DNA of 64,000 nt, taken from positions 30,845 to 94,844 of the forward strand of contig CAYXYY010000011.1 of the NCBI GenBank assembly GCA_964469495.1, read 5' to 3'. The translations under genes were made by a program, and so were the position numbers. Shown here in pieces: positions 1 through 64,000 of this stretch (within the stretch, counting starts at the first letter, position 1; each line of letters starts with the position of its first letter). The notes beneath the pieces are model-generated. The model did no database searches and was not told where the DNA came from. It was given only the letters and a program-made list of their open reading frames with translations. Origin of the DNA: an uncultured Planctomycetia bacterium (lineage in GTDB: Bacteria; Omnitrophota; Gorgyraeia; S143-82).

Positions 1-592
1 GTGTATTGCAAGAGAACAGACTAATGGATATGGCAGGCGCGGGGATAGGTGGGTATCTGGCGCAGGCGGATTATATTTTTCTGTGTATGTGCCGGATGTA
101 AAGATAGAAGGGTTGTCCATAAGGGTTGCCTGCGCAGTGGCAAAGGCAATAGAGGAGATTTTACAGGACAGAGTCCTGCTCAAGTGGCCAAACGATATAT
201 TTTTTTTAGAAAAGAAACTGGCAGGCATTATTATAGAGATAGTTGATAAAGATGCGATAATCGGCGTTGGGGTAAACGTTAATAATAATGTCAGTGATGT
301 TGGCCAGCCTGCTGTTTCTCTGGCTGAACTTGGAATTGAAATAACACCTGATAGATTGTTTTACAGTATATTAAAGGCCATTGTTGATTTGCCGAACATA
401 AACAAGGCCGTTGATTTCTATAATAGCAGGTTATTTGGAAAGGGGCGTCTCGTGGAGATTACAGGGCATAACGGCGAGCTGATTAAGGGCAGAATAGAAG
501 GCATAACTAGTCCAGGGGCGCTGTTAGTTGGGGGCAGGCAGGTTTTGAGCGGAAGGATTGTTGGCTGGCATGATACGAGTAATACTCTCTGA
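1..592 (+). CDS. birA: Biotin--[acetyl-CoA-carboxylase] ligase BirA, 5'-truncated by the window edge. The frame-2 reading continues upstream of the listed Met at 83.
   Basis: Frame-2 translation from nt 2 gives ...QTNGYGRRGDRWVS..., matching the BirA GRGRRGRxW adenylate-binding motif. The KWPNDIFF (KWPNDL-like) motif lies downstream. The ORF ends at 592. Confidence 0.85.
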   Translation, partial: CIAREQTNGYGRRGDRWVSGAGGLYFSVYVPDVKIEGLSIRVACAVAKAIEEILQDRVLLKWPNDIFFLEKKLAGIIIEIVDKDAIIGVGVNVNNNVSDVGQPAVSLAELGIEITPDRLFYSILKAIVDLPNINKAVDFYNSRLFGKGRLVEITGHNGELIKGRIEGITSPGALLVGGRQVLSGRIVGWHDTSNTL

Positions 593-1334
593 TTTAGATA
601 AGATAGAAGAGGGACGGATTGTTATTCGTGAAACAAAGGCCTTAAGGCACTTGCGCGTATTGCGCGCAAGACAAGGAGAGGCCTGTGAAGTGTTAAACAC
701 ACAGGGCAAGACGTGGAGCTGTTATATAGAAAAGATAGATGATAAAAATGCGGTTTTGTTGATAAACAGCGTCTTGGAACAACAGAGAAAGGCACCTGAA
801 ATCGTGATCTGCGCATCATTAGTTCCGAGTAAAAAGTTTGATGTAATTGTGGAAAAAACAGCAGAATTTGGTATAGACGGGATCTTGCCACTTGTTGCAG
901 ACAGGTCTATTGTAAGGGCTGTTGACGAAAAGCGTTATAGACGTTGGGATAAGATATGCAAAGAAACCTTAAAGCAGTGCGGGGCGCCTTTTTTGCCAAG
1001 GATATATCCTGCAAAAAGTGTTTCCGATGCAGTGGATTTTTTGATAGATAATGGTTTTGACATATATGTGTTTGCCTTGAAATTTAAAAACAAGATGCAC
1101 GTTATAGACGCATTAAAGGCGTCAAAACCAAGTGAAAAAATGGCCTTTTTTGTTGGCCCGGAAGGCGATTTTACCGATAGCGAGATAGACTATATGTTGA
1201 GGTTTAACGCGCAGGCCGCTTCATTGGGCGATAATGTGTTGAGAGTAGAGACTGCCTGCGCTTACGTGTGCGGTATAGGCGCTTATATTAAGGAGGCAAA
1301 AAGTGGCAAGTTCAACCATACTCATAGCGAGTAA
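570..1334 (+). CDS. rsmE: 16S rRNA (uracil1498-N3)-methyltransferase RsmE (SPOUT family)
   Basis: Translation MIRVILSDL...ASLVPSKKFDVIVEKTAEFGIDGILPL... has RsmE-like PUA and SPOUT segments. The ATG at 570 is preferred over the TTG at 558. Confidence 0.8.
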   Translation: MIRVILSDLDKIEEGRIVIRETKALRHLRVLRARQGEACEVLNTQGKTWSCYIEKIDDKNAVLLINSVLEQQRKAPEIVICASLVPSKKFDVIVEKTAEFGIDGILPLVADRSIVRAVDEKRYRRWDKICKETLKQCGAPFLPRIYPAKSVSDAVDFLIDNGFDIYVFALKFKNKMHVIDALKASKPSEKMAFFVGPEGDFTDSEIDYMLRFNAQAASLGDNVLRVETACAYVCGIGAYIKEAKSGKFNHTHSE

Positions 1335-1896
1335 TAATAAGAAAAAATTAAAGGAGCTGAAAGAAATACTTGGCAGAGAGTTTTCCGTGGTATCTTTAAA
1401 AGAGGCAGGTATTGAGGTTGACGTTGTTGAGGATGCAGGCACGTTTGCCGGCAATGCTATGAAAAAGGCCGTTGAGATAGCTGATTTGTCCGATATGTTG
1501 ACGTTGGCGGACGATTCCGGGTTATGTGTAAATGCACTAGGTGGAAGGCCGGGTGTTTATTCTGCCAGATATGCCGGGGAAGATAAGAATGATTACAAGA
1601 ATAATACGAAGCTGTTGTCGGATCTGGAAGGCATTGATGAGAGGAGCGCTAAATTCGTATCAGTTATATGTATAGCCTCTGCTGAGGGGGCGTTGGGGCT
1701 TTTTAGAGGAGAGGTGGAAGGCGCTATTTCGCATGAGATGAAAGGCGAAAAGGGATTTGGATATGACCCTATATTCGTGCCAAAGGGCTTTGATATTTCG
1801 TTTGCGCAGATGGACAGCCGTCAGAAAAACGCGATTAGCCACAGAAAGAAGGCCATTGAAAAGGCAGCGGATTTTTTGCGTTCCATGATTCAATGA
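1303..1896 (+). CDS. rdgB: Non-canonical purine NTP pyrophosphatase (RdgB/Ham1 family, dITP/XTP pyrophosphatase)
   Basis: The N-terminus ILIASNNKKKLKEL and FGYDPIF..SFAQM are typical of the Ham1/RdgB family. It is about 197 aa. Confidence 0.85.
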   Translation: MASSTILIASNNKKKLKELKEILGREFSVVSLKEAGIEVDVVEDAGTFAGNAMKKAVEIADLSDMLTLADDSGLCVNALGGRPGVYSARYAGEDKNDYKNNTKLLSDLEGIDERSAKFVSVICIASAEGALGLFRGEVEGAISHEMKGEKGFGYDPIFVPKGFDISFAQMDSRQKNAISHRKKAIEKAADFLRSMIQ

Positions 1897-1923
1897 TAGA
1901 AAAATCGTAAAAAAGGGTATAGA

Positions 1924-4740
1924 ATGGTTTTCAGAAAGGGCGTTTTTATGGGATCTTGTGTGAAAAACGTATTTATACATTCGTTTTGTGTTTTTTTACT
2001 CTTATGTGTTGTTCTGTTTTGCTGTTCGAACGCCTATGCATACGATAGTTTTGATAATCTCAAATACGATATAAAATTTTCTTTTTCTAATACAGGGCAC
2101 TTCATAACGGCAAAAGAAACGATTTCCTTTAATTGTGAAGCGCCTTTGTCTGAGATTCATTTACATTTTTACCCGGCGCATAAATGGTCTGATGAGGAAA
2201 AAGATGCATATGAAAAGTACGGCGGGTATTTTAATATAGATACTCCGTTTCCTGACGGTTTTGACGAAAACAAGGCAGGCGTCAATTTTGTATCTGTAAA
2301 TGGCCGCAGGGCGCAATTTTCCTTAAAAGGCAAGGATCGCACGCTGCTGGTCATTTATCCGGATGCGCCTTTGTCAGGAAGTATTGTGCTGGATATAGAT
2401 TTTGAATTTTATGTGCCCAAGCGAATAGGCCGATTTGGAAGAAACAACGGTGTCTATAGTATTTACAGGGCATATCCGATTTTAGACGTAATGAAAGACG
2501 GAAAGTGGCTTGATTATCCCGATTACTTATTGTATCAGCCTTATGTAAGCCAATCGGCATTGTACGACGTGGCGATTGAGCTCCCAGAGTCCTTTGTGCT
2601 GGCGGCTAGCGGACAGGCCGTTGCATCTGAAAAAAGGCGCGGCAGTGTTTTATACAAGATATCTTCCGATAAACCCTTAAGGGATTTTTCTTTCTTTTTC
2701 AGCAAAAAATACCGTGTCTATACCAAGAACGTTGATGGTATAGATATTAAGGTCTATTATCTGCCTTCTGCCCCTTTTGATGCCGTGATGAATATATCAA
2801 AGTTTATAGAGGATGAGCTGATGTTTTATAAGGGGTATGGGTTTGAGTATCCGTATGGGCAAATATCCGTTGTGCCTGTTTATTTAGGTTATGGAGGCAA
2901 TGAGACCTCAAACGTCGTTATGCTTGACCGCAGGGTCCTTTTTATACCGAATGTTGCCAAGAGATATCAGGAGTTTTTGGCAGTGCATGAATTTGGCCAT
3001 CAGTTTTGGTTTAATCAGGTGGGTTCCGACGAATATGCAGAGCCGTTTGTTGATGAGGCCGTAAACTCCTATTTTGTGCAAAAATATCTTGAAGAGAAGT
3101 ATGGACACAACTGCAATGTCCTGACTTGGCCATGGCCATTGGATTTGTTTATGCCGAATTTTACCTTTCTCAACGGGACAACAGTAAGGTATAGATATCT
3201 TGCAAGGCGGGGAATAGATCTTCCTGTTTTGATGCAGGCCAATAAGATGAATGAACCCGATATGATTTTTGCGTTTGCATATGGAAAAGGTGAGGCCTTA
3301 TTCGAGACGATGGAACACAGCATAGGCAAAAAGGCGACGATGTCTATCTTTAAAGACTACTTTAAAAGATATAGATTTGCAATAGCAGATGTTAACGCAT
3401 TAGAAGATGTTTTCTCCCGGCATTTGGATAACATGAAACTTGATGCCAGTGATAGATTTGCCTCAGTGTTGAGGGATAAAGGAATTGATTTTTATGCCAA
3501 GAAGACAAGAAACGGATTTCGAATATTGGAAAGATCAGAGACACTTGAACGGGTAAAGGTGCGATATCGTTTAAACAGGCAGTGGCTTATGACAGATGTG
3601 AAAAGCGGAGATGTCTTGCATGCCGATAAGATTGTTATAGACCCGGATGATGAAGTCTTAGAAACGGACGAGGCAAACAATGTGTATCCTGTTTATGATA
3701 ATGTCGATTTTAAGCTAAAACCGTTGAACCTGCCTTTTTATTCAATGGATATCTTTAATACACAAAAGAGATTGACTGCTGACGTGGGATTTAATCTTTC
3801 AGAATTTGGCCCCGGGGTGCGGTTTAATTTGCACTATCCTTTTGTATATGATCTTGCATTAGGAGGGTATATAGATACTGCGCAGGATGAGAGGTCTATA
3901 ACCTCATCTTTTAGATTGCACGGGATTGACGAGACTTTGTGGGAAATGGCCTTGGAATATGCCTATAGGGATGATTATTCAGAGTATGACGAAAACAGTG
4001 AGGAGATAAGATTGTCTTTTTCTCTGCCTTTGCAGGCTCCCAGTTTTAGGCTCGGAAAAACAGACGATTTCTTTGAGTTATATATGGCGAAAAACAGAGA
4101 ATGGTTTTCCCAGATAGATGGTATGTTCGATAAGGTGGTTTCAAGTGTTTATTACGATGTCCAAGATCTGTTCTATGTTGGGTTTGGTATCCAGCGGTCT
4201 GTGGCAGAGGACTTTCTTATAAGGGCGTACTATGAATCAGGATTTGATAAACTAGGGGCGGATTTTTCATTCAATAGACTGTATTGCGAATCCATATACG
4301 GGTTTAAGTATAGGGATCTTGATTTCTCTGCGCGCGTTGGTTTGGGCCTATCTGATGCGGATAACAAACCCATGTTTTTTGCGGGAGGCAGCAATGGATT
4401 GCGGGCATATCGCAGAAAGGCAATAAGGGGAGGGAATCTGGCCTTGTTTTCAGTGCAGGCCTTCAAAAATATTTATGAAGCGGATGATAGTCTTGCGAGG
4501 CAAAACGGATATGTATCTGTTTCACACATAAAAACAGGCGTGTTTTTTGACGTTGGCAAGGTGTGGCAGGATTCCATGTCAGAAAACAGGTGGAAGAAGG
4601 ATATTGGTATCGGATTTAGGGTAGGCCTTAATTTCGGCGCATTGGCATCAAGCGCGGATTTGCGTCTGGATTTTGCCAATTCCATTGGTGAAGATGACGA
4701 TGAGTCCCGTATTGTCATTGGTTTTGGAAGCCGTTTTTAG
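1924..4740 (+). CDS. Secreted M1-like (gluzincin) zinc metallopeptidase domain fused to a C-terminal outer-membrane beta-barrel, giving a type-V/autotransporter-like architecture
   Basis: An N-terminal signal peptide is present. HEFGHQ...(19 aa)...E has HEXXH-X18/19-E spacing like M1 aminopeptidases. The C-terminal ~350 aa are rich in alternating aromatic/hydrophobic residues and end ...RIVIGFGSRF. A terminal Phe is the OMP beta-barrel signature. Confidence 0.6.
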   Translation: MVFRKGVFMGSCVKNVFIHSFCVFLLLCVVLFCCSNAYAYDSFDNLKYDIKFSFSNTGHFITAKETISFNCEAPLSEIHLHFYPAHKWSDEEKDAYEKYGGYFNIDTPFPDGFDENKAGVNFVSVNGRRAQFSLKGKDRTLLVIYPDAPLSGSIVLDIDFEFYVPKRIGRFGRNNGVYSIYRAYPILDVMKDGKWLDYPDYLLYQPYVSQSALYDVAIELPESFVLAASGQAVASEKRRGSVLYKISSDKPLRDFSFFFSKKYRVYTKNVDGIDIKVYYLPSAPFDAVMNISKFIEDELMFYKGYGFEYPYGQISVVPVYLGYGGNETSNVVMLDRRVLFIPNVAKRYQEFLAVHEFGHQFWFNQVGSDEYAEPFVDEAVNSYFVQKYLEEKYGHNCNVLTWPWPLDLFMPNFTFLNGTTVRYRYLARRGIDLPVLMQANKMNEPDMIFAFAYGKGEALFETMEHSIGKKATMSIFKDYFKRYRFAIADVNALEDVFSRHLDNMKLDASDRFASVLRDKGIDFYAKKTRNGFRILERSETLERVKVRYRLNRQWLMTDVKSGDVLHADKIVIDPDDEVLETDEANNVYPVYDNVDFKLKPLNLPFYSMDIFNTQKRLTADVGFNLSEFGPGVRFNLHYPFVYDLALGGYIDTAQDERSITSSFRLHGIDETLWEMALEYAYRDDYSEYDENSEEIRLSFSLPLQAPSFRLGKTDDFFELYMAKNREWFSQIDGMFDKVVSSVYYDVQDLFYVGFGIQRSVAEDFLIRAYYESGFDKLGADFSFNRLYCESIYGFKYRDLDFSARVGLGLSDADNKPMFFAGGSNGLRAYRRKAIRGGNLALFSVQAFKNIYEADDSLARQNGYVSVSHIKTGVFFDVGKVWQDSMSENRWKKDIGIGFRVGLNFGALASSADLRLDFANSIGEDDDESRIVIGFGSRF

Positions 4741-4745
4741 ATCAG

Positions 4746-5480
4746 ATGAATGTATGTATTGGAACAAGCGGGTATGCTTATAAGGATTGGCTCGGTGTAT
4801 TCTATCCTGATTTTCTAAAGCCGCGCGAGTTTTTTGATTATTATTGTCAAAAGTTTACTGCAATAGAGATAAATTATACGTTTTACAGGGCCCCTTCTGA
4901 TAAATTAATTCGTTTTTTGGACCTGCACAGCCCTGAAAATTTTTGTTTTTCGTTTAAGGGGCCGCGGTATATAACCCACATCAAAAGGCTTAAGGTCGAT
5001 ACTGACTCTATAAATCGGTTTTTAGACCCTGTTTTAAAATTGGACAGAAAAATTAAGTGCATTTTGTGGCAATTGCCGCCATCTTTCAAAAAGGACTTAA
5101 GCGTTTTAAGGTCGTTTTTGGAGTTAATGTCCGGAAATTTAACAAATAGTGATATCTATAATGTCTTTGAATTTAGAAATGAAATGTGGTTTGACGATGA
5201 GGTTTATAAGATGCTGCAGGAATATAACTCTATATTGTGCTGGTATGACGGGCCTGCGGGGAAAATGCCAAAGGCGCCAATTGTTTCTCTGTGCCCTGTT
5301 GTATATGTGAGATTCCATGGATTAAAAGAGATTTATAAGGGGCGTTATCCTAAAGCTATTTTGCGTAAGTGGAAACAGGCCGTAATGGATTCTAATCCGA
5401 GAACGTGTTTTGCCTTTTTTAATAATGATTATCACGGAGACGGCGCTCTGGATGCCCTTGCATTTAAGGAGATGTTTTGA
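4746..5480 (+). CDS. DUF72 family protein (YecE-like)
   Basis: The N-terminus IGTSGYAYKDWLGVFYP matches the DUF72 signature (GTSGW..W...FYP). It is about 244 aa. Confidence 0.7.
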   Translation: MNVCIGTSGYAYKDWLGVFYPDFLKPREFFDYYCQKFTAIEINYTFYRAPSDKLIRFLDLHSPENFCFSFKGPRYITHIKRLKVDTDSINRFLDPVLKLDRKIKCILWQLPPSFKKDLSVLRSFLELMSGNLTNSDIYNVFEFRNEMWFDDEVYKMLQEYNSILCWYDGPAGKMPKAPIVSLCPVVYVRFHGLKEIYKGRYPKAILRKWKQAVMDSNPRTCFAFFNNDYHGDGALDALAFKEMF

Positions 5481-6133
5481 ATTATACAGTTATATATTCA
5501 AAACGAAGGACAATAGGCATGGAAATCAAGGACAATGGGGACTTGGTGATTAGGGCCCCATATAAGACTAAAAAAGGATATATTGAAGAGCTTGTTTTAA
5601 GGAACAGACTTTGGATAGAGAAAAAGAGAAAAGAGGTATTAAACAGGATTAGGTCCCGCCCGCCATTTTGTCAAAGAGAGGCATTGCCCTTTTTGGGAAG
5701 AGACTATCCTCTGGTGTTTAACTCAATGTCCAAAGGGGTGTATCTGTCCAATGATAAGGGTTTTATTCTGCCGAAAATAAGATGTGATGAACTGTATGAC
5801 TGCGTGAAGAAATGGTATATAGAACAGGCGAGAGAGCTTTTTTATTTCAGATGCAGATATTACATGATAAAATTTAACGCTAGATTCTTTTTCCGAATTA
5901 GCAATGCAAAAACATTGTGGGGTTCGTGCTCTTCAAAAAGCGTAATTAGTCTGGTGTGGAGATTAGTGATGGCCCCGCTTGATGTTATAGATTATGTTAT
6001 AGCGCATGAGATAGCCCATCTGAGATATAAAAGTCATTCCAAGTTATTTTGGAAGAGACTCGAGTCTATTTATCCCAATTACAGGGAAATGGACAGGTGG
6101 TTAAGAGATAAAGGTGGAGGGCTTTATTTATAA
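5477..6133 (+). CDS. YgjP-like metal-dependent hydrolase (DUF45 / M48-like, HExxH)
   Basis: A HEIAHL zinc motif lies near the C-terminus, preceded by ...WGSCS.... The length and layout fit the YgjP/DUF45 family. Confidence 0.7.
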   Translation: MNYTVIYSKRRTIGMEIKDNGDLVIRAPYKTKKGYIEELVLRNRLWIEKKRKEVLNRIRSRPPFCQREALPFLGRDYPLVFNSMSKGVYLSNDKGFILPKIRCDELYDCVKKWYIEQARELFYFRCRYYMIKFNARFFFRISNAKTLWGSCSSKSVISLVWRLVMAPLDVIDYVIAHEIAHLRYKSHSKLFWKRLESIYPNYREMDRWLRDKGGGLYL

Positions 6134-6295
6134 TTATAAAGGATGGCCGATGCGTTTATTTCGCGTTCTCTCTATCCATGGATAATTAGCCTTGCCAAAT
6201 ATATTTTGTTGTACGTGAATTTGTTCTCATGCAGTACGGTGGCTCATCTGGCGGCGGAGGACGGCAATTAATCAATTTATTTGACTATATTCATC

Positions 6296-6325
6296 AAAAA
6301 AGTTAACAAAAATAATTAACTTTTT
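6296..6325. promoter_or_regulatory. Perfect 10-bp inverted repeat AAAAAGTTAA-N9-TTAACTTTTT centred about 27 bp upstream of the hspR -35 box. It is a candidate regulator-binding site, or a weak bidirectional hairpin ending the ygjP-like gene.
   Basis: Read directly in the sequence. The arms at 6297-6306 and 6316-6325 are exact reverse complements. Confidence 0.4.
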
Positions 6326-6336
6326 GAATTTTTTGC

Positions 6337-6364
6337 TTGACAGGCAGGTGTTTTTGAGTAAAAT
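6337..6364 (+). promoter_or_regulatory. Sigma70-like promoter of the hspR-clpB...dnaJ operon: TTGACA (6337-6342), a 16-bp spacer, TAAAAT (6359-6364)
   Basis: The hexamers match consensus and the next gene starts at 6409. Confidence 0.6.
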
Positions 6365-6365
6365 A

Positions 6366-6392
6366 TTAGCAGAAAGAGTTTGAGAGTGCTAT
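6366..6392 (+). promoter_or_regulatory. Degenerate CIRCE-like element (HrcA operator geometry 9-N9-9): TTAGCAgaa-agagtttga-GAGTGCTAt
   Basis: The CIRCE consensus is TTAGCACTC-N9-GAGTGCTAA. The left arm matches 6/9 and the right arm 8/9 with exact 9-nt spacing. It sits immediately downstream of the -10 box. Confidence 0.45.
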
Positions 6393-6408
6393 TTTGAGGT
6401 GAGGTGAT

Positions 6409-6699
6409 ATGCGAAGAAAGCGATATCCTGTGTTGGAGCAGATAGATCCCGACGCACCGGTGTATGTGATTAGTGTGGTTAGCAGTATGGTTGGTCTGCC
6501 CCAGTGGACGTTAAGGGCATTGGATAGAGAAGGGATTGTATGCGCAAAGAGGAGCAATGGTTCTAATGGCAGGAGGGTGTATTGTTTTAAAGATATAAAG
6601 AAACTGGAATACGTGCGTTACCTTATGCAGGAAAGAGGGGTTAACCTTGAAGGCATAAAGGTAATTTTAGAGATAAAGGAGGATGATAGCAATGCTTAA
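6409..6699 (+). CDS. hspR: MerR-family heat-shock repressor HspR
   Basis: A 96-aa MerR-type HTH protein ([26 protein letters not shown]) sits directly upstream of and overlapping clpB. That is the classical HspR context. Confidence 0.75.
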
Positions 6700-9289
6700 T
6701 ATGGATAAATTTACTATAAAGGCCCAAGAGGCTATTCAATCTGCTTTGCAGCAGGCCCAATCCAAAGGCCATCAGGAATTGGGTGTGGAGCATCTTGCTC
6801 TTGCCCTGCTTACTCAGGAAGAGGGGATCGTGCCTGCTGTGCTTTCTAAGATGGGGATTTCTGTGAAACCTGTTGTTGCTGATGTTGATGCCCTGCTTGA
6901 GAAAAGGCCGCAGGTTCAAGGTACCGGCGGCAATGTTTATATGTCCGGTGAACTTAATACCGTGCTTGCGGATTGTGAAAAACAAGCGGCTCAATTAAAG
7001 GATTCTTATATAAGCACAGAACATTTGTTTTTGTCTTTGCTTAATTTGCCTGTTTCAAGCGGGCTTGTAAATGCATTTGCAAAGTATGGACTAAACAAAG
7101 ATGCCTTTTTAAAGGCATTGATGGATTTGCGTGGCGGGCAGAACGTATCCGACCAGAATCCTGAAGATAAGTTTGATGCTTTATCAAAATATGGCAGGGA
7201 CCTGACTGCATTGGCAAGGGCAGGCAAATTGGATCCTGTTATAGGCCGTGATGAGGAGATAAGGCGTGTGATACAGGTCTTATCCAGAAGGACAAAGAAT
7301 AATCCGGTATTGATAGGAGAACCCGGTGTTGGTAAGACGGCAATTGTGGAAGGTATTGCCCGCAGGATTGTTTCAGGAGATGTGCCAGAGGGGCTTAAAA
7401 ATAAGCGGTTAATCGCACTTGATATAGGTTCATTATTGGCTGGCGCAAAATACAGAGGTGAATTCGAGGACAGATTAAAGGCGGTATTAAAGGAGATAGA
7501 ATCCAAGGAAGGCCAAATTATACTTTTTATTGATGAAATACATACCCTTGTTGGCGCAGGGAAGGCCGATGGCGCTATAGATGCCGCCAATATGTTGAAG
7601 CCGGCTTTAGCAAGAGGAACTTTGCGTTGTATAGGCGCTACTACTTTGGATGAATATAGAAAGTATATAGAAAAGGATGCCGCTCTTGAAAGGCGGTTTC
7701 AACAGGTACTGGTAAAGGAGCCTTCAGTTGAAGATACTATTGCGATCTTAAGGGGATTGAAAGAAAGATATGAGGTGCATCACGGAGTTCGGATAAAGGA
7801 TTCTGCTTTGATTGCCGCGGCTGTGCTTTCTCATAGGTATATATCCGGCAGGTTTTTGCCTGATAAGGCAATAGATTTGATTGATGAGGCGGCTTCTAAA
7901 CTGCGTATAGAAATAGACAGCCGTCCTCAAGAGATTGATGAGCTGGAACGCAGGATCTTGCAGCTTGAAATAGAAAAACAGGCCTTGAAAAAGGAAACGG
8001 ATGCGGCATCAAAGGAGCGTTTGCAGAATATAGAAAAGGAATTGGCCCAGTTGAAAGAGCGTTCCGCCCAGTTGACTGCAAAATGGCAGGCGGAAAAGGC
8101 CATTATTATGGAAATTCGAAAGATAAAGGAAGAAATAGACGTCTTGCGCAATGAAGAGGCCTTGGCGCAAAGACGCGGGGAGCTTGAAAAGGCCGCTGAG
8201 ATTAGGTATGGGAAGATCCCTGCTCTTGAAGAGAAAATGCAACAGCAAAACAAGAGATTAGAGGAGATGAAAGAGAGTGGAAAACTCCTGCTCAAAGAAG
8301 AGGTTGATGATGAGGACATAGCTGCTATTGTTGCAAAGTGGACGGGCATTCCTGTTTCCCGTTTGATGGAAGGAGAAGCAGAGAAATTGGTGCATATGGA
8401 AGACCGCCTTAAACAGCGCATTATAGGCCAAGACGAGGCCGTTGCCCTTATATCATCTGCTATTAGGCGGGCGCGTGCCGGCATATCTGATCCAAACAGG
8501 CCGATAGGCTCTTTCTTGTTTATAGGTCCGACAGGTGTTGGAAAGACGGAGCTTGCCCGGTCTTTGGCAGACTTTTTGTTTAACGACGAGAAAGATATGA
8601 TAAGGATAGATATGTCAGAGTATATGGAAAAACATAGCGTCTCGCGGCTTATAGGAGCGCCTCCCGGTTATGTTGGATACGACGAGGGCGGCCAGCTTAC
8701 AGAACAGGTTCGCAGAAGGCCGTATTCTGTTGTATTGTTTGATGAAATTGAAAAGGCGCATCCTGACGTGTTTAATGTGCTTTTGCAGATAATGGATGAA
8801 GGCCGTTTGACAGATGGACAAGGCCATATAGTCAATTTCAAAAACACGGTTATCATTATGACGTCTAATATAGGCAGTGAGTATTTTAATGAAGATATGC
8901 CTTTGGATAAGGTGAAAGAGAATATACATCGGCAATTACGGTCTCGTTTTAAGCCTGAGTTCTTAAACAGAATAGACGAGATAGTGATATTTAATAAACT
9001 TTCGACGGAAGATATCGTTAAGATAGCCGAAATCCAGTTTGCTTATCTGCAAAAGAGGTTGTCTGATAGGAAGATAACTTTGGTAATAGACGAGGACGTT
9101 AAACGGTATATTGCCGAAGTTGGATATGATGTTAATTATGGGGCAAGGCCGCTGAAACGCGCAGTGCAGAGATTGTTGTCCGACAAACTGGCTTTGCTCA
9201 TTTTAGAGGGAAAGATAAAAGGAGGAGATCTCGTAAAGGCGACGCTTGGCCCTGACAAGGAAATAGAGTTTAGCGTTGAAAAACAATAA
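6683..9289 (+). CDS. clpB: ATP-dependent disaggregase ClpB
   Basis: It has the ClpB N-domain, two AAA+ modules ([13 protein letters not shown]...; [11 protein letters not shown]), a long coiled-coil M-domain, and is about 860 aa. Confidence 0.95.
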
Positions 9290-9299
9290 GGAGGCGAAT

Positions 9300-9632
9300 A
9301 TGTTTCAAATGGCGTTTCATTTTAAGGACATAGAATCTGATTGGGAAAACAGGCTCAAGGATATATTTGAAAAGGAAAGAGATGTTGTTATAAAGAAACA
9401 CCTTGGCCGTTTGGCGGATAAAAAGGTTTATTTTCATATAACAGTTGAGAAAAATCCGCATAAAAACGAATATATCGTTGGTATTGCCTTGTATCTGCCT
9501 TCTAAGAGTTTGTATGCCAGACGCAAGAGTAAGGCTGCGGATGTTGCGATGAATGCCGCAATAAATAGCCTTGTCAGGCAAGTGGATAAATACAGAGATA
9601 AGTTTATCCACAAGAAGGGAGCAAGGAGGTAA
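9300..9632 (+). CDS. hpf: Ribosome hibernation-promoting factor / RaiA (YfiA) family protein, short form
   Basis: The segment ...HITVEKNPHKNEYIVGIALYLPSKSLYARRKSKAADVAMNAAINSLVRQVDKYRDK... aligns with the YfiA/HPF pattern. A strong SD (AAGGAGG) lies 5 nt upstream of the ATG at 9300. The listed 9276 start lies inside clpB. Confidence 0.55.
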   Translation: MFQMAFHFKDIESDWENRLKDIFEKERDVVIKKHLGRLADKKVYFHITVEKNPHKNEYIVGIALYLPSKSLYARRKSKAADVAMNAAINSLVRQVDKYRDKFIHKKGARR

Positions 9633-9635
9633 TAG

Positions 9636-10367
9636 ATGAGTCCTAGGGAAGCAAAGGTTAAAAAAGACGAGGTTTTGGCAATGATTGTCGAGGCCTATTT
9701 TGAAACAGGTGCGCCTGTTTCCTCGATGGCTTTGGTGGAACGGGGCATGAAATGTTCCTCTGCGACTATAAGGAATATTATGGCTGAATTTATTGACGAA
9801 GGATTTCTGGCTCAGCCACATACGTCTGCTGGGCGGATTCCTACTGCCAAGGCTTATAGGTATTATTTGGATTTTCTTATGGAAAGGGCGCATGAGGATT
9901 TGGAATCTGATCTGCCGAACTTTGCTTCCCGGACGGCCTCATTAGATGGATTGATTAAACATATTGCCGATTCAGTTTCAGAGTTGATGCATCAAACCGG
10001 GATGAGCGCATTTTGGGGGCATAGAGACGTGTATCTGCATGGAAGAAACTATCTGATTGATTATTCGGAACTTCAGGATATAGACAAGCTCAGAGAGATA
10101 TTTACTTTTTTGGAGGATGAGCAATCCGTACACGAGATTTTATGGCGGGATATAAAAGACCGCGTAAATGTTTTCGTGGGCAATGAGATTGGAAGGCCGG
10201 AAGTTTCAGAGTGTTCCTTGATTATCTCTGCCTGTGACGTTGGCGATGGCAAGGAAATAAGGATAGGCATTATAGGGCCTATGAGAATGGATTATGGCCG
10301 CAACCTGAGTCTTCTGGAAAGGTTATCTGAGGAGGTGGAGGGTATATGCAAAAGAATAGCCCTATGA
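9636..10367 (+). CDS. hrcA: Heat-inducible transcription repressor HrcA (short, about 243 aa)
   Basis: The N-terminus ...SSMALVERGMKCSSATIRNIMAEFIDEGFLAQPHTSAGRIPTAKAYRYY is the diagnostic HrcA winged-helix segment. The C-terminus has ...IGIIGPMRMDYGRNLSLLE. It is followed by grpE-dnaK-dnaJ. Confidence 0.8.
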   Translation: MSPREAKVKKDEVLAMIVEAYFETGAPVSSMALVERGMKCSSATIRNIMAEFIDEGFLAQPHTSAGRIPTAKAYRYYLDFLMERAHEDLESDLPNFASRTASLDGLIKHIADSVSELMHQTGMSAFWGHRDVYLHGRNYLIDYSELQDIDKLREIFTFLEDEQSVHEILWRDIKDRVNVFVGNEIGRPEVSECSLIISACDVGDGKEIRIGIIGPMRMDYGRNLSLLERLSEEVEGICKRIAL

Positions 10368-10918
10368 AAGAAGACAAGAGAGAGGATGAAGTTGTTATGA
10401 AAAAAGATAATGAATCTGTTTCTATATCTCGCGAGGAATATGAGGAATTGTTAAAGGCCCGTGATGAGAGAAAGGAGTGGCAGGAACTTGCCGCGCGCAT
10501 AAAAGCGGATTATGAAAATGCGCGTAAACGCCTTGAGAGAGAAAAGGAAGAGTTTATAAGATTTGCGCAATATAACGTGCTTAAGGATTTGCTTTCAGTG
10601 GTGGATGACTTTGAACGGGCGCGTTCCGCGGCAGTTGAAACGCAGGACATAGAGAGTCTGGTAAAAGGTTTGGATATGATTGGAAAGGATCTTCAATCTC
10701 TTTTAAAACGCTATGGCGTTGAAGAAATAGATGCTCATGGGAGAAAATTTGACCCGGAGTTGCACGAAGCCATGTTGCAGGAGGAGACTGAAGATGCTGA
10801 GCCGTTTACTGTTTTGGAAGTTCTTCAAAAGGGATATAAGATGCACGATAAGGTCTTAAGGCCGGTTCGTGTAAAGGTTAGTGTGGCAGCTTCTGAGGAA
10901 GAAGCAGGTGAAAAATAA
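10346..10918 (+). CDS. grpE: Nucleotide exchange factor GrpE
   Basis: The coiled-coil N-terminus and C-terminal GrpE fold motifs (...FIRFAQYNVLKDLLSVVDDFERA...GVEEIDAHGRKFDPELHEAM...) sit between hrcA and dnaK. Confidence 0.9.
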   Translation: MQKNSPMKEDKREDEVVMKKDNESVSISREEYEELLKARDERKEWQELAARIKADYENARKRLEREKEEFIRFAQYNVLKDLLSVVDDFERARSAAVETQDIESLVKGLDMIGKDLQSLLKRYGVEEIDAHGRKFDPELHEAMLQEETEDAEPFTVLEVLQKGYKMHDKVLRPVRVKVSVAASEEEAGEK

Positions 10919-10952
10919 ACTTTGAGGATAATTTTTAAGGAGGTGTTGTGTT

Positions 10953-12827
10953 ATGGCAAAGGCAATAGGAATTGACTTAGGTACATCTAATTCTGCAGCA
11001 GCAATTATGGAAGGAGGACAACCCAAAATCATTCCTTCCGCAGAGGGGACAACTGTAGGTGGAGGGAAGGCTTTTCCTTCCTACGTGGCTTTTACCAAGG
11101 ATGGACAATTATTGGTTGGAGAGCCTGCAAGGCGTCAGGCGGCAATCAATCCGGAAGGGACTATAACTCGTGCAAAGAGGTATATGGGGACGGACCATAA
11201 ATTTAATATCTATGGCAAAGAATATACTCCTCAACAGATCTCTGCATTCATCTTGCAGAAAATCAAAAAGGACGCAGAGGCCTATCTTGGAGAACCTGTT
11301 ACAGAGGCGGTGATAACAGTTCCCGCTTATTTCAATGACAACCAAAGACAGGCCACTAAAGACGCGGGCGAGATAGCCGGCCTAAAGGTCCTAAGGATTA
11401 TAAACGAACCTACGGCTGCATGTCTTGCGTTTGGATTGGATAAACTTGACAAGAATTTAAAAATTCTCGTCTTTGATTTGGGCGGAGGCACGTTGGACGT
11501 TACTATAATGGAGATGTCCAATGGTGTTTTTGAGGTCCTTTCTACGAGTGGAGATACGCAGCTTGGCGGTACGGATATGGACATCGTTTTGGCAGATTAT
11601 ATTGTTGCCGAGTTTAAGAAAAAGGAAGGTGTTGATTTAAAGCAGGATAAGATGGCGTGGCAGAGGATTGTTGAGGCCGCAGAGAAGGCAAAGATAGAGC
11701 TCTCTTCAACGCTTGAAACAGATATCAATCTGCCGTTTATTACAGCAGACGCATCCGGGCCAAAGCACCTGACGATGACGATTAACAGGGCCAAATTAGA
11801 GGAATTGGTTTCTCCTATCGTTGATAGGTGTAAGGCCCCTATCGAGCGCGCTGTTAAGGATGCAGGCCTTGGGATAGACGGCATCGACAAGATTATCATG
11901 GTTGGCGGGCCTACACGTATGCCTATTGTGCAGAAGGTAGTCGAGGATTACGTCGGTAAAAAGATAGAACGCGGAATAGATCCTATGGAATGTGTTGCTA
12001 TGGGCGCGAGCATACAGGCAGCTGTTTTAAAAGGAGAGGTAAAAGACGTCTTGCTTTTGGATGTAACACCCCTATCTTTGGGTATAGAAACTATGGGAGG
12101 AGTTTTTACGAAGATAATAGAGCGCAATACCACTATACCTACTAAAAAGAGCCAGATATTTACTACCGCTGAGGATAATCAAAGCGCGGTAACCATTAGG
12201 GTTCTGCAGGGAGAAAGGCCTATGGCCAATGACAATGTGGAACTTGGCAGGTTTGATCTGGTTGGTATTCCGCCTGCTCCGCGGGGGGTCCCCAAGATAG
12301 AGGTTACGTTTGACATAGATTCCGATGGCATTGTTCATGTCTCTGCCAAAGACGTGGCAACAGGCAAGGAGCAGTCCATTAGGATTACTGCGCCGAATAA
12401 ACTCTCCAAGGAGGATATTGACCGTATGGTCAAGGAAGCTGATCAGTTTGCAGAGGCTGACAGAAAGCGCAAAGAGGAAGTTGAGTTAAAAAATCAGGCT
12501 GATCAGCTCGTTTATACTACAGAGAAGGCATTGAAAGATGTCGGAGATAAGATCAGTGCTGAAGAAAAGGCAAAGGTGGAAGGGCATCTGCTTGAACTCA
12601 AGAATGCCATAAAAGGCGGTTCCATAGATGAAATAAAACAAAAGATGGATACGCTTATGCAGGCCTCTCACAAGTTAGCTGAGGAGATGTATAAAAAGGC
12701 TCAAGCTGAGTCAGCCTCTTCTGATGCCTCCGCAGAGCCTCAAACCGGCGCAACTGCGGAAGAGACAGGCAGCAATGACTCTGAAAAGGGAGACGATGTG
12801 ATAGATGCTGAGTTTAAGGAAGAGTAA
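10953..12827 (+). CDS. dnaK: Molecular chaperone DnaK (Hsp70)
   Basis: [27 protein letters not shown] and the Hsp70 C-terminal lid are present. It is about 624 aa, with a small insertion after the first beta-hairpin ([27 protein letters not shown]). Confidence 0.97.
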
Positions 12828-12852
12828 TCTCTTTGCGGGCATTGCATAAATA

Positions 12853-12878
12853 GCAGGCGCAGTTTTCCCTGCGCCTGC
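12853..12878 (+). terminator. GC-rich 10-bp perfect hairpin (GCAGGCGCAG-ttttcc-CTGCGCCTGC) between dnaK and dnaJ with no downstream U-tract. It is probably a partial terminator or mRNA-stability hairpin setting the dnaK:dnaJ ratio.
   Basis: The inverted repeat was read directly. It lies 26 nt after the dnaK stop. Confidence 0.4.
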
Positions 12879-12903
12879 ACAATTATATTAAGGAGTTTTG
12901 TGT

Positions 12904-14055
12904 ATGGCAGAAAACAAGGATTATTACAGAATATTGGGAGTAGACAGAAACGCAACGCCTGAGCAGATAAAGGCTGCTTACAGGAAACTGGCTATGCAAT
13001 TTCATCCGGATAGAAATCCGGAAGACAAAAAAGCCGCTGAAGAAAAGTTTAAGGAGATATCAGAGGCCTATGAGGTCTTGAGCGATGAGAAAAAACGCAA
13101 ATTATATGACCAGTATGGATATGAAGCAATGAAGCAGTCTTTTGGAGAGGGCGGATTTAACTGGTCTAATTTTTCACATTATCAGGATTTAGAGGATATA
13201 TTTGGGGATTTCGGATTAGACGATTTGTTGAGAGGATTTGGTTTCGGAGATGTATTTGGCGGTTATGGCCGTTCGTCTGGCCGTAGTAGAAGGGGAAGGG
13301 ATCAGGAGATAGAGGTAAGGATTTCTTTAAAAGAGGCCTATATGGGTGTTAATAAAACAATAACAATTAGACGTACGGAAACGTGTCCTGAATGCAATGG
13401 TTCAGGAAGCGCAAAAGGAAGCGCCCCTGTTGTCTGTCCGCAATGTAAGGGCAGAGGAGCTGTTGTGCAAAGGGCAGGCTTTTTTACTATGCAGACGACT
13501 TGTCCGCGTTGCGGCGGTAAGGGACAGGTTATTAATAATCCCTGTCCAAATTGTCGAGGGACAGGCAAGGTTATGGCAACGAAGAAGATTACAGTAAAGA
13601 TCCCGGCTGGCATAGAGGATGGCACTCATCTCAGGCTTGCAGGTGAAGGTGAGCAGGTTTCCGGCGGGCGGCACGGAGATCTCTATGTATTGGTAAGGGT
13701 GATGCCGGATAAAACCTTTGCGCGCAAAGGCAAAGATATATATACGAAGGCAAAGATATCTATGTATCAGGCAGCATTGGGCACAGAGATAGAGGTGCCT
13801 ACTCTTGCTGGCAAAGTGAATATGCGTGTGCCTGCGGGAGTACAGCCCGGGGCAAAATTGCGCTTAAAGGGAAAGGGTATGCCTGTTTTGCGAGGCAGTG
13901 GTTATGGCGATGAATTTGTTGAAATAATCGTACAAGTTCCGAAAGGCTTGTCTCAGAAGGAGCGTTCATTGCTTGAACAAATAGCGCAAATGAAAGGGGA
14001 GCCCTTTCTGACAGAAGAAGGCTTAAGCGACAAAATAAAGAGATTTTTCTCTTAA
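12904..14055 (+). CDS. dnaJ: Co-chaperone DnaJ (type I, with CxxCxGxG zinc-finger repeats)
   Basis: The J-domain (YYRILGV...HPDRN), a G/F region, four CxxCxG repeats and the C-terminal domain are present. An SD (AAGGAG) lies 8 nt upstream of the ATG at 12904. Confidence 0.95.
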
Positions 14056-14066
14056 CGTAATATGAT

Positions 14067-15251
14067 ATGGCTGTTTTTTCATTCTTAACATGGAAATTCT
14101 TTACAAAGGGCCAAAAGGGATTCCTTTCCTTTATGTCTAGTATTTCTATTATAGGTGTTGCTATCGGTGTTGCTTCTCTTATTATCGTTGTCTCTGTTAT
14201 GGCGGGATTTAGCAAGGAATTAGAGCGCAAGATCTTATCAGGCAATCCGCACATAATCATAGAAACAGGCGACGTAATAGAAAATTATTCAAAACTAGTT
14301 AAAGAAATAAGAACAAAGGCGTATGTCAAAAGAGTTGCTCCAATGGTTAGTAGTCAGGTCTTTTTACAAAACGGAAATACCATATTAACCGTTTTGATGC
14401 GAGGGATTCCCAATGATAAGAACGCTATCATGGATTTTGCCTCTTTTGTAAGAACAGGAGAATTTGATTTATCAGGCAACGGGGCATTGATAGGCGAACA
14501 AATGCTTAAAGATTACGGATATGCTATTGGGGATAAAATAACCCTTCTATCTCCGATAACCAGTGAGCCGTACACATTTGAAGTAAGAGGAATTTTTAAG
14601 ACAGGCCTGTATGATTACGATGCATCTGTTGTCATCGTGGACATAAACAAGGCTTCTGAAATGTTAATTATGCCAAATAGTGCAAATATGATCGCCGTTG
14701 ACTTGACAAATCCGCACAAAGCAGAGGATGCAAAGTCAGAGCTCTTAAAGACGCTCTCGAAAGAATATCCTTTCCTGCACATTCGTACGTGGATAGAGAC
14801 TAATAAAAACCTGTTTGCCGCGTTGAAATTGGAACGATTAGTTATGTTTTTGATATTGACCCTGATAGTTATTGTCGCCTCTTTCAACATAGCCAGTTCT
14901 TTGATGGTCTTGGTTACTGAAAAAACAAGGGAAATAGGGATATTAAAGGCTTTAGGCGTGAAAGACAGGACAATATATGTGGTTTTCTTGTCAGTTGGCC
15001 TGTTAATCGGAGTTATAGGCGCCTTTATAGGCAGTGTTTTTGCGGTTATCGCTTGTGTTCTGATGGATAAATACAAATTGGTGAGCCTGCCTCCACAGAT
15101 ATATTATATAGACCACCTTCCTGTATATCTTTCATGGCATACCGTTATTATAGTATTTGGCGTCGCTGTTTTGATAAATTTGGTATCAGCCCTTTATCCT
15201 GCAAGAAGGGCAAGCCGGCTTTCGGCAATAGAGGCTATTCGTTATGAATGA
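14067..15251 (+). CDS. lolE: LolC/LolE-family (FtsX/MacB-type) ABC transporter permease. No cognate ATPase is adjacent.
   Basis: It has an N-terminal TM, a large periplasmic domain and a C-terminal FtsX-like 3-TM bundle, about 394 aa. This is the typical lipoprotein-release permease layout. Confidence 0.7.
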   Translation: MAVFSFLTWKFFTKGQKGFLSFMSSISIIGVAIGVASLIIVVSVMAGFSKELERKILSGNPHIIIETGDVIENYSKLVKEIRTKAYVKRVAPMVSSQVFLQNGNTILTVLMRGIPNDKNAIMDFASFVRTGEFDLSGNGALIGEQMLKDYGYAIGDKITLLSPITSEPYTFEVRGIFKTGLYDYDASVVIVDINKASEMLIMPNSANMIAVDLTNPHKAEDAKSELLKTLSKEYPFLHIRTWIETNKNLFAALKLERLVMFLILTLIVIVASFNIASSLMVLVTEKTREIGILKALGVKDRTIYVVFLSVGLLIGVIGAFIGSVFAVIACVLMDKYKLVSLPPQIYYIDHLPVYLSWHTVIIVFGVAVLINLVSALYPARRASRLSAIEAIRYE

Positions 15252-15373
15252 TTTTCAGACTCTATAATCATCCTGTTTTTGACATAGCAATAGAACAAGA
15301 ATAGATCCCCACCTCTTTCTCTTTTGAGGCCGAACCATGTCTGTTCCGTTTCCCAAAGGGCATGCGATCCCTA

Positions 15374-15402
15374 TTGACAAGGGACTATTGTTTATTATAA
15401 AA
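15374..15402 (+). promoter_or_regulatory. Sigma70-like promoter for tRNA-Glu: TTGACA (15374-15379), a 16-17-bp spacer, TATAAA(A)
   Basis: A consensus -35 and a near-consensus -10 sit about 20 nt upstream of the tRNA 5' end. Confidence 0.5.
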
Positions 15403-15419
15403 TACACACATAGATGTTT

Positions 15420-15494
15420 GGCCCCATCGTCTAGTTCGGCCTAGGACGCATGGTTCTCAGCCATGAAACAGGGGTTCGAATCCCCTTGGGGCTA
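15420..15494 (+). tRNA. tRNA-Glu (anticodon CUC)
   Basis: The cloverleaf folds by hand. The acceptor stem is GGCCCCA/TGGGGCT with a G1-U72 wobble. The D-arm is GTCTAGTTCGGCCTAGGAC. The anticodon stem is CATGG/CCATG with loop TTCTCAG. The T-arm is AGGGG-TTCGAAT-CCCCT. The discriminator is A and no CCA is encoded. Confidence 0.85.
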
Positions 15495-15524
15495 TTTTGA
15501 CGTGGATAAAAAAGGGGGGTGTCA

Positions 15525-16496
15525 ATGTTACGTAAGTCTTTTGTATTGTTTGTGGTTGTGTCTCTGTTTGTAGCAGGTGGTTGTAATCTGTTTTCCAAAC
15601 CGAATGACTATTCTGTTCAAGAACCCGTTAATGATGTTGAGGCAGTGGAGCCTAGTGAGCCTCAGGTTGAAGTGAGCAATATACCAGAGACGGATATTAT
15701 TGCCAAGGTGGGAAATTTCGTTATCACCAAGCAGGATTTAGCGGATTCGATAGACGTGTTAGAACAGCAATTGGGACAGAAGATAGAAAGGGATAAGATT
15801 ACGCGTCAGCAAAAGGAGATGTTGGCAGATCTGCTCGTTAGACAAAAATTGTTATATCTTGCGGCTAAAAACGAGGGGTTGGCATCTGACCCTAAAGTGA
15901 AAAGGGCGTTGCAGTTGGCAAAGGAACAGGTTTTGTCCCAAGCGCTTTTAAGTAGATATGCAGAGAGGATAAATCCTACGGATGCCGAGTTGCAGAGTTT
16001 TTATGAAGACGGGACATATCAGGGATATAAAGTAAAGGACTATTTTACTGAACAGGAAAAGAGGAGAATACAGGAAATCGCCCTTGATAGTGAGGCGGAG
16101 GCAAAACAGGTATTGGTGGATATTATGCAGGGCAATATAACATTCCGCTCAGCTGCCAGAAAGTATTCTATATTAAAATCCGCTGATAAAGGTGGAGATA
16201 TTGGTTATAAATCTGCGCAAGAGCTTTATCAGGATGGAAAACCAGATAAATACGTAAATATGGCGTTTATGATGTTGGATAAGGGGGATGTCAGCACAGT
16301 ATTTAAGGCGGATGGGAAATATTATATAATCAAAGTGGCGGGTGTGCGGCCAAAGCAGGAAAAACCGTTTTCCGAGGTCAATGACCAAGTGGAGTCATTG
16401 TATAAGATGAAAAAGCTTCAGGAGATGCAGAATGCAGCTATTGAGAGTGTAAAGAATTCAGGGATTGAAGTAAAAAAATCATATGAGAATCTATAA
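15525..16496 (+). CDS. Lipoprotein parvulin-type peptidyl-prolyl cis-trans isomerase (PrsA/SurA-like)
   Basis: It has a signal peptide with a lipobox-like ...FVAGGC. The C-terminal segment ...SAARKYSILKSADKGGDIGYKS...MAFMMLDKGDVSTVFKADGKYYIIKV matches the PpiC/rotamase domain. Confidence 0.65.
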   Translation: MLRKSFVLFVVVSLFVAGGCNLFSKPNDYSVQEPVNDVEAVEPSEPQVEVSNIPETDIIAKVGNFVITKQDLADSIDVLEQQLGQKIERDKITRQQKEMLADLLVRQKLLYLAAKNEGLASDPKVKRALQLAKEQVLSQALLSRYAERINPTDAELQSFYEDGTYQGYKVKDYFTEQEKRRIQEIALDSEAEAKQVLVDIMQGNITFRSAARKYSILKSADKGGDIGYKSAQELYQDGKPDKYVNMAFMMLDKGDVSTVFKADGKYYIIKVAGVRPKQEKPFSEVNDQVESLYKMKKLQEMQNAAIESVKNSGIEVKKSYENL

Positions 16497-16516
16497 GAGT
16501 TTATAGAAAGGAGATT

Positions 16517-17695
16517 ATGTTTAAAGATTGGCCATTACTTATCGCCATTGCATTGGCGTTCATCGCAACCTTTTCTATTTATCAGTATATGAAGACACAA
16601 CAGGAGAAAATGCAGTACCAAATAAAAGCGGCTATAGAAAAAGAAAGACAAAAATTAGAGAATGAATATAAAAAAAATATGGCCCATGTGAAAGGGCAGA
16701 GAGGTAGAGGCATAAATGTGGTTGTCGCTAAAAAAGATATTCCAGCCGGAGATGTAATTACGTCTGAAATGGTAGAATTAAGGAAAGTTCCATCATCAGT
16801 CAAAGCGCCTATGAGCGCAGGGACGTTAGATGCGGTTATAGGAAAGATGGCAAAACAGGATATCTTGGTAGGGGAACAGGTAATGCTTAACAGGGTTATT
16901 TCTCTAAAGGCTCAAAAGGGCGCTATTATCAATCCCGGGACTAGGCTTGTCACTATACAGGTGGAACAATTGGACTTGTTTAGGTTTTTAAGGCCGGGAG
17001 ACCACGTTGATATTGCCTTGATGTTCCAATTGCCGCAGTCGCAAGCGGTAACAACAGGCCTTTTCCCAGATGTCGAAATAAAGGCCATTAATGGCAGAAT
17101 CTCGTATTCTTCGCTGTTTCGAACATCTGCGCCTGCGCAGGACAAATCCAATAGAACAATTAAAAAGAGGGTCGATAATAATGCTAAAAAAACAGGGATT
17201 AGTATAGATCCTAACAAAGGGACATTGTCTTTCTCTCTGCCGCCTAAAGAGGCAGCGATTCTCTTGATGGCATCAAAACTGGGCAAGATAGAGATATATC
17301 CAAGATCTAGTCTTGATCCGGACAAGACAAAGATACCGCCGATTACTGCGGATGCTGTTTTGCAGTTCGCCCTGCCAAATATAATGGCAAAGGCCAAGAA
17401 TAATGCTGCTGTGGCGGGCCAAAAAAAGGAACAAAAGGTTGAAAAAGAACCGGAGCATGAAGCGCCAATAACCACAAGAAAGGTCAAAATAAGAAAAGGG
17501 TCTGCGGTTCAGTGGGTAGAGATTGGCGAAGAAGGTATTATCCAGGATGAGGATAAACCAAAAAAAGAGATTTCCGGGAATGTTGATAAGCAAGGGAGAG
17601 ATGGGAAGGATGCAAAGGATATAGATGAACAGAAAACGGTTGTTGATAATAGTGAGGAGGACTTACAGAAAGAAGGTGTTGTGAATGAGGTATAA
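16517..17695 (+). CDS. cpaB: Flp/Tad pilus assembly protein CpaB (RcpC), with an N-terminal TM and a SAF domain
   Basis: An N-terminal TM helix is followed by VVVAKKDIPAGDVITSEMVELRKVP...VIGKMAKQDILVGEQVM, a SAF/CpaB pattern. It sits directly upstream of a CpaC-type secretin. Confidence 0.65.
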   Translation: MFKDWPLLIAIALAFIATFSIYQYMKTQQEKMQYQIKAAIEKERQKLENEYKKNMAHVKGQRGRGINVVVAKKDIPAGDVITSEMVELRKVPSSVKAPMSAGTLDAVIGKMAKQDILVGEQVMLNRVISLKAQKGAIINPGTRLVTIQVEQLDLFRFLRPGDHVDIALMFQLPQSQAVTTGLFPDVEIKAINGRISYSSLFRTSAPAQDKSNRTIKKRVDNNAKKTGISIDPNKGTLSFSLPPKEAAILLMASKLGKIEIYPRSSLDPDKTKIPPITADAVLQFALPNIMAKAKNNAAVAGQKKEQKVEKEPEHEAPITTRKVKIRKGSAVQWVEIGEEGIIQDEDKPKKEISGNVDKQGRDGKDAKDIDEQKTVVDNSEEDLQKEGVVNEV

Positions 17696-19244
17696 TCTGT
17701 TATTTTCCGCTTTTATATTTTTAGTGTGTTTTTCTTCTCTTTCTTCTGATGCAGAGACAAATGTATATTTAAAGGCAGGCGATACAAAGGTTTTGCCGTG
17801 TCCTTCATGTCAAGAGGTCTCTATAGATAATCCTAATATCGCAGATGTTACGACTGATGGGGATTCTGTTATTGTTAGCGCTGTCAGCCCGGGTATTACT
17901 GCATTGGAATACGTCTCTGGGAGCGGGAAAAAGGATTATAAAGTAGTTGTTTGGGAAGATAACGTTCCATTTGTGGCAAATCAGGTGAGGTCTTTGCTTA
18001 AGGTTCTAAATTTATCGAATAACATTTCCGTAGGCGAAGATAAGCTGGCAGGCAAGGTTTATCTCTTGGGAGAGATATCAGGTGAAGAAAAACAAAAGGC
18101 TTTGGATAATGTGCTTCAGGCCTGTCCTTCGCCTGTAATAGTCAATCTGGTAAAAGTTAAAGACCAGCATGAGGTTATTGAAGTAAAGGTCAATGTTGCA
18201 GAGATAAGCAAGTCCGATCTGGATCAATTGGGGATAGCTTGGCCATCTTCTATATCTCTTATAGCAAGTGAAGATGTTCCCTCTGAATCAGGCGAAGAGT
18301 CCAATGGAAAGTCATTGGGCGATGCCCTTAAATTCAATAAATGGACGCGCAATGATGCTACGTGGATGCTGTCGATGTTAGAACAACAAAGCAAGGGCAA
18401 GATTTTGGCCAGTCCATCGATATTGGCAACCAGCGGCAAAGAAGCCTCTATTTTGGTTGGAGGAGAGATCCCGATTTTGATGTATGACGATGATGAACCC
18501 AAAGTCGAGTTCAGGCCATACGGCATTATTCTAAACATATTGCCGTCTATTATAGAAGGGAATAAGATAGATGTTAATTTGGAATGCGAGGTCAGTGAAA
18601 TAGACTGGACCAATTCTGTCAATGTTACATTGGCCGGAGACGACGATGACCAAAGGTTTAATGTGCCGGCCTTTACAAAGCGGAACGCCAAAACAGAGGT
18701 GATTTTAAACAACGGAGAAAGTATTATAATGGGGGGATTGTTAAAGAACACTGATACAAAAATAACATCAGGAGTGCCTGGTTTGAGTAAACTCCCTGTT
18801 TTGGGCGCTTTATTTTCCTCTAAAGATTTTCAGAAGGGTAAGACAGAGCTTATTATTACACTAACGCCCAAGATCAAGAAAGGCAATGATTCTACTCCAG
18901 CAGAAAATCTAAATCAATTGGGAGGCCTGCAAAATATAACTCTGAATAGTGATAAATCGCCGCTGCAAAGATATAAAGAGATGCTATTGAATACGATTAC
19001 CAAATCCTTTTATTACCCGGATTACGTGAAAGACAAGAAGTTGTCGGGTACTGTTTTATTAACATTACATATTGCAAGATCGGGCAGGGTGTTGGGTGTT
19101 AGAGTCAAATCGTCTTCAGGCAGCAAGGTTCTTGACAGGCTTGCAATTATGTTAATTCGAGATATTGGTTTATTTCCTCCATTTCCCGGGGATCTAAACC
19201 TAGAGGATTTGTGGATAGATATTCCTATTATATATCAGGCATGA
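17685..19244 (+). CDS. cpaC: CpaC/RcpA-type secretin with an extra C-terminal TonB_C-like domain
   Basis: It has a signal peptide, a secretin N-domain, and the secretin core (ILASPSILATSGKEASILVGGEIP...). The last ~90 aa (YPDYVKDKKLSGTVLLTLHIARSGRVLGVRVKSSSGSKVLDRLAIMLIRDIGLFPPFP) match the TonB C-terminal domain pattern. Confidence 0.75.
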   Translation: MRYNLLFSAFIFLVCFSSLSSDAETNVYLKAGDTKVLPCPSCQEVSIDNPNIADVTTDGDSVIVSAVSPGITALEYVSGSGKKDYKVVVWEDNVPFVANQVRSLLKVLNLSNNISVGEDKLAGKVYLLGEISGEEKQKALDNVLQACPSPVIVNLVKVKDQHEVIEVKVNVAEISKSDLDQLGIAWPSSISLIASEDVPSESGEESNGKSLGDALKFNKWTRNDATWMLSMLEQQSKGKILASPSILATSGKEASILVGGEIPILMYDDDEPKVEFRPYGIILNILPSIIEGNKIDVNLECEVSEIDWTNSVNVTLAGDDDDQRFNVPAFTKRNAKTEVILNNGESIIMGGLLKNTDTKITSGVPGLSKLPVLGALFSSKDFQKGKTELIITLTPKIKKGNDSTPAENLNQLGGLQNITLNSDKSPLQRYKEMLLNTITKSFYYPDYVKDKKLSGTVLLTLHIARSGRVLGVRVKSSSGSKVLDRLAIMLIRDIGLFPPFPGDLNLEDLWIDIPIIYQA

Positions 19245-19263
19245 GCTTATTTAGGGGCGCATA

Positions 19264-21474
19264 ATGGGCAGGGCAATAGTTTTTTTTAGCCCCAAAGGCG
19301 GTGTTGGAAATACCTTTCTTGCCACAAATCTTGCTATTGCTTTGCAGCAAAGGGCATATAAGGTCTTGTTGTTGGATGCGGCTTTCCCAATTGCCGGCGA
19401 TGTGGCAAGGTTGTTAAGCATATTCCCAAAACAGAGTATTCTGGATATCTTCTTCTCCGGTTATACTATCCCTTATGACAATCCGCAAATTATGTCCGAG
19501 TTCCTTGCAGATTATGTGACAAAGCATGATGTTGGTGTGGATGTCTTGCCTGCAATAATCAGCCCCGGCGAGATGAAGCATATCAGTGATATCAATCCCA
19601 GTTTATTTATGAGGAGCATTAGTGATATTTACGATTTTGTTATTGTTGATGCAGGAAAGGTCTTTTCATCTTTTTTAGTAAAGTTGTTGGACAATGCGAA
19701 CCTGGTGTTGAGTGTGGTTGTCCCGGATATACTCTCCGTTTATCAGACGAAGGCGGCATTCGGCACTTTTCAGGATCTGTTTTTCCCAAAGGAGATGTTT
19801 AAACTTATATTGAACAGGGCGGAAAGCAAAGGCGGTGTTGGCATAGCAGAAGTGAAAACCGTTTTGCCGCTGGACATTATAGCTAAAATTCCGAGTGAAG
19901 GCAGGCCGGTAGGACATTCTGTTAATTTTGGTGTGCCTGTTCTGTTGGAAGAACCGAATTCCCGCGTAAGCAGCGCAATCAGGGCATTGGCAGAGAATCT
20001 GCTGGAGCCCCATATTTACATAGATAAACTCCCTATTGATGAGTTGAAAAACAGAAGAAAGGAATCCAAACATGATGTATTGGTGTCCTTTTGGGAGGAT
20101 TACGGATTAGGCGTAGAGAAAAAACAAGTGGAGAGGATAGACGAACTTGTTCTATTAAAAAAACGGGTACATAGGAAGTTGATTGATAGGGTGGAGACAA
20201 AGAAATTTGACTTTTTTAATATGACAAGAGACGAGAGGAATAAGATAAGGCAGGATACAGAGAGGATTATAGGAGAGCTATTAAGCGAAGAGACAGGGGC
20301 ATTGGTTGATGATTATGAAAAGAGAAAAATTTTAGTCAAAGAAATAGCTGACGAGGCTCTTGGGCTCGGGCCGTTAGAGGACCTGTTAAAGGACCCGGAT
20401 ATCACGGATATTATGGTTAACAACAAGGAACAGATTTTTGTTGAAAAATTTGGAAAGCTGCAGTTAACTGACAAGAAATTTATCTCTAACGAACATGTTA
20501 TTCAAACTATAGAACGTATTATCTCTCCTCTTGGCAGGAGAATAGACGAATCAGTGCCTATGGTAGATGCAAGGCTTCCGGACGGCAGCAGGGTGAATGC
20601 CATAATACCTCCATTGGCGTTGAACGGCCCAATGCTTACGATTAGAAAGTTTGGAAGGGAGCAATTTATTGCAGATGATTTGGTAAAATTCGGGAGTATC
20701 ACACAAGATATAGCCGAATTTTTAAAGGCGTGTATTGTAAGCAGGAAAAATATCATAGTATCAGGAGGCACCGGTTCTGGTAAGACCACAGTATTGAATG
20801 CCTTTTCGCAATATATCCCGTCAAAGGAAAGGATTGTGACGATAGAGGATGCCGCTGAACTTCGTTTAAATCAAGAACATTGGATTAGGCTGGAATCAAG
20901 GCCTCCAAACATAGAAGGCAAGGGGCAGATAACTATAAGGGATTTGTTTAGGAACACGCTTCGTATGCGGCCTGACAGGATAATTATCGGTGAGTGCCGC
21001 GGACTAGAGGCATTGGATATGCTTCAGGCAATGAACACAGGCCATGACGGGTCATTGACAACTATCCACGCAAATTCAACGCAAGATGTTATCTCTAGGC
21101 TTGATTCTATGATCTTAATGAGCGGCATAGAACTGCCTGTAAGAACGATTCGTGAGATGGTTGCTTCGGCCATAGACATCATTGTGCATACGGCAAGGTT
21201 AAGCGATGGTTCAAGAAAGGTGATACAGATTACAGAGGTAATTGGCATGTCGGATGACATGATTAACCTAAATATGAAAGATATATTTGTCTTTGTTCAA
21301 AAAGGTGTGGATGAAAAGGGCAAGATCTTGGGAGAATTTTCTGCCACAGGATATATCCCGTCTTTTTATGAAGAATTGGGCCGTATGGGAATAAAGTTGA
21401 GTGAGGGGATGTTTGAGCCAAGGCAAGTATATTATGATATTGTTAAACAAGACAAAAAGCAAGAAACTCACTGA
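19264..21474 (+). CDS. cpaF: Fusion of a CpaE/TadZ-like ParA/MinD-family domain (degenerate Walker A, KGGVGNT) to a CpaF/TadA VirB11-family secretion ATPase
   Basis: The N-terminal ~250 aa have a deviant Walker A (SPKGGVGNTFLATNLA) where N replaces the usual K. The C-terminal half has Walker A GGTGSGKTT, Asp/His boxes (DRIIIGECRG, GHDGSLTTIHANS) and the CpaF signature. Confidence 0.8.
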   Translation: MGRAIVFFSPKGGVGNTFLATNLAIALQQRAYKVLLLDAAFPIAGDVARLLSIFPKQSILDIFFSGYTIPYDNPQIMSEFLADYVTKHDVGVDVLPAIISPGEMKHISDINPSLFMRSISDIYDFVIVDAGKVFSSFLVKLLDNANLVLSVVVPDILSVYQTKAAFGTFQDLFFPKEMFKLILNRAESKGGVGIAEVKTVLPLDIIAKIPSEGRPVGHSVNFGVPVLLEEPNSRVSSAIRALAENLLEPHIYIDKLPIDELKNRRKESKHDVLVSFWEDYGLGVEKKQVERIDELVLLKKRVHRKLIDRVETKKFDFFNMTRDERNKIRQDTERIIGELLSEETGALVDDYEKRKILVKEIADEALGLGPLEDLLKDPDITDIMVNNKEQIFVEKFGKLQLTDKKFISNEHVIQTIERIISPLGRRIDESVPMVDARLPDGSRVNAIIPPLALNGPMLTIRKFGREQFIADDLVKFGSITQDIAEFLKACIVSRKNIIVSGGTGSGKTTVLNAFSQYIPSKERIVTIEDAAELRLNQEHWIRLESRPPNIEGKGQITIRDLFRNTLRMRPDRIIIGECRGLEALDMLQAMNTGHDGSLTTIHANSTQDVISRLDSMILMSGIELPVRTIREMVASAIDIIVHTARLSDGSRKVIQITEVIGMSDDMINLNMKDIFVFVQKGVDEKGKILGEFSATGYIPSFYEELGRMGIKLSEGMFEPRQVYYDIVKQDKKQETH

Positions 21475-21478
21475 GAAT

Positions 21479-21772
21479 ATGTCTGTTGCCAGGACCTTCT
21501 TTCAAAAGGCAAAAGGCCTGTTAGGTTCTCTTTCTATTGCTGATGATTATGCCCTGCTTTTTGAAGCGTGCTCTTCAGTCCATATGATAGGAATGGTCTT
21601 TGCCATAGATGTGGTGTTTTTGGACAAGGGCAAAAGGGTATTAAAGGTGGTAAAGGCGCTTAACCCTTTTAGCTTTGCATTTGGCCCGAAGAGGACATTC
21701 TATACGATAGAGGCAAAGGCCGATACATTGTCTAATCAGATAGAACCGGGAGACGTATTAGAGTGGGAATAA
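21479..21772 (+). CDS. DUF192 family protein (COG1430)
   Basis: The segment ...RTFFQKAKGLLGS...HMIGMVFAIDVVFLDKG...FYTIEAKADTL...GDVLEW follows the DUF192 pattern. An ATG at 21479 is in frame. Confidence 0.6.
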   Translation: MSVARTFFQKAKGLLGSLSIADDYALLFEACSSVHMIGMVFAIDVVFLDKGKRVLKVVKALNPFSFAFGPKRTFYTIEAKADTLSNQIEPGDVLEWE

Positions 21773-23310
21773 AGCCGGCAAAGACGTTTTTGTTTTTCTG
21801 TGTTATGTTTCAATGCGCCATGGCATATGCCGGGTGGACGCAGTTGGGGCAAAGGGTATGCTCCGGCAGCATCTCGGCCATGTGCGCTTGGCATGGCGGC
21901 CTTTTGATATCATGTGATGATTATCTATATGAAAACACGGATGATATCTGGGCAAGGCGCGCGCGTATCAGGGGGCGGTTGTATGAGCCTTCACAGATTG
22001 TGCAGAGTAAATGGGGCGTGTTTGTTGCGACCAAACAGGGCATGTTTTGGGCGCAAAACCCTTCAGAAAGATTGACGAGGATCTTTAAGCCTGAGAAAAA
22101 GGCGGTTTACTCACTGGCCATTGGCAATAAGGGCTTGTTTTGCGGCACATCCCAACATGTTTTTCTTATCAGCCCTGGTGGGGAGGTCATCTCGGAATTG
22201 TTGGCCAGCAACAGCCCTGTTTTATCTATGTTGTTTGATGAAAAAACAGCTAATCTTATCTGCATAACAGAGCAGGGCATTGTGATCTATGATGTGGATA
22301 AAAGGCGGATTATTATGCATAGGGATCTGGGCAGGAATAATGAAGATGCGCGTTGGGACCCATCTGCTCATATCATAACAATAACCCGGACGGGCAGGGT
22401 TGTTTTTGCGTATAGAAACGATTTGTATGCCATAGACATAGAAAACAACGCGCTTTCTATGGTTGTCAGCCTGCCGTCGAGCGTAATGGCTATTGCGTCT
22501 GTTAAAGGCAAGGTTATAGCGGCCTGTGAAGGAAGCGTTTTTAAGATAGATGCGCTTCTTGAGCAGGCAGATAAATATCTCGTTGGGTTAGATGCAAAGA
22601 GATTTGTTGATATGGTAAAGGAAGAAAACAGGGTCTTCTTGGCTAGTGAAGATGCTGTATTTGTGTTAGATGCTGGTGAGCTGTCTTTTAAGGCGATTGA
22701 CAAGGATATAGATTTACTATACAGATACCTGTCTTTTGAGCCGGATATTATTTTACTTCAAGAAAAGGCTATGGAATATGCAGACGTGATGCCGGATAAA
22801 ATTAGGGAATGGAGGGCACTGCTTAAAAAACGCGCCCTTTTCCCGCAGGTATCGTTTGACATTGGCGGGGATAACAATAAAAGCGTTTCGGATACAGGGT
22901 CAGTGTGTTGCAGCGGTAGTTATGCGGTTGGGCCTGATGATAAGACCGTTAGCAAGAATCTGGACTGGCAGGTGAGTTTTGAATGGGACCTTGCTGACCT
23001 TATATGGGATCCCCAACACACCTCGATCGATGCCCGCTCGAAACTTACGGCTGAGCTCAGAGATGATATCTTGGACGATTTAAATCAGACGTATTATGAA
23101 CGCAGGCGCAGGCAACTAGAACTTTTATCCAATCCCCCGAGGGAATTGGATAAGGCCATTACTATTCTGTCTAAGATAGAGAGGCTGCGCGCTGACATAG
23201 ATGCGATGACAGGCGGATTTTTGAGCAGGTTTTTAAAACAGAACGGACATTACAATTGGGAAAGAGAGTTTATAAAGGAGGTATTGAGTGAAAAAAGAGT
23301 GGGAAAATAG
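21763..23310 (+). CDS. Hypothetical secreted protein (signal peptide; likely beta-propeller-like N-terminal region and a coiled-coil C-terminal region)
   Basis: It is a long ORF with an N-terminal hydrophobic signal. I recognise no motif. Confidence 0.45.
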   Translation: MGIKPAKTFLFFCVMFQCAMAYAGWTQLGQRVCSGSISAMCAWHGGLLISCDDYLYENTDDIWARRARIRGRLYEPSQIVQSKWGVFVATKQGMFWAQNPSERLTRIFKPEKKAVYSLAIGNKGLFCGTSQHVFLISPGGEVISELLASNSPVLSMLFDEKTANLICITEQGIVIYDVDKRRIIMHRDLGRNNEDARWDPSAHIITITRTGRVVFAYRNDLYAIDIENNALSMVVSLPSSVMAIASVKGKVIAACEGSVFKIDALLEQADKYLVGLDAKRFVDMVKEENRVFLASEDAVFVLDAGELSFKAIDKDIDLLYRYLSFEPDIILLQEKAMEYADVMPDKIREWRALLKKRALFPQVSFDIGGDNNKSVSDTGSVCCSGSYAVGPDDKTVSKNLDWQVSFEWDLADLIWDPQHTSIDARSKLTAELRDDILDDLNQTYYERRRRQLELLSNPPRELDKAITILSKIERLRADIDAMTGGFLSRFLKQNGHYNWEREFIKEVLSEKRVGK

Positions 23311-23935
23311 ATTGAATAAGATCCAGTCGTATTTTGTATCAGGCCTGGCAGTGGTATTCCCCATAGCGCTTACTTTTTATGCCATAGGCTTTATCTTTAA
23401 GTTCATAGACCTGATCGTCGGCAAATACATAAATTATGTCGTAAAACTCTCTTTGGGTTTTTCTATACCGGGCCTGTCTATAGTCTTGTCTATTGCCTTG
23501 TTGATACTAATGGGAATGGGCGCGAGGTATTTGTTTGCAAAGAAGGTTTTTGGATTTTTCGAAACAGTTATGGCGCGTCTGCCCCTGATTGGTAGGATAT
23601 ACAACTCAATTAAACGGGTTTCCGGTTATATATTTGAGACAAAGAGGCCTGAAGTAAAGAGTGTTGTGCTAATAGAATATCCTAGGAAAGGGATATATGC
23701 CATTGGTTTTTTGTGCCATACAAATATAGATGAGGCAAGACTAACCGGCAGAGGGAATCGTGAGTTTATGGCAGTGTTTGTGCCGACCTCGCCGACTCCG
23801 TGGAGCGGGTTCACTGAATTTATCCCTGCTGATGAGGTTGTCCCCTTGGCCATCTCCATAGAAGATGCCCTTGAGATAATCGTATCAGGCGGCGTGATGA
23901 GCCCTGATGAGTGGCAAAAAAACAAAGAGGCCTGA
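23288..23935 (+). CDS. DUF502-family membrane protein (COG2928)
   Basis: It has two N-terminal TM helices (VSGLAVVFPIALTFYAIGFIFKFIDLIVG...) and a conserved C-terminal globular part, about 215 aa. Confidence 0.55.
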   Translation: MKKEWENRLNKIQSYFVSGLAVVFPIALTFYAIGFIFKFIDLIVGKYINYVVKLSLGFSIPGLSIVLSIALLILMGMGARYLFAKKVFGFFETVMARLPLIGRIYNSIKRVSGYIFETKRPEVKSVVLIEYPRKGIYAIGFLCHTNIDEARLTGRGNREFMAVFVPTSPTPWSGFTEFIPADEVVPLAISIEDALEIIVSGGVMSPDEWQKNKEA

Positions 23936-23956
23936 TTTTTTAAACAGGCCCCTTTT
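23929..23956. terminator. Bidirectional rho-independent terminator between convergent genes: GGCCTG-loop-CAGGCC followed by CCTTTTG
   Basis: The hairpin plus T-run was read directly. Confidence 0.5.
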
Positions 23957-23982
23957 GATAAAAGCTATATAGTTTTTATGTT

Positions 23983-26900
23983 TTAATTAATGGTCTTATG
24001 GCTGTTGAAGAAGGACTCGTCGCTTGTCGTATACCATGTCTCAAAGGATGTCAATGTAAGGTCTCCGGGGGGATAATTGTTTGAATAGTCTTGGGCGATC
24101 GTTGTATAGTTTTGATAGCCGTTGTTTATGCTTCCGACCAGGTCATGATTTGAACCAAAACCACCGCCACTGCTTCCTCTCCAGTAGTCGGACCAATGCT
24201 TTGAGGTAGTCCCCTTTACATTGGGAAACATCCCTTTTTTGGTGATAGATAATCCGTTAGCTGGTTGTGAGCCATCGTTATTGAGGCGCCATGCTATGTT
24301 CTCAACTGTGATGCCTGTTGGATATCCGTCAGGCGTTATCAAAGATGCGTATATATGCATATCCCTGTCGTTATCATCAATCATAGGCATTGAACGTTTC
24401 TTTGGCCCGTCTATTGGGCTATGAGCCTTGGCAAAGCTGTCTCTGACATAATTTATAAGGCTATCCGGGTTGGTTGTATACCCAGGATATTGTTGTGGGA
24501 AATCATTAACCACATCAAAGTCATCTGAAAGTTCACAGTATTCCTTATCTACACGCTCTTTATAAGTATCTTCTTGCTCATCATAGTAATAATCATAATA
24601 TGCCTTTACAGCTGCGTCTATGACCTGAAGTTTTTCCTGTTTTACCTCCTCGCTATCAGAGGCCTTTGGCCATATATCGTCAGCGTATTTGACGTAGTCT
24701 TCAATGCCGGAATTTTTTGCATATTCGCTCAGGTATCTAAGCATTTGCGCTTTTTGCCAGCCTTCATAAAAATAAGGGTCCGCATATGCAGGCGCGTTGG
24801 CATAGGGATTTCTATCATCATAGGCAGGCAGGTTTGCATGCTTGCCCAAGAGGTATATCTCGCTATCGCTGATGATAGATGTGGGCTGCCAGTCCTGTTC
24901 ATCCTCGGCCTTGTCCTTTTGATAGTTTATATCGCCTTGAATAAACACAGGGTTTGGCGAGACGAATGTTATGCCGCCCTCTCTGGGAATAGTTTCCGCG
25001 TTTTTGATCTTCAGCGCCCGGGAAGAGTGATAATCGTGATCTTTGCTAGTAGGTTGTTCCTTGTAATTGACCCATATAATGCCGTTTGTTTGATTTATAA
25101 GGTTGATATTATTGGCAAGTTCAGCCACATCTATTGTAATGGTATCGGCATGGTATACAGTCGGCAAGGAATTGGGCCCAGCAGATTTCACGCCCGTTAT
25201 AAAGGATTCCTGCGCTATCCATGAGGGCGGTTGTATAAACATGGGGTTACCTTCATCATAAACCTTTGTGCCTTTTACGTAAACCGTCAGGTCCCCGTCG
25301 TCTTCATATCCTATCCAGATACCTCCTTCCTTTGCCTTGGAGCTAAACGTATTTTCTATCTCTACCATAGACATGTCTTTTGCGCCGGTATTCCTTTCCC
25401 TGATTTTTCCATAGAGGTTCATAGAGTTGTTATAGATATTGTTGCTAGCCAAGCTATAATTGCCCTCCAACCAGTTTCTAAACGCTTCTGCCTGGTTGGA
25501 ATAAGACGTGTTAAGGAAATTGACGTCTTTATTGTCATCCCAATGCACAGAGCCGTAATGTTGGTCTGCCGGGTCATCTCCCCTGTAGTATCCGTACTGA
25601 GCGTATTTGCGCGGGTCGTTGTAATAGTCATGCGGCATATTGTTAGGAGCTACCTTCCCCGTCCAATAGTTTGCATCACCCCAAAACCTGCGTTCGTATT
25701 CAGGGTTAAATGTCACTGTTTCTGTATGATTGGCGTCTATAGAAAATGTGTAGTTTATATCCTCCTTTACCTTTAATGTAGCGGTCTCAGCTGATTCATC
25801 CCAAGAATATTTAATAGTTATTTCAGGGGTGGGAGGTATGCCAAGGCTGGCATCGCCTGCGGCTGTGTCTATCCCGTCAAATACCTGAGCGAATATCTGA
25901 GGCTTGCCGTCAACGATTTTTACGTCATTGTTAGGGTCTTCATCGCTATTTAATGCCTCGTTTACTTTGGGGTTAGCTGTGATGTGCCATTTATCATGAA
26001 CATCTTGGTAATAAATCCGTATGTATTTTACGGGTTTTTCTTCTTGATGCGAGTCGTTCCACCAAATATCCTTTACCCCTTCATGCGAGTAGTCTCTATA
26101 GATAAACTTGGAGTAATTTGCATCCGATCCATTTTCGTTTTTAAGCCTTACCGGCGGGGCGACAGTGATATCATCGTTGATATCCTCTGTGCCATTTGTG
26201 AATACAAACCTTGCTGTATCGTATGGATCAGGATAGTTTTGGGCAAATATCCCATATGGACTTAGTCGATCATTGTACTCTCCATACCACTCAGACGATT
26301 TATCAGAAGGATACACCCCCCCAGGGTATGGAAAGGGCTCTGTTTTTGTGCTGATAGTCAAGAAGGCATACCCGTCCAATTGTTTATTGTTATAATCATA
26401 AAGATCGCACACATCTAGATAAAATGGTTCGTATTTGCCGACAGTCCTGACTTTAAAAACGCCTTCTGAGTTTGTGCTTACTAGTTTTGGGTCCTTTATT
26501 TTTGCTGGTCCATCAAATATGATGTCGCCATTGACGTATATCTTGCCAAACCCCTGGCAGTCATATGTATAATTGCTGTTACCAGGATACCAGTTGCCGT
26601 TTATGAACTTAAAATAGTTATACAGAGAGTCTGCGTTTATGCTGACTCTGACTACCTTTGTCTTGCCGTTTAGCTCTGCCTTTGACATAATCCACCTGAT
26701 AGAGCTATCATCGTCTGTCTTGTATATGCGGACCTTTATTTGGTCATTGCCAAGCGGCCGGTAAAAACCATTAGTGTCTATATCAGCGCCTGTAATAGAA
26801 GGATTTTTGGCCTTATCCGGATTACTATTTGGCATGTGGATGAATTGTCCATTTGGATTTACTCTATGCGTAAACCAGTTAAACCCGTGCATTTTTAGCT

Positions 26901-27096
26901 CAACAAAGGCGTAGTGTATGCCTCTCTCTGCCAAGTATGTGAGCTGTTGATCCTCTAAGATGTTTTCAGACATCTTTAGGTTGACTTGTTGGGTCTGTAT
27001 GATTGATACGATGCCGGCAATGACAAGCCCGTTGAGGATAAAAGACCATAATATCAGGGCCATTCCCTTGTCTTTTTTGAACCTGTTTCTCCTCAT
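23983..27096 (-). CDS. Giant (1037 aa) PilX_N/GspK-like minor (pseudo)pilin-anchored surface protein, a putative pilus-tip adhesin
   Basis: The N-terminus RRNRFKKDKG|MALILWSFILNGLVIAGIVSII is a GspK/PilX-type prepilin-like hydrophobic segment lacking Glu5. It is followed by the QQLTYLAERGIHYA PilX_N pattern. The remainder is a large N/Y/D/G-rich extracellular domain. Confidence 0.6.
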   Translation of the reverse strand: MRRNRFKKDKGMALILWSFILNGLVIAGIVSIIQTQQVNLKMSENILEDQQLTYLAERGIHYAFVELKMHGFNWFTHRVNPNGQFIHMPNSNPDKAKNPSITGADIDTNGFYRPLGNDQIKVRIYKTDDDSSIRWIMSKAELNGKTKVVRVSINADSLYNYFKFINGNWYPGNSNYTYDCQGFGKIYVNGDIIFDGPAKIKDPKLVSTNSEGVFKVRTVGKYEPFYLDVCDLYDYNNKQLDGYAFLTISTKTEPFPYPGGVYPSDKSSEWYGEYNDRLSPYGIFAQNYPDPYDTARFVFTNGTEDINDDITVAPPVRLKNENGSDANYSKFIYRDYSHEGVKDIWWNDSHQEEKPVKYIRIYYQDVHDKWHITANPKVNEALNSDEDPNNDVKIVDGKPQIFAQVFDGIDTAAGDASLGIPPTPEITIKYSWDESAETATLKVKEDINYTFSIDANHTETVTFNPEYERRFWGDANYWTGKVAPNNMPHDYYNDPRKYAQYGYYRGDDPADQHYGSVHWDDNKDVNFLNTSYSNQAEAFRNWLEGNYSLASNNIYNNSMNLYGKIRERNTGAKDMSMVEIENTFSSKAKEGGIWIGYEDDGDLTVYVKGTKVYDEGNPMFIQPPSWIAQESFITGVKSAGPNSLPTVYHADTITIDVAELANNINLINQTNGIIWVNYKEQPTSKDHDYHSSRALKIKNAETIPREGGITFVSPNPVFIQGDINYQKDKAEDEQDWQPTSIISDSEIYLLGKHANLPAYDDRNPYANAPAYADPYFYEGWQKAQMLRYLSEYAKNSGIEDYVKYADDIWPKASDSEEVKQEKLQVIDAAVKAYYDYYYDEQEDTYKERVDKEYCELSDDFDVVNDFPQQYPGYTTNPDSLINYVRDSFAKAHSPIDGPKKRSMPMIDDNDRDMHIYASLITPDGYPTGITVENIAWRLNNDGSQPANGLSITKKGMFPNVKGTTSKHWSDYWRGSSGGGFGSNHDLVGSINNGYQNYTTIAQDYSNNYPPGDLTLTSFETWYTTSDESFFNSHKTIN

Positions 27097-27243
27097 CTCA
27101 CACCCCTTTGTTTATGTATAACAATACCACATAGGCACTATATGCCTTGCTCATCTATAACTATAACCGCTTTTTGCGCATTGTCAACTTTTTAAATGGA
27201 ACTTTGGGCGGGCCGCGGGTCTGTTATTCTGTGTTTGCTATTC

Positions 27244-27272
27244 TTGGAGAAACGGTATTTTTGTAGTATAAT
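27244..27272 (+). promoter_or_regulatory. Putative sigma70 promoter for pgi: TTGGAG, a 17-bp spacer, TATAAT
   Basis: The hexamers were read directly about 40 nt upstream of the pgi start. Confidence 0.45.
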
Positions 27273-27314
27273 TCATAAGTCTTGTGTTTGGAGAAAAACC
27301 TATAGGAGGTCTGT

Positions 27315-28676
27315 ATGCGTATTGATTTTTCCAATCTCTTGTCTGTTAGGGTTGGCAGTCATGGGCTTGCCCCGGAGTTTGTTTCTGCTTATAGTGAAAA
27401 AATCGTGCCTTTTCACAACGATTTGCAGGAGAAAAGAAAGAGCGGGCAGTTGCCATTTTTTGAATTGCCTTATCAGGATGTGTCTAATGTGCTTGCATTA
27501 GCCGATGATGTCCGCAGGGATTTTGAGGCCTTTGTGGTTATTGGGATAGGCGGTTCAGGGCTTGGGAATGTGATGTTGCAGAGCGCTTTAAACGCTCTGT
27601 TTTATAACGAGCTTCCATCTGAAAAGAGAAATGGGCCTAAATTTTATGTCTTGGATAATGTGGATCCTGATAAGTTGATGGGGATTCTCTCTGTCATAGA
27701 GGTAGATAAGACGTGTTTTAATGTTATCAGCAAGTCCGGTTCAACGTCTGAAACTATGGCAAACTTCCTGATTGTCAGCAGGATTTTAAAAGAGAAGGGG
27801 TTAAACAATCCCAAGCAGGTTGTCATTACAACAGACCCAGAGAAAGGAGACCTGTTGGCAATTGCAAAAGAAAAGGGATTTAGGACGTTGGTTATTCCCC
27901 CGGGAGTTGGCGGCAGGTTTTCGGTTTTAACAGATGTGGGACTTTTCCCCGCGGCGGTTGCCGGAATTGATATCAATGCCCTGCTCGATGGCGCAAAGCA
28001 GATGGATTTGCATACGTCAAAGGCCAGTCTTGCAGAGAACCCGGCATATATGTTAGCTTTGACGCATTATCTTCTCAATGTGGATAAAGGCAAGTCTATA
28101 TCCGTGCTTATGCCGTATTCGGAGAGGTTATATCCGTTTGCGGACTGGTATAGACAGCTTTGGGCCGAGAGTCTTGGAAAAGATGGAAAGGGGCAGACCC
28201 CTGTTAAGGCATTGGGGACGGTTGACCAACATTCTCAGATACAGCTTTATAATGACGGGCCAAATGACAAGATTATTACATTTCTGGCAGTGGAGAGGTT
28301 CGCAGAGGATTTTGTCCTTACGGATGAATACCCGGGATATAAGGCGACTTCCTATTTTAACGGGCTCAAACTATCAGATGTGTTAAACAGCGCGCAGATA
28401 GGCACGACAACCGCGCTTACAAAGAAACAACGCCCAAATATGTGTATTACCATTGATTCTATTTCTGCCCAGAATATAGGGAAGTTGATATATCTCTATG
28501 AGGTTGCCACGGCGTTTAGCGGATATCTGTATGAAATAAATCCGTTTGACCAGCCCGGTGTTGAGGACGGCAAGAAGGCGATGTATGCATTGCTCGGCAG
28601 GGAAGGTTTTTCTGATCAGGCAGATGAGGTTCGAAAATACGCCTCTGCTGAGAGCGGTTTTGTATTAGAGGTTTGA
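27315..28676 (+). CDS. pgi: Glucose-6-phosphate isomerase (short bacterial/archaeal type)
   Basis: It has the VIGIGGSGLG PGI signature and the ...GGRFSVLT sugar-isomerase core, and is about 453 aa. Confidence 0.9.
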   Translation: MRIDFSNLLSVRVGSHGLAPEFVSAYSEKIVPFHNDLQEKRKSGQLPFFELPYQDVSNVLALADDVRRDFEAFVVIGIGGSGLGNVMLQSALNALFYNELPSEKRNGPKFYVLDNVDPDKLMGILSVIEVDKTCFNVISKSGSTSETMANFLIVSRILKEKGLNNPKQVVITTDPEKGDLLAIAKEKGFRTLVIPPGVGGRFSVLTDVGLFPAAVAGIDINALLDGAKQMDLHTSKASLAENPAYMLALTHYLLNVDKGKSISVLMPYSERLYPFADWYRQLWAESLGKDGKGQTPVKALGTVDQHSQIQLYNDGPNDKIITFLAVERFAEDFVLTDEYPGYKATSYFNGLKLSDVLNSAQIGTTTALTKKQRPNMCITIDSISAQNIGKLIYLYEVATAFSGYLYEINPFDQPGVEDGKKAMYALLGREGFSDQADEVRKYASAESGFVLEV

Positions 28677-28690
28677 TAAAGGAGGATTCT

Positions 28691-28771
28691 ATGTCTAAGA
28701 GAAAGAGGAAAGGCAAGTTGGGCTGGAGGTCTAAAAAGGCCAATCACGGCACAAAACCAAATAAGGGATAG
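28691..28771 (+). CDS. Small highly basic 26-aa ORF (MSKRKRKGKLGWRSKKANHGTKPNKG), possibly ribosomal protein bTHX-like
   Basis: A strong SD (AAAGGAGG) lies 6 nt upstream of the ATG. An R-x-G-K-x-(x)-W-R core resembles Thx (RRGKIWRG). Confidence 0.3.
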   Translation: MSKRKRKGKLGWRSKKANHGTKPNKG

Positions 28772-28772
28772 G

Positions 28773-30374
28773 ATGATTAAGATTGCCCTTGCTCAGATCA
28801 ATGCCGTTGTCGGCGATATCAAGGGCAATACGGGAAAAATCGTAGAGTATTGCCTTAAGGCCTCGTCAAAAGGCGCGGATATAGCGGTGTTTCCGGAGAT
28901 GTCCTTAACAGGATATCCTCCGGAGGACCTGCTTTTTAGGGATGATTTTATCGCCTCTAGTAAAAATGCCCTGCGCTTGATAGCAAAGGCCGTTAATGTC
29001 CCATATGTGGTAGTAGGACTTCCTGTAAAAAGGTCTGTGTATTTGTATAATGCAGCGGCCCTTATTAGCAGAGATGGGATATCTTTCCATTTTAAGAATG
29101 CCCTGCCTAATTATGGAGTCTTTGACGAGAAGCGCTATTTTAGCGCAGGCAACGAATTTCTGTCCTTTCATATCAAAGGCAAGTGTCTTGTTTTGAGCAT
29201 ATGTGAAGATATATGGGATAAAGAGGCGATATCTGCGATTAAAGATATTCGGCCGGATATATTGATGAATTTGTCTGCCTCGCCTTTTTTTGCAGGCAGG
29301 ATTAGGCAAAGGGTGAGCCACATCAGGTCTGTTGCAAAAAAAGTAGGCGCTGATGTTGTGTATGTTAATTTAGTTGGCGGGCAGGATGAGCTTATCTTTG
29401 ACGGCGGTTCAATGGTGGTCAGTGGCAAAGGGCTTTTGCATATAAGCCCGCAGTTTAAGGAATCCATTTCTTTTGTTTCTCTGCCGGGCAGGAAAAGGCC
29501 AAAACCTGTTGATTTTATGCCATTGGCAGAAGAGGTTTATGAGGCCTTAAAGTTGTCTTTGAGGGACTATGTAATCAAAAACGGATTTTCGTCTGTTGTT
29601 TTGGGCCTAAGCGGCGGGATAGACTCGGCCTTAACCGCAGCCATTGCCGCAGATAGCCTTGGAAGAAAGAATGTTATGGCATTGATTATGCCTTCAAGGT
29701 TTAGCTCTGATGAGACGCAGTTAGATGCAGAGTCTTTGGCAAAAAGATTGGGGATTAGGTATTATCGGATACCTATTTCACGAATATATGATACGTTTAT
29801 ACAGAGTCTTGCGCCTATTTTTAGGGATATGCCTTTTAATGTTGCTGAAGAAAATATCCAAGCAAGGATTCGCGGAACGCTTTTAATGGCGGTTTCCAAT
29901 AAGTTCGCTAGTTTGCTGATTACAACAGGCAATAAGAGTGAGATGAGTGTTGGTTATTGTACGTTATATGGTGATATGGCAGGCGGGTTTGCCCTGCTTA
30001 AAGACGTGCCAAAGACATTGGTTTATAGGCTTTCAAGGTTTTATAATAGGAAATTCCCGAGCAGGGCCATACCTGAATCTATTTTGAAACGCGCGCCTTC
30101 TGCGGAGTTAAGAGAGGGGCAGAAGGATGAGGATTCTCTCGTGCCTTATAGTGAACTTGATGCCTTGATTGAGGCCTATGTAGAGAGGCATAATCCAAAG
30201 AAAGACGTTGTTTCCCTGTTTTCAAGCCAGTCTATGGCAGAAAAGATGATAAGGCTCATTGACAGAAATGAGTATAAACGAAGACAATCACCGCCCGGCC
30301 CAAAGATCACGCCAATGGCCTTTGGCAAGGACTGGCGTATGCCTATAACCAAACAGGTAAGGCTGATTCATTGA
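28773..30374 (+). CDS. nadE: Glutamine-dependent NAD+ synthetase (N-terminal nitrilase/CN-hydrolase domain plus NAD synthetase domain)
   Basis: The CN-hydrolase domain (..VFPEMSLTGYP.. catalytic region) is followed by the PP-loop SGGIDSAL and the NAD synthase C-terminal region. It is about 533 aa. Confidence 0.9.
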   Translation: MIKIALAQINAVVGDIKGNTGKIVEYCLKASSKGADIAVFPEMSLTGYPPEDLLFRDDFIASSKNALRLIAKAVNVPYVVVGLPVKRSVYLYNAAALISRDGISFHFKNALPNYGVFDEKRYFSAGNEFLSFHIKGKCLVLSICEDIWDKEAISAIKDIRPDILMNLSASPFFAGRIRQRVSHIRSVAKKVGADVVYVNLVGGQDELIFDGGSMVVSGKGLLHISPQFKESISFVSLPGRKRPKPVDFMPLAEEVYEALKLSLRDYVIKNGFSSVVLGLSGGIDSALTAAIAADSLGRKNVMALIMPSRFSSDETQLDAESLAKRLGIRYYRIPISRIYDTFIQSLAPIFRDMPFNVAEENIQARIRGTLLMAVSNKFASLLITTGNKSEMSVGYCTLYGDMAGGFALLKDVPKTLVYRLSRFYNRKFPSRAIPESILKRAPSAELREGQKDEDSLVPYSELDALIEAYVERHNPKKDVVSLFSSQSMAEKMIRLIDRNEYKRRQSPPGPKITPMAFGKDWRMPITKQVRLIH

Positions 30375-30409
30375 TGGATAATTTTTGTAAGAGATCTTGT
30401 AGCCTGTTT

Positions 30410-31012
30410 TTAGATGTAGTTGGATAGATCAGACAGCGCAAAGTGTGGTTCGTCTATATATTGTGGCGAAATGCCAAGTTTTTTAGCCAATGTGAGTGAA
30501 TTATGCGGCGCTATTATCAGGTCTTTTTGGGATATCAGGAATTTTATTTTTGCGTTTTTTAACAAGTGGAATCCATTGAACGGTTGAGACAGGGTTTCAA
30601 GTTCGTTGATTAGAGTATGTTTGTCTTGTTTTAGGTATTGTTTTAAGCATGTCCTGGAAAATCTTTCAAACGCAGTTGGTTTGCCGTAAAAACATAGTTT
30701 ATAAAACCTGCGCATGGTTTTTTCTTTGTCCTGATGCAGTGATGCGATAAAATTGGCAACGTTGGTTCTGGGCATTTCAATGCAGGAGTTGAGTATAATT
30801 ATCTGTTTGAAAGGTATGTTTTTTTGTTTTTCCATAGATCTCTCAAATCGTTTTATGCCTAATGACCATATAAGGCAGGTGTTGTATTTGCCAAAATTAT
30901 GGACATTTTTATAGTCTATAAACTCTATAGCGTTATTGTCCACAGCATTGTTCACAGCGCATAAATCAAATGCCCAGCCATAGAAAAATATAATTCGTTT
31001 TTTATTTTTCAT
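30410..31012 (-). CDS. bioG: Putative pimeloyl-ACP methyl ester esterase BioG (DUF452-like)
   Basis: It is about 200 aa, with IIFFYGWAFD near the N-terminus and an IWSLG (GxSxG-like) nucleophile motif. It lies immediately downstream of and overlapping bioF. Confidence 0.5.
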   Translation of the reverse strand: MKNKKRIIFFYGWAFDLCAVNNAVDNNAIEFIDYKNVHNFGKYNTCLIWSLGIKRFERSMEKQKNIPFKQIIILNSCIEMPRTNVANFIASLHQDKEKTMRRFYKLCFYGKPTAFERFSRTCLKQYLKQDKHTLINELETLSQPFNGFHLLKNAKIKFLISQKDLIIAPHNSLTLAKKLGISPQYIDEPHFALSDLSNYI

Positions 31013-32111
31013 TGTTTTTTAATCGGGTGATGATATCAGCTAATTTTTGTATATCAGCTCGGCTATGCATAGCGCTTAGCGACAGCCTTATGATTGACTT
31101 GTTGGGCTCCACGGTTGGCGGCCGTATAGCAGGCGCGAATATGCCGTTTTTTCGCAAATACTTGGATGCCGATAATGCGTTTTGTGGTTGCCCGAATATC
31201 ACAGGCAAAATCTGGGAGCTGTGGCCTTTTGGGAGAAAAGGGCATAGCAGATTTATTGCAAAAGAGACATTTTTTTTGAGACGCTCTTTTTTTGTCCCCT
31301 TTATTAGAATAGGAATTTTTTTGTTTATTTCTGAGAATAACATCTCTGGCATAGCTGTTGAAAATACGAATGAACGCGCATAATTGATGAGGTATTGTAT
31401 TAGGGATTTACTGCCGCATACGTATGCTCCCCATAGTCCAAAGGCCTTTCCGAATGTGCCGACGAGGATATCTATGCCATATGTGTCAATATCCCAAACG
31501 CCTACAGAATGGGCTTCATCAATATATAACCAGCAGTTGTATTGTTTGGCAATGGTTTTTATCTCTTCTATCGGGGAGAAGTCCCCGTTCATACTAAAAA
31601 GAGATTCCGTTATGATAAGGGCGTTTCTATAATTTTTGCGATGTTTTTTAATAAGGCTTGCGAGGTGTTCTGTGGAGTTATGCCTAAAGCGGAATATCCT
31701 TGCGCCTGAAAACAATGCCCCGTCGATTATGCTTGCATGTGAAAGTTTGTCGATGAATAACGCGTCTTTTTTATCGGCAATTGCCGATATTACAGATATG
31801 TTAGCGGCATATCCGGATGAGAAAAACAGGCAGGATTCCTTTTTTCTGTAATCGGCCAATGCCTGTTCGGTTGCTTGATACATCTGCCTATTGCCGCTTA
31901 ACAGGCGCGATGCGCCGGATGCCCTTGTTTTGCAGTTGATAGGCATTTGAGCCAGACCAAGGTAATCGTTCGATGCGAAGTCAATAAGCCATTTGTTATT
32001 GGCCTTGATTTTTTGTCTGTGTTTTTCCTGAATAGGAGGGAGCTCGCGCAACAAACCAGCAGAATCGCGATGTTTTAGTTTGTCTTGTAAGAACTCGTTA
32101 AACGTATCCAT
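31002..32111 (-). CDS. bioF: 8-amino-7-oxononanoate synthase (class II aminotransferase family)
   Basis: It is about 369 aa, with ...WLIDFASNDYLGL..., a PLP-lysine region (...MNGD..), and adjacency to a BioG-like gene. Confidence 0.8.
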   Translation of the reverse strand: MDTFNEFLQDKLKHRDSAGLLRELPPIQEKHRQKIKANNKWLIDFASNDYLGLAQMPINCKTRASGASRLLSGNRQMYQATEQALADYRKKESCLFFSSGYAANISVISAIADKKDALFIDKLSHASIIDGALFSGARIFRFRHNSTEHLASLIKKHRKNYRNALIITESLFSMNGDFSPIEEIKTIAKQYNCWLYIDEAHSVGVWDIDTYGIDILVGTFGKAFGLWGAYVCGSKSLIQYLINYARSFVFSTAMPEMLFSEINKKIPILIKGTKKERLKKNVSFAINLLCPFLPKGHSSQILPVIFGQPQNALSASKYLRKNGIFAPAIRPPTVEPNKSIIRLSLSAMHSRADIQKLADIITRLKNNEK

Positions 32112-32114
32112 AAA

Positions 32115-32939
32115 TTATGTCTCTGCGCGCGACTTTACTCTGACGGTATATGTCTTGCCGTCTATTGTAAACGTTGCGGAAATGAAATCGTTTGTGTTAG
32201 CAAATGTCAGGTTTGAGACGCCGCTGGATATTACATAGGTAGTTGTCCCGATCTTTCGAACCAGTTTGTCTGCGCTTAAAAATATTTCAACCGGGCCTAT
32301 CCATTCTATTTCGCCGTCGCTGGCTATGGATTTTCTATAAAAGGATAAGTGGCTATTGCCTTCTGACAATGTAATCGTATGCGATGTGTCAGTCCCTGCC
32401 TGCCTGAATTCTTTGGATAACGTGTTAAAAATAAGCTGTCTCTGATTAGTCGTGTCCATAACAGTGCCTAACTTATTCATAATAATTTGGCCACGCAGGA
32501 AGATTACACTGACTGCCAGAAGTATTGTAATCATCATGCCCAATCCTATGAGCAGTTCTACGAGTGTCATGCCGTTTGTCTTTTGTTTTTTGTATTGCGG
32601 CAGGAGTATCATCGTAATTGTTCCCAAGAAAAGAATGGCAAAGATGACCTGCAACCAGTAAGGTATGATCATCAATTGGTGTTGTTTTTGCTTTTTGTCA
32701 GATTTGAGGTTATTTTGCGTTTGTTTTTCTGCCCTATTTTCTTTTTGTATTTTTTCTGCCCTTTCGACAAGCTCTATTTGCCTTTGTTTCATTATCTCGC
32801 GTGATTGCCTTTTTATCTCCTGCATAATCTTTTGGGCGTCTTTGATATCAGTATTTTCAGGGACAAAGGCGTTTAATTTGGCCCCGAAAAGCAGGAATGA
32901 TACGGCCAGTATGGATATAATCTTTACAGTTCTTTCCAT
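32115..32939 (-). CDS. GspJ-like pseudopilin carrying an unusual 109-aa N-terminal extension (signal peptide plus Lys/Gln-rich coiled coil). An alternative start at 32612 would give a canonical 14-aa prepilin leader.
   Basis: An internal class-III signal ...QYKKQKTNG|MTLVELLIGLGMMITILLAV has Glu5. There is no in-frame stop between the upstream extension and the pilin module. Confidence 0.5.
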   Translation of the reverse strand: MERTVKIISILAVSFLLFGAKLNAFVPENTDIKDAQKIMQEIKRQSREIMKQRQIELVERAEKIQKENRAEKQTQNNLKSDKKQKQHQLMIIPYWLQVIFAILFLGTITMILLPQYKKQKTNGMTLVELLIGLGMMITILLAVSVIFLRGQIIMNKLGTVMDTTNQRQLIFNTLSKEFRQAGTDTSHTITLSEGNSHLSFYRKSIASDGEIEWIGPVEIFLSADKLVRKIGTTTYVISSGVSNLTFANTNDFISATFTIDGKTYTVRVKSRAET

Positions 32940-34627
32940 GCAACCACCTCTGGTTCAGAAAGGTCCTTTGGCAGGTAAAAGGTATCACTGAATTGCTTTA
33001 TTCTTGGGTCGTAATTCATTGTAATGCTTCCACTGAATATGATTGCCTCGTCTCTAGAAACGATCCCTCCGTTAATCGTAAGGCTGCCGGTTCTTCCTGT
33101 AAAGGCGTGATTGGTGTACATAAATGCATCTATTCTCGTAATCTGATAATAGGGTTCTGATAGAGAGGAGAATGAATAATTATCCAAAGAACTTTCATAA
33201 TACCTTCTATTTGTTCCATCGCTTTTTTTGCCTCCATCATAATTTGTATAATTGCCGTCAAAATAGGGCAGGCCATTTTTGTAGTATTTGACATAACCGT
33301 TTGTGCTATCAGTATCATCAACAGGGTATTCCCCTGTGAAAGAAGGCTTTATATAATTCTTGACGTAATTCCAAGATGAATCCGTATAATCTCCCACGAC
33401 AACATTGCCTTTGGCCGCAAGTCCTAAAAAGTCTTTTGATTGATTCTCCTGAAGTGTCTGTTCGGGATTAGTATCCGGTTTAGGCCATACAGGTGGATCA
33501 TCGTATGTTATATTGCCCAATATGTGGACGTTTCTTCCAGCATAGATAGTGCCTTGTCCTTTTACAACGCCTTTGATTAAAACATCTCCCGTGATAACAA
33601 CAGGCCCGTTTATCTCTATAGGATTAGACGGTGTGCCAACAAGAACTATGTCGCCTTCCAATACAGCATCCACTATAACACTGCCGCCTTGTTTGATCTG
33701 CCCGCCGGCGTTTGTTACGACTGTCTTGTAATAATCCAGATCACCCAGATAGGGCATAGGAACAACCTCTTGGGCATTATATTGAGAAGATGTTCCGTCA
33801 TATCCGAACTCAAATTCATAGGTATCCAATAAACCGTTTCCATTTGTATCTTCTCCTGTGTCTAATATGCCGTTGTGGTTTAGATCTTCGCTTGGCGCTG
33901 TTGGATTGCCCGGCCGCGCAATAGACGGGGCAGTTGCAAGATAAGTTGACCAGGAGTCATATCTATTGGTACCAAGGACGTTTCCTCCTGATCCAAGAGA
34001 GGGGTTGTATGCGGCATACGCATTTCCATTTACTTTAGGGTTGTATCGAAAAGAGAAATCCCCATTGGAACGCACGTCCCCGTTTGCCGTAATAGAACTG
34101 CCCCAAAACCATCCGAAATTATTAATGAAATAGGTATAGTCAAATACCTTCGAGGCCTTTAGCCCGTATCTTATAACAGCTTGTATTGTCTTTGTCGTAG
34201 AACCGCTAGTGCCTTGAGCCTGTAATATAACATCACGTCCGTCCCCATTATCTATTCTCTGCACGTCGATTATAGATACAGTATAACTTCCAGTTGCAAG
34301 TGTGCCTGTCACAGGGAAAGAATATGGAGGAGATTCTGATAGCAGGGAATCAAACCACGAAAAAGATGAGATGCTCCATGCCCCAGTGGGGCTATAAAAA
34401 TGAGCGGAAAACAAAATCTCCAATTCCTGTTTTACCTTTTCTATCCCTGATTGAGCAGCATATATTGCCTGCAGAGATTCCTGAGATCTTAAGGTGAGTT
34501 TCGATGTGTTGTATGCCCTGATAGAGCCTGCAACCACAAGCCCTGTCAACAACAATAATATGACATAGGAGCTTATCATTATGAATCCGTTATTGTCTTG
34601 TATGTGTTTTTTGGATACCCCAAACAT
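32924..34627 (-). CDS. Large (567 aa) PilX_N/GspK-like minor pilin with a Ca-binding-like D/N/G repeat
   Basis: The N-terminus ...DNNG|FIMISSYVILLLLTGLVVAG...SQESLQAIYAAQSGIE is the PilX_N pattern. An internal DLNHNGILDTGEDTNGNGLLDTYEF resembles TSP3/EF-hand-type calcium-binding repeats. Confidence 0.6.
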   Translation of the reverse strand: MFGVSKKHIQDNNGFIMISSYVILLLLTGLVVAGSIRAYNTSKLTLRSQESLQAIYAAQSGIEKVKQELEILFSAHFYSPTGAWSISSFSWFDSLLSESPPYSFPVTGTLATGSYTVSIIDVQRIDNGDGRDVILQAQGTSGSTTKTIQAVIRYGLKASKVFDYTYFINNFGWFWGSSITANGDVRSNGDFSFRYNPKVNGNAYAAYNPSLGSGGNVLGTNRYDSWSTYLATAPSIARPGNPTAPSEDLNHNGILDTGEDTNGNGLLDTYEFEFGYDGTSSQYNAQEVVPMPYLGDLDYYKTVVTNAGGQIKQGGSVIVDAVLEGDIVLVGTPSNPIEINGPVVITGDVLIKGVVKGQGTIYAGRNVHILGNITYDDPPVWPKPDTNPEQTLQENQSKDFLGLAAKGNVVVGDYTDSSWNYVKNYIKPSFTGEYPVDDTDSTNGYVKYYKNGLPYFDGNYTNYDGGKKSDGTNRRYYESSLDNYSFSSLSEPYYQITRIDAFMYTNHAFTGRTGSLTINGGIVSRDEAIIFSGSITMNYDPRIKQFSDTFYLPKDLSEPEVVAWKEL

Positions 34628-34631
34628 TGTT

Positions 34632-35027
34632 TTAACTGCCTGCCTTTAAGAATTCAACACTCATATTAACAGGTGCACTCTTGTAATTCCACGATATTGT
34701 TGCATTTATCTTTAAAGGGTCTGCATATGCCCCGTCAGGAAAGGTTACTGATAATGACTCGTTGGGCAATGGCATTGCGAGGTTGCTTTGTGCCCACACT
34801 TGCCAGTTTGTTGAGGTTATCTCATCTGTGTTAAGCGCTTGCATCTCTTCAAGGACTATCTGGAGCTGATATATAGCTGACGCCTTTTCATTATCAAGCC
34901 CGACTAAGATGGTATTTGATATAATAGAGCCTAAAATGCCAATTAAAGCTGTTCCCAAGAAAAAGGCGGCAATCAATACCTCTAACATGCTGAATCCATT
35001 TTGCCTTTTTCCCTTTATCTGCTTCAT
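34632..35027 (-). CDS. GspI-like small pseudopilin (class III prepilin signal)
   Basis: KRQNG|FSMLEVLIAAFFLG is a canonical prepilin cleavage/methylation motif with Glu5. The protein is 131 aa. Confidence 0.6.
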   Translation of the reverse strand: MKQIKGKRQNGFSMLEVLIAAFFLGTALIGILGSIISNTILVGLDNEKASAIYQLQIVLEEMQALNTDEITSTNWQVWAQSNLAMPLPNESLSVTFPDGAYADPLKINATISWNYKSAPVNMSVEFLKAGS

Positions 35028-35113
35028 TATCCGCTCCTTAAATTCATCCTATAACGCCTTCAAAGGGCGCAAAAAAAGCGCAGGGCAAAAAATGCCCTGC
35101 GCTCAGATTCAAA

Positions 35114-35557
35114 TTATATACTTGACCAAGTTGTGCCGCAACTAGAGCCAGTATAATCTGTGCTTTCTATTGTTCCGCCTTGAGTTACCCTATAACACTT
35201 GGTACCCAAATTGCTGTTTTGTGGTGTTGCCCGAACCGTATAAGTTGTAGTTGTAGGAGTCCCAACGATGCTGATATTATATCCCGATTTTAAAATGCTG
35301 GCAGTAGTTACATTATACCTGCTTGGAAGGTATCCATTAGCGTGTAGTGTGGAGAAAAAGTTCGTTGTTGGATACTGGTCATTTGCAATGAAGTATCCTT
35401 CAGCGGCCGTTCCGATTGTCCTGATCTCTGCGAGTGCTGCCTGCTGGTTTGCTGTCCTTCTGTTTCCAAGCAAGGAAGGCAGGGATATGCCAACCAAAAC
35501 AGCTATGATCGCAACGACGATCATCATTTCAATAAGTGTAAAACCTTTGTTTTTCAT
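35114..35557 (-). CDS. gspG: Major pseudopilin GspG-type (type II secretion / T4P-like pilin)
   Basis: MKNKG|FTLIEMMIVVAIIAVL and ...ALAEIRTIGTAAEGYFIANDQYPTT match the GspG hallmark (...LDNGRYPTTEQGL...). Confidence 0.8.
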   Translation of the reverse strand: MKNKGFTLIEMMIVVAIIAVLVGISLPSLLGNRRTANQQAALAEIRTIGTAAEGYFIANDQYPTTNFFSTLHANGYLPSRYNVTTASILKSGYNISIVGTPTTTTYTVRATPQNSNLGTKCYRVTQGGTIESTDYTGSSCGTTWSSI

Positions 35558-36082
35558 CTTAACCCCCTTTGTCGTCTGTCCTTAACTTGCCCCTTTTGGC
35601 TATAAGTTAGAATAAAACCATGCTTCCCAAGGGCCCTCCTTTTTAGTATCCTCTTCCTCACCTCCTTTCTTGCCAAGTGGCAATAAAAAAACCTGTCCGG
35701 CAGCCAAAACGCCAAACAGGTTTTCTATAATAGCCGGCAACTGGCTGCCCAGTTCTTGTCCCCCCTCAGGAACAAGCCTTGGGGCCCTATAGCTTTGCGC
35801 CCCCGCCTTTCGGCGGGTTTGCCCTTTTCGGTTAGAAAAGCCATAATTTCAAAGAGCACCTTTCTTCCTGCATACATAACTATATCTTATCCCCCTGTTT
35901 TGTCAACTTTTTATTTTTGCCCCCAAACCAAAATGCATAACCATTTGTCAAAAACCCATTTATAAAGTATAGCACATGTATGGATAAAGGCAAGTTTATT
36001 TGTCTGTTGATTTTAGCGGCCATGTATGATACTTTATCCCAAGTATTTATTTGCAAATCCGTTTAAATAGGAGGTTTTTACG

Positions 36083-37288
36083 ATGAAAAGGATAGGTGTT
36101 ATTACCAGTGGGGGGGATTGTGGCGGGCTTAATGCCGTTGTGAAGGGCGTTGCGCAGATGGCAAACCATTTAGGTATTCAGTGTTTTGTTATTCCAAATG
36201 GATATGCAGGGTTATATAACCTAGTTAAATTTGATAATCTGGTTGAACTTACTCCCGACAGAGTTGATTTTGTAGATGCAAATGTTGCAGGATCTGAAGT
36301 AGGACATTCCAGGGTAAAGATAAAGAAGATAAATGACCCGAATAAGTATGAGAGGATTAAACAAGGCCTAAAGAAGTTTGGGATAGACGGTTTGGTTATA
36401 AGCGGCGGAGATGATACGGGTTCTGTCTTGGTTGATTTGAACGAACATGGCATTAAGTGCGTGCATGCGCCTAAAACGATGGATATGGACCTTCAGACCT
36501 ATTCTGTTGGCGCGGATTCAACGATAAATAGGATAGCTGAGTTTGCAGAATCCCTTAAGACAACGGGTAAAACGCATAATAGAATTATTGTCCTTGAGGT
36601 ATTCGGCAGGTATGCTGGCCATACCGCCTTTCGCGGAGGGATTGGCGCGGATGCCGATGCCATTCTTATCCCGGAGATACCTGTTGATTTCAACATTTTA
36701 TACGAACATGCAAAACAGAGGTATATGCATAGGATAGAAAACAGCGATGTTAAGGCAGGCACATATCTTATTGTTGTGGCAGAGGGCATTAGGGATGCCA
36801 GCGGATCTGAGATCGTCGATGAGAGCGCAGGCGTAGACGCCTTTGGCCATAAAAAACTAGCAGGGGCGGGCAAGTATGTTAGTCAACAGCTGACAAAGCG
36901 TTTTAAGGCTGATCCTGAGATAAAGGATTTTATGAAGAAGCAGAAGATGTATGTGGAAGGGCTCTATGAAGTGCCTGAGGTAAGAGACGTTAGGCCGGGG
37001 CATTTGGTCAGGTGCGGGCATTCCTCTGCGTATGATGTGAATTTTGGGAAAGAGGCAGGCGCTGCTGCTGTTCTGCTTTTGTCAAATGGAATTGTCGGCA
37101 TAACAGTCGTTGGCATAAAGGGCAATGAGGTTCAATATATACCTGCAAAAGAGGCCATAAAACAGCGTCATGTTGATTTGGAGATCGTTGCTTACCATGA
37201 GGCAATGGGAGTGTGTTTTGGAAGGCCTGCGCCGAAGATATCTCCAAATTTGGTTGAATTAAAGGGCGGGGTAGAGAGGTATATGTAA
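36083..37288 (+). CDS. pfkA: 6-phosphofructokinase (PFK-A family)
   Basis: MKRIGVITSGGDCGGLNAVV and ...ISGGDDTGS are PFK signatures. It is about 401 aa, with a strong SD (AGGAGG) upstream. Confidence 0.9.
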   Translation: MKRIGVITSGGDCGGLNAVVKGVAQMANHLGIQCFVIPNGYAGLYNLVKFDNLVELTPDRVDFVDANVAGSEVGHSRVKIKKINDPNKYERIKQGLKKFGIDGLVISGGDDTGSVLVDLNEHGIKCVHAPKTMDMDLQTYSVGADSTINRIAEFAESLKTTGKTHNRIIVLEVFGRYAGHTAFRGGIGADADAILIPEIPVDFNILYEHAKQRYMHRIENSDVKAGTYLIVVAEGIRDASGSEIVDESAGVDAFGHKKLAGAGKYVSQQLTKRFKADPEIKDFMKKQKMYVEGLYEVPEVRDVRPGHLVRCGHSSAYDVNFGKEAGAAAVLLLSNGIVGITVVGIKGNEVQYIPAKEAIKQRHVDLEIVAYHEAMGVCFGRPAPKISPNLVELKGGVERYM

Positions 37289-37290
37289 AA

Positions 37291-38070
37291 TCAGTTTTCT
37301 ATTGCTTTTTGGGGAAATATATTAATCGTATGGAAGATCCGGACAAAGGCCTGTCCGGATCTTTTTTTAATTTTTCCTTCAGCGCATACGTCTTGGCCTT
37401 TTAAACTGCGTATATAAGATGCCTTTTCGAATGCAATGTTGGCAGGCACTTGAATATAATTATCAATATCCCATAGCAATACATATCCTATATCAGAAAA
37501 CGCAATGTTTTCTATTTTTCCGCAGATTATTTTTACTTTACCTGTGTATTTTAACATCTGTTTTGGGGTAATGATGTTATTTTTATCTGACCATATGCCT
37601 TTTTTGCTCTTTACTGCCTGACAATGCGCTTTAAAAAGCCTTTCTGCATATTTGCCATTGGGCTGCATAAAAAACAGGTATGCAAGGCCATTTCTTAAGA
37701 GTTCTTCGTTTAGCATCTTGTCGTTAATAAAACAGTATGCAAGAATCCTATTGTATTTATCCTGCTTCTGCAGGTCTTGTTCTATTCTTAGGATTCCTGT
37801 CCTGCAGAAATTTTGTGTAAAATTTTTCGCTTCCAGAGAGTATGGTTCATCGACTTCTGTCCATTCAACGCCGTTAAATCTCCTGGTTTCAGGCGTGTCA
37901 ATACCAATCAATCGGACTCTTTTGCTTGAATAAAGCTCAAGTGTATCGCCGTCGATAACCCTCTTTATTGCTAATCCATTTTTATATCTTGCCGTGTAAT
38001 GGACGAAGGTTAACAGGCATATAAATATCGAAAAATATAGGATGTATTGTTTAATCTGTTTCTTTTTCAT
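37291..38070 (-). CDS. Membrane-anchored thermonuclease (staphylococcal nuclease / SNase-like) with a C-terminal extension
   Basis: An N-terminal TM is followed by the SNc core VIDGDTLELYSSKRVRLIGIDTPE... The protein is about 259 aa. Confidence 0.8.
   Translation of the reverse strand: MKKKQIKQYILYFSIFICLLTFVHYTARYKNGLAIKRVIDGDTLELYSSKRVRLIGIDTPETRRFNGVEWTEVDEPYSLEAKNFTQNFCRTGILRIEQDLQKQDKYNRILAYCFINDKMLNEELLRNGLAYLFFMQPNGKYAERLFKAHCQAVKSKKGIWSDKNNIITPKQMLKYTGKVKIICGKIENIAFSDIGYVLLWDIDNYIQVPANIAFEKASYIRSLKGQDVCAEGKIKKRSGQAFVRIFHTINIFPQKAIEN
37336..37368 (+). terminator. Textbook rho-independent terminator for pfkA: GATCCGGACA-aaggcc-TGTCCGGATC followed by TTTTTTT. It lies inside the 3' end of the convergent nuclease ORF.
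   Basis: A perfect 10-bp stem and a 7-T run lie about 50 nt after the pfkA stop. Confidence 0.7.
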
Positions 38071-38431
38071 TTGACGTTTGTTTTTTGTCTTGGAAAGTAT
38101 TTTCCGTGTTATCTATATCCTGTGGTTTTTGGGTCTGTGGCTCTTGAGCCTGTGGCTCTTGAGACGGGGGATATAGTATCCTTATTTCCGTCCCGCATAC
38201 CTTGATTATAAGTTGTCCGGCTTCTATCTTTTTAATTTTAATCCCTGATACAGTGCTGTTTTCAACGGGGTTTATATTGTCTATAGCCGGCCAGTGTTTT
38301 GTAAGGTCTATTTCAATGGATTTAGTTTGTTTTTGCATAGGCCTGAACGCATCACGGGACATATCAGATGCAGCGGCCGGCATTGCGGCATATGATATGC
38401 AAAGCAAAGATACGGCTAATAATTTTTTCAT
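38051..38431 (-). CDS. Small secreted or lipo- protein with a C-terminal QEPQ low-complexity tail, possibly PilP-like
   Basis: It has a signal peptide (MKKLLAVSLLCISYAAMPAAAS) and repeats QEPQAQEPQTQKPQ. It lies downstream of PilN/PilO-like genes. Confidence 0.35.
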   Translation of the reverse strand: MKKLLAVSLLCISYAAMPAAASDMSRDAFRPMQKQTKSIEIDLTKHWPAIDNINPVENSTVSGIKIKKIEAGQLIIKVCGTEIRILYPPSQEPQAQEPQTQKPQDIDNTENTFQDKKQTSNEKETD

Positions 38432-39036
38432 AGTGTTTCAATCTGTCCCTTTTCTTTTTTATATTTCAATATAACCGTCATATCTATTTCAACGAGATCG
38501 TTTTGGTTTTTCTCTGACCAGACTATTTGCATGCGGTCCAATGTGTATATTGTGCTTTTATTAAGCGCATTAAAGAAGGTTTTAAGTTTTGTATACTCTA
38601 TATATGCCTTAATCCTGACAGGAACTAGCAGAAGTGTTATTTCCCCTGCTTGTTTCTTGTTTTTGATTTGGCCTATTTTCAGGGTCACATTATTTATTTG
38701 CGCATCATTTAAAAGGGTTAATATCTTCTCAAAGACGTGGTTTGGCGCATTTAATTGGGAAATAGATAAAAACCTATTGATTTCTTCTTGTTTTTTTAGA
38801 TACATGGATAATTCTTGTCTGATTTTCGCGCTAAGGATATCGCTTTTTTGTTTAGATGTGTTATAGCTTCTTATAATATCCCTTGCGCGTTTCAGCTTAA
38901 ATATTGCCGGGCCGATATAGATAGCATTGAAGGCCAAAAATACAATGAGAGCCATATTATGCAGACTGCGGCACAATCTTCTTGCGCTGTTTTTGCCGAT
39001 AAAATATATAAGATCATCAAGATAATAATGTATCAT
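38428..39036 (-). CDS. PilO/GspM-like bitopic membrane protein (TM, coiled coil, then C-terminal domain)
   Basis: The architecture and the C-terminal pattern ...VTLKIGQIKNKKQAGEITLLLVPVRIKAYIEYTKLKTFFNALNKS resemble PilO. No recognisable catalytic motif is present. Confidence 0.35.
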   Translation of the reverse strand: MIHYYLDDLIYFIGKNSARRLCRSLHNMALIVFLAFNAIYIGPAIFKLKRARDIIRSYNTSKQKSDILSAKIRQELSMYLKKQEEINRFLSISQLNAPNHVFEKILTLLNDAQINNVTLKIGQIKNKKQAGEITLLLVPVRIKAYIEYTKLKTFFNALNKSTIYTLDRMQIVWSEKNQNDLVEIDMTVILKYKKEKGQIETL

Positions 39037-39626
39037 AGTGTTATACCTATATGTTGTTTTGGTGTAAAAACAATATGATATGAGATTGTATAGCCCTCTT
39101 CTTTACTGTTCATTTCCTTTAAAATAACATCTGAAAAATAAGACATTATACGGCTTTGTTTGATAGAACGCAGAAATTCATTTATCTGTTTTAATGTATT
39201 ATAATCCCCTTTTTCCATTTGTATGTGCAGGTGCATAATATAGGTGTTGTTTTCCTTTGCCCACAATATCTTTTGTATCCATGCATTTTCAGGCAATGCC
39301 TTTGAAAGCTCGGCCCATATCACAGACCATACATTGGAGAATTTGTGTTTGTCAATGATAGCATAATATTTATTAATATATTTTTCTCTTATATTAATCT
39401 GTTGTTCCATATAGCGCAGAAATTCCAGCCTGCTGGTAAAAACCCTGTTTAGAGAAACGAATCTCTGGATCTTCTGAGAAGGAATGTATATATATGTGTA
39501 GGAGAGTGTAGCTATGAGCAGATAGATGGAAAGGAAAGACAGTAAACTAACAAATCGTTTCCATATATCTTTTTTGTATATGGAGAATAAAGCAAAATTT
39601 GTTTTATGAAAGACTGTAAGCTGCAC
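39033..39626 (-). CDS. PilN/GspL-like bitopic membrane protein
   Basis: A short cytoplasmic N-terminus, a single TM (VSLLSFLSIYLLIATLSYTYIYI) and a ~150-aa periplasmic domain are present. It overlaps the downstream PilO-like gene by 4 nt. Confidence 0.3.
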   Translation of the reverse strand: MQLTVFHKTNFALFSIYKKDIWKRFVSLLSFLSIYLLIATLSYTYIYIPSQKIQRFVSLNRVFTSRLEFLRYMEQQINIREKYINKYYAIIDKHKFSNVWSVIWAELSKALPENAWIQKILWAKENNTYIMHLHIQMEKGDYNTLKQINEFLRSIKQSRIMSYFSDVILKEMNSKEEGYTISYHIVFTPKQHIGITL

Positions 39627-39662
39627 CTGTCCTCCTGATTTCCAACGCCCCTTGTTTATCTA

Positions 39663-40388
39663 TTATACCACAAAATTGCAAAGTTTCATTACACCTTCTA
39701 TTTCTATGCAGATTTCATCTCCTTTGTGTAATTGCCCTATTCCCGGAGGAGTTCCTGTGGAAATAATGTCCCCTTTATTTAGAGTCATTATGCGTGATAT
39801 AAAAGAAACCAATTCTTCAATGGAAAAGATCATATCAGAACTTGAACCTTCTTGAACTAATTTGCCGTTTAGATGCGCTTTGACTATTAATTCTCTATTT
39901 CCTGTGTAAGGGGCAATAAACGGGCCTATCGGACAAAACGTATCAAATGATTTTGCCCTTGTCCATTGGCCGTCTTTCTTCTGCAGGTCCCGGGCAGTGA
40001 TGTCGTTTAAACAAGTAATGCCCCAGATAACTTTATGAGCCTCTTTGGGTTCAATATCCTTGCAATGGCGGCCTATTACAACAGCGATCTCGGCTTCGTA
40101 ATCAACTCTATTGCTTTGGTGGGGAAGTTGGATGTTGTCTTTATGTCCGATCAGGCTGCTAATTGGTTTTAAAAATATCACAGGCTCGTTTGGCGCTTCC
40201 ATCTCGAGTTCATTTGCATGGCTTAAGTAATTTAGCCCTGCCAATATGATCTTTGTCGGCTGGCATGGAGGCAGTAGGTTTAGCCGATCTATCGAGCCGT
40301 GTTTATCCCCGTTGTAAGAACAAAACAACCCGTCGTCAGAAACTAGTCCCTCTATAATTGCCTTGTCTTTCAGTATTCGGCAGTGCAT
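39663..40388 (-). CDS. Fumarylacetoacetate hydrolase (FAH) family protein (2-keto-4-pentenoate hydratase / YcgM-like)
   Basis: The segment ...NYLSHANELEMEAPNEPVIFLKP...DYEAEIAVVIG... has the FAH-fold metal-binding pattern. It is about 241 aa. Confidence 0.8.
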   Translation of the reverse strand: MHCRILKDKAIIEGLVSDDGLFCSYNGDKHGSIDRLNLLPPCQPTKIILAGLNYLSHANELEMEAPNEPVIFLKPISSLIGHKDNIQLPHQSNRVDYEAEIAVVIGRHCKDIEPKEAHKVIWGITCLNDITARDLQKKDGQWTRAKSFDTFCPIGPFIAPYTGNRELIVKAHLNGKLVQEGSSSDMIFSIEELVSFISRIMTLNKGDIISTGTPPGIGQLHKGDEICIEIEGVMKLCNFVV

Positions 40389-40397
40389 TGATAATGA

Positions 40398-41045
40398 TTA
40401 AAACTTAAACGACAGACTGATGCCGATGACGTTTGTGTCTTTCCAGTAGTCTGGTTTTTTGTCCCTTTGCCACAGGTAATATGCCTTTGCGTATAGATTG
40501 TCGTTTATTTTGTTTTTAATACCAATATATAGTCTGTTTCTGTTTAGTTTTTCCTCTTCTGTATCTGTAAAGACCTCATCTGCAATAAATGGTTTGAATA
40601 TGCCTATCTGCGGGAGATTTATTGTAAGCTTATCGCGGAATCTGTAAAAGTCGTTGTTATCTTTGTGGCGAAATTCCGCCTGAACTTTATTAGACATATC
40701 AAACCCCTTAAAAAGGAATTTATACGTGGCATTTGCATAATATCTATGTTCGTATTGCCATCCCGATGATTTCTTCTCTGTAATATACCTAAAGTGAAAT
40801 CCGACTTTCCATCTATCGTCTATCTTATGAGAGATCCCGAGGTCAGAATGATGCCTATAATGTTGTTGTGCGTCATCTCCAAAACGCTCTTCATTTGTAA
40901 GTTTCATTGACCAGCTATCGTTGATTTTTCCTGATATGGATTGCGAAATCCAAAACTGGAAATCTCCATCGTCGTAGGCATACAAGACATTGGAAAAGAA
41001 AGCAACGTAGATCAATGATATGAATAATAGAATTGATTTTTTCAT
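40398..41045 (-). CDS. Small outer-membrane beta-barrel protein (DUF2490-like)
   Basis: It has a signal peptide and alternating aromatic residues, and ends ...ISLSFKF with a terminal Phe. Confidence 0.5.
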   Translation of the reverse strand: MKKSILLFISLIYVAFFSNVLYAYDDGDFQFWISQSISGKINDSWSMKLTNEERFGDDAQQHYRHHSDLGISHKIDDRWKVGFHFRYITEKKSSGWQYEHRYYANATYKFLFKGFDMSNKVQAEFRHKDNNDFYRFRDKLTINLPQIGIFKPFIADEVFTDTEEEKLNRNRLYIGIKNKINDNLYAKAYYLWQRDKKPDYWKDTNVIGISLSFKF

Positions 41046-41259
41046 ATTCCCCTCCTTTTTTATAAAGTTGATAAAGCGATTAACACCATATCTTATATTA
41101 TATTAACCTTTTCGTCAAGTCCCATAGAGTTATAAAATACCATATTGTTTGGACCATTTTCACTATGGTAGCAAAGTGATTTTTATCCGATACATATTTT
41201 ATGGTATAATTAAACCTAGATTTGGCATATTTATGTAAATTGTAAAAGGAGAACAAGAT

Positions 41260-41322
41260 ATGGACAATTTGCCAATAGGCGTTCAAGATTTTGCCAAACT
41301 AATAAAGGAGAATAGGTATTGA
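41260..41322 (+). pseudogene. Remnant of an AAA-ATPase (PF09820-like, 'predicted AAA-ATPase' N-terminal) gene. Only the first 20 codons (MDNLPIGVQDFAKLIKENRY) remain before a stop, with more decayed sequence downstream.
   Basis: A strong SD (AAAGGAGAA) precedes an ATG. The peptide matches the conserved N-terminus of the AAA-ATPase/PD-(D/E)XK family (..LPIGIQ.FEKLRE.NY.YVDKT). The surrounding 415-bp region is otherwise non-coding. Confidence 0.45.
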
Positions 41323-41461
41323 GAGAAATGCCAATACGGAGGCAGGGAGATAACGCTTGTGGAAATAATATTTGATGACGATGAGAGGAATGTTTCAAAG
41401 ATGGAGTGGGACAATGTGTAGAAGGCCTGATTTTTGAAATTATTGATATGCTGAAAAGATT

Positions 41462-42970
41462 TTGTCTGATGTCAATGAAAATTATACTACATACCAAAAA
41501 GGGAATATGAAAAGGGGATTGCGAACCTTATTGGCGATTGGGGTATTTTCTTTTATTTTCTTAACAATTGGTTTTTGCGCCGATACAACGACGTCTGGTA
41601 AAACGAAGTTTCTTGAAACGAAGTCTGTTGATAAACTAAAAGTTTTGGTTATCCCCATAGACAATAAGATTATTACGCCCGCCTTTGCTAATTTCTTTTC
41701 TGTCCAGATGCAATCTGCTGTTGGATACGACGCCATTGTGATTCTGATAGATACACCCGGTGGTTTCTTAACAGCGTGCGAGGATATGGTAAAGAAGATA
41801 TTGGATTGCCCTATTCCGGTTATCGCGTATATTTATCCGAAAGGTGCAAAGGCAGGTTCAGCAGGTGTTTTCATATCACTTGCGTGTGATTTTATTGCTA
41901 TGTCGCCAAATACGCGCATAGGTGCGGCGCACCCCATTTTGGCTGGTGTTGAAGATGATTCTGATTTTGCTTTCGCTCAGGAGCACAATGATCTTGAAAA
42001 TGCCCTGAACGAAACCGACGTGAAAAAGATATCATCCGAGCCAATTGTTTTGCCTGAATTGCCAGAAGGCCTTTCTATTATAGAAGATAGCGACAAAATA
42101 TTATCAGATAAAATCTTAAACGATACATTGGCTTTTTTCCGTTCTTATGTAAAAGAAAAACGAAAAGACATAGACATAAAAGCGGCAGAGGATTTGGTCA
42201 TAAAGAGCATGTCTCTTATAGAAGAAGAGGCTCTTCAAAAACACATCGTAGATGCAATATCCCCTGATTTGCAGGATGTTTTAGATAAAGCCGCTGTAAG
42301 CGGTGTGATACCAAAATTTAAAGATTATCAACTGACGCGCAAAAAGATGGGGCAGCTTCAGACGTTTATGTATTATATAACAAATCCTTATCTGTTATAC
42401 GTCTTGTCTTCTTTATCGGTTATTTTATTGATTTTTGAATTTACGCATCCGGGATTTGGCGTGCCAGGGATAATCGGCCTATTGGGATTAGGCGTGTGTA
42501 TGTATGGATATGGTATGCTGCCTGTTAATTATTTGGGATTATTTTTGATGATACTCGGAATCATATTTTTTATTTTAGAGGCCTTTACTCCCGGGGTTGG
42601 TATATTGGCTGCTGGTGGAGGTGTTGCCTTTTTGTGGGGATCGTTGATACTGTGGAATACGCCGGGTTCAATGTATCATCTCCCCAAGGATTTAGTTGTA
42701 TCTATAGCTGTATTTTTGGGTATTTCCATAGCAGGGATTATCTATCTTGCTATGCGGATTAAGTATAAGAGGTCAGCTGTTGGCGCGGATGCAATGATAG
42801 GTAAAGTTGCAGAGGTAATAGAAGACGTTTCTACTGACGCGGGAAGGGTTTTTATTATGGGCGAGTACTGGAATGCCGTTGGCAATGAAGGTGTAATCCC
42901 CAAAGGGAGTAAGGTTTTGGTAGATGATGTAAGAGGGTTGGTTCTGGTCGTTAAAAAAAGGGGGGAGTGA
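41462..42970 (+). CDS. nfeD: NfeD-like membrane-bound ClpP-class serine protease (stomatin operon partner). The true start is probably the ATG at 41507 (MKRGLRTLL).
   Basis: It has an N-terminal signal/TM, a ClpP/crotonase-like protease domain, a multi-TM middle region and a C-terminal OB-fold. It is followed, with a 4-nt overlap, by an SPFH protein. Confidence 0.8.
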
Positions 42971-43716
42971 TGGGTTTTTTCTTTTTCTTGTTTATCGTAT
43001 TTATGATTTATTTGTTTTCGTGTATTCGCATTTTGAAGGAATATGAAAGGGCTGTTGTCTTTACCTTGGGACGTATATTGACTGGGCCCAGAGGGCCGGG
43101 CATTATTTTTATATTTCGTCCTTTAGAGGATATGCAGGTAGTTAGTTTGCGCCTTGTCCCGCTTGATGTGCCTCCGCAGGATGTTATCACAAAGGACAAT
43201 GTATCTGTGAAGGTAAATGCAGTGCTCTATTATCGTGTGATGGATCCAATAAAGGCCGTTACAGAGGTGGAAAATTACAATTATGCCACTTCTCAGATAT
43301 CTCAGACAACACTTAGAAGTGTTATAGGCCAGGTTGAACTGGATGAATTGTTGTCTGACAGGGAAAAGATAAATACCCATCTTCAGGAAATTATCGACAA
43401 GCAAACCGATCCGTGGGGTATAAAGGTTTCAACCGTTGAAATTAAACACGTTGATTTACCGCAGGAGATGCAGAGGGCAATGGCAAGGCAGGCGGAGGCG
43501 GAAAGGGAACGACGCGGGAAGATTATCGCGGCGGAAGGCGAGTTTCAGGCTGCGGAAAAGCTCAAGGCCGCATCTGAGATGTTGGCAGACCAGCCGGTTG
43601 CTATGCAGATGAAATATCTGCAGACGTTGGTGGATATATCCACGGAAAATAGTACGACTGTTGTCTTCCCTTTGCCGATAGAGTTGTTTAAGTCTTTTCT
43701 TGGGAAACAAGAATAG
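42967..43716 (+). CDS. SPFH/Band-7 (stomatin/prohibitin-like, slipin) protein
   Basis: It has an N-terminal TM, the SPFH domain (...[30 protein letters not shown]...) and a C-terminal coiled coil ([15 protein letters not shown]). Confidence 0.85.
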
Positions 43717-43752
43717 TGTTTTTGGATATAAAAAAGGGTATATTCTTATTGT

Positions 43753-43794
43753 AAAAGGGCAGATCTCGACTGCAAAAGGGCAGATCTCGACTGC
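43753..43794 (+). repeat. Exact tandem duplication of a 21-bp unit (AAAAGGGCAGATCTCGACTGC x2). The second copy completes a terminator hairpin.
   Basis: Read directly: copy 1 is at 43753-43773 and copy 2 at 43774-43794. Confidence 0.7.
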
Positions 43795-43801
43795 CCTTTT
43801 T
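43778..43801 (+). terminator. Rho-independent terminator after the stomatin gene: GGGCAG-atctcga-CTGCCC followed by TTTTT
   Basis: The hairpin plus U-tract was read directly. Confidence 0.7.
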
Positions 43802-43877
43802 ATTCTATTCGATCTTATGGTATAATACTAATCTCAGATATGGTTGTATAGTCATTTGCCATTTTAAAGGAGTTTGT

Positions 43878-46800
43878 ATGTATCATAGCGATTTTGTGCA
43901 TCTTCATCTTCACTCTGAATACAGTTTATTAGACGGGGCGTGTCATTTAGATAGAGTTATTTCCAAGGCAGTGGAATACAAAATGCCTGCTATGGCCATA
44001 ACCGATCATGGCAATATGTTTGCTGCAATCGATTTTTACCAGAAGGCGATGAAGGCGGGTGTTAAGCCTATAATTGGAGCGGAATTATATGTTGCGCCGG
44101 GATCCAGATTTGATAAAAAGAAAGAAAACGGCAAACCCCCGGCCTTTCATATCGTGCTTTTATGCAGGAATACAGCGGGTTACAAGAACCTGCTCAAACT
44201 TACGACAGCCGGTTTTTTTGACGGATTTTATTATTACCCAAGAATCGATAAAGAGCTGTTGGCCAGACATAGTGATGGTTTAATTGCCCTTTCTGCATGT
44301 CTAAAAGGAGAAGTGGCCTATTATCTTTTAAGAGATAAAGACGATTTTGCTGAAAAGGCCCTGCAGGAATATATAGACATCTTTGGCGCGGATAATTTTT
44401 ATATAGAGATTCAGGAAAATGGCCTTTCAGAGCAGGATTACGTGAATAAGAAACTCGTTAATCTTGCAAAAAAATACGATTTAAAACCCGTTGCAACGAA
44501 TGATGTTCACTATATAGAACGCAAAGATGCCCGCGCGCATGAGGTGCTGTTGTGTATCCAGACGCAGACGACGATGCGGGACGAGAATAGAATGCGAATG
44601 TCCAGTGATATGTTCTATTTTGCCTCGGCAGACGAAATGAAGAGGCGTTTCAAGTCCTTGCCGGAGGCAGTGCAAAATACGCTTGAGGTTGCTCAAAGAT
44701 GCAATCTTGAACTAGAATTTGGAAAAAATCATTTGCCAGTGTTTACTCCTCCTAATGGCGTAAATAGCAAGGATTATCTGCTTAGTATGTGTAATGATGC
44801 CCTTCCGAAAAGATATAGCGGGGATATGTTGAAAACAGCCAAAGATCGCTTGGACTATGAAGTCAGTGTAATTGAGAGGATGGGATATATAAATTATTTC
44901 CTTATAGTGTGGGATTTTATTAGATATGCCAAGGAAAACGGTATCCCTTCCGGCCCGGGAAGGGGATCAGCGGCAGGCAGTATTGTGAGCTATCTGTTAG
45001 GGATTACCTCTATTGACCCGTTAAAGTACAATTTGCTTTTTGAACGGTTTCTTAATCCCGACAGGGTTTCTATGCCGGATATTGACATCGATTTTTGTTA
45101 TGAAAACAGGCAAAGGGTTATTGATTATGTCGTTGAGAAATACGGCAGGGATAATGTTGCGCAGATTATTACCTTTGGAACGATGAAGGCAAGGGCCGTT
45201 GTGCGCGATGTTGCAAGGGCGCTGGGTTTGCCGTATGCCTTGGCTGACAAAATCGCAAAAAAAATACCTCCGGGCGCTTCTTTGAAAGAGGCATTGAATA
45301 TGGATTCCGAACTGAATGCTATGTATGAATCTGATAGCCAGGTAAAGGACCTTTTGGATGTGGCCCAAGTATTGGAAGGGTTGACGCGCCACGCATCTAC
45401 ACATGCCGCGGGCGTTGTCATATCAGATAAACCTTTGATAGAATACACGCCTTTGTTTAAGTCTGACAATCAGGTTTCAACTGCGTATTCTATGAAACCG
45501 GTTGAAAAGATAGGCCTGTTGAAAATGGACTTTTTGGGATTAAAGACACTTACGGTAATACAACACACTATTGATATGATAAAACAGGCAACAGGCGAAG
45601 AAATAGATATGGATTCCATTCCATTAGACGACGAGGCGGCGTTTAAGCTGTTGGGCGAGGCAAAGACAAAAGGCGTTTTTCAGTTGGAGTCTTCCGGGAT
45701 GCGCGATTTGTTGGTAAGAATGCAGCCGGATAAATTTGAGGATATCATTGCCTTGCTTGCATTGTATCGTCCCGGTCCTATTGGCAGCGGCATGTTAGAC
45801 GATTTTATCGAACGGAGGAAAGGGGCTAAAGAAGTGGAATATATGCTGCCTGAATTAGAGCCGATTTTAAAAGAAACTTATGGCGTTATTTTATATCAAG
45901 AGCAGGTGATGCAGATTGCAAGTGTTATGGCGGGTTTCTCATTGGCGCAAGCGGATTTGCTCAGGCGGGCAATGGGTAAGAAAATACCCGAGGAGATGGA
46001 GAAACAACGCGAGGCATTTATCAATGGCGCGGCGAAAAAAAATATAGATAAAAAACTTGCCAAAAAGATGTTTGAGCTAATAGAATACTTTTCCGGATAC
46101 GGGTTTAATAAATCCCATTCAGCTGCATATGCCGTTGTTTCGTATCGCACAGCTTATCTAAAGGCGAATTACACTAAAGAATTTATGGCAGCGCTTTTAA
46201 CTAGTGAACACGGTAATACAGATAAAATGGTAGATTATATAAAGGATATTGAATCAATGGGCATAAAGATACTTGCTCCGGACGTTAATAAGAGCTTATA
46301 TCCATTTACAGTGGAAGAGGGTGCCGTGCGTTTTGGATTATGCGCGATAAAGAATGTCGGAGAAGGCCCGGCATCGGCGATAGTGTTGGAAAGAGAAAAG
46401 AACGGGCCGTTTAAGGATATGATGGATTTCTGCGTGCGCTTAAGCGGGAAAGTTAATAAGAAAGTGTTGGAGTACTTGATAAAATCATCTGCATTTGACG
46501 GCTTTGGCCTAAGCAGGAGAGAGATGTTTGAGCGAATAGATGATTATATACAGATAGCCGCTAAAAAGAGGCATGAGATAGATTCCGGACAGCTATCCCT
46601 TTTTGCATCCGGAGGCGCGTCTGCGCAAACGCAAGCGGATAATAACGGTAAGGTGCAGGAATGGGAGGAACATATCATATTGTTGTATGAAAAAGAGTCG
46701 TTGGGCATGTATCTGTCAGGACATCCTTTGTCTAAATATGCAGATGTCTTATTTCATTTAAATACAGCAAAGATAGAAGATGCTCTGCAATTGCCGTCGG

Positions 46801-47306
46801 AAACAAATATCTTGATTGCCGGGGTTATAGGCAGGATATCTTCCAAGATATCAAAACGCTCAAAGGAAAAAATGGCATTCTTTATGTTAGAGGATTTAAG
46901 CGCAGATATAGAGTGTTTAACGTTTCCATCGGTGTATAAGGATGTTGGCCGTCATATTTCAGAAAATAATGTTGTTATAGTAAAGGGGCGCATAGATGCC
47001 GGAGAAAACGGCGGTAAAGTGATAGTATCCAAGATATGGGATATTTCTTCCGTTGAAAATCTTATAGACGAGGTCAAAATAGATATTACATTATTGGATA
47101 AGCCTGCTGTGCGTTTGTTAAGAGATACATTGAATGGGCATAGAGGAGATGTGCCAGTGTTGTTTTATGTAAAAGGCAGGCACGAATACGTTGAATTTCA
47201 TCCCGAAAGAGATCTGTTTGTGAAACCTGATTTTAGTTTTCTGCAGGATATAGAGGATGTTATTGGAAATGAAAAAGTGATTTTAAAGATAGGCGGTATA
47301 CAATGA
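43878..47306 (+). CDS. dnaE: DNA polymerase III alpha subunit
   Basis: The PHP-domain N-terminus FVHLHLHSEYSLLDGA, the polymerase core, the OB-fold C-terminus and a length of 1142 aa identify it. Confidence 0.97.
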   Translation: MYHSDFVHLHLHSEYSLLDGACHLDRVISKAVEYKMPAMAITDHGNMFAAIDFYQKAMKAGVKPIIGAELYVAPGSRFDKKKENGKPPAFHIVLLCRNTAGYKNLLKLTTAGFFDGFYYYPRIDKELLARHSDGLIALSACLKGEVAYYLLRDKDDFAEKALQEYIDIFGADNFYIEIQENGLSEQDYVNKKLVNLAKKYDLKPVATNDVHYIERKDARAHEVLLCIQTQTTMRDENRMRMSSDMFYFASADEMKRRFKSLPEAVQNTLEVAQRCNLELEFGKNHLPVFTPPNGVNSKDYLLSMCNDALPKRYSGDMLKTAKDRLDYEVSVIERMGYINYFLIVWDFIRYAKENGIPSGPGRGSAAGSIVSYLLGITSIDPLKYNLLFERFLNPDRVSMPDIDIDFCYENRQRVIDYVVEKYGRDNVAQIITFGTMKARAVVRDVARALGLPYALADKIAKKIPPGASLKEALNMDSELNAMYESDSQVKDLLDVAQVLEGLTRHASTHAAGVVISDKPLIEYTPLFKSDNQVSTAYSMKPVEKIGLLKMDFLGLKTLTVIQHTIDMIKQATGEEIDMDSIPLDDEAAFKLLGEAKTKGVFQLESSGMRDLLVRMQPDKFEDIIALLALYRPGPIGSGMLDDFIERRKGAKEVEYMLPELEPILKETYGVILYQEQVMQIASVMAGFSLAQADLLRRAMGKKIPEEMEKQREAFINGAAKKNIDKKLAKKMFELIEYFSGYGFNKSHSAAYAVVSYRTAYLKANYTKEFMAALLTSEHGNTDKMVDYIKDIESMGIKILAPDVNKSLYPFTVEEGAVRFGLCAIKNVGEGPASAIVLEREKNGPFKDMMDFCVRLSGKVNKKVLEYLIKSSAFDGFGLSRREMFERIDDYIQIAAKKRHEIDSGQLSLFASGGASAQTQADNNGKVQEWEEHIILLYEKESLGMYLSGHPLSKYADVLFHLNTAKIEDALQLPSETNILIAGVIGRISSKISKRSKEKMAFFMLEDLSADIECLTFPSVYKDVGRHISENNVVIVKGRIDAGENGGKVIVSKIWDISSVENLIDEVKIDITLLDKPAVRLLRDTLNGHRGDVPVLFYVKGRHEYVEFHPERDLFVKPDFSFLQDIEDVIGNEKVILKIGGIQ

Positions 47307-48562
47307 AAAAGTTTATTATAAACGGCCCCGCAGAACTTTCCGGGACTATTACTATAAGCGGATCAAAGAATGCGGCCCTGCCGATATTGGCTGCCTGTTT
47401 GCTTACGGAAGAGGAGGTTGTCCTGCGTAATGTGCCCAAGTTAAAGGATATAGAAACGATGGTCAAGCTGCTACGGTGTCTTGGGGCGCAGGTGATTGAG
47501 GAGTATCCGATAATTAGAGTGCCGGCAGGCAGGAAGAAAAAATACACGGCCCCGTATAATATAGTCAAGACGATGCGCGGGTCTTTTTGTGTATTAGGCC
47601 CTTTGCTTGCGCGTTTGAAAAAGGCAAAGGTATCTTTGCCCGGAGGCTGCGTTATAGGCGTGCGTCCGGTTGATTTGCACATAAAGGGCATAAGCGCCTT
47701 GGGCGCGGATATAAAACTGGAGAATGGTTATGTATACGCCAAGGCAAAGGATCTGCGAGGAACGGACGTGTATCTGGGCGGGATGTTTGGTTCTTCTGTA
47801 TTGGCTACGGCCAATGTAATGATGTGCGCTGTGCTTGCAAAAGGCAGGACTATTATTGAGAACGCGGCTTGCGAACCGGAGATAGTTGATCTGTCCAATA
47901 TGTTGACGTCTATGGGGGCAAAGATATCGGGCGCAGGTTCTCCATGGATAGAGATAGAAGGCGTTGAAAGATTAGGGGGTGTGGATTACACGATTATCCC
48001 GGATAGGATAGAGGCCGGAACCTATATAATGGCCGGCGCGATAACCAAGTCTCAAATAAGGCTAAAAGGGATTGAGCTTCAACACCTTGGCGCGGTTTTG
48101 GATGTGTTAAAGCGTTGCGGAATTGAAGTGAAAGGTAGGAAAAACGGCCAGGTAAATGTCTCTGAAAACATAAAGGCGCAGAACATAGCTACGTTGCCTT
48201 ATCCCGGATTTCCAACGGATTTGCAGGCGCAGTTTGTTGCGCTTATGTCTGTTGCAGACGGAACGAGCGTTATAACGGAACGCATATATCCGGATAGGTT
48301 TATGCACGTCCCCGAGTTAAATAGAATGGGCGCGAACATAAAGAGGGAAGGGCCATACTGTGTTGTTCAAGGTGTAAGAGAATTAATCGGCGCTCCTGTT
48401 ATGGCATCGGATCTCAGGGCATCGGCTGCGTTGGTTATCGCGGGCTTGGCTGCAAAAGGCAGGACAGAGGTTCATAGGATTTATCACCTTGAGCGCGGAT
48501 ATGAAAATATGATAGAAAAATTACAAAAGGTTGGAGCGGACATAAAGGAGGCGTTTGACTGA
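47303..48562 (+). CDS. murA: UDP-N-acetylglucosamine 1-carboxyvinyltransferase
   Basis: The protein begins MKKFIINGPAELSGTITISGSKNAALPILAACLL..., is 419 aa, and has the EPSP-synthase fold signature. Confidence 0.95.
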   Translation: MKKFIINGPAELSGTITISGSKNAALPILAACLLTEEEVVLRNVPKLKDIETMVKLLRCLGAQVIEEYPIIRVPAGRKKKYTAPYNIVKTMRGSFCVLGPLLARLKKAKVSLPGGCVIGVRPVDLHIKGISALGADIKLENGYVYAKAKDLRGTDVYLGGMFGSSVLATANVMMCAVLAKGRTIIENAACEPEIVDLSNMLTSMGAKISGAGSPWIEIEGVERLGGVDYTIIPDRIEAGTYIMAGAITKSQIRLKGIELQHLGAVLDVLKRCGIEVKGRKNGQVNVSENIKAQNIATLPYPGFPTDLQAQFVALMSVADGTSVITERIYPDRFMHVPELNRMGANIKREGPYCVVQGVRELIGAPVMASDLRASAALVIAGLAAKGRTEVHRIYHLERGYENMIEKLQKVGADIKEAFD

Positions 48563-49515
48563 TGGTTAACAACAATACAATGGATTTATTTGGAACACAG
48601 GTTGATTTCATCCAAACGGATATCACTGGTTTAAAAATAGAGGCAATAGTAAATCCTGCAAATACAAAGTTAATAATGGGAGGAGGGGTTGCAGGCGCAA
48701 TAAAGCGAAAAGGCGGGAAAGAAATAGAAAATGAGGCAATGCATTTTGCCCCGATTGAATTAGGGCAATCCATTTTGACGCAAGCGGGAAAATTGCCTGC
48801 TAATAGTGTGATTCATACAGCGACGATGCACATGGATTTTAAGACAGATTACGATATTATTCGTAAGTGCGCTCGGTCCGTGTTTGACCTGTGTTATGAG
48901 AAAGGCATAAAAGAAGTTGCCATTCCTGTTTTAGGGGCCGGCGTAGGCGGATTAGATATTGCCATGTCGTCTAAGATAACAGCGCAGGAATTGTTCAAGG
49001 CGGTTAGGGAAAATAGGGCACCTGAAAAAGCGGTTTTCGTGTTTTATGATGATGTGGCATTATCAAAGGGATTGTCTGCGCGCAATTATCTATTGCACTT
49101 GAAAAATAAAACGATGCAAGGGCCTTTTATAACAGTAGATGCAGTTGTCTTTGATAAGTTGAATAATCCGGAGAAAGTGGTGTTGATAAAGAGAAAAAAT
49201 CCGCCTTTTGGCTGGGCCCTTCCCGGCGGGTTTTTGGATTATGGTGAAACAGTTGAAGATGCGGTTTGCAGGGAGTTAAAGGAAGAGACAGGACTAGATT
49301 ATAATTACGTCAGGCAATTGGGTGTCTATTCAGATCCTAACAGAGATGAGCGGTTCCACACGATTACAGTGGCGTTTTACGGGATATCAGAAGGAAATCC
49401 CAAGGCAGATGATGATGCCCAAGATGCGGGATGGTTTTCTTTGAAGGATTTGCCTGAAAAGATAGCGTTTGACCACAAGCAGATAATCATAGATGCATTA
49501 GAAAGGATGGAATAG
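48562..49515 (+). CDS. Macro domain (ADP-ribose binding / deacylase) fused to a NUDIX hydrolase (ADP-ribose pyrophosphatase-like)
   Basis: The N-terminal ~180 aa (IVNPANTKLIMGGGVAGAIKRKGG...IPVLGAGVGG) is a macro domain. The C-terminus has the Nudix box GGFLDYGETVEDAVCRELKEETGL. Confidence 0.75.
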   Translation: MVNNNTMDLFGTQVDFIQTDITGLKIEAIVNPANTKLIMGGGVAGAIKRKGGKEIENEAMHFAPIELGQSILTQAGKLPANSVIHTATMHMDFKTDYDIIRKCARSVFDLCYEKGIKEVAIPVLGAGVGGLDIAMSSKITAQELFKAVRENRAPEKAVFVFYDDVALSKGLSARNYLLHLKNKTMQGPFITVDAVVFDKLNNPEKVVLIKRKNPPFGWALPGGFLDYGETVEDAVCRELKEETGLDYNYVRQLGVYSDPNRDERFHTITVAFYGISEGNPKADDDAQDAGWFSLKDLPEKIAFDHKQIIIDALERME

Positions 49516-49665
49516 TGTATTTTCTAAAGATATTTGTCCTTATATTGCTTTTTTCTGTGGTTTATACATGGGCATTTTTGGCAAACGAACAAGATAAAAA
49601 GAGAAAATCCTGCAACCTGTGCGGAAAAAACTGCCGCGGAAGTTGATTTTATGTGAAAATGAGAT
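49516..49665 (+). CDS. Candidate 49-aa small membrane protein with a C-terminal Cys cluster (VYFLKIFVLILLFSVVYTWAFLANEQDKKRKSCNLCGKNCRGS), with a GTG start
   Basis: A GTG start overlaps the upstream stop and an SD-like AAGGATGG lies 7 nt upstream. One TM helix is followed by a CxxCxxxC motif. It resembles FeoB-associated Cys-rich small membrane proteins in layout only. Confidence 0.3.
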
Positions 49666-49696
49666 ATAGACAGGATATTTATGGAGAGGGAGGGAG

Positions 49697-50719
49697 ATGG
49701 ATATATGGCCGAAAATTATTTTGACTATGGTGTTTTGGGTGGCGAATATTTTTGTTTTAGAAAGCTCGGATTTTTCTACAGGCAATGAGAAAGCCATATT
49801 CCTGCACCACTCAACGGGTGGGAATTTATACTCTCAAGGGCACGTTGCCAGTTATGTATCTAACTATAATTCACAGCATAATACTAACTATGTGGTAGAG
49901 GAAAGGGCGTATCCCACGGGCCCTTATCCATGGAATAATTATCCGTATGATTGGTGGAACCTTTGGGTGACGGAGAACGAGGACGGATCCGATAGAATCC
50001 CGCCCTGTGATTCTTCTAACAGGAATATTGAATGTTTGAGTTCATTAACGCAGAATTACGACACCATCATCTTCAAGCACTGTTTTCCCGGGGCAGATGT
50101 CTTGGCAGATACAGGCAGTCCGGACGTTAGTTCCAGCAGAAAGAGTCTTGAGAATTACAATGCCCAATATCGCGCCTTGCGCAGGGAGTTTGACAAGTAT
50201 CCGAACAACCTATTTATTGCATGGACGCTTGTTCCAAGGCATAGGTTAGCCACAAATGCGGAGAATGCTGCGAGGGCAAAACAATTTGTTGATTGGGTAA
50301 AGAACGAATGGCTTACTGAGGATGGGCAATCACACCCTAATATAAAGGTGTTTGATTTTTGGGGATATGCGGCTGAGTCCAATGAGAATCCAGAGCGCGG
50401 ACAGGTCAATACCCTTAAATACGAATACGAAAGAAGCCATTCCAGCAGTGATTCACATCCCAATACATTGGCAAACGAAACAATAGGGCCCATATTTGCG
50501 CAGGCCGTAATAGACTATATGAGGGATTTCTTTTCAGAAGAAAGCTATGAAGATGAGGATATCAATCAGGATGGGAAAGTTGATGTGAGCGACGTTCAGG
50601 TAGTGGTCAACGTTATTTTGGGACATGCATCTAATAGCCGCGCAGACGTTAATAGTGATGGGAGTACCAACATAGTGGACGTACAGGTTGTGGTCAATCA
50701 AGTTATCAGCGCTGGTTAA
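49697..50719 (+). CDS. Secreted protein with a C-terminal type-I dockerin-like double Ca-binding repeat
   Basis: An N-terminal hydrophobic signal is present. The C-terminus has DINQDGKVDVSDVQVVVNVILG and DVNSDGSTNIVDVQVVVNQVISAG, two dockerin/EF-hand-like repeats (DxNxDGxV/NxxD). The catalytic N-domain is unrecognised. Confidence 0.6.
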   Translation: MDIWPKIILTMVFWVANIFVLESSDFSTGNEKAIFLHHSTGGNLYSQGHVASYVSNYNSQHNTNYVVEERAYPTGPYPWNNYPYDWWNLWVTENEDGSDRIPPCDSSNRNIECLSSLTQNYDTIIFKHCFPGADVLADTGSPDVSSSRKSLENYNAQYRALRREFDKYPNNLFIAWTLVPRHRLATNAENAARAKQFVDWVKNEWLTEDGQSHPNIKVFDFWGYAAESNENPERGQVNTLKYEYERSHSSSDSHPNTLANETIGPIFAQAVIDYMRDFFSEESYEDEDINQDGKVDVSDVQVVVNVILGHASNSRADVNSDGSTNIVDVQVVVNQVISAG

Positions 50720-50748
50720 TGTGGTTTATGTATAATTATTAGAGGTTT

Positions 50749-51051
50749 ATGATGCGGTTAATAGGCGGCGCAAGATTGGATATGATGAATTTCACGTGGC
50801 CTTTTGCCCAGTTATATGTTGAAAAAGGCCTGTTAATTTTGACTGTTAATTTCTTGTTTTGGAGAAAAGAGTATTCTTTCCTTAAGGGAGACAATATCTT
50901 AATAGAACCATTTTATTCCTTACCAATAATTGGCCGCGGAATCAAGATACATCACCAAATTAAGGGTTATCCTCATGAGGTAATTTTTTGGGTTTTTGAT
51001 GATCCGGAAAAAGTCGCGGCCAAGATCAAGGAAATAATTCGCTCCGATTAA
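50749..51051 (+). CDS. Hypothetical 100-aa protein
   Basis: This is an ORF only, with no recognisable motif. Confidence 0.3.
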   Translation: MMRLIGGARLDMMNFTWPFAQLYVEKGLLILTVNFLFWRKEYSFLKGDNILIEPFYSLPIIGRGIKIHHQIKGYPHEVIFWVFDDPEKVAAKIKEIIRSD

Positions 51052-51091
51052 TAAATGTCCTAAAAAACTAAAGATTTGCATCTAATTTGCG

Positions 51092-51152
51092 ATATGCTTA
51101 ATATGAGTGTATAACATTGCCTTGCCTATAATGGTGCAGGGGTCTGTTTTGA
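51092..51152 (+). repeat. Copy 1 of a 61/62-bp direct repeat (ATATGCTTAATATGAGTGTATAACATTGCCTTGCCTATAATGGTGCAGGGGTCTGTTTTGA) containing a consensus TATAAT
   Basis: It is identical to 57986-58047 except for one extra G in copy 2. Both copies are in the same orientation. Confidence 0.9.
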
Positions 51153-51187
51153 TGTAATTATGTTCGCGCCTGATTCTTGATCACATA

Positions 51188-51218
51188 TTGACAAAATGTA
51201 CCAAATATTGTACATTTT
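51188..51218 (+). promoter_or_regulatory. Phd/RelE promoter-operator: TTGACA (51188-51193) overlapping a perfect 9-bp palindrome AAAATGTAC-N8-GTACATTTT (51193-51218)
   Basis: The inverted repeat was read directly. It lies immediately upstream of the SD and ATG of the antitoxin gene, typical of antitoxin autoregulation sites. Confidence 0.55.
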
Positions 51219-51232
51219 ATTTGGAGGTGAAA

Positions 51233-51487
51233 ATGATGGATTATATAATGCCGATCTCAGAAGTAAGGAGTAAACTGTCTGAAATAGTTAAGAAAATATC
51301 CCGTATGAGAAAACACTTGATTATAACTAAAAATGGAAAACCTGAGGCAGTTTTACTCTCTCCGGAAGAATTGGAAACATTGGAAATCAAAGCAGATCAG
51401 GACCTGCTTCGGTCTATATTGCGGGCACAAGAGGACATTCAAAAAGGGCGACTTTATACTCACGAAGATATATTTAAAGATGTATAG
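51233..51487 (+). CDS. Type II antitoxin, Phd/YefM family
   Basis: MMDYIMPISEVRSKLSEIVKKI...HLIITKNGKPEAVLLSPEELETLE is the Phd/YefM pattern. An SD (GGAGGTG) is present. The stop overlaps the toxin start by 8 nt. Confidence 0.8.
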   Translation: MMDYIMPISEVRSKLSEIVKKISRMRKHLIITKNGKPEAVLLSPEELETLEIKADQDLLRSILRAQEDIQKGRLYTHEDIFKDV

Positions 51488-51764
51488 CATTCTCTATACA
51501 AAAGAAGCGAAGACCGCCATAGAAAAGCTGTCTATTAAAAAGAAGCGGCAAATCAAGGATGCTATTGAACGTATAGCAAGTGCCCCTAATATTGGCAAGC
51601 ATCTTACACATGAATTAAAAGGATTAATATCTTACCGTTCCGGTACCTATCGGATAATCTATCGTATAGATCATAAAAAAATTACCATTATAATATTGGC
51701 TATTGGCCATAGAAAAAATATTTATAAAGAAATACCCCGAAAATTTAATCGGAAGGACATCTGA
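51480..51764 (+). CDS. Type II toxin, RelE/ParE family
   Basis: MYSILYTKEAKTAIEKLS...GTYRIIYRIDHKKITIIILAIGHRKNIY is the RelE/ParE signature. It overlaps the antitoxin gene. Confidence 0.8.
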   Translation: MYSILYTKEAKTAIEKLSIKKKRQIKDAIERIASAPNIGKHLTHELKGLISYRSGTYRIIYRIDHKKITIIILAIGHRKNIYKEIPRKFNRKDI

Positions 51765-51862
51765 TAAGACAATGTATCTAACCTTTCCTTTTGCGCGACA
51801 AAAGGTCTGTCCAATCAATAAATGCTATGATGTTGTAGGATTTGTCCGTGAGAATACAAATC

Positions 51863-54800
51863 TTATTTTTTATTTTCAGGGGCCGTGTTGTTAGATACGT
51901 TTTCTTGAGAGATAATTGAATTATAGCTTTCAAGAAGAAGTCCTTGGGCCAATTTAAATTCAAGAATACTGATATTACAATCCGTAAGCGCAGAGTAATA
52001 AAGATAAGTGGATTTTCTCAAAGCGGATTCCGCATCCAGAACGTCATTAATTACTCCTTTGCCAACTTTGTATTTTAGTTTTTCAAGCCTTAACGTTTCT
52101 TCCGCCTCTTTTCGAGATGCCTCGGCAAGCCGCAATCTTTTCTTGGAAGAGGCAATATCCGCTAATGCTTTATTGACGTCTTTATAGATACTAAGTACGA
52201 TCTTTGACTCTTCCGCTTTTTGGGAATCATACTCTCCTTTTGCTTTTAAAATGTCTCCTTTTTTCATTCCGCTGTCAAAGATAAGGAAGCTGGCTTTTAC
52301 TCCGATCCAATATTCGCTTTGCCATCTATTGTCTCCGGGGAATTTAGAATCTCCGGAAGTTCCTGAGTATTCCCCCGCACCGGCAACAGCTCTAATTTCA
52401 GGGAAGTATGACCTTTTATATGATTTTAACCAAAAATAGGAAGATTTGAGCAAATGTCTAAAATTTTCCAAATCTTCTCTATATGCTAATGCTTTATTAA
52501 AAGCCTTTTGAATGGAAATTCCATCTAAATTTATATCAAATAAATTTAAAGTGTCATTTACATATAATTGACCTTGATATCCCATCTCCTCAGCCAAAAG
52601 CCCTAAAAGGTAAACTCTTTTACTCTCTAATTCTGCTATTTCATACTCGATTTCAGATAGGCGCACATTTATTTTTAACAAATCAATTTTAGCCGCTTTG
52701 CCTTTTTTAGAATACAACTCGGTTCTCCTCTGCAATTCTGAGATGCTTTTATGCAGTGTCTTTAAAGACTCCAGCAGTTTATCTAAAGAGATTATATTCA
52801 AGTATATATTTGAAACTGTAAAAACCACCACTTCTCTTCTTCTTTCCAAATTTTTTATAGATGATAGATATTTTTCTTTTGCTGATTTAAAGGCATAGAA
52901 GCTCTTCCCTAAGTCTGTAAGCAATAAAGATGCTTTCACTTGTCCTGAAATCAAGTTATTGTCAAACCTTTGATTATCTCCTGAAATGCCGGGTGCTACT
53001 GCATGTTTATTCTGGTAATTTGTATAAGTACAGTTTAGGCTTATTTGAGGGAGAAGGCCTGCTCTTATTTTGATATTTTCGCCTTTTGCTTTTTCTGTAT
53101 TGGCGGTTGATTTTTGAATATCAGGGCTGTTCTCAAGGGCATATTCAATAGCTGATTTTAAAGAAAATGTTTTTAGGCTAGTTGTTAAATCGTCGTTTAT
53201 TTTATTGTTTTCGTCTGCAAATAAATGTCCGCAACAAAACATAGAATATAGCCCCAGCGTTAATAGAATCACCGCAATTTTTGTTTTTTTAAATGAAAAT
53301 TTATTTTTTAAATCGTCGATGGAAGCATAAATAACAGGGATTATTATCATCGTTAGAAATGTTCCTAATATAAGGCCTGCTACTGCGACAATGCCTAACG
53401 GGCTTAAACGTTCTAATCCCACAGCCATTTCAAATACTAGGGGCGTAAGGCCTATAACAGTAGATGTGGCGGTCATAAGAATAGGCCTTGTCCTTATCTT
53501 GACTGATTGGACAATTGCATCCTCTTTGGATAAGCCATTTTTGCGGGCATGGATGATAAAATCTAAAAGTAAAATAGAATTATTCACAATTGTTCCCGAA
53601 AGAAGGATTATTCCCATAAGAGCAGGCATGCACATTGGTTTATCAAATATCAAAAGCCCCCATAGTGCCCCAATTGTTGCAAGAGGGATAGCCAGCATTA
53701 TAACTATGGGATGAGTAAAAGACTTATACATAGGCAAAATAACCACGTAAAGTAAAATTATCCCCAATATGAGCGCTTTTTTTAAACGATTTTTAGCATC
53801 CAACATATTCGCAGGGGTTCCGGACATCCTTATATTATAATCGCGCGGCAAAATCATACCTTTCTTTTTTAATTTTGTTCCGGCTGCCTTTGCGGCCTGA
53901 GCAATTGTATAGACATTGTTAACACCCGTTATATCAATTGTATTTTCTAAATCTTCGCGGGTTATAAACGGCTGAATATATGACTGCTTTATTTTGACCA
54001 GACTTCTTAGGGCGGCATCTCCATAGCGGGTAGGGATATATATGGAATCGAGTTTGGAAGGAAGATTTAAGTCTGCTTCTTTATACTCGATTCTTATAGG
54101 GATATCCAAAAAATCCTCCAGTCTCATAAAAGAGGCCAAAGCGCCTTTGGCAGCAAATTTGATATATTGGGAAACCTTTTCTGTATCTACTCCATAATAT
54201 TTGCAAAGAGAGGCATCGGGTTGAACCTCTATCTCAGGTTTGTCCATATACCAGCTTCTTCTTATGTCCACTAATCCTTTTGTCCCTTTTAGATTAGAAA
54301 GAATTTTATCTGCCATAACATTTAAGACTTTTGTGTTTTTGCCCATTAATATCAAGTCAAAAGGCGCTTTCGTCGTTGAAATAGGGGTTGCTCCGTACTC
54401 TACAACAGTAAACGACCTTATGCCTTCTATATTACGCAGTTTATTGCGCCATTCTTTCTCTATATCCCAGATAGTTTTTTTTCTTTTATCCCTTGTAACT
54501 AGATTAGCGGTTATAGATACTGTTTGAGTTGTTGTCCCGCCGCCCCCAAAACTTATTTCTCCGGGTTCAGAGCCAACGGTCGAAGATAAAGAAACAAATC
54601 CCGGTGTTTCCTTTATGAAGTTTTCAACCTTATTGAGAATGTTCTCTACTTTTTTTATGTTATAACTAGAGGGTATATCTAAAGTTATTTTTACAATTCC
54701 GGTATCCATAGGAGGCATAAGTTCGCCTACTAAAAGAGGGATAACCACTTTAATAGTAAAAACAAATGCAATAAAAACAAAAGAGAGGGTTTTGCCTTTA

Positions 54801-56392
54801 TGCCTCAATGCGATCTTTAAAATTGAGACATAAAAGTCAGATAATTTCTTTACCCAAATATCCATCCTGCTTACTAATTGCTCAACAAGGTTTTTCTTTC
54901 TCTCTTTTCTAGTCAAAACATAAGAGGAAATTAGCGGGACTATTGTCAGAGAGGCAATCAAAGACGCAAAAATAGTCGAACCTATCATAATAGACAACGG
55001 CCTTAGCACTTTTTGAGGATACCCGCCGACAAACATAACCGGTATTAAAACAATTACAGTGGTTAGTGTTCCGGCGATGTTCGCTAAAGCTACTTCGTTT
55101 GTTCCCAGCAAAGCTGCCTCATAAGGAGAAATAGTCTTATCCGTCTGAAAGCGGCGGTAGATATTCTCCAAGACAACAATAGATGCATCTACAACCATCC
55201 CCACAGCAATCATAAGCCCTGATAGGGTGACCATATTCATTGTATAATGGCTAAATTTTAAGACAATTAAGCTGAATAAAAAAGAGACGGGAATACTTAC
55301 AGAAATTATTGCGGCAGTCCTTTTATCAGCTAAGAACACAAATATAACCAAGATAGTCAAAATTATAGCTTGGATTAGAGAACCCCTCATGCCTTTAAGA
55401 TTAATATCTATTATGGGTTCTTGGTCATTGGTAATCTCAAACTTTATATCGGGATATTCTTTTTTAAATCTGGGCAGATATCTTTTAACTGCTTTTATAG
55501 TATCTAAAGTATGCCCATCTTCTGGCCTTAAAATATTAATAGCGATAGCCCTTTGGCCATTGCCGTGATAGAGGCTTCTTTGCTCTTTTATGCCCTGTGT
55601 TACATCGGCTACATCTTTAAGAAGGATATATCCCTGTTTCCTTTTTTTAAGGGGAAGATTTTTTATATGGTTTAAATTTTTAAATTCAGAAGTTGTACGT
55701 ATTAAAAATTCCTTTTCATCAGTATAAATATATCCGCCCGGAGCTGTTACATTTCTTCCTGCAACAGATGAGATTACGTCCATCAGAGTTAATCTATAAC
55801 CTTTGAGTTTATCTCTATCAATATGTATTTTAACTTCGGGCAAATATCCCCCAAAAACATCCACATCTCCAACTTCAGGAATTCTAAGGAGTTTATCTTT
55901 AATGTCATTTTCTGCTAAAAGCCGCACACTAGATAAAGTTTTTGAAGAGCCTTTTTTAGGCGAAAGAGCTAAAGTCATTGTTGCATGTGTTGCGTCAGTA
56001 ATTTTATAGATCTGAGGCGGCAGGATATCATGGGGGAGTTTTGTTTTTATTCTATCTAAAACGTTTGTTACATCTATGGCAGCTGTATCTATATTTTTAG
56101 AATAGTAGAACTCTGCCGTAACTGCCGAAACCTCATCTCTGGAAATTGATTTTACTTTTTTGATGCCCGAGATTGTATTTACTTCTTTTTCTATGATCTC
56201 TGTGATTTTATCCGATATATCTTTAGCTGAAGCGCCTGGTTCAATTGTTAGTATCAGCACTTGAGGAGGCGATGTGTTGGGAAACAAATCCACTGGAGTT
56301 TTAAAAAAGGCGATAATTCCTAAAACAAGGACTACAAGGCTGAAAGCCATTACAATATACGGATTTTTTAAAGAGATTTCAGTTAGGTTCAT
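51863..56392 (-). CDS. RND (HAE1/AcrB-like) efflux permease fused in frame, via an extra hydrophobic segment, to a TolC-like outer-membrane factor (OMF) domain. It is a single 1509-aa ORF.
   Basis: Residues 1 to about 1040 show the typical 12-TM RND layout with two large periplasmic loops. The RND part is followed by ...IDDLKNKFSFKKTKIAVILLTLGLYSMFCCGHLFADEN.., a 13th hydrophobic segment, and then SLKSAIEYALENSPDIQ..., the canonical TolC/OEP start. Two OEP repeats follow, up to ...LAQGLL. I translated the junction myself and found no stop codon. Confidence 0.85.
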   Translation of the reverse strand: MNLTEISLKNPYIVMAFSLVVLVLGIIAFFKTPVDLFPNTSPPQVLILTIEPGASAKDISDKITEIIEKEVNTISGIKKVKSISRDEVSAVTAEFYYSKNIDTAAIDVTNVLDRIKTKLPHDILPPQIYKITDATHATMTLALSPKKGSSKTLSSVRLLAENDIKDKLLRIPEVGDVDVFGGYLPEVKIHIDRDKLKGYRLTLMDVISSVAGRNVTAPGGYIYTDEKEFLIRTTSEFKNLNHIKNLPLKKRKQGYILLKDVADVTQGIKEQRSLYHGNGQRAIAINILRPEDGHTLDTIKAVKRYLPRFKKEYPDIKFEITNDQEPIIDINLKGMRGSLIQAIILTILVIFVFLADKRTAAIISVSIPVSFLFSLIVLKFSHYTMNMVTLSGLMIAVGMVVDASIVVLENIYRRFQTDKTISPYEAALLGTNEVALANIAGTLTTVIVLIPVMFVGGYPQKVLRPLSIMIGSTIFASLIASLTIVPLISSYVLTRKERKKNLVEQLVSRMDIWVKKLSDFYVSILKIALRHKGKTLSFVFIAFVFTIKVVIPLLVGELMPPMDTGIVKITLDIPSSYNIKKVENILNKVENFIKETPGFVSLSSTVGSEPGEISFGGGGTTTQTVSITANLVTRDKRKKTIWDIEKEWRNKLRNIEGIRSFTVVEYGATPISTTKAPFDLILMGKNTKVLNVMADKILSNLKGTKGLVDIRRSWYMDKPEIEVQPDASLCKYYGVDTEKVSQYIKFAAKGALASFMRLEDFLDIPIRIEYKEADLNLPSKLDSIYIPTRYGDAALRSLVKIKQSYIQPFITREDLENTIDITGVNNVYTIAQAAKAAGTKLKKKGMILPRDYNIRMSGTPANMLDAKNRLKKALILGIILLYVVILPMYKSFTHPIVIMLAIPLATIGALWGLLIFDKPMCMPALMGIILLSGTIVNNSILLLDFIIHARKNGLSKEDAIVQSVKIRTRPILMTATSTVIGLTPLVFEMAVGLERLSPLGIVAVAGLILGTFLTMIIIPVIYASIDDLKNKFSFKKTKIAVILLTLGLYSMFCCGHLFADENNKINDDLTTSLKTFSLKSAIEYALENSPDIQKSTANTEKAKGENIKIRAGLLPQISLNCTYTNYQNKHAVAPGISGDNQRFDNNLISGQVKASLLLTDLGKSFYAFKSAKEKYLSSIKNLERRREVVVFTVSNIYLNIISLDKLLESLKTLHKSISELQRRTELYSKKGKAAKIDLLKINVRLSEIEYEIAELESKRVYLLGLLAEEMGYQGQLYVNDTLNLFDINLDGISIQKAFNKALAYREDLENFRHLLKSSYFWLKSYKRSYFPEIRAVAGAGEYSGTSGDSKFPGDNRWQSEYWIGVKASFLIFDSGMKKGDILKAKGEYDSQKAEESKIVLSIYKDVNKALADIASSKKRLRLAEASRKEAEETLRLEKLKYKVGKGVINDVLDAESALRKSTYLYYSALTDCNISILEFKLAQGLLLESYNSIISQENVSNNTAPENKK

Positions 56393-57464
56393 TTTTATTC
56401 ATAACCTTAACAGGTTCTCCTTCTGTCAATTTAACCCAGGATAGATATGGGTTTTTTACTACAGCAACACCAGGAGACAAATTCTTGCATTCAACAAACA
56501 TATCGGACCTTATGCCTAAAATAACAGGGTATTTTTTTAGTTTGCCGTTTTGAACTATGAATATAAACGGCTTGAGCCCAGATTCATTTACTACTGCGCT
56601 TTTGGGAATAGCGACAACACCCTTTTTTTGTTCTGTCACAACCTTAACCGGCACAAACGCTCCGGTATAAAGTCCTTCCTTATTGTCCAGATATGCCTCA
56701 ACACGTAAAAGTTTACCCTCAGAAATAGTGGGAAAAACATTTGTTATCTTTGCCTTCGTAAAACTGTTTTTATCTTTATAGAGAATAGGCATATCTTTTT
56801 TTATAAACTGCACATCTTCCTGCGGTACATCAAAAACAAGTTTTAGCCGGCTTCTGTCTTCAATGATGAATAAAATCTTTCCTGGAGCCGCTAAATCCCC
56901 GGCATCCACAGTTCTTTTAGAAACAATACCATCATAAGGAGATTTTATTTCCGTGTAATTTAAATTTGCTTGCCAGAATTTAATGTTTTCTTTTGCATTT
57001 TCGAGTCTTGATTTTGCTTGAGCAAAAGCATTTTTTGTTCTATCCATTTCTTCTTCAGATATGGCGCCTTGCTTAAATAAATATTCGTCTCTGTTATTTT
57101 CCTTTTGCCAGTAATTAAAATTCTCTTCGGCTGCAGAGAGAACTTGTTTGGCTGAATTTAGTTTGGCTAAAATATCTCTATCGTCTAGTTTTGCCAATAA
57201 ATCCCCCTTTTTTACAATGGAGCCTTCGTCTACAAGTATTTTTTCAATAACCGCACTAACTCTGGTTGAAACTTTTGTTTCATTTATCGGAGCAATTTTT
57301 GCTAAATATCCCCTGAATTTTTCAATATCTTTTTTCTGGGAATAGAAAACTGAAACCAATACTGGTTTCTTGCCAAAGACAGGTGCGTGTGATAGCTCAA
57401 TTTTTTTCTTTAAAATAAAAAATGCGGCTAGAATTATCAATATGAGTATTACTAATTTTTTCAT
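56379..57464 (-). CDS. RND efflux membrane fusion protein (periplasmic adaptor, HlyD/AcrA family)
   Basis: It has an N-terminal TM/signal (MKKLVILILIILAAFFIL), coiled-coil hairpin, lipoyl and beta-barrel segments. It overlaps the RND gene by 14 nt. The start at 57464 forms an ATGA overlap with the padR stop. Confidence 0.8.
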   Translation of the reverse strand: MKKLVILILIILAAFFILKKKIELSHAPVFGKKPVLVSVFYSQKKDIEKFRGYLAKIAPINETKVSTRVSAVIEKILVDEGSIVKKGDLLAKLDDRDILAKLNSAKQVLSAAEENFNYWQKENNRDEYLFKQGAISEEEMDRTKNAFAQAKSRLENAKENIKFWQANLNYTEIKSPYDGIVSKRTVDAGDLAAPGKILFIIEDRSRLKLVFDVPQEDVQFIKKDMPILYKDKNSFTKAKITNVFPTISEGKLLRVEAYLDNKEGLYTGAFVPVKVVTEQKKGVVAIPKSAVVNESGLKPFIFIVQNGKLKKYPVILGIRSDMFVECKNLSPGVAVVKNPYLSWVKLTEGEPVKVMNKNEPN

Positions 57465-57850
57465 AATTTTTCTCTTTGATAAAAATCTAAAAAATTCTCT
57501 AATGCGTTTTTTCTCTCCTTGATTCTTTCGACCCATGCTTTAAGCAGTCTTCTGCCATGAGGAGTGATTTGATAGACCCTTTTTCTTCTTGAACCCTTTG
57601 TTTTCCATGAAGATTTTACAAGGAATTCTTTTTCCATCTTTCTCAATATCCGATACACTGATCCTATATCAATGTTTTTTTTATGAAAGCCAAGGAGTTT
57701 TAATTTATCGATCAATTCATAACCGTGAGACGGCTTCTTTGACAAAAACAAGAGTAGACCGGGCTGAATAAATCTTGAAACTCTACGCAGGGAAAAATTG
57801 CAGCCCTTTTCTTTTTCATCCAATTTTTCCCCTAATTCTTTTGATTTCAT
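57461..57850 (-). CDS. PadR-family transcriptional regulator, the first gene of the efflux operon
   Basis: ...PGLLLFLSKKPSHGYELIDKL...GSVYRILRKMEKEFLV...RKRVYQITPHGRRLL is the PadR wHTH signature. An SD (AGGAGA) precedes the internal ATG at 57850, which is preferred over the 57877 start. Confidence 0.75.
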   Translation of the reverse strand: MKSKELGEKLDEKEKGCNFSLRRVSRFIQPGLLLFLSKKPSHGYELIDKLKLLGFHKKNIDIGSVYRILRKMEKEFLVKSSWKTKGSRRKRVYQITPHGRRLLKAWVERIKERKNALENFLDFYQREKL

Positions 57851-57887
57851 ATCTTCTCCTATATAAGACAAAACCATATATGCTTAT

Positions 57888-57916
57888 ATCATATAATACA
57901 GCCATATTACTGTCAA
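57888..57916 (-). promoter_or_regulatory. Putative sigma70 promoter of the padR-MFP-RND/OMF operon: TTGACA (complement of 57911-57916), a 17-bp spacer, TATGAT (complement of 57888-57893)
   Basis: Hexamers from the reverse-complement reading. Confidence 0.4.
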
Positions 57917-57985
57917 GTATTTCTTAAAGATGAAATGGGAAACGGAACAGACATGGTTTTGCTGACTGTGAAAGAGGATTCCAAA

Positions 57986-58047
57986 ATATGCTTAATATGA
58001 GTGTATAACATTGCCTTGCCTATAATGGTGCAGGGGGTCTGTTTTGA
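57986..58047 (+). repeat. Copy 2 of the 61/62-bp direct repeat, about 65 nt upstream of the methylthiotransferase gene
   Basis: See copy 1. The only difference is GGGGG versus GGGG. Confidence 0.9.
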
Positions 58048-58111
58048 GGAAAGACTAGAACATTTAAAAAAACCCCTTTAAAGGCTTTATACTCTGCTAT
58101 AATATTTTCTT

Positions 58112-59212
58112 ATGCCTAAAATCTATATTAAAACTTTTGGCTGTCAGATGAACAAGCGGGATTCTGAGATCCTGGCAGGCGCTCTTATGCGCAAAGGCGC
58201 TGTTTTGGTGGATGACTGGCAGGATGCAGACGTTGTTTTGTTCAATACCTGCGCGGTGCGCAAGCATGCAGAAGACAGGGTGTTTAGTATTCTTGGGCTT
58301 ATTGCGAAAAAGACTCGCGATAGGGGAGAGAACAGAATCTTTGGCCTGCTTGGCTGTATGGCGCAGGAATGGAGGGAAAAGGCCTTTAGAAAAGCGCCGT
58401 ATCTGGATGTGGTCTGCGGCCCGAATGATTTGTTTTCATTGGTGGAGAATTTTGATTCTATTTTAGAGAAAAAACAAAAACTGTGTTTTGTTGATTCAGA
58501 GAAACGAGTTGATGAGTTTTACTCTAATGGGGCATTTTTCTCGACGAGTGATGAACATGCCTTTGTGATTATTATGGAGGGATGTAATAACTTTTGCACT
58601 TATTGCATTGTCCCTTATGTAAGGGGGCGAGAGCGCAGCAGGCCTTCAAAGGATATATTAAAGGAGATAAAGATATTGATAGATCAAGGGAAAAAGAGTT
58701 TTACCCTTTTAGGGCAGAACGTTAATTCCTATGCAGGGGATATGTCTTTTATTGAGCTTTTGGATAAGGCCTCTAATATTGACGGTGTTCAGGAACTCTC
58801 TTTTGTTACGTCTCATCCTAAAGATGCATCTCTTGAATTATTTGATCTGATGGCAAAGAAGGAAAATATAAAAAAATATTTACACCTGCCTTTTCAGTCC
58901 GGCTCAAATAGGATATTGAAATTAATGAACAGGGGGTATACTATAGAAAGATACAAAGAACTAGTTTTGGCCTATAAGGAAAAGGTAAGAAGCGGTTATT
59001 TAAGCACAGACGTTATCGTTGGGTTTCCATCAGAGACAGAGGAAGATTTTGAACAGACTAAACAGGTTTTAGAGGAGATAGATTTCGATTGCGCGTATAT
59101 TTTTAAATATTCGCCAAGGCCCTATAGCAAGGCATATGAGATGAAAGACGATGTCCCTATTAGAGAAAAGGAGCGCAGGCATAAAGTTTTGCTGGATATG
59201 GTAACTAGTTAG
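58112..59212 (+). CDS. Radical-SAM methylthiotransferase of the MiaB/RimO/MtaB family that lacks the C-terminal TRAM domain
   Basis: It has the MTTase N-domain (IKTFGCQMNKRDSE), the radical-SAM CxxxCxxC (CNNFCTYCIVP), and ends ...KERRHKVLLDMVTS. That point is about where the TRAM domain normally begins. Confidence 0.75.
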   Translation: MPKIYIKTFGCQMNKRDSEILAGALMRKGAVLVDDWQDADVVLFNTCAVRKHAEDRVFSILGLIAKKTRDRGENRIFGLLGCMAQEWREKAFRKAPYLDVVCGPNDLFSLVENFDSILEKKQKLCFVDSEKRVDEFYSNGAFFSTSDEHAFVIIMEGCNNFCTYCIVPYVRGRERSRPSKDILKEIKILIDQGKKSFTLLGQNVNSYAGDMSFIELLDKASNIDGVQELSFVTSHPKDASLELFDLMAKKENIKKYLHLPFQSGSNRILKLMNRGYTIERYKELVLAYKEKVRSGYLSTDVIVGFPSETEEDFEQTKQVLEEIDFDCAYIFKYSPRPYSKAYEMKDDVPIREKERRHKVLLDMVTS

Positions 59213-59300
59213 AATTTTTGTTAGTAAATTATGTGTTTTGGAATATAATATTGCGATAGATGTTAAATGTTTTTGTTTTCACAATCCAAAGGAGGGTGCT

Positions 59301-60290
59301 ATGGACGGAAATATTCAGGCTATAGTTGAGATTGTGGAGAAACAATCCGCTTTGGTAAAACAGATTGAGCAGGAATTGTCTAAAGTTATTGTCGGCCAGC
59401 AATATCTTATAAATAGACTGATTCTGGGGCTTATCTCAGGCGGGCATATTTTGATAGAAGGCGTGCCGGGGCTGGCTAAAACCTTGGCTGTCCGCACTCT
59501 TTCAGATGCCGTTGATTGTGATTTTAGCCGTATACAGTTTACGCCAGACCTTTTGCCTGCAGATGTCATAGGCACGCTTATATATAATCCAAAGGATTCG
59601 GATTTTATTACCAAAAAAGGGCCGGTGTTTACTAATCTGCTTCTGGCAGATGAGATAAACAGGGCGCCAGCTAAGGTGCAGAGCGCTCTGCTTGAGGCCA
59701 TGCAGGAAAAGCAGGTTACCATTGGAGATGAGACGTATAACTTGCCTGATTTGTTTATGGTTATTGCAACGCAAAATCCAATAGAACAGGAAGGCACCTA
59801 TCCATTGCCGGAGGCGCAAGTGGATCGTTTTATGCTTAAATTGAAGGTTGGTTATCCGAATAAGGCCGAAGAGATTCGCATCATAGAAAGAATGGCCGCT
59901 ATTGAACAGCCAAAGGCCTCTGTTGTTTTAAATCCGGGTCAAATATTGGGGCTTAAGAAAACGGTTTTCAGTATATATATGGATGAGAAGATAAAACATT
60001 ATATTGTTTCTATTATTGATGCAACGCGTCATCCTGATGCCTATAAATTAGAGGAAATCTCTCCTTTGATTGGATATGGCGCGTCTCCTCGCGGGACGTT
60101 AAACTTGGCTATAGGAGCAAAGGCCTATGCTTTTTTAAAACAACGCGCTTTTGTTTTGCCCGACGATGTCAAGGCTATTGCAAAGGACGTGTTAAGGCAT
60201 AGGCTGCTTTTGACCTATGAGGCCGAGGCAGAGGGAATGGACAGCGATGCTGTTATAGACAAACTCTTGGCGGAATTGCCTGTGCCGTAA
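59301..60290 (+). CDS. MoxR-family AAA+ ATPase
   Basis: ...IVGQQYLINRLILGLISGGHILIEGVPGLAKT... and ...LLADEINRAPAKVQSALLEAMQE are the MoxR signatures. An SD (AAGGAGGG) precedes the ATG at 59301. Confidence 0.85.
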   Translation: MDGNIQAIVEIVEKQSALVKQIEQELSKVIVGQQYLINRLILGLISGGHILIEGVPGLAKTLAVRTLSDAVDCDFSRIQFTPDLLPADVIGTLIYNPKDSDFITKKGPVFTNLLLADEINRAPAKVQSALLEAMQEKQVTIGDETYNLPDLFMVIATQNPIEQEGTYPLPEAQVDRFMLKLKVGYPNKAEEIRIIERMAAIEQPKASVVLNPGQILGLKKTVFSIYMDEKIKHYIVSIIDATRHPDAYKLEEISPLIGYGASPRGTLNLAIGAKAYAFLKQRAFVLPDDVKAIAKDVLRHRLLLTYEAEAEGMDSDAVIDKLLAELPVP

Positions 60291-60373
60291 TGGAAAACGT
60301 CTTTCTCTCTTGTTTATGATATTTTATTTTGATATAATTCTAAAAGGGGCGTTTTATTATAAGGAGGTGGCAC

Positions 60374-62002
60374 GTGTTAAAACTGTTTTCAAATCTTAAG
60401 ATATCCCACAAGATATTGCTTGCCAATGGATTGTTGTTTTTTAACATTATCGTTGTTGTCGGCGGCACGTTTATTGTCCTACAGATGCAAAAGTTTGACG
60501 CGGTAAAAATTAATCTTGCAGGCAGGCAGAGGATGCTGACTCAGAAGATGATGAAAGAGGCAGAAAAATTGGTAAGCGATGCAAAGGACATGGAGAAGTC
60601 TTCTCAGGATTATCAAAATCAGCAACAGGGATTGAATAAAACAGTAAAACTGTTTGACACGACGCTAAAGGCCCTTATATACGGCGGCAAGGCTGCCAAG
60701 GACCTGAAAATGACCAAATTTACCATGCTTCCTCCTTGTACGGATAAAAAGATATATAAACAGCTTAAGGTGGTAGAAAAACTCTGGGTGGGTTTTAAGT
60801 CGCATATAGATATGTTGCAAGATGATGAGGCCGATGTGGATTTATCCTTTATCAGGGGCCATAATATGAGGTTGTTGAAAGAGATGAACAAGGCCGTTGG
60901 CCTTATTCAGGCTGCTTCCAATAAAAAAATAGATATGCTCCGTGTTTTTATGCTGGTTTCATTTGTTATAAGTATACTTATATTCGGTGTTTCTTTTGCG
61001 ATATCCTCTTCTATTGTACGGCCTATTAATGAGGTCAGGGATAAGTTGGTTATTAGCGCTAAGGGCGATTTAAGCCAAAGGATTACGAATATTGATTCAA
61101 ATGACGAGATAGGGGATATGGTTAGGGCATTTAATTCCTTTATGGAGGATATAAGTAGGTTGATACAGACGGCAAAGGATAGCGCTGGTTCTGTTATTTC
61201 TTTCGCGAACACGCTTTCATCTATGGTTGATCAATTGTCTTCTTCTATAAAATCCCAGACAGGGCAAGCCAATAATATCGCCTCTGCAACGGAACAGATG
61301 AACGCAACGGTGAAGGAGATAGCAGGGGCGACCCGCGAGGCAAAAGGCAAGTCTGATGAGGCTACGGACAAGGCTATTGTCGGTGAGAGAAACGTGGATG
61401 CCTTATTGGTTGAAATGGATAATGTGGTGCGCGTTGAGCAGGCCTTTGCTGACCAGTTTAACAGGCTTAATGAGGATTCGTCTCAGGTTTCAAGTGTTAT
61501 CGTGGTTATTAATGATATCGCGGATAAAATTAATTTGCTTGCGTTGAACGCAGCTATTGAGGCGGCGCGCGCAGGAGAAGCGGGAAGAGGGTTTTCCGTT
61601 GTTGCTGAAGAAGTGCGTAAGTTAGCGGAAAAGACGAAGGATTCAACACAGGAAATCAAGTCTGTTATTACAAGCATACAAAGGGATATCTCCAATATGA
61701 GCGAGGACGTTACTAGAAACGTCGGCATTATACAGCAGACAGCGGAAAAGGCCAAAGAGGTTGGCGATGTTGTGCGCGATATACGTTCTGTTATCAACGA
61801 ATTGAATGACTTTATGAATCAGGTCGTCACAGCAACCGACGAGCAATCTATTGCCACAGAGGAGATCTCAAAGAGCATTACGCAGATATCAGGCGCGTTG
61901 AGCGAGCACTTTGAATCCATAAAGGTTATTGCAGGTGATATGGAAGGCCTTTCTCAAGCGGTTGAAGAGTTGAATGTCTTGATAAACAAATTTGCTATTT
62001 AA
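60374..62002 (+). CDS. Methyl-accepting chemotaxis protein with an N-terminal PilJ/NarX-type (nitrate/nitrite-like) periplasmic sensor
   Basis: [18 protein letters not shown] is the PilJ/NIT N-terminal motif. It has two TMs, a HAMP domain and the MCP signalling domain (...[32 protein letters not shown]...). The start is a GTG. Confidence 0.85.
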
Positions 62003-62056
62003 GGTTTTGTAAATGGCCCAATCTGGTATATAATGCCTTAAAAGCGGGAGGTATGT

Positions 62057-62494
62057 GTGGAGATTTTAGTCTTGCATGGGCCAAATCTAAATCTGTTGGG
62101 AGAAAGAGAGCCAGATGTTTATGGCGATATTTCTCTTGATAAGGTAAATGAGAGGATACAGGAAACTGCTCGCGATTTATCTATAAACGTCCATATCTTT
62201 CAATCCAACAGCGAATCCGAATTGATAGATAAAATTATAGAAAATAGGAATAAAGTTTCCGGGATTGTTATCAATCCGGGCGCTTTTACGCATTATAGTA
62301 TAGCTTTAAGGGACTGTATTGCTGGTGTTGGCCTGCCTGCGGTTGAGGTGCACATAAGCAATATTTACAACAGGGAGCCGTTTAGGCACAATTCCGTTAT
62401 TGCCCCTGTTTGTCTGGGCCAGATCACGGGTTTTTCTGTTGATAGTTATGTGTTGGGGCTGTTTGCCTTGGTTTCTCATTTGAGGGGACAATGA
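62057..62494 (+). CDS. aroQ: Type II 3-dehydroquinate dehydratase
   Basis: MEILVLHGPNLNLLGEREPDVYG...INPGAFTHYSIALRD is the AroQ signature. The protein is 145 aa. Confidence 0.9.
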   Translation: MEILVLHGPNLNLLGEREPDVYGDISLDKVNERIQETARDLSINVHIFQSNSESELIDKIIENRNKVSGIVINPGAFTHYSIALRDCIAGVGLPAVEVHISNIYNREPFRHNSVIAPVCLGQITGFSVDSYVLGLFALVSHLRGQ

Positions 62495-63018
62495 GGATAT
62501 TTTCTTTATTAATCTTGGTCGTGCTGTTTTTTCAGGGATGCGCTTATCGGCCTGTTGGAAAAGGGGTTAATTTTTCGTCTGTATATATTGCGCCTGTAAA
62601 AAACAAGATAGACGTTGCTGTTGATTACTCATCCATATCTGAACTGCAAAAATATTTCCCGGATATAGATGCGCAGATAAGGAGCAAGTTGTCTGGCAGA
62701 TTTGTCTTTGACGGCAATGTCAAGACGGTAAATAAGGATAAGGCCGACTTGATTTTGCATGTGGAACTGCTTTCGTATTATAAAACACCAATGCGTTTTT
62801 CAGAGCAAAACGAGGTGGAAGGATATCGCATAAGCGTTATTGCCAATGTCTATGGCGAAGATAGAGATGGTAAACAGGTATATGCGCCCAAACGCCTTAC
62901 AGGAGTGGCTGACTATATATTAACGGGCAGTAATGCGGTTTCAGAGTCTGATGCCGTTTTATCAGCCATAGATGATCTTGTGAAGCGTATAGTGGAGTAT
63001 GTGGTTGAGGTATGGTAA
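62491..63018 (+). CDS. Lipoprotein, possibly LPS-assembly lipoprotein LptE-like
   Basis: It has a signal peptide with a lipobox (...FFQGC|AYRPVG) and an LptE-like size and N-terminus. It is weakly supported. Confidence 0.4.
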   Translation: MRIFSLLILVVLFFQGCAYRPVGKGVNFSSVYIAPVKNKIDVAVDYSSISELQKYFPDIDAQIRSKLSGRFVFDGNVKTVNKDKADLILHVELLSYYKTPMRFSEQNEVEGYRISVIANVYGEDRDGKQVYAPKRLTGVADYILTGSNAVSESDAVLSAIDDLVKRIVEYVVEVW

Positions 63019-63665
63019 TTCTGCTCACCGGATCTGATATAGCGAAAAAACAGGCGTTTATTGAGGAGAAGAAGGGCCTGTTGGAGTCTGGATTGTGGGG
63101 ACTGAACTTTCAATCCTTTTATCCCATTGATCTTAAAGACGAGAAAGACGTTAAGAAGGCCTTTCGTTCTTTGCCTATGTCCGGCAGGGGTTTGGTTGTC
63201 TTTCAGGATATAGATAATTTGAAGAGCAAGGTTGCGAAGGCATTTGAAAATGAGCTTAAGGCCATAAAGGATTTGGAAGAGGGCCTATATGATATTGATT
63301 ATATAATAGAAGGGTCTGGCAGTTATGGGAGTTTCTCAGCCAAAGTAATACCACTGGTTGAAGAATCCTTGCGGTTTGGAGAGATAAGAGAGCCGGAAAA
63401 TATCTTTGACCTGTGCAGGCAGATAGTTTATGGGAAGATAGAAAATGCCCATAGAAAGTTCAAGGCGTTAAATATAGATTACAGGACGTTTCCTCAATTT
63501 TTGGGCAGTATGAGGGCGGTGATAGAGAGAGATAGGCGGTTGTCTTTTGCTGATAAAAACAGATGGAGCGCTATTTTGTTGGAGATAGACAGAAAATCAA
63601 AATTTCAGGGACTTTCTGCCGACGAAGCATTGGATTTTTTGCTTCTATTTCCAAGGTTAAGATGA
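63012..63665 (+). CDS. Hypothetical protein, possibly a short DNA polymerase III delta (HolA)-like protein, judged from its position after the LptE-like gene
   Basis: Only weak N-terminal resemblance exists (MVILLTGSD...). The call rests on the conserved lptE-holA synteny known from Proteobacteria. Confidence 0.25.
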   Translation: MVILLTGSDIAKKQAFIEEKKGLLESGLWGLNFQSFYPIDLKDEKDVKKAFRSLPMSGRGLVVFQDIDNLKSKVAKAFENELKAIKDLEEGLYDIDYIIEGSGSYGSFSAKVIPLVEESLRFGEIREPENIFDLCRQIVYGKIENAHRKFKALNIDYRTFPQFLGSMRAVIERDRRLSFADKNRWSAILLEIDRKSKFQGLSADEALDFLLLFPRLR

Positions 63666-63721
63666 TAAAATCAAAGTGTGTTTATTATCTAATTAAGGCC
63701 ATTTGAGAGAAAGGTTTTGTT

Positions 63722-64000
63722 TATGCGAAGCGATGAAGTCAAAAAGGGGTTAGAACGAGTTCCTCATAGGGCGTTGATGTATGCAACAGGGGTGAATAAG
63801 AGAGATTTTTCAAGGCCATTTATTGGTATAGCCAGCGCATTTTCCGATTTGATACCAGGGCACACGGATATGCGTTCTTTAGAGAGGTTTATTGAAAGAG
63901 GCATCGCGTATGCCGGAGGTGCGCCGTTTATATTTGGGATACCTGGCCTCTGTGATGGGATTGCTATGGGGCATAAAGGGATGTTCTATTCCCTGCCTTC
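63722..64000 (+). CDS. ilvD: Dihydroxy-acid dehydratase, 5' portion (the ORF runs off the window end)
   Basis: ...[35 protein letters not shown]...[17 protein letters not shown] is the IlvD/EDD N-terminal signature. Confidence 0.9.

Follow-up and report, generated by a model that had tools for sequence, protein, structure and literature searches.

The open reading frame between cpaB and a fused cpaE::cpaF gene in the window, the whole 64-kb stretch of DNA analysed here, raises the question of whether a Tad pilus secretin ends in a TonB-type C-terminal domain (CTD), and what such a domain might do on an outer-membrane pore. The sequence-only reading had described a CpaC/RcpA-type secretin ending in a TonB_C-like domain. 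This identification is correct, because sequence profiles, predicted fold and gene neighbourhood all agree: the gene encodes a Tad secretin of the CpaC/RcpA type whose C-terminus is a TonB_C-type domain (Table 1). The 519-aa product and its Pfam hits were identical in independent gene calls (ENA/NCBI/JGI), and the secretin gene shares its first 11 nt with the end of cpaB. Positions 18972..19244 correspond to residues 430-519 and the stop codon, and the tail peptide quoted in the sequence-only reading was present in the translation.

Table 1. Coordinates in the window of the secretin gene, the parts of its product and the neighbouring genes.
Feature	Residues	Position	Strand	Basis
PpiC/SurA-like peptidyl-prolyl isomerase, lipoprotein-type signal		15519..16496	+	Pfam Rotamase_2/Rotamase/SurA_N
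cpaB/rcpC (SAF + RcpC domains), alignment-complex subunit		16517..17695	+	Pfam; immediately upstream of secretin
Tad secretin gene (CpaC/RcpA-type) with C-terminal TonB_C	519 aa + stop	17685..19244	+	ORF list, Pfam/NCBIfam
Hydrophobic N-terminal segment, signal-peptide-like	1-23	17685..17753	+	translation; modelled helix residues 3-19
T2SS-T3SS_pil_N beta-sandwich	26-89	17760..17951	+	PF13629; pLDDT ~90
Periplasmic alpha/beta N-domain, ring-building type	94-160	17964..18164	+	AF2 model
Secretin core, ending in conserved ..ELIITLTP motif	164-398	18174..18878	+	PF00263, Foldseek
Flexible linker (~25 aa)	399-423	18879..18953	+	low pLDDT; variable length and sequence
TonB-type CTD	424-519	18954..19241	+	profiles, AF2, Foldseek
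Pfam TonB_C match	442-517	19008..19235	+	PF03544
Fused CpaE/TadZ-like (ParA/MinD) + CpaF (T2SSE ATPase)	736 aa	19264..21474	+	Pfam; immediately downstream of secretin
DUF192 gene, 3' of cpaE::cpaF		21401..21772	+	PF02643 56.3 bits

On the whole protein, TonB_C (PF03544) scored 41.4 bits (E=2e-10, cutoff 24.6) over profile positions 3-77 of 79, tonB_Cterm (TIGR01352) scored 48.5 bits (cutoff 27.1) and TonB_2 (PF13103) scored 26.8 bits (cutoff 22). The sequence-only reading had staked its proposal on the profile assignment of residues 430-519, and searching this 90-aa tail in isolation gave that assignment, with 46.0 bits (E=7e-12) for TonB_C and 53.1 bits (E=3e-14) for TIGR01352. Structure modelling of the C-terminus pointed the same way. 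The AF2 model of the tail was a closed, confident monomeric fold (pLDDT 93.4) of the order alpha-alpha-beta-beta-alpha-beta (H-H-E-E-H-E), in which Y444-P445 forms the YP motif. Every one of the 25 best Foldseek matches was a CTD of TonB, HasB, FusB or TolA. The closest structure was the H. pylori TonB-CTD (TM 0.79, rmsd 2.0 A). Searched against the PDB as a single sequence, the tail gave only a marginal match (E=0.02). A family profile was required, and this matched the H. pylori TonB-CTD from end to end (E=8e-12). Fold, YP motif and C-terminal edge strand (aa 508-517) are shared with the TonB CTDs compared (H. pylori 6sly/5lw8, HasB, FusB, and TonB of E. coli, P. aeruginosa and Neisseria), with TolA domain III a more distant structural relative. 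The proposed extent of the domain, residues 430-519, was right in that the TonB_C tail lies there but too short at its start, since the predicted fold begins at about residue 424/426 and runs to 519, an extra N-terminal helix making it longer. The last ~96 residues are thus a bona fide TonB C-terminal domain.

The remainder of the protein follows the order of RcpA/CpaC secretins (P. aeruginosa RcpA, PDB 8odn; C. crescentus CpaC), with a pil_N beta-sandwich, an N-domain and a secretin core. The PF13629 (T2SS-T3SS_pil_N) match was marginal, its 23.8 bits lying just above the cutoff of 23, while relatives scored 39-53 bits. The N-domain was modelled as H94-107, E114-132, H134-146 and E152-159 (pLDDT 83-88) and gave a weak YscD-like BON-like profile match. 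PF00263 (Secretin) matched residues 232-397 with 145.5 bits (cutoff 27.5), and the Foldseek matches of the core were GspD, PilQ, InvG, BfpB and RcpA. Pfam profiles detected no N0/STN domain in this secretin. From its domain content, the protein is predicted to form a multimeric gated outer-membrane channel, and the window contains diderm markers (LptE, an Omp85-family protein, LolC/E and an OEP domain). Judging from the translation, residues 1-23 are probably a signal peptide; a lipobox-like motif was present in only 3 of 80 family secretins.

Core and tail are joined by a linker that was poorly ordered in the full-length AF2 monomer (pLDDT <50 over residues 401-421), and with a pTM of 0.41 this model was uninformative on the placement of TonB_C relative to the barrel. 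Linker length ranged from 21 to 57 aa in set A1 and from 10 to 354 aa across representatives, where the sequences were low-complexity and rich in E/K/S/A/P; a minority of relatives had charged linkers of 130-354 aa. Beyond the ..TLTP motif, the fused secretins carried 121-134 aa, compared with mostly 30-65 aa in non-fused CpaC homologs. Mean identity within the family was 0.55 for the secretin core and 0.49 for the TonB-type domain, whereas mean pairwise identity of the linker was only 0.12. Six tail residues were invariant (Y430, P445, G455, G467, S478 and D484) and Y444 was nearly so. The contrast between this conserved tail and the linker indicates purifying selection on the TonB-type domain.

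A survey of secretin homologs, which the sequence-only reading had called for, found the tail in all 79 complete secretins of related species-representative loci, in one copy each and nearly all labelled Omnitrophota. The architecture was common to 38 protein clusters, and secretin fusions made up 58 of the 150 best-scoring representative clusters. Tandem pairs of TonB_C domains occurred in 13 representatives, and all variants examined (tandem domains, long linkers) lay within the same locus type. The tree used was a rough neighbour-joining (NJ) one built from 217 columns. Most of the best-scoring rows of the representative search were unrelated multi-TonB_C proteins, which dominate because scores are summed over domains; we did not interpret these as relatives of the secretin tail.

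The sequence originates from a metagenome assembly and database labels for the fusion proteins are inconsistent ('TonB family protein', 'hypothetical protein' or 'CpaC'), so that we considered whether a secretin gene and a separate tonB-like gene had been run together by frameshift or misassembly, or whether the tail is decaying and functionless. However, an unbroken frame with the domains in the same order was present both here and in 79 independent genomes, the identical protein was found on three contigs, and the tail has the conservation described above. Recurrence and conservation effectively refute a fusion artefact, and we consider an artefact or relic scarcely credible. The view that the architecture is non-standard needs dividing. 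No published description of a secretin-TonB_C fusion was found in literature searches: Seymour et al. 2023 discuss RcpA phylogeny in Omnitrophota and do not mention TonB, nor does the Myxococcus Kil paper. The phylum-wide design is thus apparently new to the literature. Yet in Omnitrophota-type genomes, secretin plus TonB_C is the standard Tad secretin architecture.

The gene neighbourhood is that of a Tad locus, with cpaB and cpaE::cpaF flanking the secretin in the window, as cpaB/rcpC lies upstream and cpaF downstream in RcpA/CpaC loci. Across the family, cpaB was directly 5' of the secretin in 75 of 80 sources and present in 78. The CpaE::CpaF product matched CbiA/AAA_31/ParA profiles together with T2SSE (214 bits); its gene was conserved in 72 of 80 sources, and variant loci have the same gene. 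The DUF192 gene was found in 50 of 80 sources, and loci L081 and L082 have the same gene. The c6 protein, of 591 aa, is a further conserved product of the locus. Related loci add Flp pilins, tadB/C, TadE/F/G-like and T2SSF genes. The pilin block, which lies downstream in most related loci, is absent from the locus of the window, and neither an Flp pilin nor tadB/C came up when the window was scanned by motif/regex.

The first gene of the cluster is conserved and encodes a PpiC/SurA-like protein (position -2 in 70 of 80 sources), with a lipobox-like motif in 65 of 71 members. This lipoprotein is a possible secretin chaperone. Its N-terminal 'ETDIIAKVGNFVITK' was considered as a Ton box and ruled out, as it matches the usual SurA_N first-strand motif. 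Asp or Glu at +2 of lipoproteins is an inner-membrane retention signal in enterobacteria, and many PpiC-like members have one of these residues at +2 after the lipid Cys. The protein is a possible outer-membrane pilotin. It could also itself be the assembly factor, in which case TonB_C would have another job, a point against the docking role considered below.

What TonB_C might do is constrained by what the fused secretin lacks. Canonical TonB carries its CTD on an inner-membrane transmembrane helix (TMH) with an SHLS motif, and TonB/TolA transducers bind their motor through this motif in the N-terminal helix (PMC12204202). Here the CTD is on an outer-membrane protein. Its N-terminus, MRYNLLFSAFIFLVCFSSLSSDAE, has no His, is followed by secretin domains and is not a TonB/TolA anchor; read from the translation, residues 1-23 contain neither a TonB-type TMH nor an SHLS motif nor a lipobox. 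The Pro-rich or helical domain II of TonB is likewise missing from the typical fused secretin, in which the ~25-aa non-conserved linker does not amount to the periplasm-spanning domain II of TonB/TolA transducers. Neither the annotated ORFs of the window (64 kb) nor the recurrent clusters at 79 loci, covered to +/-10 kb, included exbB/exbD/tolQ/tolR-like genes. We therefore ruled out a TonB/TolA energy transducer, as inner-membrane anchor, motor-binding motif and nearby exbBD/tolQR are all lacking, and the protein alone would not transduce PMF energy.

Secretin targeting, assembly and anchoring need accessory factors, which differ by system (TadD, CpaD, PilF, TsaP, AMIN, GspAB). In RcpA, the last four residues of the S-domain bind the pilotin TadD (PMC10499894). 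The RcpA S-domain is a short random coil, whereas here a ~25-aa linker and a folded 96-aa TonB_C domain stand in that place, in loci without tadD. The tail is thus not of the RcpA-TadD type: it is a folded domain, and the loci have no cluster of small TPR lipoproteins. Among recurrent neighbour clusters within +/-10 kb of the secretin there was no TadD-like (small TPR lipoprotein), CpaD/OmpA-like or RcpB gene. Caulobacter CpaD is an essential lipoprotein with a predicted peptidoglycan-binding fold that forms a belt around CpaC (PMC13170226). Both the CpaD belt and the TadD pilotin ring are accessory modules outside the barrel and under the outer membrane, serving assembly or anchoring, and the TonB_C domain is tethered at an equivalent position. 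By this analogy TonB_C may be functionally equivalent to CpaD/TadD, although those are separate lipoproteins of OmpA-like or TPR fold and TonB_C is covalently attached and has no lipid anchor.

On these grounds we put at about an even chance that the tail is a cis-tethered docking module that fastens the secretin to an envelope component and aids its assembly, positioning or anchoring. The short unstructured 'S-domain' tail would have been swapped for a flexible linker and a folded TonB-type CTD. Secretin topology would place TonB_C in the periplasm, and in the assembled ring the modules would form a crown around the exterior of the barrel, just below the outer membrane. They might bind a partner protein through beta-strand addition of the TonB kind; the alternative target would be the peptidoglycan layer. 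Such docking would assist the assembly and positioning of the pore and its mechanical anchoring against pilus forces, and a module in cis would replace trans-acting accessories such as TadD, CpaD or TsaP. In favour are the location of TonB_C where RcpA has its TadD-binding S-domain, the tether-like traits of the linker (10-354 aa, low-complexity) and the tandem-domain variants, the absence of the usual accessory genes within +/-10 kb, the precedents of CpaD and TsaP, the diderm markers, and the identity, conservation and recurrence of the domain. The sequence-only reading had offered anchoring or coupling to the envelope, and either idea would fit a flexible, non-conserved linker at the S-domain position outside the barrel. 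It had also offered gating. This is unlikely: the gates of secretins are hairpins within the secretin domain, and the present module is attached at the C-terminus by linkers of very variable length.

Peptidoglycan and a protein partner are the candidate ligands. TsaP is described as an anchor of PilQ to peptidoglycan in work cited in PMC8811193, and with AMIN it shares with the tail the concept of a candidate peptidoglycan-anchoring module on a type IV pilus secretin (PilQ, 6ve2). These modules have LysM or AMIN folds, AMIN being N-terminal, whereas TonB_C is C-terminal. This secretin has no recognised peptidoglycan-binding domain, and Pfam gave no match to LysM, AMIN or OmpA_C in the secretin or its conserved neighbours. 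Against peptidoglycan docking, TonB_C has no defined peptidoglycan-binding motif, and the one way of binding that structures have established for TonB/TolA CTDs is beta-strand addition to a protein partner (PMC12204202). No candidate Ton-box-like partner or partner motif was identified.

The partner could also be the domain itself. Neighbouring TonB_C domains might form pairs or exchange strands, among themselves or with periplasmic domains of the secretin, with no external ligand, and the resulting peripheral collar would staple the ring and promote pilotin-independent multimerisation. Isolated TonB CTD fragments crystallise as intertwined dimers, and 1u07 is listed with two chains. The 13-14 subunits per ring of the one solved Tad secretin (PMC10499894) would give a high local concentration of domains, tandem two-domain variants are known and a pilotin gene is absent from the loci (+/-10 kb). 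However, linkers of up to 130-354 aa suit a defined collar poorly, odd symmetries such as C13 are unsuited to pairwise dimers, and the AF2 fold is a closed and confident monomer. We judge such self-association to be distinctly unlikely.

Strand addition would also allow the domain to reach across the periplasm. In such a trans-envelope coupling, an 'inverted TonB', the outer-membrane-tethered TonB_C would capture a Ton-box-like strand of an inner-membrane-anchored component, and so connect the secretin, or couple it mechanically, to the machinery of the inner membrane, to align, localise or open it. CpaB/RcpC, another alignment protein and a PMF-driven ExbBD/TolQR/Poc-type complex were considered as partners. 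Strand-complementation contacts are predicted between CpaB, CpaI and CpaC of the Caulobacter Tad machine (PMC13170226), and the very long, charged, TolA-domain-II-like linkers of some variants could cross the periplasm. Type IV pilus function genetically needs TonB paralogs, namely PocAB-TonB3 (PMC5285504) and A. baumannii TonB2 (PMC8811193), and a contact of TonB3 with the PilQ N0 domain has been proposed in P. aeruginosa (PMC5285504). These systems likewise tie a TonB-type protein to a type-IV-filament machine, but their TonB proteins are canonical paralogs of the inner membrane that have a motor and work in trans on T4aP, while here the C-domain alone is present, in cis, on a Tad secretin. 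The linker is typically just ~25-35 aa, and CpaB/RcpC in other Tad systems is linked to the secretin through the secretin N-terminal domains (PMC13170226). The lack of N0/STN in this secretin, of motor genes in the window and at the 79 loci, and of an identified partner motif also stands against coupling, which we regard as unlikely. The specific version in which the inverted TonB grips an energy-driven inner-membrane partner, be it the Tad platform or a motor of the Poc/ExbBD/TolQR type, so that the Tad pore is positioned or opened mechanically, is a long shot. Should it hold, the cis-fusion would provide the key to why proteobacterial type IV pili require PocAB-TonB3/TonB2.

Current naming of the fused secretins differs between databases, a consequence for annotation. 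Omnitrophota are ultra-small and probably host-dependent, and their Tad pili are thought to serve attachment or predation. This phylum has built a TonB-type binding domain permanently into its Tad secretin, which on the docking reading that we favour would be a new answer to the secretin-accessory problem. A periplasmic TonB_C held next to the outer membrane would reverse the canonical topology and widen the range of uses of the domain. The fusion offers independent, genome-encoded evidence that TonB-type C-domains cooperate with type-IV-filament secretins, and it may be relevant to the need of T4P for TonB3/TonB2, which has long lacked an explanation.

The 519-aa secretin was searched against Pfam and NCBIfam. 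A sequence-only reading had placed a TonB_C-like end at 18972..19244, which encodes residues 430-519 and the stop, and the peptide it named was confirmed in the translation. Both Pfam TonB_C (75/79 profile positions) and NCBIfam TIGR01352 (tonB_Cterm; 48.5 bits, cutoff 27.1) scored above their cutoffs, as did Pfam TonB_2. The tail searched alone scored higher, with 46.0 bits for TonB_C and 53.1 bits for TIGR01352, and in this profile search against TonB_C/TolA_C the assignment to TonB_C stood. The gene calls of ENA, NCBI and JGI gave the identical 519-aa product.

Features of the window and of three variant loci, with Pfam scores where available
Feature	Location	Strand	Details
PpiC/SurA-like PPIase	15519..16496	+	lipoprotein-type signal; gene before cpaB; 70/80 sources
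cpaB	16517..17695	+	78/80 sources; 11-nt overlap with secretin start; 392 aa (family median ~299 aa), the extra length lying in a C-terminal extension (aa ~290-392) of low complexity and high charge
Secretin ORF	17685..19244	+	519 aa; 80/80 sources
T2SS-T3SS_pil_N	secretin aa 26-89		23.8 bits, cutoff 23
Secretin domain	secretin aa 232-397		145.5 bits, cutoff 27.5
TonB_C	secretin aa 442-517		41.4 bits, cutoff 24.6
cpaE/tadZ-cpaF fusion	19264..21474	+	736 aa; 72/80 sources
DUF192 gene	21401..21772	+	downstream of cpaF in 50/80 sources; ~74-nt overlap with cpaE::cpaF end
515-aa ORF	21763..23310	+	no significant Pfam match
1036-aa ORF	23983..27096	-	no significant Pfam match
938-aa ORF	1924..4740	+	Peptidase_M1 aa 302-500, Omp85-superfamily beta-barrel aa 679-938
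Macro+NUDIX fusion protein	48562..49515	+	
1508-aa ORF	51863..56392	-	AcrB/RND transporter (ACR_tran, 693 bits, aa 4-1024) and OEP (TolC-like outer-membrane efflux protein, 153 bits, from aa 1078)
HlyD-type membrane-fusion protein	56379..57536	-	upstream neighbour of 1508-aa ORF
PilJ-type methyl-accepting chemotaxis protein	60374..62002	+	kind linked with type IV pilus signalling
P0126	L082:307-2238		two-domain TonB_C variant
P0226	L083:8001-10625		354-aa-linker variant
P0152	L086:1851-5126		divergent two-domain TonB_C variant; ~310 aa more past second TonB_C, with TPR-like segment at end

The full-length secretin was modelled with AlphaFold2 from an alignment of 38 family members. The N-terminal domains and secretin strands were confident, residues 401-421 fell below pLDDT 50, and residues 426-519 folded into a compact domain at the C-terminus (pLDDT ~90-95). 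Foldseek matched this model to the GspD, PilQ, InvG, BfpB and RcpA secretins. The tail modelled alone from 26 homologous tails reached pLDDT 93.4 and pTM 0.80, with the topology helix, short helix, beta-hairpin, helix and C-terminal strand. Its top 25 Foldseek matches in the PDB were exclusively C-terminal domains of TonB, HasB, FusB and TolA, with H. pylori TonB-CTD the closest (6sly; TM 0.79, rmsd 2.0 A, 91 columns). The sequence profile of the family tails matched H. pylori TonB-CTD end to end (E=8e-12), followed by Neisseria, Pseudomonas and E. coli TonB, HasB and TonB2. TolA matched this profile only marginally, so the domain is of the TonB rather than the TolA type.

A homolog search found the identical secretin on public contigs and one relative with 63% identity; another 36 clusters (500-564 aa) were ~30% identical, and all these fused homologs shared PF13629, PF00263 and PF03544. 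Lower-ranked matches were ordinary CpaC proteins without TonB_C. We then surveyed relatives of this CpaC lineage in one genome per GTDB species, where 218 genomes encoded them, and took the best 80 loci. All but one of these 80 aligned through residue 517-519, the remaining one being ended by a contig edge. By their public records 64 were Omnitrophota/Omnitrophica, 15 carried ENA 'uncultured Planctomycetales/Planctomycetia' placeholders and 1 was a 'bacterium', the last two groups showing the same synteny as the Omnitrophota loci. Our own ORF calling gave 79 complete secretins, each with exactly one TonB_C (79/79), and no second TonB_C-bearing gene was found within +/-10 kb of the secretins in 79 loci. 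Family members such as PIQ90530.1, MEK7308257.1, MCP3685707.1 and RLG57178.1 are variously named 'hypothetical protein', 'TonB family protein' and 'pilus assembly protein CpaC'. Some are binned as Nitrospirota, Planctomycetales or even a Hydrothermarchaeota archaeon, which are probably binning or label errors since the synteny is identical to the Omnitrophota type.

Mean pairwise identity among 28 non-redundant family members was 0.48 for pil_N, 0.47 for the N-domain, 0.55 for the secretin core, 0.12 for the linker and 0.49 for TonB_C. Tail residues Y430, P445, G455, G467, S478 and D484 were invariant, and Y444, L461, P498, F500, W510, P514 and Y517 nearly so. Usually 121-134 residues follow the conserved ..TLTP motif in the fusion family, but mostly 30-65 in non-fused CpaC homologs. 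The tail is thus under purifying selection comparable to that on other secretin regions, and the linker is constrained merely to exist. This recurrence and conservation effectively exclude an artefactual or relic fusion.

The tail profile was also searched against 1.84 billion cluster representatives (E<=1e-3), giving 57,512 TonB_C-type matches. Among the best 150 representatives, 58 carried a CpaC-type secretin region, with one TonB_C in 45 and two in tandem in 13, and with linkers of 10 to 354 aa. Pfam verified the architectures of ten variant examples. Long linkers were low-complexity E/K/S/A/P-rich or highly charged and helical-looking; the K/E/R-rich helical spacers of some recall TolA domain II. 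The variant secretins P0126, P0226 and P0152 sit in the same type of locus as the other family members, alongside CpaB, CpaE::CpaF, DUF192 and small genes of pilin size. In a crude approximate NJ tree built from only the secretin core, 69 of 73 fused sequences formed one pure clade and four two-domain variants fell outside it in 22-25/25 resamplings. This rough tree would fit two separate fusions as well as a single old one from which a side branch diverged.

Neighbours were counted over 80 sources, the 79 related loci and the window, where the order is PpiC/SurA-like, cpaB, secretin, cpaE/tadZ-cpaF and DUF192. A lipobox-like motif was present in 65/71 PpiC/SurA-like members, often with Asp or Glu at +2, and the protein is a candidate for a dedicated secretin chaperone standing in for a pilotin. 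The fused gene joins a CpaE/TadZ-like ParA/MinD ATPase to the CpaF/TadA secretion ATPase, also in variant loci L082, L083 and L086. Its conservation downstream of cpaF makes DUF192 a probable Tad component that has yet to be characterised, and it goes unmentioned in the Caulobacter in-situ paper. Related loci typically continue with a 591-aa protein lacking clear domains, a number of Flp-type pilins (motif KGQSTAEYAIV), TadE/F/G-like genes and then two T2SSF (TadB/C) genes. The window's 515-aa and 1036-aa ORFs adjoin the Tad cluster where related loci have the 591-aa protein and pilin block. In ~30 loci (L005, L010, L016, L021, L083 and others) a divergent FIST/histidine kinase/response-regulator-GGDEF trio, missing from the window locus, sits upstream of the PpiC-like gene and suggests c-di-GMP control of the pilus. 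TadD (small TPR lipoprotein), CpaD (OmpA-like lipoprotein) and RcpB were found neither in recurrent clusters (+/-10 kb) nor among annotated window ORFs.

Elsewhere in the window, the 1508-aa ORF is an unusual fusion of an inner-membrane pump to its own outer-membrane factor, and the 938-aa ORF looks by sequence like a protease joined to an outer-membrane barrel. LptE, an Omp85-family protein, LolC/E and an OEP domain are encoded, and this gene content indicates a diderm organism.

In solved secretins the chain emerges on the outside of the barrel, in the periplasm, where the C-terminal S-domain meets the pilotin. The RcpA S-domain is random coil whose last four residues dock into TadD ringing the barrel (PMC10499894). 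In Caulobacter the TadD ortholog is dispensable and the essential lipoprotein CpaD, predicted OmpA-like and peptidoglycan-binding, forms a belt around CpaC (PMC13170226); TsaP is described as a PilQ anchor to peptidoglycan in work cited in PMC8811193. Whereas RcpA/CpaC use a separate TadD ring or CpaD belt, the Omnitrophota secretin has a conserved TonB_C tethered at the same position, in loci without those accessories. By this analogy, the role we favour for TonB_C, at about an even chance, is that of a cis-tethered docking module, anchoring or assembling the pore from its floppy linker. The varying linker length and copy number fit such a reach-and-bind module, and oppose a rigid structural or gating element.

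A different role would be to bridge or couple the secretin to an inner-membrane component. What makes this attractive is that type IV pilus function needs TonB paralogs by mechanisms not explained (PocAB-TonB3, A. baumannii TonB2; PMC5285504, PMC8811193); for TonB3, contact with PilQ has been suggested (PMC5285504). However, no motor or partner was found in the window or recurrent clusters (+/-10 kb), ExbBD/TolQR homologs being absent from these clusters of related loci and from annotated window ORFs, and we consider coupling unlikely. On its own the secretin cannot transduce energy, because it has no TMH/SHLS motif at the N-terminus, no typical domain II and no adjoining motor genes. Slightly less likely still than coupling is self-association of TonB_C domains as a collar stapling the ring. 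For the docking module, candidate ligands would be a protein, gripped by beta-strand addition, or peptidoglycan, whose binding by TonB-CTD has been reported. Beta-strand addition is the sole structurally established mode of TonB/TolA CTDs (PMC12204202).

An earlier paper (PMC10066038) describes the Tad systems of Omnitrophota and the phylogeny of RcpA. The secretin-TonB_C fusion is not mentioned there, in Tad/secretin structural papers (PMC10499894, PMC13170226) or in a 2025 survey of TonB/TolA evolution (PMC12204202). A 2026 Omnitrophota preprint reports genes with a 'TonB C-terminal domain' close to those for pili, without identifying them as secretins. The secretin as a machine part is known; what appears to be undescribed is its accessory module, which is phylum-wide and stands in an unusual topological context.

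What the first reader, a model, noticed from the sequence alone, without database searches (positions are those of the whole stretch)
23983..27096. 1037-aa protein anchored by a GspK/PilX-like pseudopilin N-terminus, a putative pilus-tip adhesin
The N-terminus (..KDKG|MALILWSFILNGLVIAGIV.., with no Glu5 and a PilX_N-like following helix) is what GspK/PilX minor pilins use to cap a (pseudo)pilus.

The remaining ~950 aa form a very large N/Y/D/G-rich extracellular region of unknown fold. Very large tip-located pilins are rare and usually mediate adhesion or DNA/cell contact.

The gene converges on the Tad-like cluster.
Basis: partly seen in the sequence, partly recalled or inferred. Interest (0 to 1): 0.6.

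Follow-up and report, generated by a model that had tools for sequence, protein, structure and literature searches.

The report
Giant PilX-like pilus-tip protein, Omnitrophota
This gene encodes a 1037-residue protein whose first ~230 residues match the pilin subunit that caps type IV pili, joined to ~800 residues of unknown fold; it belongs to a small family so far traced only to Omnitrophota, and is a plausible but untested attachment protein.

Summary
The ORF at 23983-27096 (-) is real: 1037 aa, 118.6 kDa, with its own promoter-like site, and six full-length homologues at 29-36% identity.

- The target alone hits no Pfam, NCBIfam or PDB sequence.
- The consensus of 37 relatives matches Pfam PilX_N above its gathering score.
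- 33 of 37 have a basic leader ending in Gly, then about 22 hydrophobic residues. None of the 33 has Glu at +5.
- A profile-profile comparison links residues 1-228 (99% probability, E=2e-18) to a large Omnitrophota family that NCBI names "pilus assembly PilX N-terminal domain-containing protein".
- In all ten homologue loci examined, two prepilin-type genes sit directly upstream, in the order of GspI-J-K or PilV-W-X.

The rest has no detectable relative outside the family. A central module (about 510-770) and a C-terminal motif are shared across the family. ComZ is the top structural match, but not significantly.

The implied link to the neighbouring Tad-like cluster is not supported. No Tad genes flank the homologues whose flanks were annotated, and the partner genes are type IVa/T2SS-type pilins.

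Best reading: a tip-capping minor pilin with a very large distal body, probably for attachment. The tip location and the adhesion role are inferred.

The parts
23983..27096 (-). Coding sequence of the 1037-aa PilX_N-type large minor-pilin-like protein (stop codon included)
   Evidence: ORF list and translation. Six full-length homologues at 29-36% identity in the alignment.
27160..27187 (-). Promoter-like site TTGACA-16-TATAGT, about 64 nt upstream of the ATG. It suggests a monocistronic gene.
   Evidence: Best match in the region, 11 of 12. This is a consensus match only.
27103..27109 (-). Shine-Dalgarno-like AAAGGGG, 7-13 nt before the start codon
   Evidence: Read from the sequence.
27064..27096 (-). 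Residues 1-11: basic leader MRRNRFKKDKG ending in Gly, the presumed prepilin-peptidase site after G11
   Evidence: G11 is invariant in the 7-sequence alignment. 33 of 37 relatives have [K/R/N]-x-G at this position. Cleavage is inferred.
26998..27063 (-). Residues 12-33: 22-residue hydrophobic alpha1-N segment MALILWSFILNGLVIAGIVSII, with Leu rather than Glu at +5
   Evidence: Hydropathy analysis shows this is the only hydrophobic segment. AlphaFold predicts helix 7-70.
26920..27069 (-). Residues about 10-59: region equivalent to Pfam PilX_N (PF14341)
   Evidence: The family consensus hits PilX_N at E=3.3e-6, 27.4 bits against a gathering score of 25.5, covering profile positions 1-50 of 51. 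The target alone gives no hit.
26407..27096 (-). Residues 1-230: conserved pilin-like N-terminal module (long helix, beta-sheet, then a GxIYVNGDI segment)
   Evidence: Shared by all relatives in phmmer domain tables. hhalign against the 567-aa PilX family gives probability 99.05, E=2.1e-18, aligning residues 1-228 with 6-231. pLDDT is mostly 70-86 over residues 50-150.
25570..26406 (-). Residues 231-509: segment found only in the ~1000-aa subfamily, modelled with low confidence
   Evidence: Not matched in the shorter relatives. pLDDT is mostly below 50.
24787..25569 (-). Residues about 510-770: second module conserved across the family, beta-rich
   Evidence: It forms a second matched stretch in most relatives. 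pLDDT is mostly 76-89 over residues 580-730.
24085..24786 (-). Residues 771-1004: mostly alpha-helical segment (helices 780-891) specific to the ~1000-aa subfamily
23992..24084 (-). Residues about 1005-1035: conserved C-terminal motif PPGD(L/F)..G....W.E..(D)F(D/N)(H/K)H
   Evidence: P1009, P1010, G1011 and H1033 are invariant. The motif is present in most complete relatives.

Best explanation
The gene encodes a PilX/GspK-class ('K-type', Glu5-less) minor pilin-like protein of Candidatus Omnitrophota.

Proposed mechanism:
1. The protein inserts into the inner membrane through its class-III-type N-terminus.
2. A prepilin peptidase probably clips it after Gly11.
3. Together with two ordinary Glu5-bearing minor pilins, it nucleates a type IVa-pilus-like filament.
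4. Because it lacks Glu5, it can only occupy the topmost position.
5. Its ~800-residue acidic, N/Y/D/G/W-rich body is then carried out through the secretin on the pilus tip, where it most likely mediates contact with a surface or a host/prey cell.

Shown: the gene is real; the N-terminal 230 residues are homologous to the PilX_N family; homologues are syntenic with prepilin genes.

Inferred: cleavage, tip location, adhesion, and which machinery is used.
For: - ORF and features confirmed.
- The family of 36 representatives shares the leader [K/R/N]xG followed by xxLI. None of the 33 parsed has Glu at +5.
- The family consensus hits PilX_N above its gathering score.
- The family profile hits P0038 at E=2.8e-12. 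P0038 is a 975-aa protein with PilX_N at 3.5e-9. It lies behind three N_methyl pilin genes, the one directly upstream carrying a faint PilW hit.
- hhalign against the Omnitrophota 'PilX N-terminal domain-containing' family gives probability 99.05, E=2.1e-18 over residues 1-228.
- That 567-aa family sits in a pilin operon which, in a relative, is followed by a PilM_2 gene and two small unannotated genes.
- The AlphaFold model has helix 7-70 followed by a beta-sheet over residues 77-157, with pLDDT mostly 70-86 over residues 50-150.
- All ten homologue loci examined (L001, L002, L003, L004, L005, L006, L007, L009, L010, L012) have two pilin-type genes directly upstream. At least one of each pair has the G|F(S/T)L(I/V)E motif. 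In five partner proteins from three loci that were scanned, N_methyl hits range from E=7.5e-5 to 0.029, two above the gathering score.
- Literature: type 4 filament tip complexes are capped by a subunit lacking Glu5, and assembly starts from them (PMC10191384). ComZ shows that a GspK-like pilin can carry a large extra domain at the tip (PMC6561018). Omnitrophota commonly encode T4aP, which has been proposed to attach them to hosts (PMC10066038).
Against: - The target alone hits no PilX_N, N_methyl or T2SSK model.
- In this window the gene stands alone. tblastn finds no close orthologues of the two partner pilins in the 64 kb.
- No prepilin peptidase, PilB, PilC or PilQ was seen among the window ORFs that were scanned.
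- Prepilin-type processing was not tested. ComZ itself is not predicted to be a PilD substrate (PMC6561018).
- The fold of residues 230-1037 is unknown. The model has mean pLDDT 58.
- The ComZ match is not significant: E=0.022, probability 0.11.
- Nothing bears directly on adhesion.
Confidence: 0.6

Rival explanations
1. It is a Tad (type IVc) pilus component, a TadG/TadE/TadF-like pseudopilin or tip protein assembled by the neighbouring Tad-like cluster and its CpaE-CpaF fusion ATPase. This is what the first reader hinted at.
For: The gene ends 48 nt from the last gene of a cluster with RcpC/CpaB, an RcpA-type secretin and a ParA-like + T2SSE ATPase. One relative's N-terminus gave a very weak TadF hit, E=0.076.
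Against: - The orientation is convergent, and the gene has its own promoter-like site.
- No TadE, TadG or Flp model is hit.
- The consensus hits PilX_N instead.
- The annotated flanks of homologue loci (L002, L004, L005, L012) hold housekeeping genes and no Tad genes.
- The conserved partners are ~200-aa N_methyl pilins with Glu5, typical of T4aP/T2SS.
- Within the window the Tad-like cluster lacks a detectable TadB/C platform, Flp pilin or peptidase.
Confidence: 0.07
2. It is an uncleaved, N-terminally anchored inner-membrane protein with a large periplasmic domain, such as an assembly factor or enzyme, and not a subunit that leaves the cell on a filament.
For: - A single 22-residue hydrophobic segment is long enough for a signal anchor.
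- There is no Glu5.
- No experimental or predictor evidence of processing exists.
- A body of about 116 kDa must otherwise pass through a secretin.
- The target has no adjacent pilin genes in this window.
Against: - The Gly at -1 and the PilX_N-type helix are conserved family-wide.
- Residues 1-228 are homologous to bona fide PilX-family operon members.
- Synteny with two prepilins is invariant in ten loci.
- Large tip proteins such as ComZ and PilY1 are known to be displayed on T4P (PMC6561018, PMC10191384).
Confidence: 0.15
3. It is a ComZ-like tip receptor for DNA on a competence pilus.
For: - The three ComZ chains are the top three of 350,542 PDB chains in Foldseek.
- ComZ is a GspK-like pilin carrying a large inserted domain (PMC6561018).
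- The window also holds a ComP_DUS-like pilin and a secreted-nuclease-type gene next to PilN/O-like genes.
Against: - The match is not significant: E=0.022, probability 0.11, TM-scores at or below 0.13.
- The body is acidic, pI 4.7.
- No bactofilin or FapA beta-solenoid hit occurs among the target's own relatives; the only FapA hit in the 37-member scan belongs to the 567-aa protein.
- The 567-aa protein is the one sitting in the ComP-like pilin operon, and 6 of 30 sampled members of its family hit the bactofilin beta-solenoid model. It is therefore the better ComZ analogue.
- hhalign finds no similarity between the two families beyond residue about 230.
Confidence: 0.08
4. It is the GspK-equivalent of a type II secretion pseudopilus and acts in the periplasm to push or recognise secreted substrates.
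For: The I-J-K-like gene order of the homologue loci. HIJK complexes of T2SS and T4aP are interchangeable for piliation (PMC10191384).
Against: - No T2SSK or T2SSI/J Pfam hits.
- No GspG, GspH or other T2SS genes in the annotated flanks.
- A ~1000-aa cap is about three times the size of GspK (from memory, about 330 aa). By inference it is hard to accommodate on a short periplasmic pseudopilus.
- The related 567-aa family lies next to a PilM_2 gene.
Confidence: 0.08

Closest known systems
Omnitrophota 'pilus assembly PilX N-terminal domain-containing protein' family (about 560 aa). A member lies in this window at 32924-34627 (-).
   Same: Homologous over the first ~230 residues: hhalign probability 99.05, E=2.1e-18. 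Both have a Gly-terminated leader, no Glu5, the QAxYxAExGI helix, and a similar C-terminal P-x-[GK]-D-L...W motif. Same phylum.
   Different: - That family is common: at least 602 hits in the word-indexed search. It sits inside the major-pilin operon, and 6 of 30 sampled members hit the bactofilin beta-solenoid model.
- The target family is rare: 36 representatives.
- It is almost twice as long.
- Its body shows no detectable similarity beyond residue about 230.
- It travels with its own pair of pilin genes.
PilX (P. aeruginosa type) and Pfam PilX_N (PF14341) minor pilins; GspK/PulK/XcpX of T2SS (the 'K' subunit)
   Same: N-terminal signature without Glu5. Position last in a minor-pilin gene series. 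Expected role as the cap of the priming complex (PMC10191384). The family consensus passes the PilX_N gathering score.
   Different: - From memory, classical PilX is about 195 aa and GspK about 330 aa with an alpha-helical insertion.
- This protein is 1037 aa.
- The target by itself fails PilX_N, and no T2SSK hit exists.
ComZ of Thermus thermophilus (PDB 6QVI)
   Same: A GspK-like pilin module carrying a very large extra domain that sterically fits only at the tip. It works with an adjacent minor pilin and is not a predicted PilD substrate (PMC6561018). It is the top Foldseek match.
   Different: - The match is not significant.
- No sequence similarity was found.
- ComZ is roughly half the size (the crystallised chains are 498-518 residues).
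- ComZ binds DNA, whereas the target body is acidic.
- A beta-solenoid has not been demonstrated here.
Modular pilins (PilB and PilC of Streptococcus sanguinis) and the tip minor pilins CofB/TcpB of type IVb pili
   Same: The concept of a pilin module with a grafted functional or adhesive module, located in the tip complex (PMC8179133, PMC9934059, PMC10191384).
   Different: Those grafted modules belong to known domain families, such as vWA-like and lectin-type. Here no known domain is detectable. No sequence relationship was found.
PilY1/PilC tip adhesins of type IVa pili
   Same: Similar size class, about 1000 aa or more. Proposed location on top of the minor-pilin complex, with a role in adhesion (PMC10191384).
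   Different: PilY1 is not a pilin and has no pilin-type N-terminus. No PilY1/PilC domain hit was found here. In the homologue loci no PilY1-like gene accompanies the trio, so this protein may combine the PilX and PilY1 roles (inference).

Membership tests
PilX_N-type (K-class) minor pilins | Class-III-type N-terminus: short basic leader ending in Gly/Ala, followed by about 20 hydrophobic residues | tested here: met
   The target reads MRRNRFKKDKG|MALILWSFILNGLVIAGIVSII. 33 of 37 relatives have the same layout.
PilX_N-type (K-class) minor pilins | No Glu at mature position 5 | tested here: met
   Leu at +5 in the target. None of the 33 parsed relatives has Glu there.
PilX_N-type (K-class) minor pilins | Match to Pfam PF14341 at or above the gathering score | tested here: inconclusive
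   The target alone gives no hit, even at E<=10. The family consensus gives 27.4 bits against 25.5, E=3.3e-6, covering profile 1-50 of 51. Two members give E=0.014-0.02, and 1 of 37 gives 2.5e-4.
PilX_N-type (K-class) minor pilins | Demonstrable homology to recognised PilX_N proteins | tested here: met
   hhalign against the 567-aa family gives probability 99.05, E=2.1e-18. In that family 6 of 30 members hit PF14341, and NCBI names it as PilX N-terminal domain-containing. The family profile also hits P0038 (PilX_N at 3.5e-9) at E=2.8e-12.
PilX_N-type (K-class) minor pilins | Encoded after other minor-pilin genes (I/J or V/W type) | tested here: inconclusive
   Met in all ten homologue loci examined. 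Not met for the target itself, which is monocistronic and has no partner orthologues in the window.
PilX_N-type (K-class) minor pilins | Pilin fold: long alpha1 helix packed on an antiparallel beta-sheet | tested here: inconclusive
PilX_N-type (K-class) minor pilins | Cleaved by prepilin peptidase and located at the filament tip | not testable with these tools
   Needs biochemistry or imaging.
GspK (T2SS minor pseudopilin K) | Match to T2SSK Pfam models, and genes of a T2SS nearby | tested here: not met
   No T2SSK hit for the target or among the 37 relatives. No Gsp genes in the annotated flanks.
ComZ-like pilins (pilin fold with an inserted beta-solenoid) | Significant structural match to 6QVI, or a recognisable beta-solenoid | tested here: inconclusive
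   The ComZ chains rank 1-3, but at E=0.022-0.53 and probability at or below 0.11. No bactofilin or FapA hits occur among the target's own relatives.
Tad pseudopilins (TadE/TadF/TadG) | TadE-like or TadG-like N-terminal domain, and conserved linkage to tad genes | tested here: not met
   No such Pfam hit for the target or the consensus; the best is TadF at E=0.076 in one relative. The adjacency to Tad-like genes is not seen in the homologue loci with annotated flanks.
PilY1/PilC tip adhesins | C-terminal PilY1/PilC beta-propeller domain; not a pilin | tested here: not met
   No such Pfam hit. The N-terminus is pilin-like.

The most novel reading that the evidence does not exclude
The family is an Omnitrophota-specific device that merges the PilX cap and a PilY1-like effector into one ~118-kDa polypeptide. 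Its ~800-residue body would be a new fold, displayed on the tip of a retractile type IVa pilus, that recognises (and perhaps enzymatically attacks) the envelope of the host or prey cell of these ultra-small bacteria. Several paralogous pilin-pilin-cap cassettes per genome would provide alternative specificities.
Probability: 0.15. Interest if true: 0.7.

Novelty: new variant of a known kind. Interest (0 to 1): 0.42.

Why it matters
Omnitrophota are uncultured, mostly ultra-small bacteria. They are suspected to live as predators or parasites, and type IVa and Tad pili are the main genomic clues to how they attach to hosts (PMC10066038).

A lineage-restricted, very large Glu5-less pilin travelling with its own two minor pilins is a concrete candidate for the part of the pilus that touches the partner cell. 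It is currently unnamed and carries no domain annotation in the databases searched here. Recognising it as a PilX-class cap gives a testable handle, through antibodies, pull-downs and expression in enrichments.

It also extends the known size range of pilin-module fusion proteins. If it turns out to be merely a divergent PilX with a decorative domain, the gain is only better annotation.

Tried and rejected
**Searches with the target or its family that found nothing useful**
- The target alone against Pfam, NCBIfam, PHROGs and PDB sequences gave nothing.
- The word-indexed 5.8-billion-protein search found only the target itself. Run with the family profile, it added only P0038.
- Family profiles against PDB sequences gave only sub-threshold hits. 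The top one, a Geobacter prepilin, aligns leader to leader with the Gly in register but at E=0.21. The Nup98 hits look like chance.
- The 567-aa protein and its family profile against PDB sequences gave nothing.

**Structure**
- Single-sequence AlphaFold failed, with mean pLDDT 30.
- Foldseek against PDB found no hit at E<=0.001. The viral library also gave nothing.

**Other tests**
- The first genome-contig scan, with the single protein, found nothing.
- No internal repeats were found by self-hhalign.
- No similarity between the target family and the 567-aa family was found beyond residue about 230.
- The 200-aa ORF at 30410-31012 was considered as a lost partner pilin and rejected, because its sequence is not pilin-like.
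- The 515-aa ORF at 21763-23310 was considered as a TadB/C platform and rejected, because it has no T2SSF hit and does not look like a polytopic membrane protein.
- tblastn with the partner pilins of the homologues found no orthologues in the window.
Full report
**1. Observation**

The minus-strand ORF 23983..27096 exists exactly as described and encodes 1037 residues.
- It starts MRRNRFKKDKG-MALILWSFILNGLVIAGIVSII-QTQQ...
- A purine-rich AAAGGGG lies 7-13 nt before the ATG.
- The best sigma-70-like match of the region, TTGACA-16-TATAGT, lies about 64 nt upstream at 27187-27160.
- The upstream neighbour is a divergently oriented phosphoglucose isomerase gene. The downstream neighbour is the convergent DUF502 gene that ends a Tad-like cluster. 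The gene therefore looks monocistronic.
- The protein is 118.6 kDa. Its only hydrophobic segment is residues about 10-35. Residues 81-1037 have pI 4.7.
- It is rich in D, N, Y and G: 9.1, 8.5, 7.5 and 6.7%.

**2. A real gene from a small family**

The target hits nothing in Pfam, NCBIfam, PHROGs or PDB sequences. The word-indexed search of 5.8 billion proteins returned only the target itself.

An exhaustive HMMER scan of 1.84 billion cluster representatives found 36 proteins at E<=0.001.
- Six align end to end (P0003-P0008). Identity is 29-36% in the family alignment and 30-38% in the phmmer listing.
- The others are mostly 750-1100 aa.

Local domain tables show what is shared family-wide:
- residues about 1-230;
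- residues about 510-770;
- a C-terminal motif, YExxF...PPGD(L/F)..G....W.E..DF(D/N)HH.

Residues about 231-509 and 771-1004 are peculiar to the ~1000-aa subfamily. No internal repeats were found.

In a species-representative genome collection, all five matching loci lie in three MAGs titled Candidatus Omnitrophota, and two of those MAGs carry two paralogues each. The closest relatives of the neighbouring 567-aa gene are also Omnitrophota. The window is therefore very probably from that phylum.

**3. The N-terminus**

33 of the 37 aligned sequences have a short basic leader ending in Gly, then x-x-L-I and 22-30 hydrophobic residues. None has Glu at +5. About 40 residues further on lies a conserved QAxYxAExGIxYA helix. 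G11, A56, G59 and E66 are invariant in the full-length alignment.

The target alone does not reach any PilX_N score. The consensus of the family's first 76 residues does match Pfam PilX_N (PF14341): E=3.3e-6, 27.4 bits against a gathering score of 25.5, covering profile positions 1-50 of 51 and starting at the K-G junction.

A consensus can flatter a short hydrophobic model, so three independent links matter.
- The family profile finds P0038 at E=2.8e-12. P0038 is a 975-aa protein with PilX_N at 3.5e-9. It lies behind three N_methyl pilin genes, the one directly upstream carrying a faint PilW hit.
- A profile-profile comparison was run against the family of the 567-aa protein encoded at 32924-34627 (-), using a target-family alignment that excludes that protein. 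It gives probability 99.05%, E=2.1e-18 over 198 columns, aligning target residues 1-228 with 6-231. This reaches well beyond the membrane helix.
- That second family has at least 602 members. NCBI names it 'pilus assembly PilX N-terminal domain-containing protein [Candidatus Omnitrophota]'. PF14341 is hit in 6 of 30 sampled members, best E=9e-8.

AlphaFold2 with the 7-sequence alignment gave mean pLDDT 58 and pTM 0.48. It predicts one continuous helix over residues 7-70, followed by beta-strands over 77-157, with pLDDT mostly 70-86 over residues 50-150. That is the pilin layout.

The evidence does not favour it. The hydrophobic stretch is 22 residues, no small-x-small site follows it, and the conserved Gly sits before the stretch, not after. 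No signal-peptide predictor was available, however.

**4. Genomic company**

In every homologue locus with upstream sequence, two pilin-type genes of about 190-215 aa sit immediately before the large gene.
- The loci are L001, L002, L003, L004, L005, L006, L007, L009, L010 and L012. L008 duplicates L002, and a few loci come from closely related genomes.
- At least one of each pair has a leader ending in Gly followed by F(S/T)L(I/V)E.
- In the five partner proteins from three loci that were scanned, N_methyl hits range from E=7.5e-5 to 0.029. Two exceed the gathering score.
- The order, two Glu5 pilins followed by a Glu5-less large protein, is that of GspI-GspJ-GspK or PilV-PilW-PilX.
- Where flanks were annotated (L002, L004, L005, L012), they hold housekeeping genes and no Tad genes. 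The only secretion-type neighbour is a 367-aa T2SSE ATPase gene about 2 kb upstream in L004.

The target itself lacks these partners. tblastn with the partner pilins finds only N-terminal helix similarity in the window. They may lie elsewhere on the genome: the source contig is 97 kb and the window covers 64 kb. Alternatively, the protein may use the minor pilins of the nearby pilin operon.

**5. That nearby operon**

A c-di-GMP-I riboswitch at 35732-35832 (-) precedes, in order:
- a ComP_DUS-like pilin;
- a second pilin;
- the 567-aa PilX_N protein;
- a further pilin-like gene.

6 of 30 sampled members of the 567-aa family hit the bactofilin beta-solenoid model. In a relative, the same four genes are followed directly by a PilM_2 gene and two small unannotated genes.

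PilN- and PilO-like genes and a PilJ-type chemoreceptor are also present in the window. The PilX_N families of this phylum therefore belong with type IVa-like machinery.

The Tad-like cluster next to the target has RcpC/CpaB, a secretin with a TonB_C tail, and a ParA-like + T2SSE fusion. No platform protein, Flp pilin or peptidase was detected in it within the window. Its adjacency to the target is not seen in other genomes.

**6. The body (residues about 230-1037)**

- No sequence relative exists outside the family.
- hhalign finds no similarity to the 567-aa family beyond residue about 230.
- The best-modelled part is residues about 580-730, with pLDDT mostly 76-89 and short regular strands. 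A helical segment follows at 780-891.
- Foldseek against the PDB puts the three chains of ComZ (6QVI) in ranks 1-3 of 350,542 chains, but at E=0.022-0.53, probability at or below 0.11 and TM-scores at or below 0.13. This is a lead, not a result.

ComZ is nevertheless the best-understood analogue. It has a GspK-like pilin domain with a ~380-residue beta-solenoid inserted before the last strand. It was argued to fit only at the pilus tip, it pairs with the adjacent minor pilin, and it is not predicted to be a PilD substrate (PMC6561018).

**7. Mechanism proposed**

Established knowledge of type 4 filaments says that assembly starts from a complex of minor pilins, capped by the one subunit that lacks Glu5. 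The filament then grows from tip to base (PMC10191384).

Applied here:
1. The protein inserts into the inner membrane by its alpha1-N helix and is probably clipped after G11.
2. It bundles with two Glu5-bearing minor pilins and primes the filament.
3. It then rides on the tip through the secretin, exposing its acidic, aromatic- and Asn/Asp-rich body.

Shown: the homology of the pilin module and the synteny.

Inferred: cleavage, tip location, passage through a secretin, and function.

Adhesion to a surface or a host cell is the most likely function. Three things point that way: the architecture (a conserved pilin module joined to a large lineage-specific body), the precedent of modular pilins and PilY1 (PMC8179133, PMC10191384), and the proposed host-attached lifestyle of Omnitrophota (PMC10066038). 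DNA binding of the ComZ kind is less likely, given the pI of 4.7 and the presence of a better ComZ analogue in the window.

I put about 0.95 on the PilX_N-class pilin module, about 0.65 on a tip-complex subunit, and about 0.4 on an adhesin.

**8. Comparison and novelty**

The kind is known: Glu5-less cap pilins, and pilins enlarged by grafted domains. The broader Omnitrophota PilX family is already named in databases.

What is new:
- this particular rare family is unnamed in the sources searched and has no Pfam domain on record;
- it is about 1000 aa, with roughly 800 residues of undetectable ancestry;
- it is packaged as a self-contained pilin-pilin-cap cassette that can occur twice per genome.

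I class it as a new variant of a known kind, of moderate interest.

Noticed in passing
window 35732-35832 (-) and the operon 35557..32115 (-): A c-di-GMP-I riboswitch (67 bits against a gathering score of 59) precedes a pilin operon: a ComP_DUS-like pilin (147 aa), a second pilin (131 aa), a 567-aa PilX_N protein and a further pilin-like ORF. In a relative (L015) the same genes are followed by a PilM_2 gene and two small genes. This suggests that c-di-GMP controls type IVa pilin expression at the RNA level.
   Followed up: partly
window 32115-32939 (-); L015 7702-8580: In the 274-aa ORF after the 567-aa gene, the class-III motif (KTNG|MTLVELLIG) lies about 120 residues from the N-terminus. It follows a signal-like segment, a charged stretch and a second hydrophobic segment. 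The 292-aa orthologue in L015 has the same layout (KRAG|FSFVELM; BLASTP E=2e-20 over nearly the full length). This would be a prepilin with an unusually long, membrane-spanning leader. Unexplained.
   Followed up: partly
window 37291-39626 (-): PilN-like (197 aa) and PilO-like (202 aa) genes are followed by a 126-aa ORF without hits and a 259-aa protein with a staphylococcal-nuclease domain. Pairing a nuclease with pilus alignment genes hints at DNA uptake or scavenging.
   Followed up: no
window 17685-19244 (+) and 19264-21474 (+): The Tad-like cluster has unusual fusions: an RcpA-type secretin with a C-terminal TonB_C domain, and a ParA/CpaE-like domain fused to the T2SSE (CpaF/TadA-like) ATPase. 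No T2SSF platform, Flp pilin or A24 peptidase was detected in the cluster. The 515-aa ORF at 21763-23310 has no family hit.
   Followed up: partly
window 51863-56392 (-): A 1509-aa ORF combines a complete AcrB-type RND transporter (residues 5-1025) with outer-membrane efflux protein (OEP/TolC-like) repeats (from residue 1079) in one polypeptide. This is an unusual inner-membrane/outer-membrane fusion.
   Followed up: no
window 1924-4740 (+): A 938-aa protein has a Peptidase_M1 domain (302-500) and a C-terminal Omp85-type barrel (679-938), an uncommon combination.
   Followed up: no
window 60374-62002 (+): A chemoreceptor with a PilJ N-terminal domain, HAMP and MCP signalling domains, of the kind that regulates type IV pili. 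It is further evidence that the organism has a T4aP system.
   Followed up: no
L008 and L009 (MAG S143_82); L007 and L010 (MAG M10_metabat2_scaf2bin.014): Two Omnitrophota MAGs each carry two paralogous pilin-pilin-large-cap cassettes, at 26-30% identity to the target. These may be alternative pilus tips.
   Followed up: partly
window 49697-50719 (+): A 340-aa protein ends in a type I dockerin domain (E=5e-8), which is unexpected outside cellulosome-forming organisms.
   Followed up: no

Follow-up and report, generated by a model that had tools for sequence, protein, structure and literature searches.

Repeats homologous to an IS481-like insertion sequence at the ends of a foreign toxin-antitoxin and efflux block in Omnitrophota

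Background

How did two nearly identical copies of one short sequence come to stand on either side of a toxin-antitoxin (TA) module and an efflux operon? The locus that raises this question lies in a window of 64 kb, by which we mean the whole stretch of DNA analysed here. A preliminary description had noted near-identical 61/62-bp direct repeats, which differ by one extra G and carry a TATAAT box. Between them it placed a TA pair and a padR-MFP-RND/OMF operon, with a methylthiotransferase gene downstream. It proposed that the repeats are an attL/attR pair around an acquired islet or, alternatively, a duplicated promoter cassette. The coordinates and sequence of the repeats, the hexamer and, by Pfam scan, the gene content are as described there. 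The block looks like the outcome of ordinary IS-mediated gene acquisition, and its repeats like neither a novel integration site nor a promoter cassette.

The repeats and the enclosed genes

Table 1. Positions of the features at the locus, and of a related relic elsewhere in the window
Feature	Position	Strand	Remarks
Second relic of the IS481-like family	15305-15355	+	51 nt of the right end; 94-98% identity to JGI copies; nhmmer E=1.5e-14
hyp100	50749-51051	+	left flanking ORF; no family match; native-like GC3 0.416; outside the islet
Repeat copy 1 (R1)	51092-51152	+	61 nt; putative IS481-like subterminal fragment; right end faces the TA promoter
Segment b, 17 nt right of R1	51153-51169	+	IS homology continued (TTTTGA..TTCGCGC block); nhmmer match to 51169; absent after R2
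TA promoter-like site, TTGACA-17-TACATT	51188-51216	+	10/12; with palindrome AATGTAC..GTACATT; outside R
Phd/YefM-family antitoxin, 84 aa	51233-51487	+	Pfam PF02604 E=6.7e-14; GC3 0.341
ParE/RelE-family toxin, 94 aa	51480-51764	+	PF15781/PF05016 E~1e-12; GC3 0.316
RND permease-outer-membrane factor fusion, 1509 aa	51863-56392	-	Pfam ACR_tran E=1e-207, OEP E=1e-44; GC3 0.319
MFP (periplasmic adaptor)	56379-57464	-	Pfam HlyD_D23/HlyD_3; GC3 0.287
PadR-family regulator, 129 aa from the second Met	57461-57850	-	Pfam PadR E=5.7e-17; GC3 0.323
padR operon promoter-like site, TTGACA-17-TATGAT	57888-57916	-	11/12; outside R
Tip of the right inverted repeat (IRR) of the IS481-like family	57936-57962	-	23 nt exact, 25/27; nhmmer E=2.3e-4; points at the padR promoter
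Segment a, left flank of R2	57959-57985	+	modest IS similarity at profile positions ~80-121; meets the inverted IS tip head to head
Repeat copy 2 (R2)	57986-58047	+	62 nt; stops 64 nt before the MiaB start codon
MiaB-like methylthiotransferase	58112-59212	+	Pfam UPF0004 and Radical_SAM; GC3 0.431; native flank, outside the islet

The two copies of the repeat (R1 and R2 in Table 1; R when both are meant) have direct orientation and are 6,894 nt apart from start to start. Between them 51 nt are identical, GGGG in copy 1 stands against GGGGG in copy 2, and the final 10 nt (TCTGTTTTGA) are identical. No other exact repeat in the window comes near R in length; the runners-up have 23 and 21 nt and the others at most 16 nt. 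When up to three mismatches are allowed, R has two matches in the window and none in 100 dinucleotide shuffles. The identity of R1 and R2 ends sharply at both edges, and the flanks of the two copies are without extended similarity.

Five genes are enclosed. The antitoxin and toxin ORFs overlap by 8 nt; adjacent and small, with the domains of their families and a palindrome-bearing promoter-like site of their own, these two genes form a type II TA module. In the efflux operon, the likely start of MFP is at 57464, where it overlaps the padR stop codon (ATGA), and alignments with relatives begin at residue 47 of the long ORF. The second Met of padR is taken as its start on the basis of agreement with the N-termini of relatives, and it has GGAGAAG ahead. 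The fused architecture of the RND-OMF protein is common among its homologues. A Pfam scan found no replication gene in the block. Among the 55 retained ORFs of at least 90 aa, the scan found no integrase, recombinase or transposase in the whole 64 kb, where the preliminary description had spoken of the block's interior only.

By composition the block is foreign DNA, and the repeats bound it at gene resolution. GC is 35.7% in the interior and 41.9% in the remainder of the window. All five enclosed genes have lower GC3 (0.287-0.341) than any of the 51 other genes of the window (minimum 0.348, mean 0.428, sd 0.035), while the genes just outside the block are normal (Table 1). The tetranucleotide distance of the block is 0.033-0.043 against a median of 0.020. 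The interior had indeed been thought AT-richer than its surroundings, although the flank figures given for that were wrong (dnaE has 41.6% and dnaJ 45.2%, not 50-57%). By GC3 and tetranucleotide distance the segment behaves as horizontally acquired, in line with the earlier islet idea.

In relatives, the padR-MFP-RND/OMF operon is followed by FmdE/TauE and is without the TA module, the MiaB neighbour and the flanking repeats. The arrangement found here is therefore derived, and the islet is not a conserved unit, for relatives hold its efflux operon only. The operon of relatives does not stand out from its flanks by AT-richness; its closest homologues are located in DNA of 34-36% GC. At six loci of the nearest MiaB relatives (67-76% identity) the neighbours are unrelated and not syntenic. 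Exact look-ups of hyp100 and of the RND-OMF protein gave no match. A plasmid or phage origin was considered and set aside; the 6.9-kb segment has no blastn match.

The repeat and the IS481-like family

On sequence similarity, R is a putative diverged (~70%) subterminal fragment of an IS481-like insertion sequence/MITE family. When a 297-nt MITE copy (L039) is compared with the window by blastn, it matches 57979-58047 (E=1e-4). An nhmmer profile built from seven IS right ends matches 57948-58047 (E=1.1e-4) and 51083-51169 (E=0.031), with R at profile positions ~122-180. R2 alone scores 8.4 bits, and none of 1000 dinucleotide shuffles reaches this score (maximum 1.4). Its Smith-Waterman score is 21 against 10.4 +/- 1.7.

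Homology to the IS continues beyond R only toward the inside of the islet, in the segments a and b; the outer sides, X and Y, are without it. The TTCGCGC block of b is conserved in three IS subfamilies, and the shuffle test, taken by itself, gives b weak support (p~0.16). For a, the true score is reached in 6 of 300 flank shuffles (p~0.02). Both ends of the block carry, in direct orientation, fragments homologous to one IS481-like family, of which only ~78 and ~90 nt are left. That a, R and b were contiguous in an IS is something we infer, because the R subfamily yielded no intact IS and the available copies share only ~70% identity with R.

The same family has left other relics. The IRR tip lies 27 nt left of R2 and 19 nt from the padR -35 box. 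Its exact 23-mer is also found at 15333-15355, in the second relic, and one JGI metagenome has nine copies of the tip. Downstream of this second relic, 18 nt away, is the -35 box of the tRNA-Glu promoter. Three of the four IS relics in the 64 kb cluster at the 7-kb block. No relic of an IS left end was found in the window, no IRR tip follows R1 or R2, and neither tblastn nor Pfam detects transposase similarity in the window.

A family copy of ~1.6 kb (L040) encodes a 365-aa transposase, and the family also includes deletion derivatives of 544 and ~295 nt. The transposase matches the NCBIfam model NF033577 (IS481) at positions 3-282 of 284 with E=7.9e-36 and 124 bits, which is below the curated cutoff of 224 bits; in Pfam it matches HTH_28, HTH_32 and LZ_Tnp_IS481 only. 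Its homologues number in the hundreds, many of them from Omnitrophota MAGs. Members of the IS481 family have terminal inverted repeats and produce a target duplication of 4-15 bp. The family described here has imperfect terminal inverted repeats (GGAAnnGGnAnnGACATGGTTCGGC). A target duplication of 15 bp (AGAAAACTAATAGCA) is present at one element (L044), and none was seen at the JGI MITE copies. L044 was also considered as the source of R; its transposase is 63% identical, but it belongs to a third subfamily.

At all 11 sites examined, four tRNA promoters among them, the family has the same orientation, and 18-19 nt separate its right end from a -35 box downstream. R1 and R2 each face a promoter in this characteristic orientation. 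We know of no description of promoter homing for IS481-type elements.

Origin of the block

We read R1 and R2, with moderate confidence, as the decayed remains of an IS-bounded acquisition of the TA and efflux block. They would be the leftovers of two same-orientation copies of the IS481-like family, which appears to home ~18-19 nt upstream of sigma-70-type -35 boxes with its right end toward the promoter; one copy may have been a relic already at the time of the event. The 6.8-kb cargo (Phd/ParE and padR-MFP-RND/OMF) would have its donor in an Omnitrophota lineage of lower GC. Its most likely route of entry is as an IS-bounded unit (a compound transposon, a cointegrate or a translocatable unit) or through RecA crossover between IS copies. 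A circle or donor molecule with one IS copy may have joined a copy pre-existing upstream of the MiaB promoter, and joining by transposase (cointegrate/translocatable-unit type) or by RecA crossover would both yield IS-cargo-IS in direct orientation. Subsequent deletions would have taken the transposase genes and the IS ends and left ~78 nt (R+b) on the left and ~90 nt (a+R) on the right. The 61 nt common to both surviving fragments would then appear as a sharp-edged perfect direct repeat. The former completeness of the IS copies, the order of events and the mechanism of joining are what we infer in this account.

Between the outer flanks there is no direct repeat above chance that could be a target-site duplication around the whole structure; with the IS ends deleted, none would be expected. 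Since the source is a metagenome-assembled contig, the integrated arrangement depends on the assembler having resolved the 51-nt repeat. Four deletions are required to turn two 1.6-kb IS copies into overlapping fragments of <100 nt whose shared part stays identical, and this counts against an IS-bounded acquisition.

Two promoter-homing copies may instead have inserted separately, at the TA and MiaB promoters, and then decayed, so that the IS had no part in the arrival of the block. The repeats would bracket the block only because the promoters sit at its edges. This is unlikely but has real points in its favour. The family lies upstream of promoters in one orientation at every site examined, each promoter region at the locus has some IS relic, and separate insertions predict the same features as IS-bounded acquisition (IS similarity in a and b but not in X and Y). 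However, the entry of the foreign block then needs a separate, unexplained mechanism. Also left unexplained are the membership of both fragments in the same diverged subfamily, their direct orientation and their match to the compositional boundaries, and the clustering of the relics at the block argues against separate insertions as well.

It is improbable that R is the attL/attR core of an integrase-less, CIME-like islet with a recombinase encoded elsewhere in the genome. Perfect sharp-edged direct repeats around compositionally foreign, TA-bearing DNA are consistent with such a pair, and the recombinase could be encoded beyond the 64-kb window. Within the window there is none, however, and R appears to be IS-derived. 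The site is intergenic, and neither copy lies at a tRNA, a tmRNA, a conserved gene end or an Rfam family (R gave no Rfam hit with E allowed to rise to 5). A search of 185,579 GTDB species representatives, JGI metagenomes and IMG/VR, collections that do not include the source genome, gave no exact match to the central 24-mer of R; therefore R is not a conserved attachment site. The attachment-site reading of the preliminary description is not supported by these results. A dif/Xer site (IMEX) was also rejected on the GC skew, which is positive on both sides and dips only over minus-strand genes, with no terminus switch.

Quite improbable is an assembly ambiguity, in which the 6.9-kb block is a separate circle or a population variant that shares R and was threaded into the chromosome by the assembler. 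An exact 51-nt repeat in a metagenome-assembled contig is unresolvable at small k, and the block is unlike its flanks in composition. In addition, an independent Logan assembly of SRR8542060 breaks inside R2 (contig L001 starts at window position 58038). On the other hand, the one-G difference is linked to the different right flanks of R1 and R2, so the copies were not collapsed to a single node. Reads of at least 100 nt span the 51-nt repeat, and the block has no replication gene.

The TATAAT hexamer of R has no -35 match of at least 4/6 at 16-18 nt, and R is not called promoter-like (by consensus scan only). Better promoter-like sites lie outside R for each of the TA module, padR and MiaB, and R is therefore not a consensus promoter. 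The hexamer looks incidental, because the matching IS segment of other subfamilies reads CTGTAATTGT. R has no significant RNA structure either (z = -1.5 to -1.6 against shuffles). A duplicated promoter or regulatory cassette ('mobile promoter'), copied for driving or regulating the downstream genes, is thus hardly credible, even though R has a perfect TATAAT, precedes two unrelated genes, in one orientation, and has a precedent in the near-identical promoter pieces described upstream of non-homologous genes (PMC3488235).

Other candidates for R were dropped on inspection. R starts with ATATG..ATATG, and the padR promoters of relatives have ATATG/CATATATG; the idea of a PadR operator was given up because this part of R aligns with IS sequence. 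R is not a MITE in its own right, as read directly from the sequence it is without terminal inverted repeats. Nor is it coding, as the small ORFs that cross it are not alike in R1 and R2.

Comparison with known systems

CIMEs are att-flanked islets without their own integrase, known from ICE/IME accretion in Streptococcus. Their repeats are att cores that are recognised by the tyrosine integrase of a related ICE, usually at the end of a conserved gene. The locus resembles them as a small islet with direct repeats, no recombination genes and adaptive cargo. Here, however, the repeat is a putative IS fragment in an intergenic promoter region, with no integrase in evidence. Putative mobile promoters (PMC3488235) are similar in that a near-identical short sequence stands upstream of non-homologous genes in one genome. 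Unlike these, R is not promoter-complete and appears to be of IS origin, and its downstream genes have their own promoters. The remains of a decayed IS can be mistaken for an attachment site or a promoter cassette.

In resistance regions flanked by IS26, a circle with one IS and its cargo joins beside an existing IS copy, and no integrase is needed (PMC4196232). The locus is like these (pseudo-)compound transposons and translocatable units in having cargo between two directly oriented copies of one IS. It differs in that only internal IS fragments of ~80-90 nt are present, with no transposase gene, terminal inverted repeats or target duplication, and in that their source is IS481-like, not of the IS6/IS26 family. 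With the islet, the poorly known phylum Omnitrophota would add one more case in which an efflux operon stabilised by a TA module was acquired in association with an IS.

As an islet the block is nothing unusual; of greater interest is a by-product of its analysis, the IS family with its promoter homing. TnGBS, ISLre2 and ISKra4 elements, whose transposases are Mutator-like (p-MULT) DDE enzymes, insert 15-17 bp upstream of sigma-A -35 boxes with the IRR beside the promoter (PMC3942029). The IS481-like family is alike in its placement (18-19 nt upstream, one orientation, 11/11 sites), but its transposase matches the IS481 profile, although with 124 bits it stays below the NCBIfam cutoff of 224. 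A bolder and rather doubtful idea is that the block is a compound transposon that homes to promoters, or was one until recently, and that the IS481-like family independently evolved homing of the TnGBS/ISLre2 type. If this is true, pairs of IS copies, or their relics as portable homology, move TA and efflux cargo between promoter-proximal sites, and new genes land in intergenic DNA beside active promoters with host genes undisrupted. Homing of the IS481-like family, if confirmed, would be found in a second, unrelated transposase lineage and would provide a practical promoter marker in an uncultured phylum.

Flanking direct repeats of the IS26 type can excise their cargo again (PMC4196232). R1 and R2, which are without demonstrated function today, could still permit RecA-dependent loss of the block, a loss that the TA module would penalise.

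Direct repeats and the genes between them

Two near-identical direct repeats (R1 and R2, together R) are present exactly as the preliminary description claimed. Their first 51 bases are identical, one extra G falls within the G run of R2, and the last 10 bases are identical again; identity stops sharply at either edge. In an exhaustive listing R is the longest exact repeat of the window, followed by a 23-mer and a 21-nt tandem, with the remainder at 16 nt or less. At up to three mismatches only these two copies occur in the window, and none occurred in 100 shuffles. The gene calls for the enclosed block, a TA module (Phd and toxin) and an efflux operon convergent with it, are borne out by Pfam. 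As first reported, the block carries no integrase or transposase: Pfam detected no integrase, recombinase, or transposase in all 55 retained ORFs of at least 90 aa of the whole window. No plasmid or phage matches were found for the block.

Features of the block, its flanks, and other parts of the window
Feature	Position	Strand	Remarks
23-mer, second occurrence	15333-15355		upstream of tRNA-Glu
Type IV pilin-like gene	35114-35557	-	N_methyl, ComP_DUS
c-di-GMP-I-GGC riboswitch	35732-35832	-	67 bits
Second low-GC stretch	37291-41045	-	
Intergenic region	41172-41407		upstream of NfeD gene
Tandem duplication	43753-43794		AAAAGGGCAGATCTCGACTGC x2
hyp100			left flank; 100-aa ORF, no family match in Pfam
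R1	51092-51152	+	61 nt
TA promoter-like site			TTGACA-17-TACATT with operator-like palindrome; outside R
Phd	51233-51487	+	Pfam
ParE/RelE-family toxin	51480-51764	+	Pfam
RND permease fused to outer-membrane factor (OMF)	51863-56392	-	1509 aa; Pfam
Membrane-fusion protein (MFP)		-	Pfam
PadR regulator		-	Pfam
padR promoter-like site			TTGACA-17-TATGAT; outside R
padR promoter motifs	57878-57935	-	
23-mer	57936-57958	-	27 nt left of R2
R2	57986-58047	+	62 nt
MiaB candidate promoter sites			own sites, outside R
MiaB-like methylthiotransferase	58112-59212	+	right flank; then MoxR

The RND-OMF fusion, labelled 'AcrB/TolC' by JGI, is a widespread architecture; homologues occur in Omnitrophota, Deferrisoma, Desulfuromonas, and Riflebacteria. 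The MiaB-like protein (366 aa) has UPF0004 and radical-SAM domains and no TRAM domain match; the same two domains are listed for its Omnitrophota homologues. The names that MiaB homologues bear assign the organism to Candidatus Omnitrophota.

Composition of the block and its relatives

The enclosed DNA is foreign by composition. It is AT-richer than the rest of the window (35.7% GC in the block interior vs 41.9% outside), as rough counts had indicated. The five enclosed genes all have a lower GC3 (0.287-0.341) than any of the other 51 ORFs (minimum 0.348, mean 0.428, sd 0.035), and the genes directly outside are average (hyp100 0.416, MiaB 0.431). Tetranucleotide distance is raised to 0.033-0.043 in 3-kb windows over the block; its median for the window is 0.020 (MAD 0.002). 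The part of the earlier interpretation that saw an islet here is supported.

In relatives (L008, L009, L025, L032, L033, and L034), FmdE-like and TauE-like genes come after padR-MFP-RND/OMF. The window is without these genes; the TA module takes their place. Since no TA module, MiaB neighbour, or flanking repeat is found at the relatives' loci, the arrangement in the window is derived. Where relatives have long flanks, the operon is at least as GC-rich as its surroundings, and low GC is therefore not inherent to the operon. The closest operon homologues (78-80% amino-acid identity) sit in DNA of 34-39% GC, and a lower-GC Omnitrophota is a plausible donor. The nearest relatives are not syntenic.

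In L033, metal-related genes (cation efflux, ArsP) precede the operon. The padR promoters of the window and of relatives (L009 150-230, L010 50-115, and L011 8460-8520) have ATATG / CATATATG (palindromic) motifs placed around the -35 and -10 boxes, which are candidate PadR operators.

A putatively promoter-homing IS481-like family

Short-word BLAST of the junction regions found a 23-mer, AACCATGTCTGTTCCGTTTCCCA, at two places in the window. It has nine matches in JGI metagenomes, all from one metagenome (Ga0256914, loci L035-L043), where it forms the outer tip of a repeated element with imperfect inverted repeats as ends. One copy (L040, ~1.6 kb) contains the gene for a 365-aa transposase whose N-terminal domains are of IS481 type; its match to the IS481 family of NCBIfam (E=8e-36) falls below the curated cutoff. 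Shorter copies, of 544 and ~295 nt, have arisen by internal deletion, and a related copy (L044) shows a 15-bp target duplication. Homologues of the transposase number more than 1,100; many of them are located on short contigs, and several carry an Omnitrophota label.

At the nine JGI sites and the two relics in the window (15305-15355 and 57936-57962), thus at 11/11 sites, a -35-like hexamer lies 18-19 nt beyond the tip, with a -10 box at 16-18 nt spacing, always in one orientation. An automatic search placed the best promoter site (>=9/12) at this offset in eight of the 11; in the other three a -35-like hexamer is seen there on inspection. The same criterion is satisfied at 15 of 3000 random positions. 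Four of the targets are tRNA promoters. TnGBS, ISLre2, and ISKra4 behave similarly: their insertions lie 15-17 bp upstream of -35 boxes, and the right inverted repeat (IRR) is beside the promoter (PMC3942029). While those elements have Mutator-like transposases, the family described here sets its right tip upstream of the -35 box with an unrelated transposase type. It merits study in its own right.

The direct repeat as a probable IS fragment

R aligns, in the same orientation, to the subterminal region of this IS, about 80-145 nt inside the right tip. Both R1 and R2 face a promoter in the orientation of the IS family. A MITE copy matches 57979-58047 (blastn, E=1e-4), and a profile of seven IS right ends matches 57948-58047 (E=1.1e-4) and 51083-51169 (E=0.031). 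R2 alone scores 8.4 bits vs at most 1.4 among 1000 dinucleotide shuffles, and its Smith-Waterman score is 21 vs 10.4 +/- 1.7 for shuffles. R is ~70% identical to the IS whereas the tip relics are 94-100% identical to the JGI copies, indicating that R and the relics belong to different subfamilies.

Past R, the similarity extends only inward into the block, that is, into the flank left of R2 (a) and the flank right of R1 (b); none is found in the outer flanks. For a, the true score was reached by 6 of 300 flank shuffles. For b, three IS subfamilies keep a TTTTGA..TTCGCGC block, but on its own the shuffle test yields p~0.16. On a circle, a-R-b would make up one contiguous IS fragment.

Origin of the block

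The best-supported reading, which we consider somewhat probable, is a decayed IS-bounded acquisition. Foreign cargo (the TA module and efflux operon) would have lain between two copies of an IS481-like element in direct orientation. The structure would have formed by cointegration, insertion of a translocatable unit, or a RecA crossover of IS copies, and the copies would later have been cut by deletion to fragments of <100 nt. A circular cargo molecule may have recombined by a single crossover between its IS and one in the chromosome, or two full IS copies flanking the cargo may have been trimmed by later deletions. Either history would leave the same remnant, with homology on the inner sides only, and the sharp edges of R would follow from its being the overlap of two differently truncated IS fragments. 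IS26 is the comparison system for IS-bounded cargo (PMC4196232).

The main rival, that one IS copy inserted at the TA promoter and the other at that of MiaB, separately and without any role in the acquisition, is unlikely. Rather improbable is the attL/attR pair first suggested, with a recombinase encoded elsewhere. It finds no support, as the retained ORFs include no recombinase and R matches an IS; the lack of a GC-skew switch at the site also argues against a dif-type site.

Assembly or episome ambiguity is still less probable. An independently assembled Logan contig (L001, SRR8542060, 1.4 kb), the sole match of exact-protein look-ups, corresponds to 58038-59411, with an identical MiaB gene. 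It begins inside R2 directly after the G run, which falls short of what a repeat break at k=31 would predict and may point to heterogeneity of the G run or to low coverage at this place.

A duplicated promoter cassette (compare PMC3488235) is very improbable and unsupported: the TATAAT of R has no -35 partner, a promoter scan makes no call there, and the promoter-like sites of TA, padR, and MiaB all lie elsewhere. R was also rejected as a known RNA, since it lacks any Rfam match at E values as high as 5 and its fold is unremarkable.

Other features of the window

The second low-GC stretch holds genes of 32-42% GC, a staphylococcal-nuclease homologue and several ORFs without family among them. 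Its 3-kb windows have ~37% GC and a tetranucleotide distance of 0.026-0.029, and it may be another acquired patch. Compared with a JGI contig in which the IS occurs as well (L043, 509-627 and 2047-2152), the intergenic region upstream of the NfeD gene is 85% identical across 106 nt and 72% identical across 123 nt; it may represent part of a gene or a further shared repeat. The riboswitch scores above the gathering score and lies upstream of a - strand cluster whose first gene is the type IV pilin-like one. The perfect 21-nt tandem duplication is located ~85 nt upstream of dnaE (43878).
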